Source: a bacterium
GTDB taxonomy: Bacteria; SAR324; NAC60-12
Reading direction: 5' to 3'
Length of the DNA: 64,000 nucleotides
Assembly (NCBI GenBank): GCA_965205865.1
Contig: CBDBHR010000030.1
Location: 256,001-320,000 of the forward strand
Below the pieces are notes generated by a model. It had not been told where the DNA came from and searched no databases. It saw only the letters and a list, made by a program, of their open reading frames with translations. The position numbers were made by a program, and so were the translations under genes. Positions 1 to 64,000 of the stretch are shown in pieces. Position 1 is the stretch's first letter. Every line of letters starts with the position of its first letter.

Positions 1-1339
1 AGGCTTCGTTCAGCAAAGGTTGCAGGTAAGGCCAAAGCAGGTCGGCTTCGCTGTGGTGCATACGGACGATGAAATTTTCGTTTTGGCGGGTTTCAAACTC
101 GGCCAACAGGTCCAGTACATTGAGCATGTTTTCAGTGAGGACGTTGAAAGGATCTTTTTTAAAGCTGTATTCCAAGTGAATTCGTCCTTCTTCCTCTTGT
201 CCGATCCGGAGGAGATTGGTTCCCAGGATCGTGTAAGCATTCCAATACTCGGGGTCGACTTGAATTGCGAGGCGCGCCAGTGCAACTGCTTCTTTGAATA
301 GATACTTCCTCCCCAGAATTTCAGCGATATCCGCATAAAATGCTCCGTTGCCGGGACTGAAGCGTTCCACTTCCGTACGAATCCTCACGAAGTCTTTCTC
401 ATTGTCTTTCAGGTAGACAATGGCAGCCTCCAGCAGATGGGCTTTCAAGGATTCGGGATTAATGAGCAGGATTTTATTGAGCAAACCAAGTGCTTCATTG
501 TATTGGCCATCTTCAAGGGCTATCTCGGCCAGCACAAGTAAAGCCGGAATGGAATATTCATTGATGGCCAGGGCATCCGCCAGGGCTGCCTTGGCATTGC
601 TGCCATGGAGCAATTTCGCCATGCCGACCAAGGCGGGGACATAGTACCTGTTTCGTTGCAGCACGAAGCCAAATGATTTTTGCGCTTCTTTTTTATTGTA
701 TTTTTGCAGAAACAATTCTCCCCAAAGCGCTTGTACTTCATGGTTGTGCGGGTCCACCTGCGCGGCTTCCCGAAACAAACGGTTGGCGTCATGATAGCTT
801 TCCAACTCCCAAGCCGCCACACCCACCATGGCAATCGCTTCTCCCTCGAAGACCAAGCTTTCATTGTATTGGTCGATTGCTTTTTCAAAGTAGTGGAATG
901 CTTGTTGACGGCGCCCACGCAACTTGAGCAATTTACCGTACTGCACCTGACTGCGGATAGGAGGTTGGGGAGCACTGACTACTTTTTCAAGGATCTGCAG
1001 AGCTTCACCTGAACGTCCGGTCGATATCAGGACCTCTGCGAGTTCGGTGGCAATGGTCGCATGCGGTTCTGATGCTTCCAACGACTGCCGGGAAATCGCT
1101 TCAGCCTGCTCATACTGCCCCATCATGGCCAGGCTGCGACTTGCTCCCACAATGCCTGCAATTCGATCTTGATCTTTGGTCTTTCGATAGAATTCAAGTG
1201 CTTCCGCATAGGCCCCTCTTTGAAAATACCGGTTTGCTTGAATTAAAGGCGTCTCCTGGGCGCTAACTTGTTCCGGGAGTAAAAACGATGTTCCACAGAC
1301 GAACAAAAAGAGGAGTAACCTTGAGCGAAGACAGACCAT
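1..1339 (-). CDS. Secreted TPR-repeat protein (3' end runs off window)
   Basis: Not in the ORF track because no stop lies in the window. Manual translation from ATG 1339: MVCLRSRLLLFLFVCGTSFLLPEQVSAQ (signal-like), then TPR-like helices (FQRGAYAEALEFYRK; AMMGQYEQAEA); the window start reads ...IVRMHHSEADLLWPYLQPLLNEA. Confidence 0.75.
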   Translation of the reverse strand, partial: MVCLRSRLLLFLFVCGTSFLLPEQVSAQETPLIQANRYFQRGAYAEALEFYRKTKDQDRIAGIVGASRSLAMMGQYEQAEAISRQSLEASEPHATIATELAEVLISTGRSGEALQILEKVVSAPQPPIRSQVQYGKLLKLRGRRQQAFHYFEKAIDQYNESLVFEGEAIAMVGVAAWELESYHDANRLFREAAQVDPHNHEVQALWGELFLQKYNKKEAQKSFGFVLQRNRYYVPALVGMAKLLHGSNAKAALADALAINEYSIPALLVLAEIALEDGQYNEALGLLNKILLINPESLKAHLLEAAIVYLKDNEKDFVRIRTEVERFSPGNGAFYADIAEILGRKYLFKEAVALARLAIQVDPEYWNAYTILGTNLLRIGQEEEGRIHLEYSFKKDPFNVLTENMLNVLDLLAEFETRQNENFIVRMHHSEADLLWPYLQPLLNEA

Positions 1340-1391
1340 AATGCGCCTTTCCCAAATGGATTTATGAGTTCCGATTCTATCAGTTCTCCCC

Positions 1392-1590
1392 TCCCCAACA
1401 TTTCTCCCCTCCCCTTGAGGGAGGGGCCGGGGGAGGGGGTTTTTAGAGCCCCAACAATGCAATCCTCAGTTCCCCCCTCTCCTTGAGGGAGGGGCCGGGG
1501 GAGGGGTTTTTCAGCCCAACAATGCAATCCTCAGTTCCCCCCTCTCCTTGAGGGAGGGGCCGGGGGAGGGGGTTTTTATCCCCAACAATG
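1392..1590. repeat. Tandem of three ~65-bp REP-like palindromic units
   Basis: CCCCCTCTCCTTGAGGGAGGGGCCGGGGGAGGGGGTTTT occurs at ~1405, ~1471 and ~1536, separated by CCCAACAATGCAATCCTCAGT. Confidence 0.85.
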
Positions 1591-1914
1591 AACCCCTCCA
1601 TCATTACTTTAGCAGGAATGCAATGTGAGTTGGATAGCCAGCCAGACGTTTTTACGAGAGAATCGTCTGTGTTTGCATGCTTCAATGGTAACACTAGTGG
1701 TCAATGCAGTCCAGTATGTCTGTACCCCGTATCAGGCAATCAAGGGGTACGGTCACCCAAATTTTGTTCGCAGTCCTATTGTAATGCGTGACATCGAAGG
1801 ATAAGATGCAATCCTCAGGCGCTGAATCCGGAACAACAGTTGAACGGCATGGTCTCGTCTAAAGAGGTCACCGGTAAACTTGTTCACGACAAAACAATTT
1901 CCAGGAGAATTAAA

Positions 1915-2529
1915 ATGAAACCGATTAGAAGACTATCCTATCAGCGTCCCATTTTTTTTTGGGAAAAAAAGGACGCCCTTTCTATTGGATCTCTTTACCT
2001 CAATTCATTACAGGTCGCTTTGATATCGGCGTTGGTCCTTGGTTGGACAGGAATGCTATCTGGTAACTTTGCCACTGCGGAGGATCGACATTCATCAAAA
2101 AGAAATGAAAAAATCGAGGTCGAGGATGCCTGGGTTAGATCCGTGCCTTCTTCCTCTCGACACACTGCTGCCTACATGGTCTTGCAGAATCATGGCAGTA
2201 TGGACGATCGTCTGCTCTCGGCACATAGTGATATTGTCCAGGTAGTCGAGCTGCACGAAGTGGTCATGATTGGAAAACTGATGTCCATGCGACCTGTTGA
2301 ATATTTTCCTATCCCCGCCCTTGGATCAACCGAACTCAAACCTGGAGGTTACCACCTCATGTTGATCAATTTAAAAAGGGTTCTCAAAGCAGGTGAGCAT
2401 GTCTCACTCACATTAAAGTTCCAGCATGCCGGAGACCTCACCCTGTTGGTCAAGGTTCAATCAGAAAAAATGGAACAAAGTCATTCCGAAAAAGGTCACG
2501 ATTCTTCACAAAAAGAACACAAACGCTGA
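1915..2529 (+). CDS. Periplasmic copper chaperone, PCu(A)C family
   Basis: DAWVR...TAAYMVLQN...ELHE...M-M...LKPGGYHLML motifs. ATG 1915 follows a GGAG RBS and is preferred over the track start at 1840. Confidence 0.9.
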   Translation: MKPIRRLSYQRPIFFWEKKDALSIGSLYLNSLQVALISALVLGWTGMLSGNFATAEDRHSSKRNEKIEVEDAWVRSVPSSSRHTAAYMVLQNHGSMDDRLLSAHSDIVQVVELHEVVMIGKLMSMRPVEYFPIPALGSTELKPGGYHLMLINLKRVLKAGEHVSLTLKFQHAGDLTLLVKVQSEKMEQSHSEKGHDSSQKEHKR

Positions 2530-2928
2530 TTATACCGGATTGGTCTTGTTTGCCGGATATATGTATATGCTGCCATTGTGACGACTTTTCAAACGAGTCT
2601 GGCTTCGATCATTTCACCAACCTTTGATTCCGAATAATTTTCTCTGGCTTCTCCGGATCAACCACGTTATGGTGGCTCATCGGCGTATCCTTTCTTTGAT
2701 GTTATTTTTATTTCGAACTGATTCCATCAACAGAATACGCCACCTTTCTCACCGAAGTCCGCATCGAACAGGCAATCCCGGCCTGGGATGTACTCAGCGA
2801 TCATGCTACAGGCTATCATTTTCAACACACTGCCTGGCGGTGTGGTGAGTATCTGTCAGCCAAAATCAAGAGACGAGTATCATGAGCATCAATCTTCTTT
2901 CTGAATATATCGTCGAGGCGAGGCGTTC

Positions 2929-5775
2929 ATGACACCGGACGAATTCATCAGCAAGTGGCAGGCGTCTTCATTGAAGGAACGCTCTGCTGCGCAGGAACAC
3001 TTCATTGACCTGTGTCGGCTGTTCGGGGAACCAACGCCGGCGGAAGACGATCCGAGCGGTGAGCACTACTGTTTCGAGCGTGGCGCCCGCAAGGATTCCG
3101 GCGGGGACGGTTGGGCCGACGTGTGGAAACGCCACCACTTCGCCTGGGAGTACAAGGGCAAGCACGCGAATCTCGACTTGGCTTTCAATCAGTTGCGACA
3201 ATACGCGCTCGCCTTGGAAAACCCGCCGCTGTTGATCGTTTCCGACATGGCGCGATTCCGCATTCGCACCAACTGGACCAACAGCGTGAGCAAGACGCAC
3301 GAGTTCACCCTGCACGATCTCAGGGACGCGGCCAACCGGGACAAGCTAAAATGGGCCATGTCCGATCCCGAGCGGTTAAAGCCCGGCGAAAGCAGACAAG
3401 CGCTCACCGAGCGCGCGGCGAAGGAATTTGCCTCACTGGCTCAGGCCTTGCGGGAACGCTGCCACAATAGCCATGAGGTCGCGCATTTCGTCAACCGTCT
3501 GGTGTTCTGTATGTTTGCCGAAGATGCGGGTCTGTTGCCAAACGACATGTTCACGCGGATGCTGAAACAAGCGCGACGTAAGCCCGGTGAATTCTCCGCA
3601 TTGGCTGCTGATTTGTTCCGGGCAATGGCAACGGGGGGCCGGGTCGGATTCGAGGAAGTGGCCAGGTTCAATGGAGGATTGTTCGATGACGATGCCGTCC
3701 TGCCACTGGAAAAACCCGAGATCGAAACGGTATTGACGGCAGCGACCCTTGACTGGTCGGAAATTGACCCTTCGATCCTGGGTACCTTGTTCGAACGCGG
3801 ACTCGATCCGGACAAACGTTCTCAACTCGGTGCGCACTACACCGACCGTGACAAGATCATGCTGATCATAGATCCGGTGGTGACTCGTCCCTGGCTCGCC
3901 GAATGGGAGAAGGAAAAAAAAGACATTGCCGCCTGTCTGAAGCCTGGGGAGACCACCCGGTCCAAAGCGGTAAAGAACCTACAGCGTGAGAAAGCGGAAA
4001 AATTGCTCCGTGAATTTCTCGAGCGATTGAGGGAATTCACCGTGCTCGATCCCGCCTGCGGTTCGGGAAATTTCCTTTATCTGGCATTACAAACACTTTT
4101 AGATCTGGAGCACCGGGTGCAACTGGAGGCCGAAGCCCTGGGTCTCCATCGGACTTTTCCTTCGGTGGGGCCGGCCAATGTGAAGGGAATCGAAATCAAT
4201 CCTTACGCCGCCGAACTGGCGCGCGTGTCGGTGTGGATCGGTGAAATCCAGTGGATGCGGCGCAACGGTTTCGACGGATCGAGTGATCCGGTCCTTAAAT
4301 CCCTGGAGACCATTGAATGCCGCGATGCCATCCTGACGTCGGATGGTAAAGAGCCGGAATGGCCGGCGGCCGACGTGGTGATCGGCAATCCACCATTTCT
4401 TGGAGGAAAGTTTTTGCGAAACCGTTTGGGTGACGATTACGTGGAGTCCTTGCAACACCTTTACGCTTCCCACATCCACGGTGAGGCCGATCTGGTCTGT
4501 TACTGGTTCGACAAAGCGGCACGCCTGGTCGCCCAAGGCAGGATCGCCCGTGCCGGTCTGGTTGCGACAAATTCAATCCGGGGCGGGCGAAACCGTCCGG
4601 TACTGGACCGGATTGTTGAGCATGGGGTTGTCTTTGATGCCTGGTCGGACGAGCCCTGGGTGGTCGAGGGTGCTGCGGTTCGAGTTTCCCTTGTCTGCTT
4701 TGCCGGCCACGGGACTGAGTTGCCTGTCACGCTGAATGGCACACCAACAGCAGGTATTCAGGCCGATTTGACAGCCGGCGATCTGAACCTTGCAAAGGCT
4801 GTCCGCCTGCCATGCAACACGAGCATCGCATTCATGGGCGATACGAAGAACGGTTCCTTCGACATTTCAGGTGATCTGTCCCGCAAATGGCTTCGCCTAC
4901 CTGCGAATCCGAATGGCCGACCAAATGCTGATGTTCTTAAACCCTGGATCAACGGTATGGACTTGACGAGGCGTCCCACAGGAAAATGGATTATTGATTT
5001 CGGTTCTTCAATGAACGAATCCGATGCTGCACTCTACGAAGCTCCATTCTTACATGCCACCGAACATGTCAAGCCGGCAAGGCAACGGAACCGCTCAAGA
5101 AAGGTCAGAGAATTTTGGTGGCGCCATGAAGCGCCACGTCCTGGAATGTGGAAGGCGCTCGCCGGTTTATCTCGCTATATCGCCACGCCCACCGTCTCCA
5201 AACATCGCCTGTTCGTTTGGTGTGACGTTCGCATCTGTCCCGATCATCAATTGATCGTCTTCGCGCGTGACGACGATATGACCTTCGGTATCCTGCACAG
5301 TCGGTTTCATGAGGCCTGGTCATTGCGGCTCGGCACGTGGCTCGGGAAGGGCAACGATCCACGCTACACGCCGACCACCACCTTCGAGACATTTCCCTTC
5401 CCGGATGGACTCTCTCCCGACGTTCCCGCCGCCAGGTATGCAGACGAGCCTCGCGCCGCCAACATCGGGGCAGCTGCGCGACGCTTGGTCAAATTGCGTG
5501 ACCGCTGGATCAACCCGCCGGAATGGGTGGAGTGGATCGACGAACCGGTTCCCGGCTATCCAAAGCGACCGGTTGACCGCAATGAGACGGTGGCAAAGGA
5601 ACTCAAAGTCCGTACGCTCACAAACCTCTATAACGCGCGTCCTCAATGGCTGACCGATGCGCATGACGCGCTCGATGCCGCCGTCGCCACCGCTTACGGT
5701 TGGTCTGCCGACATCACCGAGGACGATGCGCTGCGCGAACTGCTGGAACTGAATTTAACGGATAAGAAGCGATAA
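2929..5775 (+). CDS. Type IIL/IIG (MmeI-like) fused restriction-modification enzyme, N6-adenine MTase
   Basis: 948 aa; N-terminal nuclease-like AD...EYK, GAHYT, LDPACGSGNF (SAM motif I), GNPPF (motif IV), C-terminal TRD with RYTPTTTFETFPFP. Visibly GC-rich compared with its neighbours. Confidence 0.88.
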   Translation: MTPDEFISKWQASSLKERSAAQEHFIDLCRLFGEPTPAEDDPSGEHYCFERGARKDSGGDGWADVWKRHHFAWEYKGKHANLDLAFNQLRQYALALENPPLLIVSDMARFRIRTNWTNSVSKTHEFTLHDLRDAANRDKLKWAMSDPERLKPGESRQALTERAAKEFASLAQALRERCHNSHEVAHFVNRLVFCMFAEDAGLLPNDMFTRMLKQARRKPGEFSALAADLFRAMATGGRVGFEEVARFNGGLFDDDAVLPLEKPEIETVLTAATLDWSEIDPSILGTLFERGLDPDKRSQLGAHYTDRDKIMLIIDPVVTRPWLAEWEKEKKDIAACLKPGETTRSKAVKNLQREKAEKLLREFLERLREFTVLDPACGSGNFLYLALQTLLDLEHRVQLEAEALGLHRTFPSVGPANVKGIEINPYAAELARVSVWIGEIQWMRRNGFDGSSDPVLKSLETIECRDAILTSDGKEPEWPAADVVIGNPPFLGGKFLRNRLGDDYVESLQHLYASHIHGEADLVCYWFDKAARLVAQGRIARAGLVATNSIRGGRNRPVLDRIVEHGVVFDAWSDEPWVVEGAAVRVSLVCFAGHGTELPVTLNGTPTAGIQADLTAGDLNLAKAVRLPCNTSIAFMGDTKNGSFDISGDLSRKWLRLPANPNGRPNADVLKPWINGMDLTRRPTGKWIIDFGSSMNESDAALYEAPFLHATEHVKPARQRNRSRKVREFWWRHEAPRPGMWKALAGLSRYIATPTVSKHRLFVWCDVRICPDHQLIVFARDDDMTFGILHSRFHEAWSLRLGTWLGKGNDPRYTPTTTFETFPFPDGLSPDVPAARYADEPRAANIGAAARRLVKLRDRWINPPEWVEWIDEPVPGYPKRPVDRNETVAKELKVRTLTNLYNARPQWLTDAHDALDAAVATAYGWSADITEDDALRELLELNLTDKKR

Positions 5776-6018
5776 GAACCTGTCGCTGGAGTTTGTGGAA
5801 AAGATATTGGAACTGAACCTCGACATCGCAAAAGAAGCCAAGAGGCATTGGATCCTCTTGAGAAAACGTTGGATTGTAAAGCTCGCATTCACCTGGTTCG
5901 AAGGATGCAGATGATTAACCATAGATTTTGAAATCTTCACAAACTCTGCTGAAAATATATTTCGTATTGCCATGATCAAAGTTACCTTAGCCAAATGTCT
6001 TATTTAACATACGGGTTC
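5776..6018 (+). mobile_element. Internally deleted IS5-family (IS1031-like) element
   Basis: Ends GAACCTGT...ACGGGTTC flanked by TAA on both sides (5773-75, 6019-21). The interior translates as a transposase C-terminus, KRWIVKLAFTWFEGCR*LTIDFEIFTNSAENIFRIAMIKVTLAKC, with an internal stop. Confidence 0.7.
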
Positions 6019-6029
6019 TAAGTGATCAG

Positions 6030-6365
6030 AAAGTGGCTATCGAAGTGCCACGTGTGCGTGATAAAGCAAATAATCAAGAAGTGCCTTTAGTCGGGTATCA
6101 TCAATTGCAGTGCCCACGGGTGATCAACGATTTGCCATTATCGAGGGTTCTCAAAGGGATCAGCACGCGAAAATATGAGAAAGCAGCAAAAGGATTCCAG
6201 AGACTTTTGGGATTTCTAAAAGTAGTGTGTCTCGGATTCAGAAGAGTGAAGGGCTATAAACATTTCGCTCAGCTCAGAAAGGCTATGGCCAATTTGAATC
6301 AAATGAAGAAAAAGAAAAAAGCAGTGTGAGTGTCATCAAAAATTTCAATAAAAATTGGGATTGAT
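6030..6365 (+). mobile_element. IS256-family transposase remnant
   Basis: IEVPRVRD...VLKGISTRKY fused to C-terminal GFRRVKGYKH; followed by the end-like sequence AAATTTCAATAAAAATTGGGA. Confidence 0.65.
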
Positions 6366-6406
6366 ACGCTACTCTACCCATTTCGATTATTGAATTTGTT
6401 GTGATG

Positions 6407-7903
6407 TTACATATCAGAATAGTTGCTTTTAAACTTTTCATAATTATTAAAATTTTGAATTGATTGAGGAGCTCCTTGAATTATTTTTTGTTCTATAAGA
6501 TTTGAAAGTTTAATTTTTTGTTTAAAATGTTTTATAAATCTGAACTCTATAACTAATACTCTTTGGTTTGTCATTTTTTTAATTTCCTCAAAAGAATATA
6601 CAGACCTCTTCCCTATAAGAGAAACAACTTCCAGTAATTCATTTGAACGAAATACTGATTCAATTATACCTATTGAAGTAATAGCTTGAACTGGAGTAGA
6701 TACATAAAAAAATACTAAATCATTACATTTTAATTGTTTTATTGGAGCATGACAAAGATAAACTTTTTTTATTGTGTTTCCAGGAATTTCATCCTCTTCT
6801 ATAGGTTCTATAGGAAGAGACATTTGCAAATTTTTTTCAGGAAAAAGAATGTGGTAATACCTCTCTTGTATTGGGATAATATATTTTTTAATATGACTCG
6901 AATCATCATAAAATGGAAAATATTTAATATGGTAGTCTAAACCTTTTATTTGAGGGGCACCCGGTTTAGTAAAATATTTTTGAAAAACTAATTCTGTTTC
7001 TTTTGTCCCTTTATCTTTTAAATCTGTTTCTGCAATCTCATCGAATCCAAAATCTTTTATTAAATCAATTAATATTTTGTGTTTCGGAAAAACTGTCATC
7101 CAACAAGACTTAAATTGATTTGTCACAGAATAGAAAAAAGCCTGTTTTAACATCAATTCACCCAATTTTTTCCCTCTATGAGATTCAGCCACTTTAAATG
7201 TAGCAAGTTTTAATGATTTTTGTGGGAGATTATAATTGATATAATCATCTTCTTTAGCTTCCTTGTAAATACATATAGATTCCAATTCATTTGATGAATT
7301 TTTAATTGTCCAAGCCTTTACTTGTTCTTCAGAACATTTTTCAAACCACTTTTGAAAATCTATGTAATCTTCTCTTAAGTTATCAAAGATTTTATCATCA
7401 CTATTTATACTATAAAGAAATTCTGTTTCAATTTTAGGAAGAGAAATTTCAATTTGTTTTGGAAATAGTCTTTCCAGAGTATTATTTGCTTGATTGATAG
7501 TAAGAACTTTATTTCTAATCGAAGCATTTTTAGCTCTTTGATGAATACCAATATCTTCCGTTATCAAAAAAGAAACAGTGTGTCTTTGTAAAGCGTATAG
7601 TAATTGACAATCAATTTTATCATTAGTGGACTTTATTAATCCAAATAAATTCTTTAAAGAATGTTCTTCAGCAATTGGAGGTCTTTCAAGAATTCTATAT
7701 TTCTTGATTTTACTTAAAACTTTTTCTTTTCTTTGTGGATTATTATCATTTTGTAAATCTTCTATTGTTAAAGGATGTATGCAAATAACAGCAAAATTTT
7801 CATTGCATAAGCTATGAAATTTTGTAAATGCATCTTTCAAAATTTCATTATCTTCCAATTGTATAAAAATATTGGTATCTATGAGAAAGAAAATTTTATC
7901 CAT
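6407..7903 (-). CDS. PIN domain + GNAT acetyltransferase + C-terminal PUA/EVE-like domain protein
   Basis: N-terminal FLIDTNIFI...D...LITED (PIN); LKLATFKVAESHRGKKLGELML (GNAT acetyl-CoA motif); C-terminal GNTIKKVYLC...DLVFFYVS...SIGIIE. Very AT-rich. Confidence 0.8.
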   Translation of the reverse strand: MDKIFFLIDTNIFIQLEDNEILKDAFTKFHSLCNENFAVICIHPLTIEDLQNDNNPQRKEKVLSKIKKYRILERPPIAEEHSLKNLFGLIKSTNDKIDCQLLYALQRHTVSFLITEDIGIHQRAKNASIRNKVLTINQANNTLERLFPKQIEISLPKIETEFLYSINSDDKIFDNLREDYIDFQKWFEKCSEEQVKAWTIKNSSNELESICIYKEAKEDDYINYNLPQKSLKLATFKVAESHRGKKLGELMLKQAFFYSVTNQFKSCWMTVFPKHKILIDLIKDFGFDEIAETDLKDKGTKETELVFQKYFTKPGAPQIKGLDYHIKYFPFYDDSSHIKKYIIPIQERYYHILFPEKNLQMSLPIEPIEEDEIPGNTIKKVYLCHAPIKQLKCNDLVFFYVSTPVQAITSIGIIESVFRSNELLEVVSLIGKRSVYSFEEIKKMTNQRVLVIEFRFIKHFKQKIKLSNLIEQKIIQGAPQSIQNFNNYEKFKSNYSDM

Positions 7904-7971
7904 TAGAATTTGAAAGAATACACTAGAAAAATTCTAATTTTATAGCTATTATTTTTTTCTTTGTTGGACAA

Positions 7972-8376
7972 TTAAGCAACCAATTTATTAGAAATATATC
8001 TATAAGATTGTGGGGGATAACTAATTTCTCCAAGAATCTTTTTTAACTCAATTGGTTTTTTATATTTTACTGGATTTTCAAGATAAAGGGCAAAACCAAA
8101 ATCACGATTTTTAAAATATTTTTGAAATGAAATAAGATCTATCATGGTACAATGTTTTGAAATATCCCAAAGCATTTTTAAGGGCATTTTTTTTACTTCC
8201 TCCAGATCACATTCACCAATAACTTTTGAAATTGGAGAGCAAGCATAAATAAAAATCTTTCTTCTATCATCTTTTTTAAACAGAGGAAATTTCCTTCTAA
8301 GCTCAATAGTCTTCCACCCTTTTAATATGCCTGTAGCATACTCAGAATGAATACTAATCAATAAGTCTCTTTTCAT
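7972..8376 (-). CDS. ASCH (PUA-like) domain protein
   Basis: LLISIHSEYATGILKGWKTIELRR (GxKxxExR motif)...IYACSP...PPQSYRY; GGAGG RBS upstream. Confidence 0.85.
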   Translation of the reverse strand: MKRDLLISIHSEYATGILKGWKTIELRRKFPLFKKDDRRKIFIYACSPISKVIGECDLEEVKKMPLKMLWDISKHCTMIDLISFQKYFKNRDFGFALYLENPVKYKKPIELKKILGEISYPPQSYRYISNKLVA

Positions 8377-8424
8377 AATACACCTCCATGTGTTTCGATA
8401 TTACTACACCCTAACCCGGTAAAT

Positions 8425-8790
8425 GGGTCAGGCTTGCAAGTTTGCGAATTTAAGAAAACATTTTTAGGTTAAGTTCTTTTAACCGCTCTTGGAGATTTGT
8501 GGATTCTTTCAATCTTTCTCTCAATTTATGCACTCTACGACTGAAAGTAGAATCATCTCGATTGAGAGCATTTGCCACTTCCCGGATTGTTGCAGATTCC
8601 AATTGAAGACTTATAAAAGCGACGAGAGTCGCTGTCATCGAAATAAGTACGTTGCCCCCCATTACCTCGAAGTATCACATGATAAAGCGTACCAGGGTCG
8701 TACAAACGCGTTTTCCGAGACATCTTGGCAAATTGAAAAAGGTTAAAATTTAAAAAATACTCATTTTTGCAAACTTGCAAGTCTGACCCC
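8425..8790. mobile_element. RAYT/Y1-transposase-derived non-autonomous element, copy 1
   Basis: TIRs GGGTCAGGCTTGCAAGTTTGC...GCAAACTTGCAAGTCTGACCCC. The minus strand carries a RAYT-like N-terminus (MSRKTRLYDPGTLYHVILRGNGGQ..FDDSDSRRFY) joined to a C-terminal HTH-like tail (IREVANALNRDDSTFSRRVHKL). Confidence 0.85.
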
Positions 8791-9147
8791 TTTTCCACGA
8801 TGAAGCATATTTTATTAGAAGCAATTGGACTCTTAACCCAAGTACCGCTTTTTTTTAAATCGGCATTTTTTAAACAAAGACAGAAGAAAAGTGAAAAAAA
8901 TTGAATAGGCCGTCTATCCCCCAAGAAACCTATCAAAAAATAGGAAAATTCCTCATGAATTTCTATTTACAAATCAATTTTCAGATGCTACTGTCTTGAA
9001 AATTTTTGATTTTCCTAAATGATATCGTGGCAGAAAAACTAATCTGATCGGTAAAAAAGGCCCGGAAAGAGACAAACTGGGTGGGGAGGTAGTCGCAATA
9101 CCAAAGACGGGTGGATTGTTGAAGACCGAAAAAACAATAAAAATCCT

Positions 9148-9840
9148 ATGGATATTTCATTGCAGGAAATCGAAGAAATAGAAATGCTTACATTGCGATG
9201 GGTATTTCAATCAGTGCTTGATTTTGGCATGGAAGCTCATGAGATTTTTCATAAATCACCGGATAGTGTGAAAGACATTGCAGAAGATGTAACAAGGGAA
9301 TTACTTGACAGACTTTCAGGATTTAACGTTCAACAAAGAATTTATGGCACTGTAGATTATAAGAAGGCCAGATACGTTATCTTACCTGAGCAAACAGTCA
9401 GACAAGCGTTATTCATTGACTCAAAAGCAGAAAAAGAAAACCGTTCTGCCACAATCCAGATGTCTCAAACCTCCATGCGCATAAAACAGCGGAGGGCAGG
9501 AACTGAAATAAATGAAAAGGGAACCCTGCCGGAAATTTCTAAATATGGCGGAACAAATTTTTTAACGACTACATGTCTTGTACATTTTAAGTATGAAGAT
9601 GATGCCACTGGTGCGCATCATTTACGCAAAGTTACTATAGTTGCTATTCCCAATGGCCGATTACAGAACAGGTACAATCCAAGTGTTGATGATGGAATAT
9701 GGTTGGCAGGAAGGAATGCTCCTACACTACGGGAAGATTTCAGGGTAAGAGTCAGTTTCAGTAAATTAAAATCCAAGGCAGCATGGCGTGTGCAAGTGTT
9801 GACTTATAACGAAGAGTGCATAGGATCATGGCAATCATAG
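9148..9840 (+). CDS. Type II restriction endonuclease, SfiI/BglI-like family
   Basis: Resembles SfiI as recalled: LQEIEEIE..TLR; AEDVT; G.VDYKKAR; FIDSKA; PNGRLQNRYNP; RVRVSFSKLK..AAWRVQ. Confidence 0.75.
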   Translation: MDISLQEIEEIEMLTLRWVFQSVLDFGMEAHEIFHKSPDSVKDIAEDVTRELLDRLSGFNVQQRIYGTVDYKKARYVILPEQTVRQALFIDSKAEKENRSATIQMSQTSMRIKQRRAGTEINEKGTLPEISKYGGTNFLTTTCLVHFKYEDDATGAHHLRKVTIVAIPNGRLQNRYNPSVDDGIWLAGRNAPTLREDFRVRVSFSKLKSKAAWRVQVLTYNEECIGSWQS

Positions 9841-10838
9841 ATATTTCAAAAAAGCTGGAACCTAATGCCATCTATTGCGGAGATTCCAGAGTATTGCTCA
9901 AAGGAATTGAAGCGGAATCGATTGCTCTCAGTGTATGGTCGCCTCCCTACTATGTCGGAAAAAATTATGAGAAGGACTTAACTTTTAAGGCTTGGAAAGA
10001 ATTATTGAAAGAAGTCATTCATTCCCATTTTCCGATTATCAATCCAGGCGGGTTTCTGGTAATCAATATTGCTGACATTTTATGTTTTAAAGATGATTCA
10101 ATGCCGAGGATAATGGCAGAGAATGTGTCTCGAAGGAAAATAAATCTTTCAAGTGAAGAAATAGTAAAGGCCAAAGAGAAGAATCCTGATTGGAATAGAT
10201 ACCAACTGGCGGAGCACTTCAATTGCAGTGAACAAACCATTGACAGAAGACTTAATGGCAACAATATCAGGGGGGGGAAATATCAATCTCAGACAAGAGT
10301 CTTCTTGGTCGGCGGTTTTATTGAAGAAGCGGCACTGGAAGCAGGCTTTTATTTATATGATCGTCGCATATGGATCAAAGACGCAGCCTGGGAGAACTCG
10401 AGATGGCACACGATATCCTATCGCTCAGTAGATGAATCCGAATATATTTACATATTCTGGAAGCCAGGTATAACTAAAGTAGATCGTGCAAGATTGACTA
10501 AGCAGGAATGGATTAATTGGGGTTCGAGGGGAATCTGGGAGATTTCATCAGTTCGTAGTAATTCTGATCATGATTCTAAATTCCCGGTCGAGTTGCCAAG
10601 AAGATTGATCAAGCTCTTCACTGATCCTGGTGAAATTGTACTTGATTGTTTTATCGGTAGTGGAACCACCGCAGTTGCTGCCCTGAGTGAAACAAGACAA
10701 TATGTCGGCATAGACAAAGAGAGCAAATCGGTCAAAATTGCACGAAAAGCCGTGGCATCATTTAATGACCATAAAAAAGAATCAGTACAAATGGAGTTAA
10801 TGATCCGAGAAATTGAAGCGATTTATAATGTGGGATGA
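9828..10838 (+). CDS. Beta-class DNA methyltransferase (probably N4-cytosine) with internal HTH-like insert
   Basis: WSPPY catalytic motif precedes VLDCFIGSGTT; overlaps the REase stop. ATG 9828 preferred. Confidence 0.88.
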   Translation: MAIIDISKKLEPNAIYCGDSRVLLKGIEAESIALSVWSPPYYVGKNYEKDLTFKAWKELLKEVIHSHFPIINPGGFLVINIADILCFKDDSMPRIMAENVSRRKINLSSEEIVKAKEKNPDWNRYQLAEHFNCSEQTIDRRLNGNNIRGGKYQSQTRVFLVGGFIEEAALEAGFYLYDRRIWIKDAAWENSRWHTISYRSVDESEYIYIFWKPGITKVDRARLTKQEWINWGSRGIWEISSVRSNSDHDSKFPVELPRRLIKLFTDPGEIVLDCFIGSGTTAVAALSETRQYVGIDKESKSVKIARKAVASFNDHKKESVQMELMIREIEAIYNVG

Positions 10839-10888
10839 TTGCCTAATTTGCACAAACACATGATAGAGGCAAAGCGCTAAAAAGCGAA

Positions 10889-11220
10889 TCACATCTCCTT
10901 GCGGGAGGAAATCACGCGGTCGATCAGACCGAACGCCAAGGTTTCTTCTGCAGTAAACCAATTGTCGCGGTCGATAGCCATTTTGATTTCTTGATAGGTT
11001 TTACCGGTGGCCTGGTAGTAGATATCAATGATGAAATCCCGGGTTTTGAGGATTTCATTGGCTTGGATTTCGAGATCCGTGGCCCGCCCTTGATAGCTGG
11101 TTAAAAGCGGTTGGTGGATCATGATTTTGGAAAGGGAGAAGGCGAAACGACGGCTTTTGTTGGCAGCCAGACTGAGAATCGAGCCCATGCTGGCGGCAAA
11201 TCCGGCAACAATCGTCGTGA
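10889..11220 (-). pseudogene. clpP: 5'-truncated ClpP protease fragment
   Basis: GFAASMGS, IMIHQP and DRDNWFTAEE motifs; the N-terminal part is replaced by element copy 2. Confidence 0.85.
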
Positions 11221-11221
11221 A

Positions 11222-11570
11222 GGGGTCAGGCTTGCAAGTTTGCAATTTAAGAAAACATTATTAGGTTGAGTTCTATTAACCGCTCTTGGAGATTTGTGGA
11301 TTCCTTCAATCTTTCTCTCAACTTATGCACTCCACGACTGATAGTAGAATCATCTCGATTGAGAGCATTTGCCACTTCCCGGATTGTTGCAGATTTCCAA
11401 TCGAAGACTTATAAAAGCGACGAGAGTCGCTGTCGTCGAAAAAATACGTTGGCCCCCATTGCCTCGAAGTATCACATGTTAAAGCGTGCAAGGGTCGTAC
11501 AAACGCGTTTTCCGAGACATCTTGGCAAATTGAAAAATACCCATTTTTGCAAACTTGCACAGCCTGACCC
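11222..11570. mobile_element. RAYT-derived element, copy 2
   Basis: GGGGTCAGGCTTGCAAGTTTGC...GCAAACTTGCACAGCCTGACCC; interior nearly identical to copy 1, same orientation. Confidence 0.85.
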
Positions 11571-11649
11571 GGTTTCTTACGTATTGATGGAATAGTGTTT
11601 TTACCGTTTCACTTCTTGAACTTCATCAAGTGATTTCTTTTCTTTGTGG

Positions 11650-11711
11650 TTGACATGGATTTCTCTATAAACTATTTTTTGAACAGACATCATCTTTGAA
11701 CAGACATCATC
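11650..11711 (+). promoter_or_regulatory. Candidate sigma70 promoter followed by a 17-bp direct repeat
   Basis: TTGACA(11650)-N17-TATTTT; TTTGAACAGACATCATC twice (11678-11711). Confidence 0.35.
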
Positions 11712-11815
11712 GGGAATAAGTTCAGGGTGTGATTTCGCAAAAAAGGGGAAATCTTGAACGCTGTAAAATCAATGGTTAGGTGGTACGACGCGTTTCACAG
11801 ATCTGAGTGAATGCA

Positions 11816-12195
11816 ATGTTCATTGCCTGCTAATAATCACATTTGCAATTGCCGTAATCGTTTCGTTCCTGGTTGTCATACTTTTCCGGAAATCCATTGC
11901 CACGATTCTAGGTCGGATCGTGGCCGAGAAGATCAGAGAGGTGTGGTAGCAGTATTTAACATTCGCGATCTACGTTGTGGGGGTGTCCGGCGGCGTACGG
12001 GTATGGGACCTGGAGAAGTACATCACCCCGAGGCCCGAGGAGGCCGAGGCCATAGTGCTCAACCCCGAGCGCTGGACGTTGGAGGTGTACCGCACTGTCA
12101 TCGGCACTTTGCAAAGCATTGCGTGGATGCTGCTTGCGTACGTGATCGTTCGGGGTTTGGAAGCAAAGCGTTCGAGGCCGCCTGCCGAGAAGTAG
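11816..12195 (+). pseudogene. Small membrane protein pseudogene
   Basis: MFIA/frameshift/LLIITFAIAVIVSFLVVILFRKSIATILGRIVAEKIREVW*QYLTFAIYVVGVSGGVRVWDLEKY...; one frameshift and one TAG. Confidence 0.6.
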
Positions 12196-12279
12196 AATTG
12201 CCACCTGATCTGGGAGGTAGCGGTATTTCTCAGCCATGTCACCGCGTCAGCCTTTCGTCAGCAAGAAACGAGACCACTA

Positions 12280-13079
12280 ATGTCAGACCCAAAACACACT
12301 GCATACGAGCGTTTGAAGGAGCTTCACTCCGAAGCCGAATCGGCGACACACGCGTGGACAAAAATGGGAAATTTACTGAATGGCGTCAGAAAGTGCAGTC
12401 GGCACTGCGTCATTTGTTCGACGAGAATCGCCAACAACTCAAATCATTCAATTCCGTGCGTTATGTTCCACCTATGTTCTTAACGGGCATGCCGGACAGC
12501 GTGTTCCACAATTCATTCATAGGCGGTATGAAAACCGCTAGTGGAATCATACGCTCCGCAATTCAAGAATATGAGGATTACGAACAGCAAGCTGGTCACG
12601 ACGTCGATCACACTTCAGCCGACGGCAACTCTACCATCTCCCGTAAAGTTTTCGTCGTTCATGGTCACGACAACGAAATGAAGGAATCGGTCGCAAGATT
12701 CCTTGAGCGCCTCGACTTTGAAGCGGTCATTTTACACGAACAAGCAAGCGGCGGTGACACGATCATCGAGAAGTTTGAACGCAATGCGGACGTTAAATAT
12801 GCAGTCGTACTCTTGAGTCCGGATGACGTTGGCGCAGCAAAGGATAAATCCAATACACCGCAGCCAAGACCGCGCCAGAACGTAGTCTTTGAACTGGGCT
12901 ATTTCGTCGGGAAGCTTGGGCGGTCGCATGTCTGTCCACTGGTTCGTGAACCTCTGGAACGTCCGTCTGACATTCACGGTGTTGTCTACATCCCATTCGA
13001 CGAGGGGAATTGGAAGATTCATCTTGTCAAGGAACTCAAAAATCTTGGGTTCGAGGTCGACGCGAACAAGGCAGTCTAA
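12280..13079 (+). CDS. TIR-like (CAP12/Pycsar-type) nucleotide-binding domain protein, probably frameshifted near the 5' end
   Basis: KVFVVHGHD...TIIEKFE...AVVLLSPDD...PRQNVVFELGYFVGKLGR...PSDIHGVVY. The natural-looking start at 12280 is out of frame with the body until ~12345. Confidence 0.8.
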
Positions 13080-13168
13080 TATTGAATCGGTCAACCGGAG
13101 CGGTGATTGAGTACGGAATCAAAATTGTCAGATCGCTGGCCACCGCTAGGTTAGCTCAGGTGTTTTGC
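13074..13168 (+). other. Degenerate attC-like site
   Basis: GTCTAAT overlaps the stop (RYYYAAC-like); arms AACCGGAGCGGTG / CACCGCTAGGTT; ends GTTTTGC (GTTRRRY-like) just before the next RBS. Confidence 0.5.
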
Positions 13169-13183
13169 GGAAGGGAGATAGAA

Positions 13184-14455
13184 ATGAAGAAAGTTATTTT
13201 CAACATATTTCTCGTCATCTGCGTTGCGGGAGTCGCTTTCGCACAGTCGGTCGAAAGCGAGATTCGGGAGTTTGCCGCACGGGAGTATCCCAACGACTCC
13301 CGGATGCGGCAGTATGTTTACAAAGAGCAGATTGCGGCACACCGGTATATGGTTACCGCCAAAGATGCAGACGTTAAGCGAATTGCCATTCGAGAATACC
13401 CGAAAGACTACGCAATGCAGAAATATGCCTATTATGAACAACTCTCAGCAAAACGATACATGACCACCGTGAGAAATCGCGAGGTCAAACGAATTGCTCT
13501 GCGGGAGTATCCGAACGATTATTCCATGCAGAAGTATATATATGATGGGCAGTTGTCAGCAAAACGGTACATGGAAACTGTTTCTGATCAAGACGTGAAG
13601 AGGATGGCGATGCACGAATATCCGAATGATTATTCTATGCAGAAATACATCTATGACAATCAGCTATCGGCAAAGCTGTATATGTCCTCCGTTAGAGATC
13701 ACGAGATCAAATCAATTGCCATGCGGGAGTATCCGAAGGATTATTCGATGCAGAAGTATACATACGATGAGCAATTGTCAGCAAAACGATACATGGAAAC
13801 TGTTTCTGACCAAGACGTAAAGAGGATCGCGTTGCACGAATATCCGAATGACTATTCTATGCAGAAATACACCTATGACACTCAACTCACCTATGATACT
13901 CAACTCGTGGCCGACTTCGAGGCTTGGGTCACTGGAGATCGCTTGTATCGCAGAACATGCCCCAACAGCAAGTGTGGTGTTGTTGGGATTTTAATGTTCA
14001 GGGAAAAGGCAACAGTTTACGAAGAGAAAAACGGTTGGGCCAGAGTGTCGATGTATTACAATGCGGCTTGCCGAAACGGCCTGAGTGAGTACGTTGATTC
14101 AGGCAACGCGGCTTGCACTGAGAGCAACGGCATTGTCGACAGTCGCATTGCTGAATGGGTATCCATTAAGTACCTCAGCAAGACGCGTCCCCCCGATCCG
14201 AGCGCAGGTGCTACAGGAGATTACGCACTTGTTAGTGGCTCAGACGACTACCGCAAATACAAAGATATATTTGCCCGGACAGCCTCCAAGCTCATCGCTT
14301 CTGGCCAGTGCACTGCACGAGACTTTAAAGAAATAGGCGGCTGGCTGAAATCCATGAACTTCAAGGACAGTCCCGTGTACTTTACCTACTGTGGTGGGAT
14401 GATCGTTCAGAACCGGTTGTATCTCAATGCAGCCACCGGGGAAGTATTCAAATAG
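13184..14455 (+). CDS. Secreted protein with six 37-aa tandem repeats and a C-terminal SH3b-like/Cys-rich region
   Basis: Signal MKKVIFNIFLVICVAGVAFA; EYPxDYxMQKYxYDxQLSAKRYM repeated with a 111-nt period; then LYRRTCP..CGVVG...VYEEKNGWARVS. Confidence 0.75.
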   Translation: MKKVIFNIFLVICVAGVAFAQSVESEIREFAAREYPNDSRMRQYVYKEQIAAHRYMVTAKDADVKRIAIREYPKDYAMQKYAYYEQLSAKRYMTTVRNREVKRIALREYPNDYSMQKYIYDGQLSAKRYMETVSDQDVKRMAMHEYPNDYSMQKYIYDNQLSAKLYMSSVRDHEIKSIAMREYPKDYSMQKYTYDEQLSAKRYMETVSDQDVKRIALHEYPNDYSMQKYTYDTQLTYDTQLVADFEAWVTGDRLYRRTCPNSKCGVVGILMFREKATVYEEKNGWARVSMYYNAACRNGLSEYVDSGNAACTESNGIVDSRIAEWVSIKYLSKTRPPDPSAGATGDYALVSGSDDYRKYKDIFARTASKLIASGQCTARDFKEIGGWLKSMNFKDSPVYFTYCGGMIVQNRLYLNAATGEVFK

Positions 14456-14508
14456 ACACATTTGGCTTTGCTTAGCAAATATCATTCTAAAGTGAACGAT
14501 GCTGTGAA

Positions 14509-14817
14509 GGGGTCAGGCTTGCAAGTTTGCGAATTTAAGAAAACATTTTTAGGTTGAGTTCTTTTAACCGCTCTTGGAGATTTGTGGATTCCTTCAATCT
14601 TTCTCTCAACTAATGCACTCCACGACTGAAAGTAGAATCATCTCGATTGAGAGCATTTGCCACTTCCCGGATTGTTGCAGATTTCCAATCGAAGACTGAT
14701 AAAAGCGACGAGAGTCGCTGTCATAGAAAAAATACGTTGGCCCCCATTGCCTGAAGTATCACATGTTAAAGCGTGCAAGGGTCGTACAAACACGTTTTCC
14801 GAGACATCTTGGCAAAT
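14509..14817. mobile_element. RAYT-derived element, copy 3 (right end missing)
   Basis: Left TIR intact; stops at ...GGCAAATT and runs into GTGAAGGGGTCAGGCT of the next copy. Confidence 0.85.
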
Positions 14818-14823
14818 TGTGAA

Positions 14824-15827
14824 GGGGTCAGGCTGTGCGCCAGGAAAGCTGGCAAGAAATAGAGAGTGAAAGTCTCTTACTCGGTAAGGCAGTAACGACC
14901 CGCCGAGTCCCCGAGTCATGAGTGGTTATTCGCAAGGATAGGCGCTAAGCGTTGACAGGGGAGAACATAGGCTCGGTATTGAGCTCCGAAATCATAGTTT
15001 CAGGCGCTGACCTTGTGGTCTGGTGGGGAAGGCAATATCGACCGAAGGCGTTAGCGCGAGTCTCGGTCGAGCCTGGCGGAGTCAAAGACCCGGCGCATGT
15101 GTGGAAGTTTCTTGATCGGAACCTGGGAGATCCTGAAGACGACTGTCAACATTCCATTGGTAGTCGGATCGGGAAAATTAATAAATAACCCCGATATCTA
15201 CGTCTTCAGGAAGTCGGACAAGTTCGTAGTAGCGATGAAGCGGCGAACAATGAGATCATTTGCAGAGAGTAACAATGCAAAGGAAATCAACGGAGCCTGT
15301 GGAGCAAAGGGACTTGGCTGAGAGGAATTCTGCTTGCCCTCCTGTGTTCGTAACTCAGAGGCCGGTAAAATCAGAGAGCGGTTTAAGCAGGGTGCGCCAA
15401 ACGGCAACGTTTGAGCGTCTGACTCGAAGCAGGAGCCGGATGCGTTAGCAGCGCAGGTCCGGATCTGTACCGGAGGAATGACGAAAGGTGGCTGGAAACC
15501 ACTATAAGTCAGTTCTTTACGGTGACTGCAAGTTTGCAAATTTAAGAAAACATTTTTAGTTGGAGTTCTTTTAATCGCTCTTGGACATTTGTGGATTCCT
15601 TCAATCTTTCTCTCAACTTATTCACGCCACGACTGATAGTAGAATCATCTCGATTGAGAGCATTTGCCACTTCCCGGATTTTTGCAGATTTCCAATCAAA
15701 GACTGATAAAAACGACGAGAGTCGCTGCCATCGAAAAAAATATGTTGGCCCCCATTGCCTCGAAGTATTGCATGATAAAGCGTACCAGGGTCGTACAAAC
15801 GCGTTTTCCGAGACATCTTGGCAAATT
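14824..15827. mobile_element. RAYT-derived element, copy 4 (left TIR interrupted by a group II intron; right end missing)
   Basis: GGGGTCAGGCT (14824-34), then the intron, then TGCAAGTTTGC (from 15527); removing the intron restores the TIR exactly. Confidence 0.85.
14835..15526 (+). ncRNA. ORF-less group II intron (IIB-like), 692 nt
   Basis: 5' GTGCG; domain V GAGCCGGATGCGTTAGCAGCGCAGGTCCGGATCT (~15433-66); domain VI ending ...TTTACGGTGAC (AY); no RT ORF. Confidence 0.85.
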
Positions 15828-15832
15828 GTGAC

Positions 15833-16199
15833 GGGGGCAGGCTTGCAAGTTTGCGAATTTAGGAAAACATTTTTAGGTTGAGTTCTTTTAACCGCTCTTG
15901 GAGATTTGTGGATTCCTTCAATCTTTCTCTCAAATTATACACTCCACGACTGAAAGTAGAATCATCTCGCTTGAGAGCATTTGCCTCTTCCCGGATTTTT
16001 GCGGATTTCCAATCAAAGACTAATAAAAACAACGAGAGTCGCTGTCATCGAAAAAAATACGATGGCCCCCATTGCCTCGAAGTATCACATTAAAAAGCGT
16101 ACCAGGGCCGTACAAACGCGTTTTCCGAGACATCTTGGCAAATTGAAAAAGGTTAAAATTTAAAGAATACCCATTTTTTCAAACTTGCAAGCCTGACCC
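15833..16199. mobile_element. RAYT-derived element, copy 5
   Basis: GGGGGCAGGCTTGCAAGTTTGC...CAAACTTGCAAGCCTGACCC. Confidence 0.85.
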
Positions 16200-16203
16200 G
16201 TTT

Positions 16204-16243
16204 CTTGAAAATCTGATCCTTTTTTAGAATCGCTCAATTTAGG
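16204..16243 (+). mobile_element. Isolated right end of an IS1380-like element
   Basis: CTTGAAAATCTGATCCTTTTTTAGAATCGCTCAATTTAGG matches ~54265-54304. Confidence 0.75.
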
Positions 16244-16267
16244 TATAAATCAGTTCTTTACGGTGAC
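16244..16267 (+). ncRNA. 3' terminal fragment of a second copy of the 14835 intron
   Basis: TATAAATCAGTTCTTTACGGTGAC versus TATAAGTCAGTTCTTTACGGTGAC at 15503-15526; again followed by TGCA. Confidence 0.7.
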
Positions 16268-16497
16268 TGCATACTTGCGTATTGGTATTTTTATCGTTTC
16301 ATAGGTGAAGAGTCTCCCTCAGAATTCTCTCGGTTTTTATATTTCTTCAGGAAGCCTTAGAGGCCTTTATCCCTCCTGTTTCCCATGCAGGACTCTCATC
16401 GTGGAGCCAATCAGAGGGCCTCCGTCCTTTTCTTGGAACCACCGATTCCAACATCCTTTTCCATGCAATTATTTAATACAAATATGCAAGCCTGACC
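16268..16497. mobile_element. Sibling miniature element with related termini
   Basis: TGCATACTTGCGTATTGGTATT...AATACAAATATGCAAGCCTGACC; interior unrelated to copies 1-6. Confidence 0.6.
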
Positions 16498-16768
16498 GTA
16501 TGCGGTAACGACCGCTCTTCTAGTGGGTTGAAGTCCCACCAAAGTAATTATCCGTTCGCTTTGTAGGCAACGGGAGCAGCGTGGGAGTAATCTGGGGTTG
16601 TAAGTTCCCGACGCCAAAACAACGGGCCGTAACGAAAGTGAACCTAGATGTAGCCTCGAAACTTGAGTCGAAAGCGCCGACCCTGTGGTCAGAAGGGAAA
16701 GGCTGTTATCTCACGAATTAGACAACGGATTTCTTCGTGAGGGTTTTCCGGGGTAGCAGGGATGGCAC
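16498..16768 (+). ncRNA. 5' fragment (domain I) of a different group II intron
   Basis: Starts GTATGCGG; GGGTTGAAGTCCC; AACGAAAGTGAACC; GCCGA-[CCCTGTGGTCAGAAGGG]-AAAGGC; no domain V downstream. Confidence 0.65.
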
Positions 16769-17095
16769 CGCAAAGAAGAAACGCAAAAAAGCTTCCTCGC
16801 CCGACTGATCAACCCCTTCCATCAGTAGGAATCTCTTCCTCAAAGGTGCCCCCTCAGGGGGCACTTTCTCTCTCGCAATCAGTGTTCCAAAGATTGGTTC
16901 AAATAACGTCTCGTTGTCAAATCGAACGTTATTCTGAGCCGCCATTTTTGCCCCTTGCAGCGAAAATGGTCGGACTCCAGAAATTTGTTATGGAAATTAT
17001 TGAAAATACGCTGTATCTAATAATCCAAATTAGGTGGTTGCAAAAAGGAACCTCTGATGGTAATTTAAAAACCACACACTTATAAAGGAGTTCAC

Positions 17096-17323
17096 ATGGC
17101 AACCGCGGTAAAACTATCAGATGATCTTTATGAAAAAGCAAAGATTCAATCAAAGGTTTTTAAAAGGTCTATTGCTGGTCAAATTGAATACTGGGCAAAA
17201 ATAGGACAAATGATTGAAGAAAATCCCGACCTCCCACTTCCGTTTATTCAAGACATTCTGGTCGGAAGAGAACAGATAAAATCAGGTCAAGGCGCTCCGT
17301 ATGTATTTGGAGAGGGTGAATGA
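17096..17323 (+). CDS. ParD-like antitoxin
   Basis: MATAVKLSDDL...RSIAGQIEYWAKIG..EENPDLP; AAGGAG RBS. Confidence 0.85.
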   Translation: MATAVKLSDDLYEKAKIQSKVFKRSIAGQIEYWAKIGQMIEENPDLPLPFIQDILVGREQIKSGQGAPYVFGEGE

Positions 17324-17610
17324 CCCGGATTACAGAAATAATCCAGTCACCTATTTTTGAAAAACAGAAAAAGAAACTGCGCAAACCGCAGATTAAAGAC
17401 CTGGATAAGGCTGTAAAGTCTATCTCCAATGATCCTACAATCGGAGATATGAAAGTAGGAGATCTGAGGGGTATCCAAGTTTATAAGTACGAATCAAAAA
17501 ATCAGCAGATCCTTTTAGCCTATGAAGTAATTGATTCAACTTTATTTTTATATACGTTTGGATCACATGAAAACTTTTATCGAGATCTGAAAAAATACCT
17601 TCAACGATAA
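17320..17610 (+). CDS. RelE/ParE-family toxin
   Basis: ATGA overlap with the antitoxin; G..K.GDL.G..VYKY...GSHENFYRDLK. Confidence 0.85.
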   Translation: MTRITEIIQSPIFEKQKKKLRKPQIKDLDKAVKSISNDPTIGDMKVGDLRGIQVYKYESKNQQILLAYEVIDSTLFLYTFGSHENFYRDLKKYLQR

Positions 17611-17876
17611 TTCTTCGCCTCCATTCAACTCTATAATAACGTTGAAGTCAGTCGCTTTCAACCCAACCATGGACTGTGATTGAAACGAGTGATTCCATCA
17701 AACACAGAAAAAAATTAGGAGTCGCTAATGAGTGGAAGTCGGTCTGCACTGACTGGTTGGAAAATCCTGCCCAAAACTCATCGATACTTTTTCTTTTTCT
17801 CCTCGACGACTCCGTTTATTCGGTATTCCGTGTTCTTGCTCCGCTCAATGCCCTCATAATTCTGGTTTTCATGAAA

Positions 17877-18241
17877 GGGTCAGGCTTGCAAGTTTGCGAA
17901 TTTAAGAAAACGTTTTTAGGTTGAATTCTTTTAACCGCTCTTGGAGATTTGAGAATTCCTTCAATCTTTCTCTCAACTTATGCGTGCCACGACTGATAGT
18001 AGAATCATCTCGATTGAGAGCATTTGCCACTTCCCGGATTGTTGCGGATTTCCAATCGAAGACTGATAAAAGCGAAGAGAGTCGCTGTCATCGAAAAAAA
18101 TACGTTGGCCTCCATTGCCTCGAAGTATCACATGATAAAGCGTACCAGGGTCGTACAAACGCGTTTTCCGAGACATCTTGGCAAATTGAAAAAGGTTAAA
18201 ATTTAAAAAATACTCTTTTTTGCAAACTTGCAAGCCTGACC
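17877..18241. mobile_element. RAYT-derived element, copy 6
   Basis: GGGTCAGGCTTGCAAGTTTGC...GCAAACTTGCAAGCCTGACC, followed by an extra TTGACCCC. Confidence 0.85.
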
Positions 18242-18336
18242 ACGTTTGACCCCGTTTCAAGCGCTGTCTATCAGGATGAAAAACCTTTCGCGGCCGAGCC
18301 GATCTTTTCCCCATTAAAAACCATGAGTCATAGGCG

Positions 18337-18908
18337 ATGAGACTGAAAGCAACTGAAGAAAAAATTCATTCAACAGAAGCCTTTTGTGAAATTACAAGAT
18401 ACCTACTCTCTAACCCTCTTTCTCCTGTAGTTGCCGGAAAGGATGCTCGGGAACAGTTAGAAAATCATAGACTTCAAAAGAATATAGTAGCGCATATGCT
18501 TTGCGCGATAATAGTAGAGAACACGATAAAATACTCTGGGAAATGGAACACAATAAAGAATGTGAGTACTCACACAATATTCATAAAATCTACGGAGAAC
18601 TTTCCAATTCAACAAGAGCAGAATTGAAGAGCACGTATGACAAGCAAACAGCGGTATTCGCAGCAATAGAGGGAAGCATAAATGGGAAAAAAGTAAAACT
18701 TGGTGATATTGTCCAATTGGCCTCACTCGAACAAGCATTACAATCCAATGAGATTACAATGAGAAATTTCAAATATGACAACAAATTTCGGGGCAAAACC
18801 AGCGTGATTGCAAACGCTATATGGGACGCAAAGACGATTTGGATTCTACCATCCGGGCACAAGCCATTCGCTGTGTCCTTGTTCGAATACATGAAGGACC
18901 GTGTCTAA
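18337..18908 (+). pseudogene. Hypothetical protein, apparently frameshifted
   Basis: Overlapping ORFs 18337-18627 and 18501-18908 read as one gene with a frame change near 18500; no family recognised. Confidence 0.35.
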
Positions 18909-18959
18909 ATTCATATTTTCCACAGACACGATCATGAGAAATTTGAGGATGAAAGTCTA

Positions 18960-19246
18960 AAAAGGAACTTGAAAGTCATGAATAACTAGGTTTTCTTTTC
19001 ATAGAGGATCAACCGGTCGAGTAAATTTTTTTGCTTTCGTCTGTTTGTGGCGTCCTCGTTTCTTATTTTGAGGTTTTGGAGGATAGAGCTTGAGTACTTC
19101 TTGGCTGATGTCGTGGTAGCGTTGCCGGAAGCGATCGAGTCGGGTTCGACTCAAAGCAGATTGTCCTTTGGCTTGGTCTACTTGCTCTCTGATCTGCAAG
19201 AATAACTGATTCATTTCCTGAACCCAAAGAGCCTTTTCTTGTTCAT
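18960..19246 (-). mobile_element. IS66-family transposase internal fragment
   Basis: ...KKRGRHKQTKAK/NLLDRL...HDFQVPF with frameshifts. Confidence 0.65.
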
Positions 19247-19250
19247 AAAT

Positions 19251-19450
19251 GGGGACAGACTTGCGTATTGGTATTAAGAATTTGTCTTTAGTGCATGAGT
19301 TTTTCATCCATCTGAGGATTGACTCTCATCTGGGTTTGACATGGCAATGCTTTGTCTGTTCAGCAAGGAAGATCTCAGAAAGGAACCAAGTCTCAATCCT
19401 TTTTCTGAGTGCCATTTCACAAATTAAATACCAATACGCAAGCCCGACCC
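19251..19450. mobile_element. 200-bp miniature inverted-repeat element (sibling family)
   Basis: GGGGACAGACTTGCGTATTGGTATT...AATACCAATACGCAAGCCCGACCC, flanked by AAAT and ATTT. Confidence 0.75.
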
Positions 19451-19453
19451 ATT

Positions 19454-20726
19454 TTAACCGACCTTGGGAATATCGCTCCACCCTGCCAGGTATCGCGGGG
19501 ATTTGTGAGACTGTTTCATTTTCCATGATTTGTCGTAAACCCCGCATGAGGCGACTCTCAGTGTCATGGGACCTTCTTTTTGATTGATGCGATCCATGGC
19601 CTTCATGAGGGCGACATCCTTTTCCGAATCACCTTTCTCGATGAATGATAGTTGAATGGATGATTTATCCCGGATGTCGGACAACTTCACTAGAGCTTTT
19701 TTATATTCGTACCCCTCCCTGTAGAGCCGTTCGAGCACGGAGAGAGCATATTTGATCACTTTCCTCGTATCTGCCGTCTGCGAGAGAGATCGTTTTGAAT
19801 CCACCGCATAATACTGGGGGGTATTTTTAAAGGGGTTGGTCCTGATCCAGACTTCGACCGAGGAGCATACCGAACTTTGTTTTCTTAATTTTTCACAGGC
19901 AACCGAGGCGTAATTGGAAACCGCCTCACGCAAGCTCTCGAGGTCATAGACGGCATCTCCGAAGGTACGGCTACTGAGAATTTCTTTTTTCTTTTGCACT
20001 TCGAGTTCGAGTTCGAAGCAAGGATTTCCTCGTAATTCTTCCTGTATTTTCCTGCCGACAATGGAAGTTTTTTTGCGGACCAGGCCTTCATTCTTGAAAT
20101 CCCTGAAATCCCTTGCCGTTCTGATCCGGAGTTTTCTGAATCTACGCCCAATTTGCCGTCCGACCCCCCAAACCTCCTCGACGTCCAGTTGTTGGAGGAT
20201 TTTATCTTGTTGCCGCGTATTCATAACTGAAACCACTCCTCCGCTGGAGTCGTGTTTTTTAGCATAAGCATTGGCTGCTTTCGCCAGCACCTTGGTGGGG
20301 CCGATACCGATGCTCACCGGAATTCCCGTATCGCGCTCCACGATTTTTTTGATTTCCATCCCGTATTCATGGAGCCCCCACTTTTCGTACCCGCCACAGG
20401 TTCAAAAATGCTTCATCCACCGAGTAAATTTCCAGTTCCGGCGTAAACCGGCTGAGGGTGATCATCACTCGATCGCTCATATTGATATATAAACTGAAAT
20501 TAGAGCTGAAGACGGCTACCTTGTTTTTTTCGCAAATATCCCGGTATTTAAAAAAAGGAGCGCCCATCGGAATGCCGAGTTTTTTCAGTTCCACCGTTCT
20601 GGAGACGAAGCAGCCGTCGTTGTTGGAAAGGACGCCGACAGGGAGACCGAGAAGATCAGGTCTGAACAATCGCTCGCAGGCGCAGTAGAATGCGTTGCAG
20701 TCCACCAGGGCAAATACTTTATTCAT
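19454..20726 (-). pseudogene. umuC: Y-family DNA polymerase V subunit, frameshifted near 20385
   Basis: FALVDCNAFY..CER.FRPDL, LSNNDGC, YSVDEAF; after a frame change GYEKWGLHEYGMEIK...SIGIGPTKVLAK...WKMKQSHKSPRY. Confidence 0.85.
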
Positions 20727-21077
20727 TCAGATTTCTCGCACGATCGCTACCACGACACCCCAAACTCTTGCTTCCAATTCGTTTGAGACATGTATATCTC
20801 GATAGTCTTGGTTGTCGGATCTCAGTATGATGCCTTTTCCAAAGCGAAATATTCGTTTGCAGAGCAGTTCTCCCTCGAATGCGACAACTGCCACCCGGCC
20901 GTCAACTCTGTCGATACTGCGGTCGACCACTAAAATGTCGTTTTCGAAAATGAGAGGCGCCATTGTGTTGCAGGTAGCCTTGAAGAAGAAAGTGGACGTC
21001 TTGTTTTTGACAAAACGCTCGTCGAGCGATTGATATTTTTCAATGAAATCATCATGAATACCAAACAATCCCATCAT
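20727..21077 (-). CDS. umuD: UmuD-like S24 protein
   Basis: TFFFKATCNTM..DILVVDRS...GELLCKR...VWGVV; directly upstream of umuC. Confidence 0.75.
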   Translation of the reverse strand: MMGLFGIHDDFIEKYQSLDERFVKNKTSTFFFKATCNTMAPLIFENDILVVDRSIDRVDGRVAVVAFEGELLCKRIFRFGKGIILRSDNQDYRDIHVSNELEARVWGVVVAIVREI

Positions 21078-21261
21078 CGCCTCTTGACGGTATCTATTTT
21101 AAGTGAAAACATATTATAATACCCATGAAATTTATTTTAAGTTTATCATGAAATCAATTGAAAAATGATAGACGGCCATCTTGATTTTCTCTTTTTAAAA
21201 AAAGGGGTGATCCGTTTTTGCGTACTCTGTGATTCCAGTAGATGAATAAACGGGGGAATTC

Positions 21262-21996
21262 ATGTGTTTTTCCGTAGAAGTGGACAAGGACATTAAAAAA
21301 CTGGCGGCGCGCTTCCATGCTTTGATCGACCGGCATGCTTTTGACGGGTTTTCGTCCATGCAAAAGCTGGAGGCGGAATTGGATCCGGGAAGGTTGAAAG
21401 GACTGCTGGGTCTGAAACGAAAGTCCCGTTCTCTTTTTTTCAAAGAAAGCGCTGAGGATTCTCGCATTTACCCGGGATATTTCGCACCCGTCATCGTCTG
21501 GGAAAATGGCGTGAGACAGATCCGCCCGATGCGATATCGAGTGAGGCCCCGTGGATCGGCAGAAGAAATTCCTTCCAAATTCAACGTTTTCAATGCACGG
21601 CTCGATTCACTGGAAAAGCGACGAACCTGGAGAGGCTTATTTATGAGGAAACACGCTTTGTTTCCATTTTACCGGTTTTATGAGTGGCTCACCAATGAAA
21701 GAGGAAAGAAGCGGCTTGTTGAATTCAGTCCGCGTGGTTGTGATCGAATGTGGGCTCCCGCCCTTTATGACACCTGGGTATCGAGGGACAACGAAATGAG
21801 CTTTCACTCATTTGCGCTGATCACCGATGTTCCTCCCCCGGAAATCGAGGAGCAGGGACACGACCGCTGCCCCATTTTTCTTCGGGAAACTCTGATAGAT
21901 GACTGGCTTCGACCCGAAGGAAAGTCTGCAGCGCACTATTATGAATTACTGACAAACAAAGAGATCGTCTATTACAGCCACAAACCACTTGATTAA
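21262..21996 (+). CDS. SRAP (YedK/HMCES-like) abasic-site processing protein
   Basis: Cys2, FNARLDSL, FYEW, HDRCP motifs. Confidence 0.88.
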   Translation: MCFSVEVDKDIKKLAARFHALIDRHAFDGFSSMQKLEAELDPGRLKGLLGLKRKSRSLFFKESAEDSRIYPGYFAPVIVWENGVRQIRPMRYRVRPRGSAEEIPSKFNVFNARLDSLEKRRTWRGLFMRKHALFPFYRFYEWLTNERGKKRLVEFSPRGCDRMWAPALYDTWVSRDNEMSFHSFALITDVPPPEIEEQGHDRCPIFLRETLIDDWLRPEGKSAAHYYELLTNKEIVYYSHKPLD

Positions 21997-22051
21997 CCTG
22001 AGTTCGACATAAATCTTCAATAATATGAGTATCCTAGTGTATATGTCATCC

Positions 22052-22120
22052 TCCCGGATTGTTGCAGATTTCCAATCGAAGACTGATAAAAGCGACGAGA
22101 GTCGCTGTCATCGAAAAAAA
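22052..22120. repeat. Internal fragment of the RAYT-derived element
   Basis: TCCCGGATTGTTGCAGATTTCCAATCGAAGACTGATAAAAGCGACGAGAGTCGCTGTCATCGAAAAAAA matches copies 1-6. Confidence 0.8.
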
Positions 22121-22830
22121 GGGCGTGTCCCACTGAATCTATCTCGAATCAGGCCTAACTGATTGAAAGGACTTGACAAACTGATTTTCCTGCTTATCTC
22201 CTATTAGGGTGACTGCAAACCCACCCGAAAAAAGAGGCAGAGATGGCACTATTTGTCACCGTCCCGATTAGCACCGAAGTCATTGAATCCAATGCCGACT
22301 GTGCCCTCAGTGGGGCTTATGGAAACGGGGTTCTGGTGATCACAATCGATAGCCGTGGTCAAAATGTCCATCAGCGCTTGGGGCTGGGCAGCAAGACGCG
22401 GCTCCATTGGGGGGCCGAGCATTGGTTCGAGGTCCAAGAGTCGAGTGGATTGACCTGGCCGATACCTGCTGTTCAAGGCCGAAAAGCGAATGAGTCCCGA
22501 AGAAAAGCAGCGCTTGATCGAGATTGTCGAGGCCGATGAGCAGATCGGTCGCTTGCGCGCCTTCTTGGGTGGTGTCTGGAACATCTTCGAAGACAGTCAG
22601 CACGAAGAGCAAGCCCGCGCGGCGCTGGACACCTTGAAACAGATGCCGCGGGATCAACGCCATTCGAAGCCCTTTGAGAAAGTCCTCCGGTTCTTGGAAT
22701 CCCATTTCGAATGGATGACCGAGTACTTGCGAAAGGACGGGGTCCGGCGCAATTCTCTGTCCGAAAGCGGCATGCGAGTTCTGCGACGACTGGAAATCGA
22801 ACACGACGGGTTTCGCTCCGAGAAGGGTCG
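22121..22830 (+). mobile_element. Transposase remnant, family uncertain
   Basis: GC-rich block beginning GGGCGTGTCC; broken ORFs ending ...YLRKDGVRRNSLSESGMRVLRRLE...GFRS, resembling a transposase C-terminus. Confidence 0.5.
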
Positions 22831-22863
22831 GGACATTAGAGGTTTAGAACAGGCAGGTATGTT

Positions 22864-23202
22864 ATGAAGGACTTGATGAGTTATAAAGGGTATTATGGTT
22901 CTGCGCATTATAGTGATGCGGATCGTGTATTCTTTGGGAAGATTGAGTATATCAGGAGCTTAGTCAATTATGAGGGAACGGATGTAGACAGTTTGAAGCA
23001 ATCTTTTGAAGATGTTGTTGATGATTATTTGGAGCTTTGTCAAAAAGAAGGGATTGAACCTGAACAATCCTTCAGAGGAAGTTTTAATATACGTACCGGA
23101 AGTGAACTTCACCGACAAGCAGCTTTATATGCTAAAGAAAAAGGGACGAATCTCAATAAAGTTGTTACGGAGGCGCTTGAGCAGTATTTATCGAGTGTGT
23201 AA
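22864..23202 (+). CDS. hicB: HicB-family antitoxin (hicA apparently lost)
   Basis: MSYKGYYGS...FFGKI...F.DVVDDYLE.C...PE.SF.GSFNIR...LH..AA. Confidence 0.88.
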   Translation: MKDLMSYKGYYGSAHYSDADRVFFGKIEYIRSLVNYEGTDVDSLKQSFEDVVDDYLELCQKEGIEPEQSFRGSFNIRTGSELHRQAALYAKEKGTNLNKVVTEALEQYLSSV

Positions 23203-23406
23203 AGCACTTAACAACCCGCTCCAACAGAGCCTCCTCTAAGAAATCTGCCAAAAAATCAAAAAATCCTCTCGTCTATTGCTCTGATACATCTATTTCAAAG
23301 GGTAGGGTCTTCTGCAAATTTTTGATTTTCCTACTATGCAGACCTTGGAATTGCGGGAGTTTTAAAGCAGACCAGATTGGTCTGCTTTAAAATTTTGCAG
23401 ATTTTT

Positions 23407-23601
23407 TCATTTCGCCAATTGAACATTGACGGCACATGGGCCCTTTCGTCCTTCTCCAACTTCGAAGGTCACTTTTTCACCTTCTGCCAAATAACCACCG
23501 CGTACCTCGGAATGATGCACGAATAGATCTTGGTCATTTTCCTGTTGAATGAAGCCATAGCCTTTCTGCGTGTTAAACCATTTGACGATTCCTTCTTTCA
23601 T
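23407..23601 (-). CDS. Cold-shock protein
   Basis: GIVKWFNTQKGYGFI...DLFVHHS. Confidence 0.95.
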   Translation of the reverse strand: MKEGIVKWFNTQKGYGFIQQENDQDLFVHHSEVRGGYLAEGEKVTFEVGEGRKGPCAVNVQLAK

Positions 23602-23774
23602 TGCTTATCCTTATATTATATTTTAGGTTGTGTTTAATGTTATTCAATAACTGAATTCGGATTTTTCATCTATTTTCACTTCAATTGAATGAAGTGAAAA
23701 GTGTAGGAGGAGAAACACTTTTTTAACTTGGCATGAAAGAATGAAAAATCGGATGGAACTCCTTTTTAACGCTG

Positions 23775-23851
<77 letters not shown>

Positions 23852-23861
23852 GTACTCGAAA

Positions 23862-23937
23862 TGGTGGGCGCTACAAGGATCGAACTTGTGACCTACGGCT
23901 TGTAAGGCCGCCGCTCTCCCAGCTGAGCTAAGCGCCC
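23862..23937 (-). tRNA. tRNA-Val(TAC)
   Basis: GGGCGCTTAGCTCAGCTGGGAGAGCGGCGGCCTTACAAGCCGT...TTCGATCC...CCA. Confidence 0.95.
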
Positions 23938-24043
23938 TACCCAAGAAGAGAAATAGACAAACCCTTCTTATACAGCATAATAGAAAGGAATGCAAGTTTT
24001 TTCTTATTTGCTGTTCATTCATAAAAAAAGAGAGATTTTTGTA

Positions 24044-24197
24044 TTTTAGATTGAATTAGTACTAATTAAGTGCTATTTGTATAAAATGATCATTGAGAAT
24101 AAAGATCGCATTAAAGATTTTTTAGATTGAATTAGTACTAATTAAGTGCTATTTGTATAAAATGATCATTGAGAATAAAGATCGCATTAAAGATTTT
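24044..24197. repeat. Perfect 76-bp tandem duplication containing a palindromic candidate Rrf2 operator
   Basis: Units start at 24044 and 24120; each includes AATTAGTACTAATTAAGTGCTATTT. Confidence 0.85.
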
Positions 24198-24236
24198 GCT
24201 CTTATACGGGGAATTAACTTTCAGCAAAAAGGTCCT

Positions 24237-24692
24237 TTGTTAAAACTATCCAAAAAGACCGATTATGCAATAATTTTGTTGAGTCATTTGGCTGTCAGCA
24301 ATCATCCGGTGAGCGCTCAGGAATTGGCAAGTAAATATCACTTGCCACAACCGATGGTGGCTAACATTCTTAAACAGCTTGCTTCGTCGAAAATCATAGA
24401 GTCCAAGCGAGGGCAGCAGGGGGGGTATTTGTTGATACGGGAACCGGAAAGTCTTTCCATTGCAGAGATTGTTCAAGTCACTGACAATCCTTTCAATTTG
24501 GTGGAATGCGCCCATGACAGTGATGAGTGTGGCTGTAAAATCATCTCATGGTGCCCTACCCAGGATCCTTTGATTGCCTTACATAAACAGATTGAGGCAT
24601 TTATGGAATCCCTGACACTCGATCAGGTGATCCACCATCCACAATTCGATTACGATAGGAGAACCGTCAATGAAACTGCCTATTTATCTTGA
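24237..24692 (+). CDS. Rrf2-family (IscR-like) regulator
   Basis: LSKKTDYA...SKRGQQGGY...EC.....C.C.....C; TTG 24237 is the likely start. Confidence 0.85.
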
Positions 24693-25884
24693 TTATCATG
24701 CTACCACGCCGATGGACGAGCGTGTTTTGCAAGCCATGCTGCCATATTTCACCAAAACCTTTGGGAATGCGGCAAGTCGCAACCATATTTTTGGTTGGCA
24801 AGCAGAAGAAGTGGTGGGGATGGCCCGAGATCAAATCGCATCGATAATTGGAGCAAATGGTAAAGAAATCGTATTCACCAGTGGCGCGACTGAATCGGAC
24901 AACTTGGCTTTGCAGGGGGTTGCTGAATTTTATAGAGGAAAAGGCAATCATCTCATCACAGTTCCCACCGAGCACAAAGCAATTCTGGACACTTGCCATT
25001 ATTTAGAACAAAAAGGTTATGAAGTGACTTACCTGGATGTCGATAAATATGGTGAGATTGATTTGCAACAATTGGAGGACTTGATCACGGATAGAACAAT
25101 TTTAGTGAGTATCATGGCGGCCAACAACGAAATCGGTACAGTGCAGCCTCTCAAGGAAATCGGCGCGATAACTCGTTCGAAAGGGATTTTGTTCCATTGT
25201 GACGCTACTCAAGGTATCGGAAAAATTCCAATCGACGTCGATGAGATGAATATCGATTTGCTTTCCATGACTGCGCATAAAATTTATGGCCCGAAAGGAA
25301 TTGGTGCCTTGTATGCCCGCAGAAAGAAACCCAGGGTGCGTCTCTCTCCAATAATTCATGGGGGTGGGCACGAACGTGGAATGCGCTCCGGGACCCTCAA
25401 TGTCTCAGGCATTGTCGGTTTTGCGAAAGCCATTGAAATTTGCCGAACAGAGATGGATTCGGAAGGTGAGCGCTTGATCAGTTTGCGAGAACGGCTTTAT
25501 AAAAGTTTGACGGATAAACTCGATTACGTGTTCTTAAATGGCCATCCTACACGACGACTTCCCGGGAATTTGAATCTCAGTTTTGCATATGTGGAAGGTG
25601 AGTCCTTGATTATGGGAATCAACGACATTGCCGTCTCTTCCGGATCTGCCTGCACCTCTGCCAGTCTGGAACCTTCCTATGTCCTCAGGGCATTGGGAGT
25701 TGGAGACGAATTAGCGCACAGTTCGATTCGCTTCGGATTGGGACGCTTTACTTCCGTCGAAGAAATCGATTATACTGCAGAACAAGTGATTGCGACGGTA
25801 AGTCGATTGCGGGAAATGTCACCTTTGTATGAAATGGTCTGCGAGGGAACCGATCTCTCTACGGTAAATTGGACTTCTCATTGA
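24670..25884 (+). CDS. iscS: Cysteine desulfurase
   Basis: [28 protein letters not shown]. Confidence 0.95.
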
Positions 25885-25983
25885 TACTGGGAATTTATGT
25901 AAAAAACGATGCAGGATTCCAGGCGGAGAAAACAGCCCTCATTCCTGTATCAAAAATTCGGTTAAATTTAAGAAAGGGACAAA

Positions 25984-26379
25984 ATGGCATACAGTGATAA
26001 AGTAGTTGACCACTACAAAGCCCCTCGCAATGTGGGGAGCTTTTCAAAAGAGGAAGAAAATATCGGAACGGGATTAGTGGGAGCCCCCGAATGTGGAGAC
26101 GTGATGAAGCTCCAGATCAAAGTCGAAGAGGATCGTATCGTGGATGCGAAATTTAAAACCTTTGGCTGTGGGTCTGCCATTGCAAGTTCCAGTTTGGCGA
26201 CGGAATGGATCAAGGGAAGAACCATTGATGAGGCATTGACCATTAAAAATACCGACATTGTGGAAGAATTGTCATTGCCTCCAGTGAAAATCCACTGCTC
26301 GGTTTTAGCAGAAGATGCGATTCGTTCCGCGATCAAGAACTACCAGAAGCGTGAAGACCATGAAGCGGCTGCAGTTTAA
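25984..26379 (+). CDS. iscU: Fe-S scaffold protein
   Basis: GAPECGDVM, FGCGSAIAS, LPPVKIHC. Confidence 0.96.
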   Translation: MAYSDKVVDHYKAPRNVGSFSKEEENIGTGLVGAPECGDVMKLQIKVEEDRIVDAKFKTFGCGSAIASSSLATEWIKGRTIDEALTIKNTDIVEELSLPPVKIHCSVLAEDAIRSAIKNYQKREDHEAAAV

Positions 26380-26512
26380 TGATAACAATTATTAGCTGCA
26401 GAAAATTGAATTGTTAGAAAAGCCGTTTCTCCTTCTCCTCTGTGGGTGTAACGCAAACTCTATGGACAAGTACATAGTCTATACTGCGCACAGCTACAAA
26501 TTGCGTTTTTGC

Positions 26513-26580
26513 ATAGGGTGGTTCAAGCGCAGTAAAGCTCTGGGGTTGTTGGCGCATCCGCTGCGCTTGACGCATCCTGC
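26513..26580. repeat. Degenerate GTAG-like REP doublet
   Basis: TAGGGTGGTTCAAGCGCAG...CTGCGCTTGACGCATCCTGC inverted pair. Confidence 0.5.
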
Positions 26581-26667
26581 AATTGTAGCCTTGTTGAGTA
26601 TATAACTTTATATCTGAAAAAATCAGGAGCATCTTCAGATCATCATAGTAGTCATCTCAATCTACGA

Positions 26668-27306
26668 ATGTATTCCCGAGAATCATCCGTACAGGCTGTT
26701 TGCATGGGGTGTCAAACCACAATGGCGACACCCCTTTTTTGTTTTGCCTGTAACTCCATCCAACGCCTCAACAGCAGACCCAATTATTTTGAAATATTCA
26801 ACCTGCCTTACAGTTACGATTTGAATGTGGAGCAGTTGGAAAAACGCTATCAAAAGCTGAGCATGGAGTTGCACCCTGATTTTTATATCAGCGCCTCTTC
26901 CTTCGAGAAAAAACAAAGCCAGGAATCATCAACTTTGCTGAACCAAGCCTTTACTACGCTACAGTCCCCCATTACCCGTGCCGAATATTTATTAAAGTTG
27001 CTAGCCAATGACCAACATTCAGACCAGCGGAAACTGCCGGAGGGATTTTTGGAAAAAATTTTTGAGTTGCAGGAATCATTGGAAGAATTGCTGGCAAAGG
27101 ATCCTCATTCCTCACAAGTAGAAAAATTTCGAATCAAGATCGAGCAAAATCTGGATCAACTGCAGCAGCAGATATCAGCATACTTCGCTCAATTGGAAAC
27201 TGCTTCTGCTAAGCGGGAAGAAATATTGCCTGGGGTTCAACAGCAGCTCAATGTAGGACGATATTTCCAACGCTTGCTTGATCGTATCGCCAGGAGACCG
27301 TCATGA
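26668..27306 (+). CDS. hscB: Fe-S co-chaperone
   Basis: CxxC..CxxC N-terminus, J-domain HPD, RAEYLL. Confidence 0.9.
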
Positions 27307-29120
27307 CAGAGCCCATTATTGGAATTGATTTGGGAACTACCAACAGCTTGGCAGCCATGGTTTTTGAAGAAGGACCCGAAGTGATAGGTCGGGTTGGAGA
27401 AGATCCGATTGTACCTTCGGTCCTTGCCAAAATCGATGAAGGATGGCTTGTGGGAAAAGAGGCGCTTCCTCATCGCATTTCAACTCCGAGTCGCACCGTC
27501 TATTCAGTAAAACGGCTGATGGGACGGGATCTTTCCGAGTTGGCGGAGGAACAGAAAAACCTGCCCTATGCGATTGTAGGAGCCCAGCGTAAATTGGTCA
27601 AAATTCGGCTTGGAGAACAAGAATATACGCCTCAGGAACTGTCAGCTGAAATTTTAAGAAAAGTGAAAGAAGACGCGGAGCAATGCCTGGGATTTGTGGT
27701 TAAAAAAGTTGTGATTACAGTGCCTGCCTATTTTGATGATGCTCAAAGGCAGGCTACTCGGGACGCCGGAAGGTTTGCAGGTTTGGAGGTTGTAAGAATT
27801 ATCAATGAGCCCACTGCGGCAGCTATTGCCTACGGTCTGGATGAAAAGAAAGAAGGACACATTGCCGTCTATGATTTGGGGGGCGGGACTTTTGACATTT
27901 CGATACTGAAACTTTCGGGTAAAGTGTTCAAAGTGCTGGCCACATGTGGCAACACACACCTGGGTGGCGACGATTTTGATTACGCCTTGAGTGGCAAATT
28001 GAGAGCGATCATACGAGAGGAAAATCCTCAGGCAGATCTGAACGATGCCATCGCCCAGCAAATCTTCAAGCAAACTGCAGAAACACTGAAAATACAATTG
28101 AGCTCCGCATTGGAATCCAATTACCAAATCCATATTCCTGAAAAATTGATTGCCTTTCAAGGGGTTTTTACAAGAGCGGCATTTGAATCTTTGATTGCAG
28201 GAACATTCGCAGAGACTTTGAAGAGCTGTCAGCAAGCGTTGGATGATAGTGGACTGGGAGTTGCGGCCATTGATGAAGTCGTGCTCGTGGGAGGGTCCAC
28301 TCGTATTCCTGCCGTGCGGAAGGGTGTGGAGATTTTTTTCAATCGTCCACCTCATGTTGCTATTGATCCTTACAAAGTAGTTGCCATGGGGGCTGCAATA
28401 CAGGGGCATTTACTGGCAGGCGGCAGAAGGGATTTTGTACTTTTGGATGTTATTCCTCTCTCATTGGGAATCGAAACTTTGGGGGGAACCTTTAGTAAAA
28501 TCATTACGCAAAATACGACCATCCCCACCGAATCAACCGAGATCTTTACCACCCATGTGGACTACCAAACATCCATTGAAATAAATTTGTATCAAGGAGA
28601 ACGGGAATTGGTCAAGGATTGCCGCAGTCTGGGGCAATTCAAGTTGCGCGGTATTCCGGCAATGCAGGCGGGGCTGCCCCTGGTGGCGGTGACCCTGCAT
28701 GTGGATGCTAACGGCATTTTAACGGTTTCAGCGCTTGAGAAACGCAGTGGGCAGCATGCTGCTATTGAAGTGATCCCTTTTCACGGACTAACGCAGTATG
28801 AAATTGATCAAATCATGGAAGATTCTATCGCCAACGTTATTGACGATTTCAATGAGAGACAACTGATCGAATTTCGAAATACAATGGAATCGGTTTTTTC
28901 CGGGATTGAAAAGGTATGGGAGAATGTTGAGAAAATATTAACCCCGCCCCAGCAAGCGGCGATTCGTCAACAAATGAAGGTGGTGAAGGATTACTCAAGG
29001 AGTCAGGATGCCCAAGCCCTCAAGGAACAAATGGATATTCTTGGAGATTTGACCCGCCCACTGGCAGATGCTATCATCAGCAATGCCGTTTTGGAGGAAC
29101 TACAAAAATCTTCTCAATGA
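27303..29120 (+). CDS. hscA: Fe-S Hsp70 chaperone
   Basis: [22 protein letters not shown]; follows hscB. Confidence 0.88.
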
Positions 29121-29170
29121 TATTTAAAATCAATCCGATGACTCCAATCTTTTTGAATTGAATTGACACC

Positions 29171-30394
29171 ATGAACATCCTACAAACTTTTAAGGAACGT
29201 GGTTTTTTCCAACAATGCAACCATGAAAATTCCCTGGAAAAACGTTTAAAAGAAGGGCCGATTTGTTGCTATGTCGGTTTCGATCCCACGGCAGACTCCT
29301 TCCATGTGGGGCATCTGATTCCAATAATGGGACTGGCTCATCTGCAAAATGCCGGACACCGGGTCATCGCCCTCATCGGAGGAGGAACTGCACTGATTGG
29401 CGATCCCACTGGCAAAACGGAGATGCGGAAAATTCTCTCCCAAGACGAGATTGAATCCAATATAACCGGAATTCGCTCCCAGCTTTCCAGATTTTTGAAT
29501 TTTGAAGAAGGAGCCTCAGTGGTGAACAATGCCGATTGGTTGCGCACGCTCAATTATATTGATTTTCTTCGTGACATAGGCCGGTTTTTTTCAATCAGTC
29601 GTATGCTTTCCTTTGAGACTTATAAAATGCGCCTGGAGAAAGGATTGACTTTTCTGGAATTCAATTACCAGCCATTGCAAGCTTTTGATTTTCTGGAACT
29701 CTTTCGGCGGTATGGTTGCTTATTACAGTTGGGGGGAGACGATCAATGGGCCAACATCCTCTCCGGATGCGATTTGATCCGACGTGTGGCGAAGACTGAA
29801 ACCTATGCCCTCACCTACCCGCTTTTGACGCTCTCTTCTGGCAATAAGATGGGGAAAACTGAAAAAGGCGCAGTTTGGCTCAGTGCAGAAAAAACGTCTC
29901 CGTATGACTATTACCAATACTGGATCAACATTGAAGACGCGGATGTGCGGAAATGCCTGGCAATTTTTACTTTTTTGCCAATGGAAGAAATTGAATCCCT
30001 GAGTCGTTTAAAGGGGGCTGATGTTCGGCAGGCAAAAATGAGACTGGCTTATGAAGTAACTGCTTTGTTGCATGGAAAAATACAGGCACTGAAGGCTCAA
30101 AAAGCGGCAGAAGCCCTTTTTGGAGGTCGATCTAAAAACCTGGAGGGTGTCCCCTCCAGCATCTTCTCTGTCGAAGACCTGAAAGTGGGGATGGATTTGT
30201 TCAAGGCTTTTCATGAGGCAGGACTCTGCAAATCAAAAAGTGAAGCACGACGATTGCTGCGCCAGGGAGGGATTTACGTCAATGAAACGCGCATTGATGA
30301 TGAAGGATTTCAGCTAAATATTGGGCATTTGGCTGCAGGAAGCGTATTACTGAGGGCTGGGAAAAAACGCTATCATCGTCTTGTCTTTCAATGA
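29171..30394 (+). CDS. tyrS: Tyrosine-tRNA ligase
   Basis: YVGFDPTADSFHVGH, KMGKT, C-terminal S4 domain. Confidence 0.96.
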   Translation: MNILQTFKERGFFQQCNHENSLEKRLKEGPICCYVGFDPTADSFHVGHLIPIMGLAHLQNAGHRVIALIGGGTALIGDPTGKTEMRKILSQDEIESNITGIRSQLSRFLNFEEGASVVNNADWLRTLNYIDFLRDIGRFFSISRMLSFETYKMRLEKGLTFLEFNYQPLQAFDFLELFRRYGCLLQLGGDDQWANILSGCDLIRRVAKTETYALTYPLLTLSSGNKMGKTEKGAVWLSAEKTSPYDYYQYWINIEDADVRKCLAIFTFLPMEEIESLSRLKGADVRQAKMRLAYEVTALLHGKIQALKAQKAAEALFGGRSKNLEGVPSSIFSVEDLKVGMDLFKAFHEAGLCKSKSEARRLLRQGGIYVNETRIDDEGFQLNIGHLAAGSVLLRAGKKRYHRLVFQ

Positions 30395-30422
30395 TGCTTA
30401 TTTTATAAAACTCGTCTTGAAC

Positions 30423-30746
30423 TCAGTTGTCCCAAAAATGGATCAACGGGTCGATTTTTTCCAGATCATCTTCTTCACAGGGACTGGGCAGGCCGATTTC
30501 ATCGAATCCTTTGAAAACAAGCATTGGTCCCCAAAAAGTTTCATTGTTCAATTCCCATACAGTTTGCCGCCCCTGCCAGGCTCCTTCTCCATCTACATAA
30601 CCCATCAAGCTATATGGGAGATCAATCGCATCGGTAGCATCACACCTCAATAAATCGCACAGAGCATCGACATCCAGGTCTTCCACATCAATCATATCAA
30701 TTGATTGTTCATCCGGATCAATAAAAATATAAGGCCCTTGTTTCAT
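30423..30746 (-). CDS. Small acidic hypothetical protein
   Basis: 107-aa ORF with protein-like composition (YVDGEG); function unknown. Confidence 0.6.
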   Translation of the reverse strand: MKQGPYIFIDPDEQSIDMIDVEDLDVDALCDLLRCDATDAIDLPYSLMGYVDGEGAWQGRQTVWELNNETFWGPMLVFKGFDEIGLPSPCEEDDLEKIDPLIHFWDN

Positions 30747-30878
30747 AAACCCGAGTACAGAATGGAAATTGTAAGAATTGCGGCCACTTGGTTCCTTTCG
30801 GACTTCAGTCGGGCAGGTTGTATAATTCCTTTCGAATGATGTTCCATATTTATCTCGCGGAAATTAATACAAGCGTTT

Positions 30879-32552
30879 TCACTCCAGTTGTGATGAAGAT
30901 TGATAGGATGCCAGATCCAATTTGTGTTTATCGCTGAATTCATCGGCTTTGAATTGTTGGACATATCCTTCTAAGGTGGTGTTAACCCGGTCAAAAAAAG
31001 GCTGAGGATAGACCCCAAGGGCGACTGTGGCAGTGGCCAACGGCAATAGCAGGAGGATTTCACGTGGTGTCAAGTCCTTGAGGTTGGCAATGACATCGTT
31101 TTTGATGGGACCAAAAATGACGCGCTGGTACATCCACAGCATATAAATTGCGGCAATGACCACTCCAAGCGCCGCAACAATCGCGTAGTATATATTAAGA
31201 CGGGCGGCTCCCAGCATGACCATTAATTCCCCTACAAATCCATTCAATCCTGGCAATCCAATGGAGGCTAATGAGAAAAAGAGGAAGAACGCGGAAAAAA
31301 CTGGCATGGTATGGACGACGCCGCCATATTCCTTGATTTCCTGAGTGTGGGTCCGTCCATAAAGCATTCCCACACATAAAAACAAGGCGCCGGTTACCAG
31401 AGCATGGTTGATCATTTGAATCAATCCTCCCGCCATCCCCTGGATATTGAAGACGAATATCCCAAGGATAATATAACCCATGTGCGCCACAGAAGAGTAG
31501 GCAATCAGTTTTTTTAACTGAGGCTGTACCATGGCGACTAATCCTCCGTAAATGATTCCCACCAAACCAAAAATAATGATGATGGGCACGTAAAGGTCTG
31601 CTGCTTCCGGAAACATGGGAATCACAAAGCGGATGATGCCATAAGGCCCCAGCTTGAGGAGTAACCCTGCCAGTTCAACGGAACCAAGCGTTGGAGCTTC
31701 ATAGTGGGCGTCCGGAAGCCAAGTGTGAAAAGGAAACAACGGCGCTTTGATTGCAAAAGCCAAACAGAACCCGATGAACAACCACGTTTGCGCAGAGGCC
31801 GGTACGGATAGCCGGTACCAGTCCGGAATACTGAAAGACCACTGTCCGAAGGTCTCCTGGTAGAGAATTCCGGTATAAATCAGGGAAGCCAGCAAGAGCA
31901 GAGAGCCAAAAACGGTATAAATAAAAAACTTGGTGGTGGCGTAAATGCGGTTGCTTCCTCCCCAGATCCCAATCATAAAATACAGGGGAACCAGCATGAT
32001 TTCAAAAAACGTGTAAAATAGCACCGCATCCAGAGCCAGGAAAGAACCCAGAATTCCCACTTGCAGAAACATGATCTGAACCTGGAACGGCCAACTCCTC
32101 TCCTTGGTGTACCAAGTCGCCACCAAGGCGGGAGGCAACAGAAAGACTGCCGCTAAAACCAATCCCAGGCTGAATCCATCGATGCCCAGGTAATAGTGAA
32201 TCCCGAAACGCTCAATCCAGGGGATTTTTTCAACAAACTGGAATCCGTAAAAGGAGGGATTGAATTCGAGTGTCAAGTAGCCACAGAATCCCAGGGTCAA
32301 TAGACTGCTGAGAAAGGTGGCTACATCGGCAGATAGCCCTCCATATCCATTGCGTAAGAGAACAGCAAACAAGGCGCCGAGCAAGGGAGAAAAAATAATG
32401 ATGGTCAGAATGGGAAATCCGACACTGGCGGATGCGGTAATCTGGTTTGTTTCTGCAGCATGGACTGGGAGAGTAATGCCAAATACAACAAAAAGGGTGC
32501 TAAAAACAATGCTCCAACGGATGGATGTGCGTTTCATGAAAGTCCTTATCAA
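30879..32552 (-). CDS. nuoM: NADH-quinone oxidoreductase subunit M-like antiporter subunit
   Basis: LGIDG, FFEIMLVP, IKAPLFPFHTWLPDAH, LIAYSSVAHMG, GLPGLNGFVGE; the start may be ATG 32537. Confidence 0.88.
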   Translation of the reverse strand: MIRTFMKRTSIRWSIVFSTLFVVFGITLPVHAAETNQITASASVGFPILTIIIFSPLLGALFAVLLRNGYGGLSADVATFLSSLLTLGFCGYLTLEFNPSFYGFQFVEKIPWIERFGIHYYLGIDGFSLGLVLAAVFLLPPALVATWYTKERSWPFQVQIMFLQVGILGSFLALDAVLFYTFFEIMLVPLYFMIGIWGGSNRIYATTKFFIYTVFGSLLLLASLIYTGILYQETFGQWSFSIPDWYRLSVPASAQTWLFIGFCLAFAIKAPLFPFHTWLPDAHYEAPTLGSVELAGLLLKLGPYGIIRFVIPMFPEAADLYVPIIIIFGLVGIIYGGLVAMVQPQLKKLIAYSSVAHMGYIILGIFVFNIQGMAGGLIQMINHALVTGALFLCVGMLYGRTHTQEIKEYGGVVHTMPVFSAFFLFFSLASIGLPGLNGFVGELMVMLGAARLNIYYAIVAALGVVIAAIYMLWMYQRVIFGPIKNDVIANLKDLTPREILLLLPLATATVALGVYPQPFFDRVNTTLEGYVQQFKADEFSDKHKLDLASYQSSSQLE

Positions 32553-33034
32553 GTTTTTTAAAAAAATAGTGACCCAACAAAAGTATCAATTGGCTATTTG
32601 AGGATTTGGCTTAGTTGCCATCAGCGGGACGGTGTTAGATAACACTATGCGAATCTCTTACTATAATCTATTGTCAAGACGTTTAAAATACAATCCATTG
32701 AACAATTTTCAATAGCAAAATAGTAGCCTGCGACTTTCTGTTTTTTTTATTTCTGGCTCGACTGGGAATCCAGTGGCATTCCACGCCATGCAGTTTATTG
32801 ATTCAAGATCGGTTTCTGGATTACAAATCATTGAAATTATTAATTATTCTAAAAAATACAGAGAAAATCACACCCAACTAGATTGTTGCAGCATGAAAAT
32901 ATGACGAACGGACAGTAAAATGTCCAGTTTTCTATGAGAAATCCGGAGAAAAGGAAATTGTAGCGGAATCTACCCCATTTCCCAATGTACAGGTACTGTC
33001 AGACGCATTTGGGTTCCCGTTTGATGTGATTGGT

Positions 33035-36000
33035 TTAACCATAAGAAGCATGGGGATTAAAACAGACCACTGCAGCGGTCGTACTGGTGGGAAAAAACTC
33101 ATGAGCATCAGTCAGTGAAATCCCCAATTCTTCGGCGCGTAATAAATCATAGATTACTTTGTTGATAAACACGTTCCGCAATCCCGGATAGGCGGGGCTG
33201 TAACGGGTACCAACGAGAGGGTTGGTCTCTGTTTTGTGACGTAGGCAATCGTGCAGGTAGGATGCCATATCTTCCGCGACCCGGTCTGAAAGCCCTTGCA
33301 GAAAGAGTGACGATTCGCTGTCCCCGTCTTCCTTGAATTTTTCAACTGCTTGCGGGCTTTCTTGTCCACCTGTTGAAATTTGCAAAGCAATGACATCCAT
33401 TTTGCCACTGGAACGAGGAAGAAAAAATTGAGCGGCTGAAAAGATATCCCGGTTCCCTTTTCCCACTACAACCGTGAAATCGATGGCGGCAATTTCTTTT
33501 TCCAAGTTAGCAGGATCATATACAATCACCTCATCGCCTTCTGCTTGACAAGGAAAAAGACCGATTTTCCCCTGAGGTACAATCCACTGATTACGATGGG
33601 CGTCTTGGACCCACTTTTCTTTGAGTTTTTCCACGTCCTGAACCGTGAAACCTTTTTTTTCCCAAGCACTTTTTCGTCCAAGCTTCCAATTGAGAGCATA
33701 GAGCGTTTTCGTATCCAGGGAAAGCTCAGGAAGAGGAAGGTAGATGCTTTCGAGGCAATAAGTGACAGCAGGGGCCTGATAATCCTCAAATGGCACTTTT
33801 CGTCGGGGTAATGTCGCCAACAGCGATTCCAACTTTTCGTTTTGCTGTTTGGCGCGCAAATAATACTTTTTCAGCTCCTCGGCATTTCTTTGAGTGAACG
33901 TTTCCCGATTCTCCGACTGCAAGAGTTTCATGACATTCACTCCGTCCATCCCGGATTGACAATAAAAAACATCCTCCTTGATTTCATCCAGGTCTTCTTG
34001 TCCTGCCATCGCTACATACCCGGCATGCCTTTTACTGACAGGTGCGCCTCCAATGAGAACAGGAATGGTCATGTCGGCATCTTTCATCATCTTCACCACC
34101 GTGATCATGTGATTGGATGTTTGCACAAGCAAGGCACTCAAACCGATGGCATCGGCTTTTTCAGCCTGTGCCGTGGTCAGGTATTTTTCCAGTGGAACCT
34201 GTACACCCAAATCAATAACACGGTAACCATAATTCTCAAAAAGGGTCTTGGCTAAATCTTTTCCTATACTGTGTACATCTTGGTAGACGGTCCCAAGCAC
34301 GATGGTTCCCTGTGAGTTAATCCCTTCCGTGATATCCACCCCCGCCTTTTTTTTCATGTAAGTTTCCAAGAAACTCATGACCTGCTTCATCACGTCTGCA
34401 GACTTGAGCAAATGAGGGAGTGAGACCTCCCCGCGACCAAAACCATCTCCCAGATCCTGCATGGCCACCATCAGGTAATCATTGATCAAATCCAGCGGAG
34501 CAATATCCTGAATGATTTCTCTGACTTGAAGGACAATTTTATCCTGATAATCAAATGTCATTCCCTCCACTTCCAATTTTCCGGGAATCCGTTCTTTAAA
34601 TCCATCCTTTATTTTTTCAGAGACTGCAGTGATTAAGGGCAAATCCTTGTAATTGCTGCGACGCGCCTTAATTTTCCCCCGTTTGGCTTGTGCGATCTCC
34701 TCCAATGTCTCAAAAGCCTCCATGTCGCGTTCCAGAATAATTTTCAATCCCAATTGATAGTCAGGGGCATCGAGGCTTTCCACAGGAACATAGTGATTGG
34801 GATTGACAATGGCTGCGTCCAGCCCCTTTCTGCGAGCTTCATCAAGAAACACGGAGGTGAGGACCACTCGCATGTAAGGCTTTTTGGCCAATCCATTGGT
34901 CAAGTTTCCCACGCCGATGGTAGTCCGCAGATCGGGATGGATAGATTTGATGCGGGGAATCGCGTTCAAAGACTCAACAGCAAAATTTGCGCCTTCCACC
35001 GACTCTGCTCCGATGGGGAAGGCATTGATGTCAACGAGCAATTGATCGGGTGTCACTCCATGTTTGGCGCAACTCTCCACAATCTGTTGGGCCAAATCAC
35101 ATTTGTCTTCAACAGTCAAACCAGGTCCTTTAGGACCCGTTGCCAGACAAATGTAGAGCGGATGGTGGAATTTTGTAAGCGGTACCAAGGCATCCACTTT
35201 GCTCAGCCCCGTTTGATATTCTTCCATGGAAATGGAATTGATGATTGGTCTGCCAGGATAGACTTTGATGGCTTCCGTCAATGCAGCCACATCGAACGAG
35301 TCCAGACAAAATACTCCGGAAAAATCCGTCGTCAAATGCTGAATCACTCGCGGAAGGGTTTCCACAGTATCCACCAGATTGGAATCCATACAAATGTCAA
35401 CGATCGATACGCCCAATTCCTTGACTTGCTCATTGACCACCTCTTCCAATACATCGTAATTGATTGCCTGGTTTTCATTTTCAACCGCTTCCCTCACTTT
35501 TTGGGACCCTCGCACATTGAGACGCTCTCCAATTCGAATCAAATTCTCCGTTCCGTCCACTAAGATCGCGTTTTGGGCCCCGGAAACATAGTCACCTTGC
35601 TCAATTATTCGGTTGGCAGGCTGTTTGCCATCAACGGCATCCGCTATTGCTCGAATGTGTTCCGGCGTCGTACCGCAACATCCACCGATGAGGTTGACGC
35701 CATGTTTTTCAACAAACATTCGTAACTGTTCAGCAATGGATTGAGGGCCCACTTTGTATACGGTTTGGCCATTTTCAGAGACGGGCAGTCCTGCATTGGG
35801 TACGACTGAAATCGGTAATTTGCAGTAACGAGAGATTTTTTCCACAGTGGGAATCATCAAGTCCGGACCAATGGAGCAATTGATGCCAAAAACATCGATG
35901 CCGATGTCTTGAACGGTGGTAAGCGCAGCATGAATATCCGTGTTGAAAATTTGCATTTTACAAAATTCGTCAACAGTCACCTGAACCATGATAGGGAGCC

Positions 36001-36640
36001 GAATCCCTTTTTCCGCCATCGCCCTCAACCCTCCGGCCACTGCTGCTTTAACTTCTAAAATGTCCTGCTGCGTTTCGAAGAGGAGCGCATCCACCCCACC
36101 TGCCAGCAATCCCCGTATTTGGTGATAAAAATTTGCCTCAACTTGATCCCAATTCCCTTTGTTCAAGTTGGCCGTCGTGCTTGACAACACCCAATTGGAA
36201 GGACCAATGGAACCCAGAACAAACAATGGCCGGCTGTCATATTCCTCAGAGTCCTGATGCTCTTCCAATGCCATGCGCGCTATCTGGGCGCCAATGAGGC
36301 TGGAATAGTACGCGAGCTCTTCGAAAGACAATTTGACCAGATCCAGATCATAGGGGATGCGTTGAAAGGCGCTTGTATCGATCTTTTTAAAGTCGAAATC
36401 TCCCAGCCTCAAGGGACTTGAGCCAAAAGTGTTGGTTTCCACAGCATTGGCTCCTGCTCGAAAATAGTCTAGATGGATGTTTTTTACAGCATCAGGCTGC
36501 GAAAAATTCAACAGATCGGTCAACATGCGAAATGCAGAACCGCCAAAATCCGCATCATGGAGCCCCAAGTTCTGGATCATTGTGCCCATAGCGCCATCCA
36601 GCACAATGACCTGGGATTTTAATGCGTCTAAAAATTGCAT
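33035..36640 (-). CDS. metH: B12-dependent methionine synthase
   Basis: LDGAMGT, GINC, GGCCGTTP, pterin-binding IGERLN, DVHSIGK, RYSPAYP. Confidence 0.93.
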   Translation of the reverse strand: MQFLDALKSQVIVLDGAMGTMIQNLGLHDADFGGSAFRMLTDLLNFSQPDAVKNIHLDYFRAGANAVETNTFGSSPLRLGDFDFKKIDTSAFQRIPYDLDLVKLSFEELAYYSSLIGAQIARMALEEHQDSEEYDSRPLFVLGSIGPSNWVLSSTTANLNKGNWDQVEANFYHQIRGLLAGGVDALLFETQQDILEVKAAVAGGLRAMAEKGIRLPIMVQVTVDEFCKMQIFNTDIHAALTTVQDIGIDVFGINCSIGPDLMIPTVEKISRYCKLPISVVPNAGLPVSENGQTVYKVGPQSIAEQLRMFVEKHGVNLIGGCCGTTPEHIRAIADAVDGKQPANRIIEQGDYVSGAQNAILVDGTENLIRIGERLNVRGSQKVREAVENENQAINYDVLEEVVNEQVKELGVSIVDICMDSNLVDTVETLPRVIQHLTTDFSGVFCLDSFDVAALTEAIKVYPGRPIINSISMEEYQTGLSKVDALVPLTKFHHPLYICLATGPKGPGLTVEDKCDLAQQIVESCAKHGVTPDQLLVDINAFPIGAESVEGANFAVESLNAIPRIKSIHPDLRTTIGVGNLTNGLAKKPYMRVVLTSVFLDEARRKGLDAAIVNPNHYVPVESLDAPDYQLGLKIILERDMEAFETLEEIAQAKRGKIKARRSNYKDLPLITAVSEKIKDGFKERIPGKLEVEGMTFDYQDKIVLQVREIIQDIAPLDLINDYLMVAMQDLGDGFGRGEVSLPHLLKSADVMKQVMSFLETYMKKKAGVDITEGINSQGTIVLGTVYQDVHSIGKDLAKTLFENYGYRVIDLGVQVPLEKYLTTAQAEKADAIGLSALLVQTSNHMITVVKMMKDADMTIPVLIGGAPVSKRHAGYVAMAGQEDLDEIKEDVFYCQSGMDGVNVMKLLQSENRETFTQRNAEELKKYYLRAKQQNEKLESLLATLPRRKVPFEDYQAPAVTYCLESIYLPLPELSLDTKTLYALNWKLGRKSAWEKKGFTVQDVEKLKEKWVQDAHRNQWIVPQGKIGLFPCQAEGDEVIVYDPANLEKEIAAIDFTVVVGKGNRDIFSAAQFFLPRSSGKMDVIALQISTGGQESPQAVEKFKEDGDSESSLFLQGLSDRVAEDMASYLHDCLRHKTETNPLVGTRYSPAYPGLRNVFINKVIYDLLRAEELGISLTDAHEFFPTSTTAAVVCFNPHASYG

Positions 36641-36647
36641 GATATTT

Positions 36648-37571
36648 TTATGTTTGATAGTGTTTCACCCCGCTGGCCAAAATAACTCGGAATACTTCTC
36701 CCCACCGTTGGGGATTGCTTTCCACGACAATAGACTGTAAATTCGATCCGGTCATCATCTCACGTAATACATCCTGCTCAAACCCCAGCCAGACGTGTCC
36801 TAGTTTTTCACGGACCCATTCCTCCTGATGTGGAGCCAACTCCATCACCGCCAAACGCCCTCCCGGTTTTAATATGCGCACTGCTTCAGCCAATCCAATC
36901 CGAGGTTCTTGCAGGTGATGTAGGGACTGGGCAAACAGGGCGAAATCAACGGAGTCGGAAGGAATGGATAAGGCTTCGATTCGTTCTTCCAGAAACTTGA
37001 CTGCTTTGAGATTTTGACGGTTCATCCGCTCTCGGGCTTCTGCCAAGACCCTGGCATTGTTGTCTACCGCAATCACCGAATGGGCAAATCGCGCCATTTC
37101 CGCAGTTATCGTACCATCGCCGCATCCCAGATCGACCACATCCAGGCCGGGCATGAAAAAACCCAATGTTCGTGACCAAGTCAACCAAGACTGTCCTGGT
37201 TCCAACAACCGTTCGTTTAAGCCAGAAATACTGTCTTCCCGCTGGCGTAATATTTCTTTCAGTCGAACTTCATCCCGAAACGGATCTTGCAATGCCAATA
37301 ATTGTTCTTGCAGAAAATTCCAAAGTAGCTTCAACTCAGGATCAAGACCTTTGGCATCAATCAATTGATAGTAACTCCACACGCCATTTTTCCGCTCCGT
37401 CAACAATCCCTGTTGTTTTAAATGACTCAAGTGCCTGGAAACCCCGGATTGCGCCAGTCCTAAGATGGATGTCAATTCACTCACATTCAGTGGTACCCGG
37501 GCTGTCAGATTGAGAATTCTCAATCGTGTTTCATCCCCGATAACTCGAATCGCTTGGCTTACTCTTTCCAC
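36648..37571 (-). CDS. ArsR-HTH + SAM-methyltransferase regulator (SahR-like)
   Basis: TRLRIL...QSGVSRHL; VDLGCGDG; LHH; immediately upstream of metH. Confidence 0.88.
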   Translation of the reverse strand: MERVSQAIRVIGDETRLRILNLTARVPLNVSELTSILGLAQSGVSRHLSHLKQQGLLTERKNGVWSYYQLIDAKGLDPELKLLWNFLQEQLLALQDPFRDEVRLKEILRQREDSISGLNERLLEPGQSWLTWSRTLGFFMPGLDVVDLGCGDGTITAEMARFAHSVIAVDNNARVLAEARERMNRQNLKAVKFLEERIEALSIPSDSVDFALFAQSLHHLQEPRIGLAEAVRILKPGGRLAVMELAPHQEEWVREKLGHVWLGFEQDVLREMMTGSNLQSIVVESNPQRWGEVFRVILASGVKHYQT

Positions 37572-37629
37572 GGTGACGGCCTGGTCGTGTTATAGTTTTA
37601 TCCTTCAAAGCACTGAATATATCTATTGT

Positions 37630-37653
37630 ATCACTAAATGTAAATATAGTGAT
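37630..37653. promoter_or_regulatory. Candidate operator palindrome
   Basis: ATCACTA-N10-TAGTGAT upstream of the ArsR-MTase gene. Confidence 0.35.
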
Positions 37654-37732
37654 TTATGCTTAAATTTTACCCAATGATTTTTCCAGAAAAAAGGAAAAGG
37701 GTTGTGAGTGTGTTTAGTTTTCCGATGTACAC

Positions 37733-39505
37733 TTACAAGGCTTGATCCAATGACTCAATGACCGGCTTAATCTGCTGCTCGCATCCTACGGAGAGCCGGA
37801 TCAAATAACGAGGGAGTCCAATTGCATCCAAGCTTTCATCAGACTCATGAAAGTGGGCTAACAGAGTATATGGACAGAGGATCGTTTTATTTGATCCCAG
37901 ACTGGGGGCTTTTAAAATATGGGGAAGCGGAGCATCATAAAAATGGCGCAGTCCTTCCAACCCAGAACGTTTCAAAGTAAAGCTCATCACACTGCCGGGA
38001 CCTTTTAGCAAACGTTGTGAAACGTGATAGCTGCGATGCGAGGGCAATTTGTGAAAGTATAACCTGGCTATGCCGGGATGTTGCTGAAGAAAATCCGCCA
38101 CTTGCATTGCATTTTTCCGGAAGCGTCGCATCCGTTCCTCAAAATCCTGCATCCGCTCCCACAAAACAGCACTCTCCAGGGAAGAAAGCTCATTACCCCA
38201 TTGCTGCTGGTATTTTCTGATTCGAGTTGCCATTTCCGCATCATTCAGCAAGACCACTCCGCCTGCATGATCGTTCATTCCGTTGAAAAATTTAGTGGTG
38301 CTGTGTAACACTAAATCTACTCCCAGATTGAGTGGCTTACAGTTGCTGGGAGTTGCAAAAGTATTGTCGACAATCACCGGAATTTGACGCGGTCGGGCCC
38401 TATCGAGAATCGCTTCCAAGTCCGGCACGTCATTGAGTGGATTTGTAATGGTTTCGGTTATGATGGCTGCGGTTTGGTCGCTCATGGCGTCTGGAAATCG
38501 GGCCATATCATCCACTCCGATAAAATGATTCTCTACAGGTACCCGCTGCTTGGCATGAGTCAAGATCGCATAAGTGTCGGTATAAAGATGGCCGACTGCA
38601 ATGATTTGCGCTTTTCCCGGACGCCTCAACAGATTCAAAAGGGTGCTGATCGCTTGCATACCGGAAGGAAACAAAAAGCCATAACGCGCGTTTTCCATTT
38701 CACAAAATTGTTGAATCAATTCCTCTTTATGAGAATGCGACGTCGCTTCCAATTCCCCCAAAAAATGAGCAGCATCCCGGATCGAAAGGACTGGTCCCCG
38801 CTGAATACGAAATGTTTTCAACTCTTCCATCTGACGATCCAGATTGCTGAGAAGGACTCCCGCATTGATCGCTTGGTTCGCTTGGTTTAATGGAAAAACC
38901 CAATAGTTGACCAGACTGGAGGGCCATTGTTTTTCAGGAAATCCTCCTGAAAGCATTAGGATGGGGATTCGGTAGGATTTTACTTCCTGTAAAAAACATT
39001 CATGAGTTTCCATAAAAACAAAAGGATCCCGGACATTGACGAGCAACAGTTCGTCTTTTTCTTTGGAGAAAGGATGCAGTGATTTAAGTTGGGCAGGCGT
39101 TACCGGGAAAATCTTGGTATTCAATGCGGAGAGAGAGGCCTTGATGGAAAAAGGCGCTCCGGCTGCCAAGTCTGTAACCACTTTGAGCCTCATCTGAGGT
39201 TTCGCGAGAAGCAGATAGTCCAACAATTCCAATGCGGCAGATTTAAAAGACGTATAAAGCAAACAATGACGAATCTGATAATGAAATTGCAAACCCTCTT
39301 GAATCCTGCGCAATTGGGGATTGTCGATTATCCGGTAATACCCGAAGTTAAAATTGCAATGACCCTCTTGCCAATCGATGATTTCGTCAAGTGTGGGGAT
39401 GGTGGCCGTGATTGAAAAAGGTCCGCTGACTGGCTCTGCTTGACGTCTTGATTTGTCGGGAAATGGATTTCGCGGAAGAGGAAAAGGAAAGCGGGTCTTG
39501 TTCAT
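37733..39505 (-). CDS. PLP-dependent trans-sulfuration enzyme (cystathionine gamma-synthase-like, long form)
   Basis: FPSGMQAI, ETITNP, VDNTFATP, HSTTKF (PLP Lys), PSLG, IRLSVG; extra ~260-aa N-terminal region. Confidence 0.8.
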   Translation of the reverse strand: MNKTRFPFPLPRNPFPDKSRRQAEPVSGPFSITATIPTLDEIIDWQEGHCNFNFGYYRIIDNPQLRRIQEGLQFHYQIRHCLLYTSFKSAALELLDYLLLAKPQMRLKVVTDLAAGAPFSIKASLSALNTKIFPVTPAQLKSLHPFSKEKDELLLVNVRDPFVFMETHECFLQEVKSYRIPILMLSGGFPEKQWPSSLVNYWVFPLNQANQAINAGVLLSNLDRQMEELKTFRIQRGPVLSIRDAAHFLGELEATSHSHKEELIQQFCEMENARYGFLFPSGMQAISTLLNLLRRPGKAQIIAVGHLYTDTYAILTHAKQRVPVENHFIGVDDMARFPDAMSDQTAAIITETITNPLNDVPDLEAILDRARPRQIPVIVDNTFATPSNCKPLNLGVDLVLHSTTKFFNGMNDHAGGVVLLNDAEMATRIRKYQQQWGNELSSLESAVLWERMQDFEERMRRFRKNAMQVADFLQQHPGIARLYFHKLPSHRSYHVSQRLLKGPGSVMSFTLKRSGLEGLRHFYDAPLPHILKAPSLGSNKTILCPYTLLAHFHESDESLDAIGLPRYLIRLSVGCEQQIKPVIESLDQAL

Positions 39506-39526
39506 ATAAGGTCTGGAATGAGGTGA

Positions 39527-39994
39527 TCAATCAATTCGAGTGATGTCAAAGTTTTTTGTTTTCAGATTGAACATGACGAGAACAGCGCCGTCTCGTTTGC
39601 CATTCTTGATGCCGCAGATCAGGTAATGGAGATCAGGATGTCTTGGTTCTCCATTCCACAAGGCATCTTCCTTGTCTTTGTCGGAGAAATAAGCCCCCAC
39701 GTCGGGATGCGTATGGAAGATGATTTTGACGCGGCATTGCTGCTTTTTTAAATCACGTTCCAGTTTGATTTGTTGTAGCGGATCGATCATATAGGCATTG
39801 CGGTTGGTACGGGGGTACAAGTCAGGATTTTCTGCGTGATAATCATTCATGACATTTTTCATGGAATGCACTTGGTCGAGATGATTATCAATGTCCACTT
39901 TTCCGCTGATCATGCCACATGCTTCTTCCGGATATGCTGCGCAACCAAACGTATAGCACTTTTCCAGGATATGTAGGTTGAATGGAATCATCAT
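39527..39994 (-). CDS. JAB/MPN (Mec-like) metallopeptidase
   Basis: YPEEACG...HTHPD..AYFSDKD. Confidence 0.88.
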   Translation of the reverse strand: MMIPFNLHILEKCYTFGCAAYPEEACGMISGKVDIDNHLDQVHSMKNVMNDYHAENPDLYPRTNRNAYMIDPLQQIKLERDLKKQQCRVKIIFHTHPDVGAYFSDKDKEDALWNGEPRHPDLHYLICGIKNGKRDGAVLVMFNLKTKNFDITRID

Positions 39995-40046
39995 ATTTCT
40001 GATTCTCGGAATTTTTTCAAGGATACGGCAATGGCCCCGTCAACTT

Positions 40047-40964
40047 TCATTTCTGCAGAAAGACCGGCATTACTTCTTCAATATAGCTCTCAAATGCATC
40101 CCAGTTTATTGGCGGACGAAACGCAATATTTAGCCCATTAATGCCGGTCTCGGCGTATTGACCAATGCGATCGATTGCTTGTTGGGGAGAGCCTGAAATC
40201 ACGCCGGAGGCAATGTTTGCCGGAATCTCAACGAGTGGAGTGGCATCTCCTTTACCGGAATTCATGAAAAACCCGACATTGGTGCTTGTTTCCAATTCAG
40301 CCGGATCTCTTCCTATTTTCTCACAGGCTCTCCCAAGCCTTTGCAGTCGATCCTTGACAGTCTCGGGTGAGACGTACGGAATATTGAAGCCACCTGCATA
40401 CTTTGCCGCAAATTGAGGAGTTCTTACTTTACCTTTTCCTCCTACCCACAACCGTATTTTTGGGTTGTAGGGCTTGGGACTGGCGACAGCGTCGGTGATG
40501 TTATAATAATTGCCTTTGAAGTTGGTGACGGGATCATGCCACAATGAATGGATGATCCGCAGCACCTCCTCTAACTGATCCAGGCGCTTGCCCACACGCG
40601 GGAAACTATATCCAAAATCCTGAAATTCTTCCTCAAACCAACCAGCTCCTATGCCAATTTCAGCACGTCCTCGAGAAATATGGTCGATGGTGATTGCGGC
40701 TTTTGCCAAAAGCCCCGGATTGCGAAACAAGGCGCAAAAAACCAGACAACCTACTCTCACTTTTTGAGTTGATGCCGCAAGTGCCGCCATCGCCGCAACA
40801 GCTTCGAAACAAGGATTTTCTCGTGATTGGAGTGGATTGGCATAAAAGTGATCCCAAACTGAGACCCAGTGAAAACCTGCTTCCTCCGCGCGGCGCCAAA
40901 TTCGTTGAAGTTCCTCCATGGAGAGATCCTGTGGACCTGTGTGAATTCCAAGTTTCAGTTTCAT
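40047..40964 (-). CDS. LLM-class (luciferase-like) oxidoreductase
   Basis: WDHF, RNPGLLAK, GRAEIGIGAGW.EEE, SPKP. Confidence 0.9.
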   Translation of the reverse strand: MKLKLGIHTGPQDLSMEELQRIWRRAEEAGFHWVSVWDHFYANPLQSRENPCFEAVAAMAALAASTQKVRVGCLVFCALFRNPGLLAKAAITIDHISRGRAEIGIGAGWFEEEFQDFGYSFPRVGKRLDQLEEVLRIIHSLWHDPVTNFKGNYYNITDAVASPKPYNPKIRLWVGGKGKVRTPQFAAKYAGGFNIPYVSPETVKDRLQRLGRACEKIGRDPAELETSTNVGFFMNSGKGDATPLVEIPANIASGVISGSPQQAIDRIGQYAETGINGLNIAFRPPINWDAFESYIEEVMPVFLQK

Positions 40965-41021
40965 ATCGTTCCTTTTGTCAGTATGGTTGGAAAAAGGCTT
41001 ATTCTGGCTGCCAGGGGGAGA

Positions 41022-41915
41022 TCAGGTTTTAGAAGCTTGATATATGCTTTCAATAGAGGCGCCCAGCATCGCATTGAATTCCTCATCGGATTGTTGAGCA
41101 GTCAAGCCTTCCGTTAACGCACGTGAGAAACTCGCAATCATCCGATTTTGTCGCGCCAGCCTCGCATTGGCTTCTTCTCGACTGTAACCGCCGGATAGGG
41201 CGACCACTCTCAGAACATTTGGATGGTCGATACAGTCTAAATAAAAATTGTCTTCTTCAGGCAATGTCAACTTGAACATCACGAGTTGTCCCTCGCCCAA
41301 TTGATCCAGTCCGTTGAGAATCTCTTTTTTCAGTAACATCTCCGCTTTTGCCTTGTTCGGACAGTGAATATCTATTTCCGGCTCGAGAATGGGTACCAGA
41401 CCGCTATTGAGGATACGTCGGCCGATTTCGAATTGCTGCTTGGCGACGGCAGTCACTCCTGCCGGGTCAGCCTGTTTGATGACGGAGCGCATCTTCGTAC
41501 CAAAAATTCCTTTCGACTTCGCTTTTTCCAACAGTGCGTCCAGAGTCGGCATGGGTTTCATCACTTGGCTCCCGTCTTGATCTTCTGCCAACCCTTTGTC
41601 AATTTTGAGAATCGGCGCCACCTGTTTCACATTCCATAAATAATCTGCCGAGGCCATACCTCCGATGTCCCGGTCCATTGTATTTTCGAACAGTATGGAA
41701 CCCAGAATTCTTTCACCCGTGAATTGCGGACTGCTGATGATGCGTGTTCTCATTTGGTGGACGAGGGTGTACATATCTCCTTCGCCGGACCATGCATTTT
41801 CGTTAACGCCATAGAGGCGGAGCGCCTTGGGAGTGCTGCCACCGCTTTGGTCGAGTGCCGCAATGAATCCAGCTTTATTTTTAAATTGTTCGAGTTGTTG
41901 TTCGTGATTGCTCAT
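41022..41915 (-). CDS. fda: Fructose-bisphosphate aldolase class I
   Basis: GFIAALDQSGGSTPKAL, FGTKMRSVI, VALSGGY, ASFSRAL. Confidence 0.93.
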   Translation of the reverse strand: MSNHEQQLEQFKNKAGFIAALDQSGGSTPKALRLYGVNENAWSGEGDMYTLVHQMRTRIISSPQFTGERILGSILFENTMDRDIGGMASADYLWNVKQVAPILKIDKGLAEDQDGSQVMKPMPTLDALLEKAKSKGIFGTKMRSVIKQADPAGVTAVAKQQFEIGRRILNSGLVPILEPEIDIHCPNKAKAEMLLKKEILNGLDQLGEGQLVMFKLTLPEEDNFYLDCIDHPNVLRVVALSGGYSREEANARLARQNRMIASFSRALTEGLTAQQSDEEFNAMLGASIESIYQASKT

Positions 41916-42370
41916 GATACTCCTTATAATTGAGATTTTTTGATACGCTCATATAGTCATTAATAGCATCAATCCCAGGGTTGTCAAGCGTGCCGTCGAA
42001 CTCTTCGGAAACAGTACCAATCCTGCCCTGGCAAAATTTGATTGCCTTTTTTCCGGCAAGCTCTTATTGGAGATTTGCCTTGTTGTTTGGCAGTTGAAAT
42101 GTATCTGCGCTTGCCAATTCATGATACTTTGATCTTGTCGAAAATGTTTCCCCGCGGTTTGCCGCGCGCCTAATCGTTCCGTCGCTTTTCTGCAGAATGC
42201 ATATGCAGACGCCTTGCGTTTCTTCAGACTGCGAAGCGATCGAATCGGCGTTCCCTTGAAAATCGTGGGAATAATCTGAATACCCCTTAATTTGTTGCAC
42301 TGGTGTTTTTTTCAATCTCCTGCGGTAGATTTTCAATCTTCAGGCGATTCCTTCCTTTCCCGTAAAACAG

Positions 42371-45229
42371 ATGAAAGAGAGAGTAGAGTTCAAAAGAAAT
42401 TTGGGATTGTTCATGGCAGTGATGATTGGTATTGGCGCGATGATTGGTCCCGGGGTTTTCGCGTTACCTGGTGAATTGGCTCATATGGTGGGCCCTTTGG
42501 GAATTTTTGTTTACCTGGCCATGGGGGGATTGGCTCTCGTTATTGCTCTGAATTATAGTGTACTCGGCGCGGCAATTCCGATTGCTGGTGGCGGCTATTC
42601 TTTTGCCAGTCGAACTCTTCCCAAACCGATTTCATTTTTTACTGGATGGTTCCTTTGGGTAGGAAACACAGCCGCCTGCGCAATGTATGTCATCATTTTT
42701 GCTCTGACCATCCGGGCTTATTTCTGGCCGGAAGCCAACATCATTCTGTTGACTTCTCTGACCACCCTGATCTTCACCGCCGTTAACTTACGTGGCATGT
42801 CGGAATCGATCAAAGTCATCATCCTCATGAACCTGGTAGAATTGGCTGTACTTTTAGTGATTGCCTTGCTGGGTATTTCCAAAGTGGAACTTCCCAACCT
42901 GCAACCATTAGCCCCGTTGGGATTCGAGGGATTCATTCCTGCTATGGCCTTGATTTACATTTCCTATGCAGGTTTCGATCTCATTGCGGATGCTTCTGAA
43001 GAAATTATCAATCCTGGTAAAACGATCCCACGCGCCATCCTCATCACGGTTGCGGTCGGGATAGGGATATATGTGTTTGTAGTGGGGATCATGATGGCGA
43101 CCGTCCATTATACGGAGTTGGCAGAAAGCGAAGTCCCTTTTATTTATGCTGCCGAGCGCATTGTGGGCGCCTGGGGACGTTGGGCAGCCATTGTAGCAAC
43201 AATAATGGCCAGTCTTTCCGCTTTCTCCGTCACTTTGGGCGCCAGTGGTCGAGTATTGTACGCTTTGGGGCGAGATCGCCATTTCCCCCTTTTTTTTGCA
43301 GCCCTTCATCCACGTTATCAAACCCCTTACATTGCTCTTTTCATTTGCGCACTGATGATCATGTTGGTCAGTGCCACAGGAATCATCAAATTTGTTGCAT
43401 CCGTCGCTGACTTCGGCTATCTGATGGGAGTGGGCATTGTTAACTGTACAGTGATTGCGCTTCATAAAAAAATGCCCAATTTGAGACGTCCGTTCAAAAC
43501 TTTTTTTTTCCCATGGATTCCCCTCTTGGGTGCGGTTTCATGCTGGCTTTTTGTGCTGGCCCTGGAGCAGAGAAGCCTCATTCTGGGAGGGATCATGACG
43601 CTGGTCGGGGCAGGCGTTTACTTGCTGCAGCCTGCCAACCGCAGTGAACTCCGTAAATTGTACGATCATGTTTATGCCCGCTTGAAAAGGTGGGTTGTTT
43701 CAAGAAGGAGAAAACGTATGCGAGTGCTTATTATCGGAGGTGGAAGGCTTGGTAAAAGTGTTGCCAATCAGCTCTTAATGAAGGACGAGCAACGTGCTAT
43801 TTTTCGCTCAGCAGAACATCAAGTAACCTTTGTTGAAAAAGATGAGCGGCGTTGTCATGAGTTGGAACAGCATTACAATGTTCCCATATACCAGGGAGAC
43901 GGAACCGACAAAGGATTGCTGGAACAAATAGAGCTGAAGCAGATGGACGTGGTGATTGCCGCATTGAATAATGACAACCAAAATGTGGTGGCTTCCCTGC
44001 AAGCCAAACGCCTGGGCGCTTCCTTGGTGATATCCCTTGTCATTGATTCGGATTATGTTCCTCTCTTGGAAGAAAACAATGTAGTGGCCATCAGTACCCC
44101 CAAAGCCAGCGCAATCATGGTGGAAAATTACCTGGAACGCCCTGGAATCGCTGAACTCTTCGAATTGGGTGGGGGTGAAGGCAGTCTTGCCGGGGTTTTC
44201 GTTGAAAAAAATGCGGAGGTGATTGGAAAAGTTCTAAAAAATATTCAGCTTCCCATGGAATGTATTGCCGCGGCCGTCATCCGTGAAAAAAAATTCCTGG
44301 TTCCGCGAGGGGATACTATCATCTATGAAAAAGACTATGTGCTTTTTGTAGGCTTGACACCCGCGATCAAAAAAGCCCGCGAGGTGTTTATGGTGGCAGC
44401 CCGTCGTAAAGCCATTCAGGGAGGTTCAATATTTCAATTGGTAGAACGCATGCGACGAAGAAAAACCGATGAGTTGGATCGCGAATTACGAGGAATTATT
44501 AAGAAAAGAGCAACGACGGAGAAAGACCCCTTTGACACACTTGTCGATCAAGCCCTCGTGCTTGATCTTACCACCGCAATGAGTTTTGAGACGGTTGCGC
44601 AAAAAGTCTCGGCCGAAATGTCGAAGCGATTGTCCATCCGTCCTGAAGATCTGGAAGCGGGTTTCCTGGAAGGCAATGAAGTCGGGATGACTCCCGCAGC
44701 AGATGGAGTGGCACTGCCCCATTTGCGTTTTTCTGACATTGACCGTTCTGAATTGGCGCTGGTGCGTTCTATTTCGGGCAATGCTTCTGCCGAGGATGAA
44801 CCTGCGATGAAAAAAATTTCAGATCAGCCCATCCATGCGTTTTTCTTTCTGGTCAGTCCTGAGGAAGACCCGGCGCAACACTTGAGGATTCTGGCTCGCA
44901 TTGCTGAATGTGTGAACCATGCCCACTTCATGCAAGAGTGGCTGACAGCCCGCAACGAACAGGAATTGAAAGAAACTTTGATACAGAAAGAACTCTTCTT
45001 TTCCCTGCGGTTGCACAAGGATTCAAAAACCGCCAACCTGATTGGCCACAAAATCAGTGAATTGCAACTGCCCGATGAGATCATGGTGGCACTGATTCAC
45101 CGCAACAACCGAATCGTCGTCCCACGTAGACATATTGTACTCGAGGAAGAAGATCGCTTGACCATTGTGGGAGAAGCCGAAGGGATTCAACAATTTCGTG
45201 AACAATATGACGACAAAAAAGGAGACTGA
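42371..45229 (+). CDS. APC-family permease fused to TrkA-N, TrkA-C, PTS EIIA-like and TrkA-C domains
   Basis: GAMIGPGVF, AGGGY; IIGGGRLG; VPRGDT; GVALPHLR...HLRILARIA; C-terminal RCK-C. Confidence 0.85.
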   Translation: MKERVEFKRNLGLFMAVMIGIGAMIGPGVFALPGELAHMVGPLGIFVYLAMGGLALVIALNYSVLGAAIPIAGGGYSFASRTLPKPISFFTGWFLWVGNTAACAMYVIIFALTIRAYFWPEANIILLTSLTTLIFTAVNLRGMSESIKVIILMNLVELAVLLVIALLGISKVELPNLQPLAPLGFEGFIPAMALIYISYAGFDLIADASEEIINPGKTIPRAILITVAVGIGIYVFVVGIMMATVHYTELAESEVPFIYAAERIVGAWGRWAAIVATIMASLSAFSVTLGASGRVLYALGRDRHFPLFFAALHPRYQTPYIALFICALMIMLVSATGIIKFVASVADFGYLMGVGIVNCTVIALHKKMPNLRRPFKTFFFPWIPLLGAVSCWLFVLALEQRSLILGGIMTLVGAGVYLLQPANRSELRKLYDHVYARLKRWVVSRRRKRMRVLIIGGGRLGKSVANQLLMKDEQRAIFRSAEHQVTFVEKDERRCHELEQHYNVPIYQGDGTDKGLLEQIELKQMDVVIAALNNDNQNVVASLQAKRLGASLVISLVIDSDYVPLLEENNVVAISTPKASAIMVENYLERPGIAELFELGGGEGSLAGVFVEKNAEVIGKVLKNIQLPMECIAAAVIREKKFLVPRGDTIIYEKDYVLFVGLTPAIKKAREVFMVAARRKAIQGGSIFQLVERMRRRKTDELDRELRGIIKKRATTEKDPFDTLVDQALVLDLTTAMSFETVAQKVSAEMSKRLSIRPEDLEAGFLEGNEVGMTPAADGVALPHLRFSDIDRSELALVRSISGNASAEDEPAMKKISDQPIHAFFFLVSPEEDPAQHLRILARIAECVNHAHFMQEWLTARNEQELKETLIQKELFFSLRLHKDSKTANLIGHKISELQLPDEIMVALIHRNNRIVVPRRHIVLEEEDRLTIVGEAEGIQQFREQYDDKKGD

Positions 45230-45470
45230 ATCAGGTTTCAGATGAGTGGCAGAAAAAAGCAATCCATGAGATCGGGTCCACCTGGTCGCGTGATTTGACG
45301 AAAAGGTTGTATATTCCGATTTTAATTGCAAAAAGAAGGAATTTGTTATAAATCACACGGATGATCCCTTGAGTTTGCCTAATCTGGTTAAGAACGACGG
45401 GTTATGTAGGATTCCGCATCCATTCGGTTTTATGCCAGACCTTTGATGTTTACGTTTATGAGGAGGAGAT

Positions 45471-46373
45471 ATGAGTATCAAACAAAATATTGAAATTAAA
45501 GGCAGTGATCTGGACAAAGCGATTTTTGAATTATTTGACGAGTACGTCCATAGCGACATCAACCGACGGGAGTTTATGGATAAGCTCTCTAAATATGCAG
45601 TTGCCGGTCTCACGGCTTCTGCAATCTTTGAATTTCTGGCGCCACGCTATGCGGAGGCGGTACAAATCGAAAAAAATGACCCGCGATTGAGTTCCGAAAC
45701 CATCGAGTACGCTTCACACAAGGGAGCGGGAACCATGCGCGGTCTGCTTTCCCGTCCTGCCAATAATAATAAAAAACTGCCGGGGATTGTGGTTGTTCAT
45801 GAAAACAGAGGTTTGAATCCCTATGTCGAAGACGTGGCGCGGCGGGTAGGTATTGCGGATTTCATAGCCCTGGCTCCCGATGCCCTGACCCCCTTTGGTG
45901 GCTATCCCGGAACCGACGATGAAGGTAGAACCTTACAGCGAAAACGAACGGGGGATGAAATGCTGGAGGATTTTATTGCTGCCTTTGACACTTTGAAAGC
46001 TCACCCGGAATGCAGTGGCAAAATTGGTGTTGTTGGGTTTTGCTTTGGTGGATTTATTGCCAACATGATGGCCGTCCGCATCCCTGATTTGGCAGCTTCG
46101 GTTCCTTTTTACGGAAGACAGCCCTCCGAAGAAGACGTGCCCGGGATTCGAGCTCCTCTTTTGCTGCACTATGCCGAATTGGACAAGCGAGTCAACGAAG
46201 GCTGGCCGTCATATGAAGCAGCATTGAAAAAAAACAATAAGGAATATACCGCCTACATCTACCCCGATGTCAATCACGGATTCCACAATGACACCACCCC
46301 TCGCTATGACGAATCTGCGGCTGATCTAGCTTGGCGGCGCACTATTGATTTTTTTAAAGCGAAGCTCAGGTAG
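45471..46373 (+). CDS. Dienelactone hydrolase family (YghX-like)
   Basis: RREF twin-Arg-like leader, [22 protein letters not shown]. Confidence 0.92.
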
Positions 46374-46449
46374 GATTTTATAAAGTTGAGCACCCCGTTA
46401 CCGGAAAACAGCAACTGGATCGGAAATCGTAATAATTTGGAGTTTATTA

Positions 46450-46716
46450 ATGAAATTTACGATATGGAGACGGAACCCGGAAGTCTATTTACGTTTTTTA
46501 GAAAAACATGGTCGTGAGCCTCAGTTTCTTTATGGACAACAGGGAAAATTCAATGAACACATTGCTACCTTCGATACGGAAAACAAAGCAGGCCTCGAAT
46601 CCATATTCTTCGAGTATGTCAACGAATATCCTCCACAGGATGCAGGGGACTTCATCATTGTTCAAGTGGACACAATGCGAATTCAAGAAGTGACTTTCGA
46701 AAACAACCTCCGTTAA
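46450..46716 (+). CDS. Hypothetical protein
   Basis: 88-aa ORF with GGAG RBS. Confidence 0.55.
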   Translation: MKFTIWRRNPEVYLRFLEKHGREPQFLYGQQGKFNEHIATFDTENKAGLESIFFEYVNEYPPQDAGDFIIVQVDTMRIQEVTFENNLR

Positions 46717-46811
46717 CACCAATTTTAGAGACTCGTTAGACGACTCTTGTTTCGAGGTATGCATACTAAGGAACAAACCTTAAATAACCTGTAATTCTTC
46801 CAATGGTGTGA

Positions 46812-46889
46812 GCAAAATTGGGGGACATGTACACCGCTGCGCATCCCAACTCTACTGTTTTCCTGCTGTTACCTGTCCCCTAATTTTGC
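46812..46889. repeat. Inverted-repeat doublet (GGGGACA-type)
   Basis: GCAAAATTGGGGGACATGTACA...TGTTACCTGTCCCCTAATTTTGC. Confidence 0.6.
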
Positions 46890-46977
46890 GTATCCATACT
46901 TCTAACTTATTTAAATTTCATTCCTAATCTCTTTTATTGTATAATACGGGGGACTGATCTTTTTTTGGAATTGAAGC

Positions 46978-47062
<85 letters not shown>

Positions 47063-47250
47063 AGAGGGTAGAAAGAGATGATAGCAACTTGTCCTTGGAT
47101 TGTCGACTCTTTCGCGGCGATCATAAAAGGGTCAACGCGCGGATCGCTCCTCCAGTCCCTCTGGAGATCACCCAGACGGCCGGGCAATAAGAGCTGCTCG
47201 TTGTTGTTAGCGTTATCTTGCGTAGACATGATTGCTCCCCGGATTTTCGG

Positions 47251-48162
47251 CTACTCGCGCTCGCCAGTCAGGGTCGGAACGATGTCTCCCAGAGTGATAC
47301 CGAAGTCGTTTTCCTGGGTGGCTTGAAAAACCGGGGAAAACAACTTGTTGGGACCCGTCCGCCCCTTAAAGCCCCCGAGGTATTGCATCATACGAGGCGT
47401 GGGACTGCCGGCCACCCGATGCCAGTCGATTGGCGTCTCCGGATCGCAAGTGCGTAACGAAATCGCAAGGCGCCGATCGTCGGTCGTCTGCGTAGCGTGG
47501 ATTGTGTTGACGCGCAGCAGCAGCAGGTCGCCGGGCCCCACCTCCGGAGTCTCCATGACCTCCTCGATTTCGAGGTTCTCCTCGTGGTAGTGAACCCCGC
47601 TCCAGTCAGAAAAGTACAAGGTCCCCCCGTCACGAAGTGAGTACAGGCTACTCGCGCCCGAGCGCCGACAGAGGTTAAAGAGTCGTGGCGACTTTTCGCC
47701 AAGCCGATCCCAGGGAATCAGGCGCAGTCCCGTCTCGGTGCGCGAAGGCTTGACCAACGGAATCCAGAAATTGAGATGAGTCCGATTGTACTCCGTCAGG
47801 AAAAAGTGATCGTGATCCTGATGAAAGGTAAGATTGATTACCGGGGTCTGGAGATAGAGGATCTGATAGAGCGCGGCCTTGGCTCCGGTGATTCCCTGGG
47901 CGAAGGCTTCCATGCGCGGACGTATTCTTTGGAAGGTTTCTTTTCGTCCCATTATACTAGAACGCAGCGCTCCCGTTTGACCGGCAACCGGCTTGTCGCC
48001 AAGGTGCCGCGCCGCATGCTTGGTTTTCGCTGGGAGGGAATAGTCTGGGCTGGCATCGAATTCTGCCACGAGGAAGTCGATCTCTTCACGGCTGAGGAAT
48101 TCCGGGATAACGCAGAAGCCCCGTTCCTTGAGCGAGGAGGCGATTGCTTTGTAATCAGTCAT
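47251..48162 (-). CDS. 2OG/Fe(II) dioxygenase (PhyH-like)
   Basis: ERGFCVIPEFLS, FHQDHD, NFWIPL, GDLLL...IHAT...R. Confidence 0.8.
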   Translation of the reverse strand: MTDYKAIASSLKERGFCVIPEFLSREEIDFLVAEFDASPDYSLPAKTKHAARHLGDKPVAGQTGALRSSIMGRKETFQRIRPRMEAFAQGITGAKAALYQILYLQTPVINLTFHQDHDHFFLTEYNRTHLNFWIPLVKPSRTETGLRLIPWDRLGEKSPRLFNLCRRSGASSLYSLRDGGTLYFSDWSGVHYHEENLEIEEVMETPEVGPGDLLLLRVNTIHATQTTDDRRLAISLRTCDPETPIDWHRVAGSPTPRMMQYLGGFKGRTGPNKLFSPVFQATQENDFGITLGDIVPTLTGERE

Positions 48163-48251
48163 GAGTAACCCTTTCTAATTAATTGGAATAAACCCCACCT
48201 CTGGTGGAGAACTTCTATAGGTTTGACCGTTCGCAGCGGTCCTATTTTAGT

Positions 48252-48440
48252 CCTGGAGTGACAAAAGGTAATAGCCCAGCCATTTATGGCTGGGGATAGA
48301 TTTTGATGCTGGATCCAGTCCCGGAGGGACGACACTGAAAGCGCACTGAAGAAAAAGTGTCGTCCCTCTGGGACTAAAAACGTTTTGTGGCATGACCCAG
48401 CCATAAATGGCTGGGCTATGCTCTGTCACCCCTCCAGGGT
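48252..48440. repeat. Long palindromic miniature element
   Basis: ATAGCCCAGCCATTTATGGCTGGG / CCCAGCCATAAATGGCTGGGCTAT outer arms; GTCCCGGAGGGACGACAC / GTGTCGTCCCTCTGGGAC inner arms. Confidence 0.75.
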
Positions 48441-48564
48441 TTTCTCACCTTCACCTGTGTGAGATCGAACCGGACCCCTTGGGGGGACCTGATAAATAGC
48501 CTTTGAGGTGTTCACCTGACTAAGCTACCGACTTTAGCTGATGGTCACTTTAACTTTTATGATT

Positions 48565-49497
48565 TTAACCCTTTTTCACTTTCGCGGCTCCATAGCGACC
48601 CACACCGCCTCGCAACCGGGGGTCGAACAGGTCGCGCAGCGCGTCGCCGAACATATTCAGACTGTAGACAACAACTGTCAGGCAGACACCCGGCCAGAGC
48701 GCCAGCCACGGGGCAGATTCCATGTACTGCATCCCTTCCTGGCTGAGCATGCTGCCCCAGTCCGGTGTACTCGGGGGCAGGCCGTATCCGAGGAATCCGA
48801 GTGCCGCAGCCGAGAGGATGTTGCTGCCGATACTCACTGAAAACACAATCAGCATCGGTGCCATGATGTTCGGCAAGACATGGAGAAAAAGCATTCTGCC
48901 CATGGGTGTACCAACAGCCCGAGCTGCCTGGAAGTAGTCGTTCTCCTTGATTGCGACAACTGCTCCCCGCGGCACGCGAGAACCGCCAATGCCACCGGAG
49001 ACTCCAAGAACCACAATGATTTGCAGTAAGCCGGGGCCTGTCAGCGACATGATCGTCAGCAGCAGCAGCAGGGAAGGAAAAGCCATCCACGCATCAACGA
49101 ATCTCTGCGTCACCAGGTCGAACTTGCCACCGATGAAACCTGAAATGCCGCCGACCAAAATGGCAAAGACGATGTTAAGTGTGGTCGCGGCGAAACCGAC
49201 GAGTAACGAAATGCGGCCGCCGTCGATGAGGCGACTCAACAAATCCCGCCCCACCTGATCGGTGCCGAGCAGGTATTTCATCGAAGGTCCCTGCAGTCTG
49301 TCAAGGACGTGCAACTCGTTGGGGGGGTAAGGGGCAATTATGTCCGCAAAGATGGCGATGAAGATCAGGGTCAGTATGACTCCGCCGCATGCGGTTCCTA
49401 ACGGTTTGGTCTTGACCAGCCGGATCAGGAAATTGTTGAAACCCATCTGCCGTTTTGCCTGAGGTTGGGTTACTGATGTTGTAGTGGCCTCACTCAT
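48565..49497 (-). CDS. Peptide/nickel ABC permease (DppC-like), cluster 1
   Basis: LGTDQVGRD, AARAVG...HVLPN, PDWGSML. Confidence 0.92.
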   Translation of the reverse strand: MSEATTTSVTQPQAKRQMGFNNFLIRLVKTKPLGTACGGVILTLIFIAIFADIIAPYPPNELHVLDRLQGPSMKYLLGTDQVGRDLLSRLIDGGRISLLVGFAATTLNIVFAILVGGISGFIGGKFDLVTQRFVDAWMAFPSLLLLLTIMSLTGPGLLQIIVVLGVSGGIGGSRVPRGAVVAIKENDYFQAARAVGTPMGRMLFLHVLPNIMAPMLIVFSVSIGSNILSAAALGFLGYGLPPSTPDWGSMLSQEGMQYMESAPWLALWPGVCLTVVVYSLNMFGDALRDLFDPRLRGGVGRYGAAKVKKG

Positions 49498-49513
49498 GAT
49501 GTCGCTGACCCCT

Positions 49514-50479
49514 CTAACGGTACCTGATTCTCGGGTCCAAGTATGCGTAGACCAAATCGATGAAGAGATTGTTCAAGAGTACAACTGTCCCGAACACCAG
49601 ATTCACCCCGGAAACCACCGTGTAATCACGGTCTGAAAGTGCAATGAGCAGCAGTCGACCGAGCCCGGGTAGGTTGAAGATGTTTTCCATGATCACCGAG
49701 CCCCCGACCAAAATCGGCAGCTGCAAGCCAATGAGGGTTACGACGGGGATGAGGGCATTCTTGATGCTGTGCCTTAGAACGATGACCTTTTCCTCGAGTC
49801 CCTTGGACCAGGCGGTCCGGATATAGTCCTGCCGGAGTACCTCCAGCATCATGGTGCGTGTCATGCGCATGACAGCGGCGGCCCCGGCCGTGCCAAGGAT
49901 CAGACTGGGAATGAACAAACCCGAGAGGTTCGCTATCGGATCCTCGAAGAAGGGAACCATCTTGAGTGGTGGGGTCCAGCCCCACCAGATCGCAGGGTAG
50001 ACCATCACCATAATGCCCAACCAGAAGTTGGGCGTCGCCAGTCCGATAATGGCAACCGAGCGTCCGACATAGTCGCCGAGTCTGTCCTGCCGAATTGCCG
50101 AGTAGATGCCGACCGGCAGTGCGATGACAAGTCCAATCAAAATCGCGAGGAGTCCGAGTTCAATCGTCACCGGCAACCGTCCGAGAATCCGCTCTCCTAT
50201 CTCCCATTCATGCAAAAGCGACTTCCCAAGGCTGCCGCGCAGGAGCATGTCGCCCAGCCAGCGCCCGTACTGGACGTAGACCGGCTGGTCGAGCCCGAGC
50301 TTGCGCTCGAGCGCCTCGCGATCTGCGTTGGGATCGATGCCACCGCTCTCCATCATCTGCTCCATCAGAACGTCGATGATGTCGCCGGGAATGAAGCGAA
50401 CTGACAGGAAGACCAGGATCGACAGAATGAACAGGGTCGGAATCGTCAGCAGCAGGCGCCTGATCATGTAAGCCCTCAT
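49514..50479 (-). CDS. Peptide/nickel ABC permease (DppB-like), cluster 1
   Basis: LGLDQP, RLPVTIEL, DYIRTAWSKG, LDPRIR. Confidence 0.92.
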   Translation of the reverse strand: MRAYMIRRLLLTIPTLFILSILVFLSVRFIPGDIIDVLMEQMMESGGIDPNADREALERKLGLDQPVYVQYGRWLGDMLLRGSLGKSLLHEWEIGERILGRLPVTIELGLLAILIGLVIALPVGIYSAIRQDRLGDYVGRSVAIIGLATPNFWLGIMVMVYPAIWWGWTPPLKMVPFFEDPIANLSGLFIPSLILGTAGAAAVMRMTRTMMLEVLRQDYIRTAWSKGLEEKVIVLRHSIKNALIPVVTLIGLQLPILVGGSVIMENIFNLPGLGRLLLIALSDRDYTVVSGVNLVFGTVVLLNNLFIDLVYAYLDPRIRYR

Positions 50480-50585
50480 GGCACCATCCCCATCCTGACA
50501 ATAAAAGTGGGATGGCGGGCCGATGCCGCCACCCCACGGGTATCAGTGAGAACCCCATCTCCCGCTAAGGACTCGAAAGGCTCCA

Positions 50586-52358
50586 CTAGAATCCCATCTC
50601 CCGCTTCAAATCCTGGTCGATCCACAGGCGCGAATAGACCAGGATACGGTCCATATCGCCGGGGTCGCTTTCGCCATTGTAGCCCTTCACCCACGGCCAG
50701 TGGACCGTGAAGTACGGCACGCGCGCTCCCCAGATGAACCAGTGCTGCCGGTTTATGTAGTCTGATGCCTCTCTGGCGAGCCTGTGGCGCTCGTCCATGT
50801 CGGCTTCGGCCACCACGCGCGCCACCATTTGTTTGTAGACCTCGTCATTTTTGCCAATGGTGCCCCATACGCCGGACTGGACGTTAATGAGTTCGCCGAC
50901 CGGATTCCATTCGTAGCCTGAAATGAAAGATATTACGTCGTAGTCATCCCCTGAGCGGCGAGCGCCCATCGTGGGGCCGTCTACAACCGTAAGAGTTACA
51001 TCGATGCCGATCGCCTCCCAAAATGCGGCGATGATCTCTTTCCAACCGCGATCATCCCTTGCGGTGATCAGAAATTCCAGCTCGAACCGGGTGCCGTCCG
51101 AACCCCGAGGCAATCCGGCCTCGTCGAGCAGCTTCTCAGCTCCTTCCGGGTTGTAGGCATAGTAGCCTTTGACCTCGTCCGACCAGTCCTCGTAGCGATT
51201 AATGAAGGGATACAAAGCGTTTCCCAACAACCCCTGCGGTTGGGTACTTGCATAGCCCTTGAAATACTTTGAGCCCGCTCCCTCGACGTCGAGTGCCATC
51301 TGTAGGGCGCGGCGTACCCGAACGTCATCGAAGGGCGGCCTGGTTGCGTTCACCATGGGAGACGTCTCGGAGCGAAACGAGGCACCCTGCGCGACGATGT
51401 CGGGGTTGGTGCGCTTGAGGCTTTCCACCTGGTCGATTGACGTTATCTGCGAGATCCCATGGAAGCCGAAGAAATCGACCTTGCCCGAGCGCAGAGCCGC
51501 CAGACGCGTCTGCGGCTCCGGCATCACCAGCGCGTTTATAGTGTCGATGTAGGGCAGCCGGTTCTCTGGAAACTTCTCGTCGAATCCCCAGTAGTTGGGA
51601 GCCTTCTCCCACGTCACGGAGCTGCCTTCGACCCAATCGGTAAGCTCGTACGGTCCGGTGCCAACGAGGTTGCGCCAGTCGGTGATCTCACCGTGCTCCC
51701 GAATCACCTCCGGTGGGTAGATGAACGCGACATTCACCATGAGGAGGGTCTTGAGCGCGTCCAGGTTTGGCTGCGCCAGCCGGAAGACAACGGTATTCTC
51801 CTCGGCAGTTATCGAGGTCAGGCCGATGTTATCCAGCGTAGTTACCGACGCCGCCCCTTCCGGCGGCTTGGTGTAGCCGCTGCCGAGCCCGGTGAAGCGA
51901 TGGAAGCTGAACTCCACGTCCTTGGCGGTTAGCGCGCGACTGTTCATAGGCGCTTTATCGTGCCAGTTCACGCCCTGGCGGATGTGCATGACGATGGTAG
52001 TTGGGTCGGGTTGCTCCCAGCGCTCGGCCAGGCGGCCGACGATGATGTCATCGGGCAGGTAGGTGGAGCGGAAGTCGAACTTGTCGCGACTCACGCCCCA
52101 GTCGCCGATACCGAGTTTCTCCAGCACGAGGCCTGTGACGAGGGCCGGGAGGTGGTTGAAGACCGTGTCAGCAGTCGGCGGGTCGTCGCGCAGCGTGACG
52201 TTGAGCGTGCCGCCATACTCCGGAGCGGTCACCATCTTGCCAGTGGACGGGTCTTTGACCATCTCTTGGGCTATAGTAACCGAGCCCATCCCCAGAGCAA
52301 TCGCCCCCGACACACCAACCAACATCCATTTTTTCATTTTTTGCTTAATCTTTTTCAT
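50586..52358 (-). CDS. Family-5 ABC substrate-binding protein, cluster 1
   Basis: PEYGGTL, LAERWE, GTGPY, PFDDVRVRRAL. ATG 52358 follows a GGAAAGGA RBS; the longer track ORF arises from the upstream duplication. Confidence 0.9.
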   Translation of the reverse strand: MKKIKQKMKKWMLVGVSGAIALGMGSVTIAQEMVKDPSTGKMVTAPEYGGTLNVTLRDDPPTADTVFNHLPALVTGLVLEKLGIGDWGVSRDKFDFRSTYLPDDIIVGRLAERWEQPDPTTIVMHIRQGVNWHDKAPMNSRALTAKDVEFSFHRFTGLGSGYTKPPEGAASVTTLDNIGLTSITAEENTVVFRLAQPNLDALKTLLMVNVAFIYPPEVIREHGEITDWRNLVGTGPYELTDWVEGSSVTWEKAPNYWGFDEKFPENRLPYIDTINALVMPEPQTRLAALRSGKVDFFGFHGISQITSIDQVESLKRTNPDIVAQGASFRSETSPMVNATRPPFDDVRVRRALQMALDVEGAGSKYFKGYASTQPQGLLGNALYPFINRYEDWSDEVKGYYAYNPEGAEKLLDEAGLPRGSDGTRFELEFLITARDDRGWKEIIAAFWEAIGIDVTLTVVDGPTMGARRSGDDYDVISFISGYEWNPVGELINVQSGVWGTIGKNDEVYKQMVARVVAEADMDERHRLAREASDYINRQHWFIWGARVPYFTVHWPWVKGYNGESDPGDMDRILVYSRLWIDQDLKREMGF

Positions 52359-52380
52359 GATAATTTCCTTTCCAAATACT

Positions 52381-52554
52381 ATTGAATTAAAAAGGGATTT
52401 CCTCCCCATACCATTGCTCCTCTTATTTTTGACAGCATCCATCATTTTTCCTTTCTTGTTATTACAAATTGAATTAAAAAGGGATTTCCTCCCCATACCA
52501 TTGCTCCTCTTATTTTTGACAGCATCCATCATTTTTCCTTTCTTGTTATTACAA
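52381..52554. repeat. Perfect 87-bp tandem duplication
   Basis: Units start at 52381 and 52468. Confidence 0.85.
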
Positions 52555-52821
52555 GTTGAAGGACGCACTCAGGCGTCCATGATATTCCAAATTCCCCTTG
52601 CCTTTCCGTTCCTGGAGCTTGGAACGTAGGATTTGAGGTTTGGCATTTGAAACGAGAAATCTTAAGGATCTTTCCCCTTCGGACTGGGCGCCGCTTCCGT
52701 GTCGCTTCCGATACGCCGATGCGCCGTATGCGGGGGGCAGCCTCCGGACCAGGCACAACAAAGACCCCGTCGAGGGAATATAAGGGGGTAGAACTTGGGA
52801 TGGGGAACCGGTTGCTTGTTG

Positions 52822-52906
52822 CTTGGAACTGAGAACTTGAGACTGGGAACTTGGAACTAGGTTCTTGGTGCGCGGGTGCCGGGTGCCGGGTGCCGGGTGC
52901 CGGGTG
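52822..52906. repeat. Heptamer tandem repeats
   Basis: A GAACTTG-like run followed by GGGTGCC about five times. Confidence 0.75.
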
Positions 52907-53184
52907 GGAATTGTACTATCATTTTAACCTCTTGTCAAGTTTTTTTTAAAAAGTGACGCATTGTTAATTTCGGTATATGATGGCTTTTTACATTATTTTG
53001 GCAACTCTTTTCTGCTGATTCCCCTCAAAAACCACCAATTTTCCTTAAATCAATATTGAACGCTCTCGCTTTCCGTCCTAGGAAAGATAAAAATTTTACT
53101 CACGCTGCAAATGAGATTATCACGGCCCTTTCTGAAATTCAACAATAAGTCGGAATCGTCCATATATTCTACGGAATTGTCCCC

Positions 53185-53410
53185 TTATTCAGTGTTCACT
53201 TGAATGCGAGCGTATAACTTTCTAAACTCTCGTGAGCTCATAATTTCATATCGTTTGAATATTCGACTGAAATATCCGGGATCCGTGTAACCCACTTCTT
53301 CCGAAATTTGATCGATATTGTCAGATCGATCCAAAAGCAGATTACGAGCATACATCAAGCGTGTGGTGTGGATCGCGTCGGTTATCGTTTTTCCAAAAAC
53401 CTGCTTAAAT
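53185..53410 (-). pseudogene. AraC-family regulator C-terminal remnant
   Basis: Manual translation KQVFGKT...ARNLL...IDQISEEVGYTDPGYFSRIFKR; cut off by the IS at 53417. Confidence 0.75.
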
Positions 53411-53416
53411 ATTCAT

Positions 53417-54304
53417 CCTAAATGATCCGGATTACAAAGTAAACTTGCGGCAACGTCAGAGGCATTCAGGGTTTTATGAAAATGGGTGTTGATATACTTT
53501 GGACAAGAAGGAGATCTGCCAGTACACGGAGTTTAAGAGCAAGCAGGGGACATGGAAGAAGGCTCGTCGCACGATCTACAGCCGCTTGATTGAACACGAT
53601 AGCCAACTCTCTTTGCCGGGTTTGGATCATGATGGCGTGATCATTACGAACCTTGGTATGGGAGAGGCCATTGATGGCCAACTCAGCCAAGCCGCTGAAG
53701 AAAAGCGCATCGATGCTCATAGCATCCTTGGCTCGTACCACGGACGGGGAAAGGATGAACTGGCCAACCGGGCGCTGAAAAACTTTGGTCATCAACAACT
53801 ACCCTTCAAGAACTTCATTTCCAATGCCGCATGGTACTATCTGATGCTGCTTGGCAACAACCTCTTCGAAGCCTTCAAAGAAGATGTCAGCAAGCCAGTG
53901 ATTGCGGTAACGATGTATGCTGATACCTTCCGGCGCCAGTTTCTTGATACGGCAGGCAAACTGGTTCGTCATGCCGGAAAACTGATCTTGAAAATACCCA
54001 AAACGACCTTTGAGCGCTTGCAATTGGACCAACTATTTGCCACCTGCCAGCATGCATAGGCGCTAATCTGATCAACGGGTTTCGCTTCAATTAAAAAACA
54101 AAAACATTAAAGTTTAAGGGGATGAGTGCGTCCATGACATGAGAAACGAAGACTTTCCACATCTGAAAACAGCATATTGATGCTCATTCTCACTCAAACA
54201 TCCATGGATTTGATGATCAAAATCTGATTTCAGAATGATTGCCTTTCTCAGACAAAAAAATCATCTTGAAAATCTGATCCTTTTTTAGAATCGCTCAATT
54301 TAGG
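53417..54304 (+). mobile_element. IS1380-family element, internally deleted
   Basis: Ends CCTAAAT...ATTTAGG; ORF 53499-54059 with YHGRGKDE, LPFKNFISNAAWY, FRRQFL..AGKLVRHA. Confidence 0.75.
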
Positions 54305-54434
54305 GTTTCATAAATTCTGATAAATGCCTCAGAAAAATTGAAGGAGGTATCGGATTTTCAACCCTTTGGTGAGATGAGTATCGCAGGGATTTACTGGGGG
54401 GAAGGACGGCTGTCAGAGAAAAAAAGGGGCGTAT

Positions 54435-54779
54435 TTATGGAGTAAACCATTTTGCAAGCATGTTGTAGAGACGTTGTAGGCGGTCTTGATCAATATTCCC
54501 AAGCTCGGCTTTAAATCGCTGCTGACTGACCGTAAGGAGTCTATCCAGGCGAATGACGCTGGTAATCTTTAATCGTGATGTTGGAAAATCGGAGTCATCT
54601 TTATTGATTATTTCTCCAAAACCCTCAATATGCTGGTGAATCTGAGAAGACACCATGCATACCAACCAATCATCAAATCTGCTTGGGGTTTCTTTCAGTA
54701 ATAAAACCGGACGGATTGAAAAGGTCTGCAAATCTGCCTGGGGGAAATTGAGGAGGATTATAGTACCTGGAGTAATCAT
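54435..54779 (-). CDS. PemK/MazF-family toxin
   Basis: PGTIILLNFPQAD....RPVLLL...VCMVSSQ...SVIRLDRL. Confidence 0.85.
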   Translation of the reverse strand: MITPGTIILLNFPQADLQTFSIRPVLLLKETPSRFDDWLVCMVSSQIHQHIEGFGEIINKDDSDFPTSRLKITSVIRLDRLLTVSQQRFKAELGNIDQDRLQRLYNMLAKWFTP

Positions 54780-54991
54780 CGGTACACTTCTTTTGCGTCT
54801 TCTAAAGTATATTGGATCTCATCCGCTATATCCATTCCCTTTTGTGCCTCAAGCATGGCCAGTTGTTCAAAATTAGTATCTTCCTCTAATGCTTCTTGTA
54901 GTAAGGTGCTGGCGAAATCATCAATATCAGCAACTCTTTCAAGCTGTGGTCTTAACCTATCGTCGAGTGTTGCAGTAATATGCACTTTCAT
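54776..54991 (-). CDS. Putative antitoxin
   Basis: Small acidic ORF overlapping the toxin start (ATGA). Confidence 0.7.
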   Translation of the reverse strand: MKVHITATLDDRLRPQLERVADIDDFASTLLQEALEEDTNFEQLAMLEAQKGMDIADEIQYTLEDAKEVYR

Positions 54992-55039
54992 GGCATCCCG
55001 CTTTCTTGTTAGCTGTATTGATCGGTGGCATATAATAGG

Positions 55040-55609
55040 TCAGTCTTTATTAGTATACCGATTTGAAGGGAGAGCACAAATCAGAAAGAGGGCTATCTTT
55101 TTGAGTGAGGTGCTTTTTATAGGGTCCAATATCGTCAATACCAGGCAGTTTGCAACAACGATGGTATAATATAAAAATTCCTTTTGCCGTTCTAGGATTC
55201 TATTCATCGAGAGGGCTACTTCAACAGAACCAAGCCTCGAAACGAGCATCATTATCGGTTTTTTGGCAATAATATGAGGTTCTTGGATTTCCTTACCTAC
55301 AAAGTAGGTTAGATTGGTTTCATCTAAAATGGAAACAGAAACAACATTGAGCCCTTTCTGGTATTCCCCTCGGGCCGATCTCATCATTGCAAAGTTTTTA
55401 TCGATGGAGGCTGGCGCAGCGATTCTAGCCAGATTTTCCGCGGTTTGATCGGCCTCTTCTTGTAAAATACGGACTTCTCTTTTAGTCATAATTAAAAAAT
55501 TTATTGACCCCATCCCCAAGGCAACGATGACGACAATCGGCATGAGACCGAGAAGAAAATCTCGACCGATGGAGCGCGTTAAAAATATATCGAGGATGGC
55601 ATTTTTCAT
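55040..55609 (-). pseudogene. Truncated membrane sensor (N-terminal two-TM region of a kinase-like protein)
   Basis: TM-periplasmic-TM layout ending without a signalling domain at the TA leader repeat. Confidence 0.45.
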
Positions 55610-55871
55610 TTTTTTGCTAGAGTGATCCGCCTTCGCCGAAGAACACGGGCTACCCCGTGGAGGAGTGCCTAAAATTTTTGTGCGACGGGGGATTGATCCG
55701 CATTCCCTTTATTGAGGAAAGAGCGTAGAGAAAACCCCATTGTGTGTCAAGAATAAATAGAGTTGACCCGCTAGACATTCTTTTCCAGTTATTTGAGATA
55801 GTATATATTATTTGCTGCCTCTAAGGTAGGTCACGATCTTTTCTTATTTCACGTTGCCAAATGGCATCCAG

Positions 55872-56133
55872 TTACAAGCGATTCACAAGCTTGTTATAGG
55901 CTTCATGACTGCCAATCCAGAACCATGCCATGTACTCTTCTTTATGTAGGCCGAGTGCACGCCAACCTAAACCAACCCGAACTGAATAAATGTTGTTACG
56001 GATATTTTTGTACTAGAGAGGGGTGCTGGGAATCCTGTTTCCACAGTTCATAGGTTTTCTTCGCCTGCTCCTGAATATGCTGGGGAAGGCTGGCATATAG
56101 TTTCCGAAAAGCAGGCCTTGTCTTTGATTTCAC
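55872..56133 (-). pseudogene. RelE/ParE-like toxin, frameshifted near 56013
   Basis: VKSKTRPAFRKLYASLP...HPSL/YKNI..IYSVRVGLGWRALG...WFWIGSHEAYNKL; the span is not a multiple of 3. Confidence 0.75.
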
Positions 56134-56357
56134 TTCCAGAGGTTTTCAAGAGGTTCAGTCGAGTCTTCATGTATCGACTGTTCTGCTTCTGCGGCAAGTT
56201 GGTCCAACACTTCAGGAGATTCTGCAAAACTCTGAGCCCATTGCACCTCGTCAAGAATATCCGAGAAATGTTCCAGAAGATTTTGAGCAAGCGATTCCTG
56301 CTCGGCTTCTGGCAATTCTGCGACTTTTTTGACGACTTGTTCTAGTGTTTTGGTCAT
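56130..56357 (-). CDS. Putative antitoxin
   Basis: MTKTLEQVVKKVAELPEAEQESLA...W..SFA.S..LD.LA.EA; overlaps the toxin start. Confidence 0.75.
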   Translation of the reverse strand: MTKTLEQVVKKVAELPEAEQESLAQNLLEHFSDILDEVQWAQSFAESPEVLDQLAAEAEQSIHEDSTEPLENLWK

Positions 56358-56556
56358 GGTATCCCTCTTTCTTGTTAGGTGTATTGATCGGTGGCATATA
56401 AGGGATCAGTCTTTATTAGCATACTAATTTGAAGATGGTCTCCCTCTTGAGTGTTGTTATCCTGAAAACCGGGGAAACGCACCGGAAAACGAAGAGTTCA
56501 TTATTTATTAGAGTTGGTTCGCTATCTTCACCTCAATTGGAAGAGGTAGGAAAAAT

Positions 56557-57027
56557 TTAGACTGTCCAATATTCGTGTTGGAATTGCTGGTTGATTTCGA
56601 CAAGTGTTGGATAGATTTGGTCAAGACTGACGAGAATTGCACTTTCAGTGATAGCGGTACTGGCAAGCATAAGGTCTATGTTATACCGCCGCATGTTTTA
56701 TGGAGTGATATGACGTGTTTGTTTCAATTTTCCTTTCAATTCTGCGTATAAGGAAGAGGAGTTTTGACGTAATGGAAAAACAACAAATCCTTGTGAAATT
56801 TGATTGATGATATGTCTGATAATGGGCTTTTTTTCGTCAGAAGCAAGAAAATAACTATATTCAAGCTCATAGAAATTGAGAACTGAAACCGTCAGGACAT
56901 CTTCTTCTGAGAGTTCAGTGATTTTCTTGAGAATAGATTTTGTTATTGGGTCCTGCGGGTTTCCATATAAAAAACTAATGGAATCTGTGGGAACATCGGT
57001 GAGTGCTTTGTGGGTGACGGAATTCAT
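56557..57027 (-). pseudogene. PIN/VapC-like toxin with in-frame stop
   Basis: SVLNFYEL...YAELK...ITP*NMRRYNIDLMLASTA....LVSLD. Confidence 0.7.
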
Positions 57028-57032
57028 GTGCT

Positions 57033-57338
57033 TTATGTCGAAATGGACCAGGTCGAGATGCTCAAGAATCCCCTAGAAAGCGTAATTGCTTGAGCCTCGC
57101 ATATTTCAACACAGTCTCCGCTTTGCAGGCATTTATTCTGATCATGAAGAATTTCGAAACCCCTTAGTTGCGAGTGAGGGGTGGAACACCACAAACACCT
57201 TAATGGACATCCCTTCATGTAGACCAGCGTTCGAATTCCTGGACCATCATGCATCGCATATCGTTGCATGTTGATCACGGTGCCCTTTAACTCTTCGGCC
57301 GGCCCACCTTTGGCATAAAAAAACTTGGGGTTCCTCAT
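57033..57338 (-). pseudogene. Glycyl-radical activating enzyme, N-terminal fragment
   Basis: HDGPGIRT...KGCPLRCLWC; truncated after the ferredoxin-like insert. Confidence 0.85.
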
Positions 57339-57455
57339 AAAGATCTCTCACATCCGTTAAAAAATTCTCAATTAAGTACCTAGACAAAATTATTCCATGA
57401 TTTTGAATGAAGATTTGTAAGTATATCTTACATTCATGATGATTGTGTCATATTG

Positions 57456-57531
57456 TGTCATACTGGACTTGATCCGGTATCCAGGGGGCTTTAATTGATT
57501 CCCTGGATTCCCGGGCAAGCCAGGAATGACA
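57456..57531. repeat. TGTCAT...ATGACA-type REP
   Basis: TGTCATACTGGACTTGATCCGGTATCCAG...CTGGATTCCCGGGCAAGCCAGGAATGACA. Confidence 0.7.
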
Positions 57532-57564
57532 AAACAAAATACCAGTTTAATTTTGTCCTATTAC

Positions 57565-59485
57565 TTAATGGTCGGTTCGGTCTATAATATCTTGCTGGGT
57601 TTTTTCTCCAAGCCCCGTGAAAAAGGCGCTGTAACCTGTAACGCGGACTTCAAGATCCAGGTGTTCTTCAGGGCTTTCAACGGCTGCCTTGAGGGTATCG
57701 AAATCTGTCAGGGAAACACCGAGATGCTGTCCTCCCAGATCGAAGAAGGTTTCTGCCAAAGCCATAAACCGTTCCGGGTCCAGCTTTCCCACTAAGCGGA
57801 GATTCAAGCCACTTGCCACGGTGCGCCAGTAAGGAATACCGCTTTTCCTCAAAGCCCAGCTGATTGATTGCCGTCAGAGAATCGGCAACGGTGGCCATTC
57901 CCATAACAAAGATGGATGTTCGTAGGATAGCGCATCCCACCTTGAGAAATATCCAGGCATTTTTCCAGGGAATCATGCATCAAGACCGAATCAAAATGAA
58001 ATATTTCCAGGGGCTCCAACTTTATCTGATGCTCTTCGGTCGCGCCGGGATATTTACCTGGAAAGGGACCTCCCGCTTTACCCGCCAATGTATTCTTGTG
58101 CGCATGGGCGACTCCAACCTCGGCCAGAAGACGGAAATTGCTCAGGATGTCCTCCATAGAGCTAATCTGATCCAAGGGGATTATTCCTTCGACTGGTTGG
58201 ACTTTTGAATGGTTGTGACCACTTTCAAAAAGTCCGGTGTAGCTGTCTTCAACCGCTTGGCCGTCGTTCAAAGCAGCCAGGAGCCATGTTGGCAGGACGT
58301 GCCAGTTCTCACCACCAGTTATAAAGACTGACATGAAGCCCGGAAGGTCAATACGGTTACAGGCGGTAAAGCTGTAATTACAAGCGTCTTCCTTGCTGAT
58401 CTTGGGAAAAAAGGTCTCAAAAGCATTTAAAATTTGGCTTTCATTCCAAAGCTGAATCTGTTGCGCGCATGTCTTCATTGCTGTGGCGACGGCTAATTTA
58501 AATTCAGCAGGGCTTTGGGAATCTATTCTGATGTTTATTTCCGGCTTGCGCATCTTGACCAAAGGGGCGGCCTCTAGGAACAAATAGGAAAGCTCATTTT
58601 CCATGGAATCCCCATTTTCAGAGCGTCCGCCAAGCGTAATGTATATATGTGACGCTACGCTGGGAACCGGTTTGATATCACTCTTACCGACGATCTCGTT
58701 TGTTTTAATGTAGAGATGCGCCAGCAGCAATTTCACTTCATCCCGATCAAGAACTCCCTGCTTGAGGTCTGCTTGATAGTAGGGGAAGAGATACTAATCC
58801 ATGCGGCCAAAGGCAAAATCCCGTGCTCCGAGAATGCAACCGAAAACCAAATTGACCAGACAGATCCCTTGCAGGGCCTCGAAAAAGTTCCTTGCGGGAC
58901 GTCCAGGGACATGCTCCAGCGCATCAGCGATGCGGAGGAGATGCTGCTGATATTGAGGATCATCGACTGATTCTGATTTCTGTCGGGCCGCTGCGGCGTA
59001 ACGTTTGGCAAATCTGTCTACGGCCTGACAGCATCGTTCAGCGTTAGCGGCGAAACGAAGGGCCTGCTCCGTGTCAAGATCGTCTGCATTTTTCTTGACC
59101 TCCTCGGCAATGCTCAAAAGGCCTTTCTTCAGCATTAAAGGCCAATCCAAGGTGGTATGTCCCGCAATGAAAAAAGGCCGCGCTTGACAATAAACCCCTG
59201 CGACTTGAAATGCTCGATTTCTGCTTTTGATAATTTGACTTGGTTGGCCCCTTCGAGACGGTCTTCATAAGGTATGGGTTCATGGGGTGTGAGGGGCGCT
59301 TTCTTAAATTTTTAAGTTGTGGATTGGATGAGTTTCAATCTTTCCCCCGTAATCAGCTGGTGGGGGATCGCTTACTTTTTCTATCACTTCAGCTTGTCCG
59401 GAGCGAGTCGTCTCTTGGTAATTGATGGGTGGGTAGGAAAATTTACGGTCTTCCATTGGGTTGTCTTTGCCTTGAAATCAGTCAT
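57565..59485 (-). pseudogene. PFL-family glycyl-radical enzyme, multiply disrupted
   Basis: Fragments LLRIADALEHVP..PARNFFEALQ, FGRMD, ITLGG...NELSYLFLEA, G.ATVADSL, and the C-terminal VRVTGYS glycyl motif. Confidence 0.8.
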
Positions 59486-59515
59486 GAGTATCCCTTTCTA
59501 ATTTTTATGAATTTT

Positions 59516-60448
59516 TTAACCTTTTTTCCCTTTGAATCCTCCATAGCGCCCGCCACCGCCTCTCAGGCTGGGGTCAAGCAGGTCTCTGAGCGCGTCTCCG
59601 AACATGTTGGTGCCCCAGACGACGATGAACAGGGAAAACCCGGGCCAGAGCGCCAGCGCCGGCACCCTCTCCATGTAGCGGCGTCCTTCCCAACTGAGCA
59701 TCCCTCCCCAGCTGGCGACATCAGGGGGCAGCCCAAGACCGAGGAAGCTCAGGGAGGCCTCGGCAATGATCACGTCGCCAATGGTCACGGTGAAGATGAC
59801 GATCATGGGCGCCATGATGTTGGGCAGCACATGCCGGAAGAGGATTTGGCGCGTGGGGACGCCCACGGCCCTGGCTGCCAGAAAATACACATTTTCCTTG
59901 ATGCCGATGACAGCGCTTCGCGCGATTCTCGAACCGCTGATGCCGCCGACAATGCCCAGCACCAGGATGATCTGCAGCTGCCCCTGTCCGACCAGCGACA
60001 TCACTGTGATCAGAATGAGCAGCCCCGGGAAGGCCATCCAGGCGTCCACAAACCGCTGCACCACCATGTCGAACTTGCCGCCGAAGAACCCGGTCGTCGC
60101 GCCGATCAGCAGCGCGACCACCAGGTTGATGCTGGTTGCGGAGAGGCCAATGATCACCGAAATGCGTGCCCCATGGATGATTCGGCTGAGGATGTCTCGC
60201 CCCAGCTGGTCGGCACCCAGCGGGTATTGCCAGGAAGGCGGGGCATACCTGTCCAGCAGGTGAATCTCGTTCATCCCGTAGGGGGCCAGCATATCGGCGA
60301 AGATGCCGCAGAAAAGCAGCAGCAGCACGATGATGCCGCCCACGGTGCCCAGCGGCTGTTCGCGGACAAGCCTCCGGATGAATTCTACTAAGCGCGAGCG
60401 CCTTTTTCGCTCCACCAGGGGAGTTGCTCTCTCTGTTATTTCCGTCAT
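59516..60448 (-). CDS. Peptide/nickel ABC permease (DppC-like), cluster 2
   Basis: LGADQLGRD, HVLPN, EASLSFLG; paralog of 48565-49497. Confidence 0.92.
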   Translation of the reverse strand: MTEITERATPLVERKRRSRLVEFIRRLVREQPLGTVGGIIVLLLLFCGIFADMLAPYGMNEIHLLDRYAPPSWQYPLGADQLGRDILSRIIHGARISVIIGLSATSINLVVALLIGATTGFFGGKFDMVVQRFVDAWMAFPGLLILITVMSLVGQGQLQIILVLGIVGGISGSRIARSAVIGIKENVYFLAARAVGVPTRQILFRHVLPNIMAPMIVIFTVTIGDVIIAEASLSFLGLGLPPDVASWGGMLSWEGRRYMERVPALALWPGFSLFIVVWGTNMFGDALRDLLDPSLRGGGGRYGGFKGKKG

Positions 60449-60462
60449 GGTTTTTCTGTTTC

Positions 60463-61419
60463 TTAGCGGTAGCGCACCCTGGGATCAAGGTAGGCGTAGG
60501 TCAGGTCGATCAGGAGATTGATGAGCACCACGGCAGTTGCGATAAACAGGTTAATGCCAGAGACAATGGGGTAGTCTCGCTTTGAAATGGAGTCCAGCAG
60601 GAGACTGCCTAAGCCGGGGAGGACAAAGATCTGCTCGATGATGACCGAACCCCCGATGAGGATGGGCAGCTGAAAGCCGACGATGGTCACCACCGGAATG
60701 AGGGCATTCTTCAAGACATGCCGCATCACGACGATCTTCTCCTCGAGTCCCTTCGACCAGGCAGTCCGGATGTAGTCCTGCCGCAGCACCTCCAGGGCCA
60801 TGGTGCGTATCATGCGCATGGTGGTTCCCGAAAGGACCGATCCCAGGATCGCGGCTGGGAGGAGAAACATTCCCAGATTCCCGAGCGGGTCCTCCGTGAA
60901 AGGAATCAGTTCCATCGAGGGGGACCACCCCCACCAGATAGCGGGGTAAAGCATGACCATGGTCGCTGTCCAGAAGGTCGGGACTGAGATGAAGGTCACG
61001 GCGATGCCGCGCCCAGCGTAATCGCTGATGGTATTCTGGCGAATGGCCGAGTAGATGCCGATCGGCAGCGATATCAGCAGTCCGATCATAACGGCAAACA
61101 CTCCCAGCTCAAACGTCACCGGCAACCTGGCTAATATCTTCGGGGTAATAGGTAGCTCTCCCCTGAGTGTCGTCCCCAGGTCGCCTTGAAGGACTCCTCC
61201 AATCCAACGAGCATACTGGACATGTACCGGCAGATCCAGCCCGAGCTTATGCCTGATGAGTTCACGGTCCACGGAGGTGCTCGACGCCGCGGGCATTTCG
61301 GACACCATAGCGTCGATAACATCACCGGGGATCATGCGAACGACAGCAAAGACGATGATAGTCACCAGAAACAGGGTGGGGACTAATAGCAGTATTCTTC
61401 TGATGATGTAGGTGCGCAT
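60463..61419 (-). CDS. Peptide/nickel ABC permease (DppB-like), cluster 2
   Basis: Paralog of 49514-50479. Confidence 0.92.
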   Translation of the reverse strand: MRTYIIRRILLLVPTLFLVTIIVFAVVRMIPGDVIDAMVSEMPAASSTSVDRELIRHKLGLDLPVHVQYARWIGGVLQGDLGTTLRGELPITPKILARLPVTFELGVFAVMIGLLISLPIGIYSAIRQNTISDYAGRGIAVTFISVPTFWTATMVMLYPAIWWGWSPSMELIPFTEDPLGNLGMFLLPAAILGSVLSGTTMRMIRTMALEVLRQDYIRTAWSKGLEEKIVVMRHVLKNALIPVVTIVGFQLPILIGGSVIIEQIFVLPGLGSLLLDSISKRDYPIVSGINLFIATAVVLINLLIDLTYAYLDPRVRYR

Positions 61420-61523
61420 ATTATGGATTCATCTGCATCGACAACACCCCCTCGACACGAAGGAGCTGAGGGACTAAGCCCCCAGCACCCTCTTTGTATC
61501 AGGTCAGCTTAAGGCGTGAACCC

Positions 61524-62530
61524 CTAGTGCCCCATCGATTCCTTCAGCTCCTGGTCAACCCAGAGCCGGGAATAGATGGTATGGTTCTGGCCGCCTCCTA
61601 TGGTATACTCACCGTTGTAACCTCCGAGCCACGGCTGGCTAAAGTGATACACAGGCGATCGCGGACCCCATACTTCCCACTGCTTCTTTATGTAGTACAT
61701 ATCGGCCTTTCTCACCAGCCTCTGCATCTCCTCGTAGGTGGAGGCGCTTTCGGCGGCTTCCACGATGGCGTCATACTCAGGGTCCTGGACCCCGGACAAG
61801 TTCCAGTTTTCATTCGAGTAAGCCATGATTCGTATGTATACGAGGGCGTTATAATCGGTGCCCCTTTCTCCCAGGGCCATACCTTCATAAGTATGGGCAT
61901 TCCAATGAGAGCTCAGAGTCGGCACGTTGGTCAGGTTAATCTCGACATCGACGCCAATCTTCGCCCAGTAGTCCTTAGCTACTTGTGTATACTCTGGATC
62001 CCCACGAGTGTCATCAATGAGGAGGGTGGTCTTGAATCTAGTGCCGTCAGCGCCGCGCGGATACCCAGCCTCATCAAGCAGCTTCTCGGCCCTTTCCGGG
62101 TCATAGCCATAGTTTGCCTTGACCTCTTCCGGCCACTCCTCAAATGGGACGTAGAACCCGATGACGCCTCTCCCAACCATCCCCATCGGTTTCGTCACTC
62201 CCAAACCATCATAGAGGCTCTGGTTGATTGTCTCTATGTCTATTGCCAACTGCATCGCCTGACGCACCCGGATGTCACTAAAGGGCGGCTTGCGCACATC
62301 CATGGCATAAGAAGTTTTCGATTTACCGTATATGCTGTGTGTCATCACGAGTTCAGGGTTGGTCCGCTGGAGGCTCTCTGCGTCGTCTATGCTTAAATCC
62401 CTCACCAGAGTAAGCTTACCGGTCCGTAGTGCCGCCAGTCGTGTCGCTAAATCTGGCATGAATAACATCTTGATCTCGTCAGCGTAGGGCAGGCGGTTCC
62501 CCGGGAACTTCTCATCGTCTTTCCAGTAGT
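61524..62530 (-). pseudogene. Family-5 substrate-binding protein, 5' half cut off by an IS
   Basis: Begins abruptly at NYWKDDEKFPGNRLPY (the middle of the cluster 1 paralog), next to the AT-rich IS end. Confidence 0.82.
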
Positions 62531-64000
62531 TAGAAAAATACTCCTAAATGACATTTCTTCAATTTCACAGGAAAATTTGTTTGATACAGTTTCAGATGGC
62601 CAGAATCAGCAAAAAAGATTTTTGATAAGTTTTAAAATCTTCCGATAGGTGAATACCATTAAATATCATGAGTTTCTAATTTCAGCCAAGCACTATAGAC
62701 CCTCTCGAAAATAGTAAATATAACCGATTGGATTCTATTTGATTCTCTATGATTCAATATGACGAGAAAACGATTTATTTTTGTTTTTTATTCGCCCACA
62801 GCACAGTTTTTATAGGGAAAAAATCTTTTTTGGACATACTTTCCTCGCCCCTGCTCATATTTCACACTCCCCCATTGAATATTCAGGCCGCTTGTTTGAG
62901 TTGTCTTTTTTTCAACTCAATCATTTTGCAAAAATTATAGGTTAATGCTTTTTCCAGCAACTCTGCCCGAACGTTTTCAATCCCTCTGCGCATAACTTGT
63001 CCGAAATGGAAACGATGCTTAAGATGAAACATCAACGACTCTGCAGCAGATCTTCCATTTCGTGATTCCAAATAGATTTCACTTTCCCATTCTTCAATCG
63101 GGGTCATCTTTTTTCCCTTTGCCCCACTAATACTAAAAACCTTAACGCCTTTGCCCATCCACTTTTCTCTGATCGCCTGATTGGCATATCCATCATCAAG
63201 GCTCACTTCAGAGGGAATGGTGATGGTGCATCTCAAATGTTCAACAAGGGCAGGGTCGAGTTGCCCTGAATCAGCAGCATTGCCCTCCGGAGTAATTAAC
63301 ACGGAAATAAAACCATTTCCGCTCCTTCCTAATTGAGGCTTATATCCGATAAGCGCTTCTCGATCTCCCTTTTGAATATAAGCCGAACTCTGATCGGAAA
63401 GACTCAATACTTTCTCAGTAGAAGGAACCTTCTTTTCTTCAAAAACTCTTTGATGACAGTAGATGATTACCCGTTGCAAATTAGAAATATCTTCATTCAT
63501 CATTTCAATGAGGCGAATCAAACGCGTTTTCCGAGAAGGGGGGAGAAGAGCTTTTTGGGCACGGATATCCACCTTTGCCATTTCTTTTAAAAATTTCCCA
63601 TGAGCGCTTTGAGCTTTCTTCAATAGGGTTTTGTAATGTTTTTTTCGCTTCGTTTTACTGTCCTTTTTACCTGTCTCAAAAGCAATCATCTTAGAGAGCT
63701 TATTCATCTCCTTGATGAGGAAATCAAAATTTCTTTCACTGATCTCAGCGATTCCAAATGTATCAAGGGAACGCCCTCGATGGTAGCTTCGCTCCACGAG
63801 ACGAGTCAATATCGACGAATCAGTAGGCCAAGCTGTATTTCCTTTTACAGAGGTGCTATCCAGTTTTAAAATATCAAAATCGTCCAACTCTTCATTGAGA
63901 ACCATTCGAATTTGAGCATCGAAAATAAACTGTCTGGTCTCGTTGCTGACAGCATTGACATTATCAAGGATTGTACTCGCTCCCGGCATTTTCAATCCAC
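62531..64000 (-). mobile_element. IS element with DDE transposase (IS5/ISNCY-like), runs off window
   Basis: ORF 62883->63995: DSTSVKGNTAWPTDS, KVLSL, GNAADS, LDDGY, RSAAESLM..LK. Confidence 0.8.

Follow-up and report, generated by a model that had tools for sequence, protein, structure and literature searches.

Co-oriented TIRtron-derived MITEs among the cargo blocks of a tRNA-adjacent defense island in a SAR324 bacterium

TIR-associated tyrosine transposases (TIRYTs) and the TIRtrons that encode them were described by Di Nocera, De Gregorio and Rocco in 2013 (PMC3733652), and were placed in subclass 2.1 of the Y1 HUH superfamily by Quentin et al. in 2018 (PMC6006769). The available excerpts of both papers speak of moderately abundant TIR repeat families, "organized ... 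in dimers or clusters". The repeats that we analyze here are of this already known element type. Like the TIRtrons of those excerpts, the family has a Y1 HUH domain with a C-terminal Bac_DnaA_C-like HTH, and long TIRs (here opening with GGGGTCAG, with the GGGGWSAS motif inside) that replace REP hairpins. It differs in that the repeat is an internally deleted element retaining both gene ends and not a bare TIR, that full-length cousins are multi-copy and near-identical, and that the clusters are strictly co-oriented and bracket defense cargo. The excerpts of PMC3733652 and PMC6006769 contain no description of the deleted-element form, of multi-copy cousins or of co-oriented, cargo-bracketing clusters.

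REPINs and their RAYTs (Bertels and Rainey 2011, PMC3116915) are, in the part of that account available, likewise non-autonomous, with inverted ends that pair in single-stranded DNA and a Y1 transposase supposed to act in trans; however, a RAYT is usually present once, between GTAG-tagged REPs, whereas here we find TIRs, multi-copy genes and a sub-cut-off score against the RAYT model. IS608 and ISDra2 of the IS200/IS605 family share the Y1 HUH domain and the lack of a visible target duplication, and the TGA[A/G] next to the left end of our elements recalls their target tetra- or pentanucleotide. In contrast, they have asymmetric subterminal hairpins, no TIRs and no DnaA-like HTH, and their orientation tracks the replichore, whereas that of the present elements, as read on the sister chromosome, does not. 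Integrons and ISCR/IS91 clusters also place serial, same-direction repeats between small cargo modules, and ISCR/IS91 enzymes are HUH proteins too, with two catalytic tyrosines and asymmetric ori/ter ends. At our locus, however, neither an integrase (integron-type or other) nor an att-like site, attI/attC or common promoter was found, and the cargo strands are mixed. Finally, repeat-flanked restriction-modification (R-M) units (Furuta, Abe and Kobayashi 2010, PMC2853133) resemble the present arrangement in that R-M genes lie between repeats and beside mobility genes, and that one cargo is substituted for another at a conserved site; Y1/TIRYT elements and co-oriented arrays form no part of that account in the excerpt available.

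A 372-bp MITE derived from a TIRtron

The window is the whole 64,000-nucleotide stretch of DNA that was analyzed. A repeat search returned a 300-nt direct-repeat family with six same-strand copies (starts 8420, 11217, 14505, 15512, 15829 and 17872) and a 68-nt sub-family that supplies a seventh piece (22052-22119). The whole set spans 8420-22119 in one orientation, bearing out the six co-oriented copies plus a fragment within 14 kb that an initial annotation of the sequence had reported. Searching with the 22-mer terminus from that annotation (up to 3 mismatches, against 100 shuffles) gave 8 matches in the window, with 0 expected from the shuffles: five left ends on the plus strand (8424, 11222, 14509, 15833 and 17876) and three right ends on the minus strand (8769, 16179 and 18222). 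This search missed the right end of copy 2, which has a small insertion and is seen in the alignment, and the left end of copy 4, which is split by an intron. The totals are thus the six left and four right termini first claimed. As that reading also held, no further copies were found within the window by terminal-motif and sequence searches.

8420..8795, plus strand: MITE copy 1, complete, two TIRs; gene remnants on the minus strand
11217..11576, plus strand: MITE copy 2, two TIRs, 17-bp internal deletion; left end adjoins truncated clpP
14505..14823, plus strand: MITE copy 3, ends at element position 317, without right TIR; head-to-tail with copy 4
14824..15828, plus strand: MITE copy 4, intron in left TIR, ends at position 317; fused to copy 5
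14835..15527, plus strand: gene-less group II intron, 693 bp, between GGCT and TGCAAG of the copy 4 left TIR
15829..16205, plus strand: MITE copy 5, complete; reference copy in searches
17872..18248, plus strand: MITE copy 6, complete
22052..22119, plus strand: MITE fragment, element positions 158-229, beside a 60-bp repeat of another family (21986-22059)

A copy had been placed at 14824, and one is indeed present there; its left TIR, however, is split by the 693-bp insert, which Rfam assigns to group II introns (RF02005, 173 bits) and which belongs to a population of ~38-40 copies in the genome. Copies 3, 4 and 5 lie head to tail as a triplet, and its two junctions, each leading directly onto the next left end, are identical.

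The repeats are copies of a 372-bp, non-autonomous MITE that arose from a TIRtron through a single 665-bp internal deletion. The parent type consists of a TIRYT gene, encoding a Y1 HUH tyrosine transposase whose C-terminus is a DnaA-like HTH, between TIRs of ~27 bp, and a Pfam search with full-length relatives returned Y1_Tnp and Bac_DnaA_C. A full-length element bounded by the same ends, which the initial annotation had suggested seeking in the genome, lies at C4:25433-26466. Its alignment with the MITE covers positions 3-190 and 191-371, with 90-93% identity, and its extra 665 bp form the core absent from the MITE. The HUH and catalytic Tyr motifs are visible in the translation of this core, in accord with the earlier view that the HUH/Tyr core is deleted while the start and end of the gene are kept. 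This parent has one frameshift, in a T run, and no other parent with matching ends was found. What remains of the coding sequence in the MITE is the N-terminus of the transposase and its C-terminal HTH, which the deletion fuses out of frame, as read from the consensus alignment. Given this junction and ORFs that are not constant from copy to copy, the MITE is non-coding.

The transposase had been called a Y1/HUH enzyme of the REP-associated type. The Y1/HUH assignment stands, but the protein scores 70.8 bits against the NCBIfam model REP_Tyr_transpos, below the cut-off of 80, and the element has TIRs without REPs; we therefore assign it to TIRYT/TIRtron and not to RAYT. A cousin family comprises five near-identical full-length copies (protein identity to the query 98-100%, the query being one of the five). 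The conserved ends of the MITE extend ~5 nt beyond the termini first read, with TGAAG ahead of GGGG on the left and C-R-T-T-T-C past the last C run on the right, and TGA[A/G] adjoins the left end in 14 of 19 copies by manual count. Inspection of occupied sites revealed no visible target duplication at any copy inspected, as first noted. Folded as single-stranded DNA, copy 6 forms a stem of ~20 bp between its TIRs (z = -4.2).

The island and its cargo

Cargo was labeled from Pfam and PADLOC.

2929..5775, plus strand: MmeI-like Type IIG restriction-methylase, leftmost island cargo (Pfam, PADLOC)
6407..8376, minus strand: GNAT/EVE and ASCH proteins, candidate defense pair (PADLOC PDC-M11A/B)
9148..10838, plus strand: SfiI-like REase and N4/N6 methyltransferase, 90% identical to block G001:101610-103510
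10889..11220, minus strand: clpP 3' stub, ClpP C-terminal part, 95.8% identical to the intact paralogue C28:51378-51709
11811..14455, plus strand: TIR-domain protein (PDC-S35; Pfam CAP12/Pycsar TIR domain) and a 481-aa neighbor without assigned function
17096..17610, plus strand: ParD-like antitoxin and ParE-like toxin (Pfam)
19251..19452, unstranded: mini-MITE of ~200 bp, third TIRYT-like TIR family; right end adjoins the umuC 3' end
19454..21996, unstranded: umuC (frameshifted), umuD and SRAP protein (Pfam); MITE-bounded in public runs X6 and X7
23775..23937, minus strand: tRNA-Asp and tRNA-Val, with the island on their 3' side

Discrete defense and toxin-antitoxin cargoes thus lie between the copies, as had been proposed. 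The SfiI-like R-M, clpP stub, TIR protein, ParDE, ASCH and GNAT labels were all recovered; a PIN domain beside ASCH/GNAT was not seen with Pfam or PADLOC. Homologues of the island cargo blocks occupy scattered sites in a sister genome, a closed chromosome with its own, different MITE subfamily, and synteny with that genome restarts at 23357, beside the tRNAs. Other repeat families occupy seams at 2601-2750, 5751-6050, 16751-16850, 18951-19250 and 21951-22050.

The initial annotation had also proposed looking for cargo breakpoints at element ends, and these were found in part. The clpP stub terminates exactly at the left end of copy 2 (at the break, ...CGTCGTGA is followed by AGGGGTCAGG), and one public contig stops matching the window no more than 5 bp from the right end of copy 1. 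Public runs X6 and X7 have the umuDC-SRAP block between a MITE right end (19452) and a MITE left end (21996), while in the window the 19452 boundary instead adjoins the TIR of another family. Elsewhere the limits fall away from the elements: SfiI R-M homology with the sister genome begins 178 bp past copy 1 and stops 356 bp short of copy 2, and the right boundary of the island (22835) is ~700 bp from the nearest fragment.

Distribution of the family and origin of the arrangement

The genome contains ~20 MITE loci, 14 of 20 outside the window. It had been argued that copies scattered evenly and in random orientation, with cargo breakpoints in relatives away from element ends, would indicate an ordinary MITE; the outcome is divided. 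Genome-wide, orientation is indeed mixed (10 plus, 10 minus), but the loci are not evenly spread: six or more of 20 fell inside 14 kb in 0 of 200,000 simulated runs, and every local cluster is co-oriented. Neighboring pairs within 10 kb agree in orientation in 12/12 cases here and 14/14 in the sister genome, 26/26 together. This local co-orientation and the R-M cargo beside elements in both genomes are the two unusual patterns of the family. Transposition has been recent, as seen from the C10 and C16 copies, which are 99% identical in different flanks, and from the near-identical cousins. The copy tree is star-like (88-97% identity), and window copies are not mutual closest relatives save copies 2 and 3 (97%), so local hopping is not directly visible.

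We consider it probable that the arrangement arose in a tRNA-adjacent hotspot from ordinary MITE accumulation, with recombination between the direct repeats. In this reading the MITEs would be moved in trans by a TIRYT encoded in the genome that carries them, and would in this way have come to occupy the ~20 loci. The window would be a hypervariable island 3' of tRNA-Asp/Val, whose defense, toxin-antitoxin and SOS modules were probably acquired independently. Its intergenic seams would be where the repeats (MITEs, group II introns and no fewer than four further small families) survive, and the island would seem to be divided by them for that reason. Homologous recombination between direct repeats could then delete, duplicate or swap the DNA between them, which would yield the tandem triplet, the truncated clpP and the breakpoints at element ends. 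Recombination is supported by the segmental duplication of a MITE-intron-ORF unit in the sister genome (three times, 98-99% identity) and by the identical junctions of the window triplet. Local co-orientation is most likely the joint result of segmental duplication and of single-stranded intermediates that reinsert locally on the same strand. Several observations sit less well with this reading. Passive accumulation alone predicts neither the co-orientation of all 26 pairs, nor shared R-M blocks near elements in both genomes, nor cargo bounded exactly by MITE ends as in X6 and X7; the sole parent with matching ends is frameshifted; and tandem copies in the star-like tree are no closer than random pairs.

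A different view, in line with the initial annotation, makes the TIR ends sites of active recombination. Here a TIRYT would cut at the outer boundaries of the TIRs in single-stranded DNA, and co-oriented copies would then act as a composite single-strand transposon, or their ends as cassette exchange points, and an integron- or ISCR-like array would spread R-M and other defense cargo. The X6/X7 block and its window counterpart fit this view, as do the stutters outside ~7 of 20 right ends, a sign of repeated events, and the Type ISP enzyme at C30:794460-799284, which lies between two co-oriented MITEs that are mutual closest relatives (96%). Three R-M blocks recur in the sister genome with 89-91% identity, against 79-83% (about 80%) for the core flanks, a sign of horizontal exchange, and lie 5-360 bp from elements in both genomes. 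Among them the SfiI R-M sits between elements in both, and the XcyI-type R-M lies 5 bp from a MITE end here and ~13 bp in the sister genome. DNA-methyltransferase loci are enriched within 5 kb of a MITE (6/29 versus 0.89 expected, P = 2e-4), but only weakly at a 2-kb radius (2/29 versus 0.44, P = 0.07).

The junctions beside the same cargo, however, are not alike in the two genomes: their distance, orientation and MITE subfamily all differ, so that they are independent juxtapositions and not one transferred unit. Homology of shared cargo often ends 100-600 bp from a TIR, introns and other repeat families likewise occupy the seams, and repeat-flanked R-M genes are a general phenomenon (PMC2853133, as excerpted). 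Perfect TIRs put identical ends on both strands, and it is therefore hard to see a strand rule that composites would follow. The co-oriented deletion derivatives between blocks on which the integron comparison was built do exist. Yet no MITE-cargo-MITE unit turned up at a second site and no cargo block repeats with its MITEs elsewhere in the genome; neither a circle joint, which the initial annotation had suggested seeking, nor a skip joint at MITE outer ends appears among the 15 of 45 joints examined; and cargo and MITE strands agree at three loci and are opposite at two. With no repeated unit, circle or integrase/att and with cargo orientation mixed, we regard transposase-driven, integron-like shuffling as a tentative and rather unlikely hypothesis.

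Co-orientation could instead follow from replication-coupled insertion into the lagging-strand template in the manner of IS608/ISDra2, with no link to cargo. The uniform orientation of each local cluster agrees with this, and the excerpt of PMC6006769 describes IS200/IS605 Y1 transposases as using single-stranded intermediates and targeting the lagging-strand template. Such insertion would give every copy on a replichore the same direction, and two replichores permit two switches; the ten regions of the closed sister chromosome read + + - + + + - - + +, with four. On C30 a weak GC skew, too weak to fix origin or terminus, is positive to ~640 kb, yet the copies there read -, -, + (cluster), +, -. 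We think this explanation improbable. More improbable still is an assembly effect, in which a strain-mixing metagenome-assembled bin inflates copy counts and makes some junctions chimeric: window positions 22835-44848 do recur at C28:21940-1 (99.5% identity, with a contig end there) and contamination is estimated at 3.73%, but the six copies in the window are 3-9% apart in sequence and each has flanks of its own, parts of these cargo blocks occur, little changed, in public runs X3, X5, X6 and X7, which come from four separate studies, and the closed sister genome has the same architecture.

Identity of the repeat family

On its minus strand, each repeat copy in the window retains the start of a transposase gene (MSRK...YHVILRGN) together with the last ~50 codons, which resemble a DnaA helix-turn-helix (HTH). 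The initial annotation suggested searching the genome for a full-length element with the same ends, and one was found on contig C4 (25433-26466, 1034 bp), hereafter the parent. Its ends match positions 3-190 and 191-371 of the short repeat at 90-93% identity. The extra 665 bp encode the core missing from the short repeat, including NHAHLAI (HUH) and RYIHLNPIR (tyrosine); the reading frame is broken once, within a T run. A cousin family, ~70% identical in DNA, is present in five copies at C29:722036-746000, each with an intact 330-aa frame; one of these served as the query, and protein identity to it is 98-100%. The cousin protein matches Pfam Y1_Tnp (53.6 bits, cut-off 23) and, at residues 241-304, Bac_DnaA_C (32.6 bits, cut-off 31.5), the domain whose remnant is kept in the short repeat. 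Cousin elements are bounded by GGGGTCAGGCTTGAAAGTTTG inverted repeats, and the terminal inverted repeat (TIR) GGGGTCAGGCTTG[C/A]AAGTTTG occurs at both ends of short repeat, parent and cousin. A sequence search returned more than 5,000 relatives with both domains, many of them on contigs of 1-1.5 kb; multi-copy elements tend to sit on short contigs.

The repeats had been described as derived from a REP-associated tyrosine transposase (RAYT). RAYTs are flanked by REP sequences (GTAG) and are usually single copy. We reject this identity: the cousin protein scores 70.8 bits against NCBIfam NF047646 (REP-associated tyrosine transposase), below the cut-off of 80, the elements have TIRs without REPs, and five near-identical copies lie on C29. 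The TIRtron/TIRYT architecture, with the TIR motif GGGGWSAS, was named by Di Nocera and co-workers (PMC3733652). Quentin and co-workers assign TIRYTs to subclass 2.1 within the Y1 HUH superfamily; at the C terminus, this subclass carries an HTH of type Bac_DnaA_C, HTH_23 or HTH_28 (PMC6006769). With a Y1 HUH domain and catalytic tyrosine, a Bac_DnaA_C-type HTH and GGGGWSAS TIRs, the full-length element is classified as a TIRtron encoding a TIRYT. Derivation from a Y1/HUH transposase with a deleted core was thus correctly recognized, but the family is TIRYT/TIRtron. The 2013 study that named these elements worked from sequence alone, and its authors proposed mobility and cleavage assays as future work (PMC3733652); by its features, the present element is a member of this known, little-studied kind.

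Judging from their alignment with the parent, the window copies are a MITE produced from a TIRtron by a single internal deletion. The MITE measures 372 bp against 1034 bp for the parent and is present at ~20 loci spread over six contigs. The deletion fuses the two ends of the gene in different frames in the consensus, and the ORFs vary between copies with none conserved; the MITE is therefore non-coding, and a gene for a small HTH protein is ruled out on the same grounds. Short, non-coding, bounded by its parent's TIRs and dispersed among differing flanks, the repeat is a MITE in its sequence characteristics.

Two further arrangements were observed in the same genome. At C29:719000-756000 lies a second co-oriented array, this one of autonomous copies: five near-identical full-length TIRtrons share a strand within 24 kb. 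Interspersed among them are IS4/IS5 transposases, a group II intron reverse transcriptase and small genes of unknown function. At C28:52530-52768, two tandem mini-elements of ~97 bp adjoin an integrase and a Phd/YefM antitoxin; they contain only the right TIR, promoter region and first four codons, closed by a TIR-like end.

Copies, ends and evidence of recent movement

A repeat search of positions 7000-24000 returned a 300-nt family with six co-oriented members (8420, 11217, 14505, 15512, 15829 and 17872) and a seventh piece of 68 nt at 22052. The 22-nt terminus proposed initially has eight matches across the 64 kb of the window (five left ends on the plus strand, three right ends on the minus strand), compared with no matches in 100 shuffles. 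The repeat and terminus searches bear out the six same-orientation copies and the piece at 22052, and neither the terminus search nor BLAST found a further MITE copy in the window, as had been stated.

MITE copies in the window
8420, plus strand: copy 1
11217, plus strand: copy 2, right end with a small insertion apparent only in alignment
14505, plus strand: copy 3, ending at element position 317
14824-15828, plus strand: copy 4, ending at element position 317, left TIR interrupted between GGCT and TGCAAG
15829, plus strand: copy 5
17872, plus strand: copy 6
22052-22119: fragment

Three descriptions were revised. The copy at 14824 is real, but its extent had been misjudged: it runs on to 15828, its left TIR split by a 693-bp insert that Rfam identifies as a group II intron (173 bits). 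It lies within a head-to-tail triplet of copies 3, 4 and 5, in which an identical junction links copies 3 and 4 to the following left end. The terminal motif does recur, but the conserved ends reach ~5 nt further out. In single-stranded form, the two TIRs of the MITE pair in a stem of ~20 bp (z = -4.2). No target-site duplication is visible at the copies inspected, no empty site having been found for comparison; a Y1 enzyme is not expected to leave a duplication. A conserved TGA[A/G] to the left of the MITE may be part of the element itself. Outside ~7 of 20 right ends we observed a terminal stutter: the last 7 nt of the TIR, together with 4-5 nt of flank, recur one to three times as direct repeats (for example, window 18243-18262, C16:13790-13821 and C30:451310-451356). 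The stutter may have been left by successive rounds of cutting and rejoining.

A BLAST search of the 4.74-Mb assembly with copy 5 gave 42 segments, which merged to 20 MITE loci; the remainder were several solo ends together with the fragment in the window, the parent and the cousin family. The loci are clustered rather than evenly spread, with at least six of 20 falling within 14 kb in 0 of 200,000 simulated placements; but 14 lie outside the window (C10 2, C16 1, C28 1, C29 4, C30 6, against six inside it), and genome-wide the two strands carry ten each. The copies share 88-99% pairwise identity and give a star-like tree. The only sister pairs are copies 2 and 3 (97%) and C30:794460/798923, and the window copies do not form a clade. 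The C10 and C16 copies are 99% alike while their flanks are unrelated, and transposition has therefore been recent.

In a protein search across 61 genomes of the order, the two belonging to the genus gave 37 and 39 matches, compared with 0-4 for the other 59. All 11 loci from a related-loci search fall in a single record, the sister genome (G001, same genus, a closed 4.26-Mb contig), and the array comparison accordingly covers these two genomes. The sister is without the window MITE and has a different one, made by a different deletion of the cousin plus a 60-bp repeat insert. Because there are near-identical full-length copies, two deletion derivatives that arose independently in sister species and 99%-identical copies at unrelated sites, strong genomic evidence points to the elements being live transposons. 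The 60-bp repeat also occurs at window 21986-22059; it has more than 40 copies in the sister, where it sits at a fixed internal position of the local MITE subfamily.

Orientation of neighbouring copies

Within the window's own genome, neighbours within 10 kb are co-oriented in 8 of 8 MITE pairs and 4 of 4 cousin pairs. The sister has an array of nine MITE copies on one strand within 31 kb (1.09-1.12 Mb), four further clusters each uniform in strand (14/14 pairs co-oriented), and a fifth region whose fragments are all on one strand. Over both genomes, 26 of 26 neighbour pairs are co-oriented, some of them not independent, as in a sister MITE-intron-ORF unit present three times (98-99% identity) and the window triplet. 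Strictly co-oriented arrays that bracket cargo, with independent derivatives in two sisters, are not described in the portions of the TIRYT literature covered here.

In IS608-type Y1 elements, orientation follows the direction of replication (PMC6006769). On the closed sister chromosome, the orientation of ten regions switches four times; in the own genome, GC skew is weak and MITE orientation on C30 does not follow it. Based on the sister strand calls and own-genome skew only, we judge the replication-direction rule to be unsupported here. While IS200/IS605 elements have asymmetric subterminal hairpins, a fixed 4-5-nt left target and replication-tied orientation, the window element has TIRs in place of such hairpins, and the orientation of its relatives switches four times around the closed sister chromosome. 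The direction of transcription gives no rule either: MITE and main cargo strands agree at three loci (the window, C30:794-799k and the sister array) and are opposite at two (C29:71-78k and sister 95-110k). The 26/26 co-orientation, unexplained by a replichore rule, is a clue to mechanism: it points either to local reinsertion that is strand-specific or to some limit on the way arrays grow.

Cargo boundaries and the assembly of the island

Cargo of the island, as annotated with Pfam and PADLOC
MmeI-like Type IIG enzyme
GNAT/EVE and ASCH pair, candidate system PDC-M11
SfiI-like restriction enzyme and methylase
TIR-domain protein, PDC-S35
ParDE
umuDC and SRAP protein
HicB

Synteny with the sister picks up at 23357, beside tRNA-Asp and tRNA-Val; the left flank (window 1-2475) has its counterpart 2 Mb away in the sister, where the cargo blocks are scattered. 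The best-supported account, which we regard as probable, is that MITEs would accumulate in a tolerant hotspot, reinsert locally on the same strand and, as direct repeats, recombine with one another. At least four other repeat families and the group II intron also lie at island seams. Since other repeats, introns and a third TIR family share these seams, the MITEs are one of several kinds of small mobile DNA surviving between modules. Flanking repeats are a general finding for restriction-modification genes (PMC2853133).

An unlikely alternative, with several observations in its favor, is that the transposase actively exchanges cargo at the TIR ends. Restriction-modification or toxin-antitoxin genes are found next to other MITE loci as well: at C30:794-799k a Type ISP enzyme is flanked by two sister copies (96%), a C29 copy begins 5 bp past an XcyI-type endonuclease gene, and on C10 a copy separates an MmeI-like methylase from a Dam/EcoRV pair. 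DNA-methyltransferase loci fall within 5 kb of a MITE in 6 of 29 cases against 0.89 expected (P = 2e-4), and within 2 kb in 2 of 29 against 0.44 (P = 0.07). The SfiI, XcyI and Type ISP blocks are 90, 91 and 89% identical in the sister, compared with 79-83% for core flank, and each lies there 5-360 bp from an element of the other subfamily.

The initial annotation had proposed comparing relatives for cargo breakpoints exactly at element ends. Some boundaries fit. A clpP stub stops exactly at the left end of copy 2, the gene's other half being absent. One public contig departs from the window sequence within 5 bp of the right end of copy 1. In public contigs from two studies, 19452 is joined to a MITE right end and 21996 to a MITE left end; MITE ends thus bound the umuDC-SRAP block in those samples. 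These contigs are short; uncovered stretches and joints with a side of <30 letters were not used as evidence, and the low-share runs X1 and X2 were left out. No precise MITE-excision joint occurs among the 15 of 45 public-contig joints listed, an absence that carries no weight.

Other boundaries do not fit. No element is present at the island boundary at 22835, and homology shared with the sister often stops 100-600 bp short of the TIR. For the same cargo, the MITE junctions in the two genomes differ in spacing, orientation and subfamily; these are independent juxtapositions and not one transferred unit. Nor does any window cargo recur together with its MITEs in the own genome. The SfiI block appears to have been exchanged elsewhere than at MITE ends. 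A conserved leader of ~150 bp precedes different cargo at window 8866-9015, C28:52244-52397 and sister position 101610 onward: SfiI restriction-modification genes in the window and the sister, and, at a paralogous locus on C28, a 0.5-kb PNPOx-like gene. In the own genome, clpP follows the cargo at both leader loci. This leader-clpP locus looks like a cassette swap with breakpoints away from MITE ends.

A fuller version of the exchange model, which we find more doubtful again, holds that TIRYTs would cleave single-stranded DNA at the outer TIR boundaries and join it again, making co-oriented remnants portable exchange points that circulate defence genes; any block between one right end and the next left end could be cut out, exchanged or delivered in one piece. 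If true, this would be a transposase-based counterpart of the integron, assembling and circulating restriction-modification and other defence genes in the lineage, and were the ends also to mediate cargo exchange, they would offer a new route for building defence islands. If hotspot accumulation and ordinary recombination are correct, the island would be a clear example of small repeats that mark defence-island seams and then drive rearrangement.

In a composite transposon, two copies and their cargo move as a unit to a new site that is empty elsewhere. Here, no window cargo recurs with its MITEs in the own genome, and the junctions beside shared cargo differ between the two genomes; in the sister's orthologous oppC region, no clean empty site for C30:794-799k was found, an other-subfamily MITE lying just after oppC, followed by different DNA. 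One-ended, IS91-like capture was considered for the clpP stub and shows no consistent polarity: the stub is at a left end, whereas the end-less MITE copies are without right ends. Integrons have an IntI tyrosine recombinase with attI, attC cassette ends and one-direction cassettes behind a common promoter; by these features the island does not qualify as an integron: a scan of 23 island ORFs gave no Phage_integrase match, the repeats are 372-bp transposon remnants and not attC sites, and cargo lies on both strands.

The group II intron is gene-less, enters TIRs at a fixed position (GGCT / TGCAAG) with its orientation set by the TIR entered, and has ~38-40 genome copies.

Locations of the TIR intron
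Window 14835-15527
C30:799265-799705
Sister genome 1099025-1099723
Sister genome 1106689-1107387
Sister genome 1109209-1109907

A second, diverged group II intron piece (window 16499-16850, Rfam 73 bits), whose last 100 bp are a 21-copy repeat, starts exactly where a different TIR stops (...GCAAGCCTGACC|GTATGCGG). A third TIRYT-like TIR family, with core CTTGCGTATTGGTATT, is found at window 19251-19452 and 16272-16498; its mini-element is ~200 bp, has ~5-10 genome copies, and in one case abuts the umuC 3' end. At window 19454-20726, umuC is in two frames, of 301 aa and 119 aa.

Window 22835-44848 recurs at C28:21940-1 (22 kb including tRNA-Asp/Val, 99.5% identity), where the second copy ends the contig and carries a different island without the MITE array. 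Either the duplication is genuine or the bin contains another strain; the own genome was binned from a metagenome and shows signs of such a strain. The sister homologue of the Type ISP gene at C30:795137-798034 is broken into small ORFs. Window 48396-48441 matches Rfam Acido-Lenti-1 at 44 bits.

Follow-up and report, generated by a model that had tools for sequence, protein, structure and literature searches.

How does a group II intron without a reverse transcriptase (RT) come to interrupt the terminal repeat of an element that is itself non-autonomous? The question arises in a 64,000-nt stretch of a SAR324 genome (GenBank assembly GCA_965205865.1, contig CBDBHR010000030.1, positions 256,001–320,000; hereafter the window), where a first-pass annotation made from the letters alone had proposed an intron specialised on REP-like termini, i.e., a parasite of a non-autonomous element that needs an RT in trans. 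Here we examine the boundaries and anatomy of this intron, its host element, its origin and its distribution across the genome.

Results

Comparison with intron-free copies of the same repeat confirmed the proposed boundaries and the precise insertion at the repeat end: a complete ORF-less group II intron of 692 nt (GUGCG...GGUGAC) occupies positions 14835–15526 of the plus strand. Its 5′ exon (14824–14834) is the outer 11-mer GGGGTCAGGCT of the host's left inverted repeat, while the 3′ exon (15527–15550; TGCAAGTTTGCAAATTTAAG...) is the inner, family-specific part of that repeat. The splice junctions fall between GGGGTCAGGCT and GTGCG (14834/14835) and between GGTGAC and TGCAAGTTTGC (15526/15527), and at the intron-free copies GGGGTCAGGCT and TGCAAGTTTGC are contiguous. 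Within the window, uninterrupted GGGGTCAGGCTTGCAAGTTTGC is found at about 14509, 11222, 17876 and 8424, and the pattern GGTCAGRCYTGCAAG has nine matches vs. 0.39 expected from shuffles. The 11-mer is followed by TGCAAGTTTGC(A/G) at 26 intron-free sites.

The assignment to group II is carried by the ends and by the ribozyme core. GUGCG at 14835 and ...GAC at 15526 agree with the group II consensus (5′ GUGYG, 3′ AY), and the domain I core (14869–15091) matches the entire Rfam model RF02005 (group-II-D1D4-6, model positions 1–225 of 225) with 173.2 bits (E 2e-50, gathering score 49). A domain II hairpin (CCUGAAGACG...CGUCUUCAGG) is predicted at 15132–15210 by both the minimum-free-energy and the centroid fold. 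Domain V is present and domain VI is predicted. Domain V (15433–15465), delimited in an alignment of 20 sequences, has AGC as its triad, with a G.A facing the triad G, and includes a 5-nt loop as well as a bulge of 2 nt. All of its 12 pairs are paired in 100% of the aligned sequences, and four of them covary. The AGC triad and the G.A were found in 20/20 sequences, and although the G.A and the 5-nt loop are atypical, both are common to the whole alignment, the G.A being class-wide. The RT-bearing copies described below carry a C>T change in domain V, which does not restore a G-U opposite the triad but falls at the basal pair, position 15465. Domain VI is predicted to form a hairpin at 15469–15523 that keeps an CUUUACGG motif in relatives, with A15519, 7 nt before the 3′ splice site, as the candidate branch point.

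The host is best described from its ends and from the proteins of its full-length relatives. The intron sits in the left repeat of the second unit of a head-to-tail array of three internally deleted elements (14505–16200); of the three, the last alone has a right inverted repeat (16180–16200). The decayed Y1 transposase frame of the array runs on the minus strand, and the units keep only its N- and C-terminal remnants. These window copies are internally deleted, non-autonomous derivatives of Y1-transposase elements of ~1 kb, which when complete encode proteins with Y1_Tnp and Bac_DnaA_C domains (PF01797 with 53.6 bits and PF08299 with 32.6 bits in element L002). The motif GGGGTCAG, which fits GGGGWSAS, is present at both ends of the 33 elements listed. 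According to the available text of the original descriptions, TIRtron terminal repeats carry GGGGWSAS (Di Nocera et al. 2013, PMC3733652), and TnpA_REP subclass 2.1 is set apart by a C-terminal HTH of the Bac_DnaA_C, HTH_23 or HTH_28 type (Quentin et al. 2018, PMC6006769). The Y1 (HUH) domain, the GGGGWSAS inverted repeats and the C-terminal HTH were all found here, and on these sequence features the host repeat is a TIRtron, i.e., an element of a Y1 + DnaA_C-like transposase (TIRYT) together with its MITE-like derivatives. A classical REP/RAYT host (REPtron) was rejected: with 70.8 bits the match to model NF047646 falls short of the cutoff (80), and the ends are long inverted repeats that start with GGGG and lack a GTAG tag. 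The earlier picture of a parasite on a non-autonomous element holds for the internally deleted host, which is better named TIRtron/TIRYT than REP-like. By our own observation, the host subfamilies share the outer 11-mer and differ in their inner direct 7–8-mers.

Recognition of the 5′ exon can be traced to a single loop. EBS1 (GGUCUG, 15017–15022), placed in this position in the initial reading as well, is a terminal hairpin loop in the RF02005 covariance-model alignment and pairs with IBS1 CAGGCU (14829–14834 in the window copy) through two G-U pairs or with CAGGCC through one. A CAGACT terminus, previously noted as a better-pairing variant, is indeed present in copy 1, at 8774–8788 on the minus strand. 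The loop covaries with exon positions −6 to −1, forming 69 of 72 possible pairs in 12 sequences, with the next best column reaching 44; EBS1 reads AGCCUG in the congener and UGGCUG in genome G008, where the exon is CAGCCA. In the window copy, compensatory changes are found in the helix 3′ of EBS1 (15040 G with TC at 15067–68). When all 5-nt windows of the domain I alignment were scanned against exon positions −13 to −6, no EBS2 was found: the best candidate, a U-rich stretch, formed 41–42 of 60 pairs, against a background of 36–40. A contact between a GACCC loop (intron nt 63–67) and exon position −7 was discarded, as the apparent A/U compensation in genomes G000 and G008 does not hold up in more distant relatives. 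Across the genome, 23 of 40 5′ junctions match GGGGTCAGGCY exactly and a further eight do so with one mismatch, so that 31/40 have at most one, in line with the proposed specialisation on such termini; the remaining nine depart from the 11-mer at 2–4 positions. Position +1 of the 3′ exon is T in 31/37 cases.

The cognate RT-bearing intron, whose existence had been anticipated, was found in the same genome. It measures 1957 nt and encodes a 470-aa RT/maturase (TIGR04416, 342.7 bits, cutoff 300); the frame is open in four copies and broken in one. A Pfam search of this protein returned RVT_1 only and no HNH endonuclease domain, and the best solved-structure match (7uim_D, E 1.4e-43) names general relatives without pointing to an intron class. 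Alignments with the 1957-nt copy and among 16 ORF-less copies identify a remnant of the RT gene in domain IV of the window copy, comprising the start codon and first 43 codons (15275–15404, one residue different) and, directly beyond a deletion junction at 15404/15405, the final 18 nt of the coding sequence, TGA included (15405–15422). RT remnants had been suspected in domain IV, and those at the start of the ORF stand. The peptide RSRSRMR, taken for the last codons, is domain V read in a foreign frame, because the frame past the deletion junction differs from that of the RT. As far as these alignments can tell, the 692-nt intron is a deletion derivative of the 1957-nt intron of the same genome. 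A single deletion of ~1.25 kb inside domain IV would have removed nearly all of the RT/maturase gene while sparing the start of its ORF, and a secondary deletion of 11 nt would have followed later. The start of the ORF is where the maturases of studied introns bind.

The intron family occupies 49 loci in the genome, several of which are twintrons. Four intact copies bear the RT, and 16 contiguous ORF-less copies lie at different loci, the window copy being identical (100%) or nearly so to the other 15. The primary deletion junction and a G>C mark are common to 16/16 of them, the secondary 11-nt deletion to 13/16, and three keep the longer form of 702–703 nt; four further loci hold only nt 1–571 of the intron. 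One break-point accordingly recurs at several loci with differing flanks, and an RT-encoding relative is found in the same genome. There are four composite MITE::intron units, with 759–770 bp between inverted 11-mers, and movement of such units as DNA may account for the spread of some copies. A congeneric genome (G001) has the same ORF-less form at 90% identity, in few copies that are mostly duplicated or truncated and say little about the choice of target.

Two other intron remnants lie close to the array in the window. The second 3′ end reported earlier at 16244–16267 (plus strand) does match the last 24 nt of the family intron with one difference, and this relic abuts TGCATACTTGCG, which is the inner portion of the repeat end in a sibling family. 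The other, at 16498–16770 (plus strand; RF02005 73.5 bits over 16530–16763), is a domain I fragment from the 5′ end of another, different group II intron, inserted after AGCCTGACC, which is the host repeat end read on the opposite strand. In this fragment EBS1 reads GGUCAG, complementary to CUGACC; a full copy of the intron was not found in the genome. No joint across the 692-nt intron appeared when contigs from three metatranscriptome libraries and a further sequencing run were compared with positions 13900–15700; these contigs end at repeat borders, represent for the most part the family consensus instead of the window copy, and are uninformative on transcription or splicing.

Discussion

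We consider it highly probable (roughly 87%) that the locus holds a non-autonomous mobile intron, derived by deletion and presumably dependent on an RT in trans, that targets the outer repeat of TIRtrons. From the copy number, the insertion sites and a nearly identical pair of copies in the window and on contig 25 we infer that the RT mobilises this form in trans; the mode of priming and activity at the present day are likewise presumed. The ORF-less RNA would be spliced and carried by the RT/maturase of the RT-bearing copies and would insert by reverse splicing at sites with GGGGTCAGGC(T/C) on the top strand before the insertion point and T after it, with EBS1 GGUCUG pairing with positions −6 to −1 and +1 usually being T. 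Since no endonuclease domain was detected in the RT, priming would be expected to rely on nascent strands at the replication fork, the mode used by other introns that lack an endonuclease. What the intron presumably targets is the outer portion of the terminal repeat, of GGGGWSAS type, which several TIRtron subfamilies and their MITE/REPIN-like deletion derivatives have in common. A target of this kind would explain why the intron always follows the shared outer 11-mer, precedes the inner repeat that is specific to the subfamily, and reads into the element.

Several other explanations have to be weighed against this reading. The ORF-less copies could be non-retromobile and have spread passively at the DNA level, as passengers of TIRtrons or MITEs moved by the TIRYT, by segmental duplication or by recombination between repeat ends. 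The four composite MITE and intron units would fit such a history, as would the three congener copies with identical flanks, which represent a local duplication, and the fact that the window host is itself a tandem array. However, family copies occur in at least six inner-repeat subfamilies and at both ends of an asymmetric 76-nt MITE, only one pair among the 41 junctions listed shares its upstream flank, and sites of one type hold RT-bearing, ORF-less and twintron forms alike. The nearly identical copies in the window and on contig 25 moreover belong to different subfamilies, and we regard purely passive spread as improbable. Far harder still to credit is that GGGGTCAGGCY is a 5′ extension mobilised together with the intron rather than the end of the host. 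The motif does precede almost every intron copy, but only 27–29 of the 211 GGTCAGGCY sites in the genome (about 61 expected) continue into the intron 5′ end; the sites without an intron continue into repeat-end families and, as inverted pairs, bound intron-free elements of 52–1200 bp. The intron, for its part, begins with the canonical GUGCG.

A more serious possibility, though one we hold to be the less likely, is that the window copy is a dead relic of a once mobile family. Besides the decayed host array, the argument concerns the bulge of domain V, which reads AG in the window copy and AC in most copies: position 15456 is G here and C in 16/20 aligned sequences, and the G is confined to the window copy among the 20, plus its two relatives on contig 25. 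In agreement with such a defect, RF00029 (D5/D6) has no match at E ≤ 1 in the window copy, whereas sister copies reach 31 bits, a value below the gathering score. Yet all 12 domain V pairs are intact, and the bulge varies among relatives (AC, AA, CC, UC). In addition, a full copy on contig 25, 99.86% identical to the window copy (one base different), has the same bulge G at an unrelated site, and an RNA with this G would therefore have been copied at least once. As a single base separates the two, the window copy was probably copied recently, to judge from sequence identity. An RT-dependent mobile intron aimed at TIRtron ends remains our preferred reading.

Among known introns, RmInt1 of Sinorhizobium meliloti is endonuclease-less, reaches high copy numbers and homes into insertion sequences, using EBS1, EBS2 and EBS3. 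The SAR324 intron resembles it in an RT without an endonuclease domain, in its high copy number and in homing into a repeated mobile element, but differs in the class of the target element and in that no EBS2 could be located. Class C (IIC) introns have a CGC triad in domain V and insert just 3′ of a local stem-loop. They share with our intron the lack of an endonuclease domain and of an identifiable EBS2 as well as a target in hairpin-capable DNA; the AGC triad, the 6-nt IBS1 and a site inside one arm of a long-range inverted repeat set it apart. Membership in class C was rejected on the AGC triad (20/20) and on the DNA upstream of the 11-mer, which is variable and A-rich and forms no hairpin.

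The nearest known counterpart is found in Thermosynechococcus elongatus, with its TeI3 and TeI4 introns. In the available text of the study on these introns, TeI3 derives from one ancestral ORF deletion with identical break-points in 17 dispersed copies, and trans-mobilisation of ORF-less introns was demonstrated experimentally (Mohr et al. 2010, PMC2882425). As far as that text allows comparison, both systems comprise dispersed copies with one deletion (17 in T. elongatus, 16 contiguous ones in SAR324), retained pieces of the ORF ends, cognate RT copies in the same genome, good EBS/IBS pairing, twintrons and insertion at a conserved site of another mobile element. The RTs of T. elongatus, in contrast, have D and En domains, while no En was detected in the SAR324 RT; EBS sequences there diversified to varied sites, whereas one EBS1 serves almost all copies here; and in our case the target is the inverted-repeat end of a transposon and trans-mobilisation is presumed. 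In Pseudomonas putida KT2440, too, a group II intron goes together with palindromic repeats of the kind tied to Y1 transposases: by the published account, as available, 2/9 copies of the intron are associated with REPs (Tobes & Pareja 2006, PMC1525189), compared with the repeat-end motif at 31/40 junctions here. This was the only link of group II introns to REP, RAYT or TIRYT in the main texts available. The TIRtrons themselves correspond to our host in the Y1 (IS200-like) domain with a Bac_DnaA_C-like HTH, in inverted repeats starting with GGGGTCAG and in moderately abundant repeat-end derivatives arranged as dimers; in the available text of the two TIRtron papers, "intron" and "group II intron" have zero occurrences (PMC3733652, PMC6006769). 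Hitch-hiking ORF-less introns are thus known, and the new element of our finding is the TIRtron-end target, a preference that appears not to have been described before.

Related introns in Psychrobium, Thiodiazotropha and Endozoicomonas encode RTs that are 53–59% identical. Their exons are of the (A/G)GGGAC or AAGGAC type, and the EBS1 loops have changed accordingly, in agreement with positions −5 to −1. A Y1-like gene in the same orientation starts within ~50–100 nt downstream of the 3′ splice site in the Gammaproteobacteria Psychrobium and Thiodiazotropha and in a deltaproteobacterial MAG. We tentatively raise the idea, to which we give somewhat less than even odds, of a clade of endonuclease-less introns specialised on the GGGGWSAS end of TIRtrons in SAR324-type bacteria and Gammaproteobacteria. 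Because no EBS2 is detectable, the constant GG(G/A)(A/T)C at positions −10 to −6 may be read by protein or by another RNA contact, and the intron might exploit single-stranded or hairpin ends that form during Y1 transposition at replication forks.

The best-studied proliferation of such introns is that of a single cyanobacterium. A second and independent case is available in the genome analysed here, where 49 loci, twintrons and a shared ORF deletion go together with one dominant target site, namely the conserved end of Y1-transposase elements of a class that is poorly understood. An intron that separates the outer motif from the inner repeats should also influence how its host element moves. 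If the link to TIRtrons holds across phyla, it would provide a handle on how a distal 5′ exon is read without endonuclease and EBS2, and on the state of the DNA at TIRtron ends in vivo. A clade-wide specialisation on TIRtrons, if true, would amount to a long-lived relationship of a parasite with a parasite.

Results

The intron occupies 692 nt of the plus strand (14835–15526). Its ends read as the first-pass annotation had proposed, with GGGGTCAGGCT|GTGCG at the 5′ junction (14834/14835) and GGTGAC|TGCAAGTTTGC at the 3′ junction (15526/15527). The accompanying claim that splicing restores the terminal inverted repeat was base-perfect in silico: excising 14835–15526 regains an uninterrupted GGGGTCAGGCTTGCAAGTTTGC with zero bases added or missing, a signature of retrohoming. 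Intron-free GGGGTCAGGCTTGCAAGTTTGC is found at four further sites in the window, where GGTCAGRCYTGCAAG (≤2 mismatches) has nine matches vs. 0.39 expected.

We collected the exons of the genomic copies, a check suggested at the outset, and listed 41 5′ junctions, of which 40 were scored after one intron–intron tandem junction was dropped. GGGGTCAGGCY is matched exactly at 23/40 and with one mismatch at 8/40 (31/40 with at most one), the remainder carrying two (6/40), three (1/40) or four mismatches (2/40). Position +1 of the 3′ exon is T in 31 of 37 junctions, and the 3′ exons form the families TTTGATTA..., TGCAAGTTTGC..., TGCATA..., TGAAAGTTTG..., TCGTTA... and TGTGAC.... Genome-wide, GGTCAGGCY occurs 211 times vs. 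about 61 expected from composition; the intron directly follows only 27–29 of these, and elsewhere the same 3′ exon families continue. The motif lies in inverted pairs bounding elements of 52, ~76, ~365 and ~1030–1200 bp.

The long elements encode proteins of ~320–335 aa with matches to Y1_Tnp (53.6 bits) and Bac_DnaA_C (32.6 bits), and against the NCBIfam RAYT model they reach 70.8 bits, under its cutoff of 80. Di Nocera et al. 2013 describe such elements as TIRtrons and their proteins as TIRYTs, with a common end motif GGGGWSAS (PMC3733652) to which GGGGTCAG here conforms; the classification of Quentin et al. 2018 puts TIRYTs, with their Bac_DnaA_C-like C-termini, in TnpA_REP subclass 2.1 (PMC6006769). 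Of the transposase, the internally deleted host copies in the window (8420–8790, 11217–11575, 14505–16200 and 17872–18243) retain just ~40 codons at either end, on the minus strand. A three-unit head-to-tail array (14505–16200) hosts the intron, in the left repeat of unit 2. Units 1 and 2 of this array lack the right inverted repeat and abut the next left repeat directly; either unequal recombination or a rolling-circle-type Y1 enzyme that failed to terminate could have produced this arrangement.

Across the genome, the TIRtron subfamilies differ in a pair of direct 7–8-nt boxes located inward of the shared GGGGTCAGGCY (e.g., window 14520–14545), namely TGCAAGT/TTGCAAA, TTTGATTA/TTTGATTA, TCGTTAT/TTCGTTAT and TGAAAGT/TTGAAA. 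The DnaA_C-like HTH of each subfamily is a candidate to bind its boxes. Immediately beyond the GGGG ends, the DNA tends toward inverse symmetry (gaaa-N-GGGG...CCCC-N-tttc), and direct target duplication is absent from the flanks of TIRtron-type elements; the symmetry represents either a weakly conserved outward extension of the repeat or a preference for a palindromic A/T-rich insertion site.

The Rfam group II models, run as the annotation had advised, gave a full-length match of RF02005 (group-II-D1D4-6, a covariance model) at 14869–15091 (173.2 bits, E 2e-50). In the final 95 nt, folding gives a domain V-like hairpin (15433–15465) and domain VI, a hairpin whose unpaired A lies seven bases ahead of the 3′ end. 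RF00029, the D5/D6 model, had no match in the window copy at E ≤ 1 and reached only 31 bits in sister copies, under its gathering score of 40; domain V was therefore examined directly on 20 sequences from the intron's clade. Every one of the 20 has standard pairs at the 12 proposed positions, and four of these pairs covary; the five-base loop and a G·A facing the AGC triad's G are invariant or class-wide. We therefore regard domain V as intact, although atypical for Rfam. Its sole oddity in the window copy is at 15456, the second base of the bulge, where G replaces C as in two copies on contig 25.

The EBS1 loop, placed at GGTCTG by the first-pass annotation, is indeed in a terminal loop of the covariance-model alignment (GGUCUG, 15017–15022) and changes together with the 5′ exon: AGCCUG accompanies a ...CAGGCT-type exon in the congener (G001), UGGCUG accompanies CAGCCA in a genome of the same family (G008), UGGGUG CACCCA in Endozoicomonas, UGAGCG CGCTCA in two Acidobacteria, UAAGCG CGCTTA in Polaromonas and UUAACG CGTTAA in Singulisphaera. 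Over 12 sequences, this column forms 69 of 72 possible pairs; the next best column forms 44. Two G–U pairs with CAGGCT had been counted correctly, as had the better fit of the CAGACT end of host copy 1 (8774–8788; one G–U); the CAGGCC exon, present at 15/40 sites, also gives one. No EBS2 was found by searching the 12-sequence alignment for exon complementarity.

In the 4.74-Mb assembly (30 contigs; the window is C30:256001–320000), BLAST with the 692-nt query followed by chaining of hits identified 49 family loci. Sixteen are contiguous ORF-less copies of 689–703 nt, four are RT-bearing at 1957 nt, one is a 2039-nt RT-bearing copy with a broken frame, and nt 1–571 alone is present at four. Nested copies carry a 908-nt insert at nt 400/401 in four loci (e.g., L004, C30:1205702–1207700) and a 903-nt insert at nt 396/397 in at least one (L005, C28:326018–328023); the remaining loci are other internal-deletion variants and fragments. 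The cognate RT-bearing intron that the annotation had sought is the 1957-nt form, whose 470-aa ORF (nt 441–1853) scores 342.7 bits against TIGR04416 (group II intron RT/maturase; cutoff 300). RVT_1 is the protein's only Pfam match, and an endonuclease domain was not detected. The nested inserts are themselves predicted ORF-less group II introns, giving twintrons: RF00029 matches the 903-nt insert of L005 at 44.2 bits, weaker D1–D4 matches occur in both inserts, and no long RT-type ORF was seen in those of L004 and L005.

All 16 contiguous ORF-less copies have an identical primary deletion junction and a G>C change immediately before it. Three copies (702–703 nt) retain 11 extra bases of the RT 3′ end, 13, including the window copy, show a secondary 11-nt loss, and the congener's 698-nt copies combine the same primary junction with a different 6-nt secondary loss. 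Hence the ORF was lost a single time, before these lineages split or exchanged the element; multiplication of the derivative came later. The domain IV remnant consists of the RT start plus 43 codons and the final 18 nt of the RT coding sequence. Of the fused RT codons originally proposed, the first part therefore stands; 'RSRSRMR' is domain V read out of frame, since the frame 3′ of the junction differs from that of the RT.

The window holds several other features. A group II intron distinct from the first is represented by a 5′ fragment (16498–16770, plus strand; RF02005 73.5 bits) that begins GUAUG directly after AGCCTGACC, which is the same 11-mer of the repeat end read on its other strand. 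GGUCAG, the loop at the EBS1 position of this fragment, complements CUGACC. The repeat end thus seems to be a target for two intron lineages, one on each strand, and the genome contains only fragments of the second lineage. A dispersed 65–88-nt repeat (16756–16842; >40 genome copies, about 76–92% identity) has no relation to the intron or repeat ends. Two small overlapping ORFs of 75 and 96 aa (17096–17610, plus strand), in a layout like that of a toxin–antitoxin pair, separate the intron fragment from the TIRtron remnant that follows, and Rfam's Acido-Lenti-1 sRNA model matches at 48396–48441 (plus strand; 44.2 bits, gathering score 37).

Discussion

Intron copies occur in at least six repeat-end subfamilies and at either end of an asymmetric 76-nt MITE, and RT-bearing, ORF-less and twintron forms are all found at the same site type. 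One base separates the window copy from a contig-25 copy that sits in a different subfamily and has a poorer 5′ exon; compensatory changes in the helix 3′ of EBS1 and the domain V bulge G are common to both, so RNA with that G was copied at least once. These patterns suggest spread by retrohoming rather than passive spread. Part of the spread may have occurred at the DNA level, as composite MITE::intron units, and such units of 759–770 bp are present.

The intron was present in 3 of 41 related genomes searched, namely the source genome, its congener (90% identity) and one other genus of the same family; congener copies are few and mostly duplicated or truncated. The copy at C26:221558–222128 and the congener's locus L062 have similar 5′ flanks (…ACAGCGATTCTCAGGAAGGAAAAA…), as if both species had inherited a single orthologous insertion, one that may thus be older than their split.

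An RT scan of one genome per species returned 39 loci in several phyla. Introns of Psychrobium, Thiodiazotropha and Endozoicomonas have RTs 53–59% identical and 5′ exons of AGGGACAG-, GGGGACAC- and AAGGACAC-type. In three lineages, a Y1-like reading frame starts shortly past the 3′ splice site and runs in the same direction as the intron: a deltaproteobacterial MAG (Pfam Y1_Tnp 31.1 bits, above cutoff), Psychrobium (19.7 bits, below cutoff, plus a local-HMM match), where an inverted copy of the exon motif lies downstream, and Thiodiazotropha (local HMM only, E 6e-7). Because two other Thiodiazotropha copies adjoin genes for an IS1595 transposase and a desaturase instead, and exons are unrelated in Acidobacteria, Planctomycetes and Polaromonas relatives, the wider association of intron and Y1 element is a lead rather than a result.

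Among known systems, TeI3/TeI4 of T. elongatus comes closest: 17 ORF-less copies there share their break-points exactly, remnants of the ORF ends and twintrons occur, the introns home into other mobile elements, and trans-mobilisation has been demonstrated (PMC2882425). Bacterial ORF-less introns are rare and nearly always found beside related RT-bearing introns, according to Zimmerly and Semper (PMC4424553). Our literature search found no paper tying group II introns to TIRYT, RAYT or REP ends, aside from a table entry for P. putida that associates 2/9 intron copies with REPs. Judged by sequence, this intron is a further example of the TeI3/TeI4 kind, with splicing and mobility predicted. New are the undetectable EBS2, the unusual domain V of the clade and the target itself, the TIRtron GGGGWSAS end, across subfamilies.
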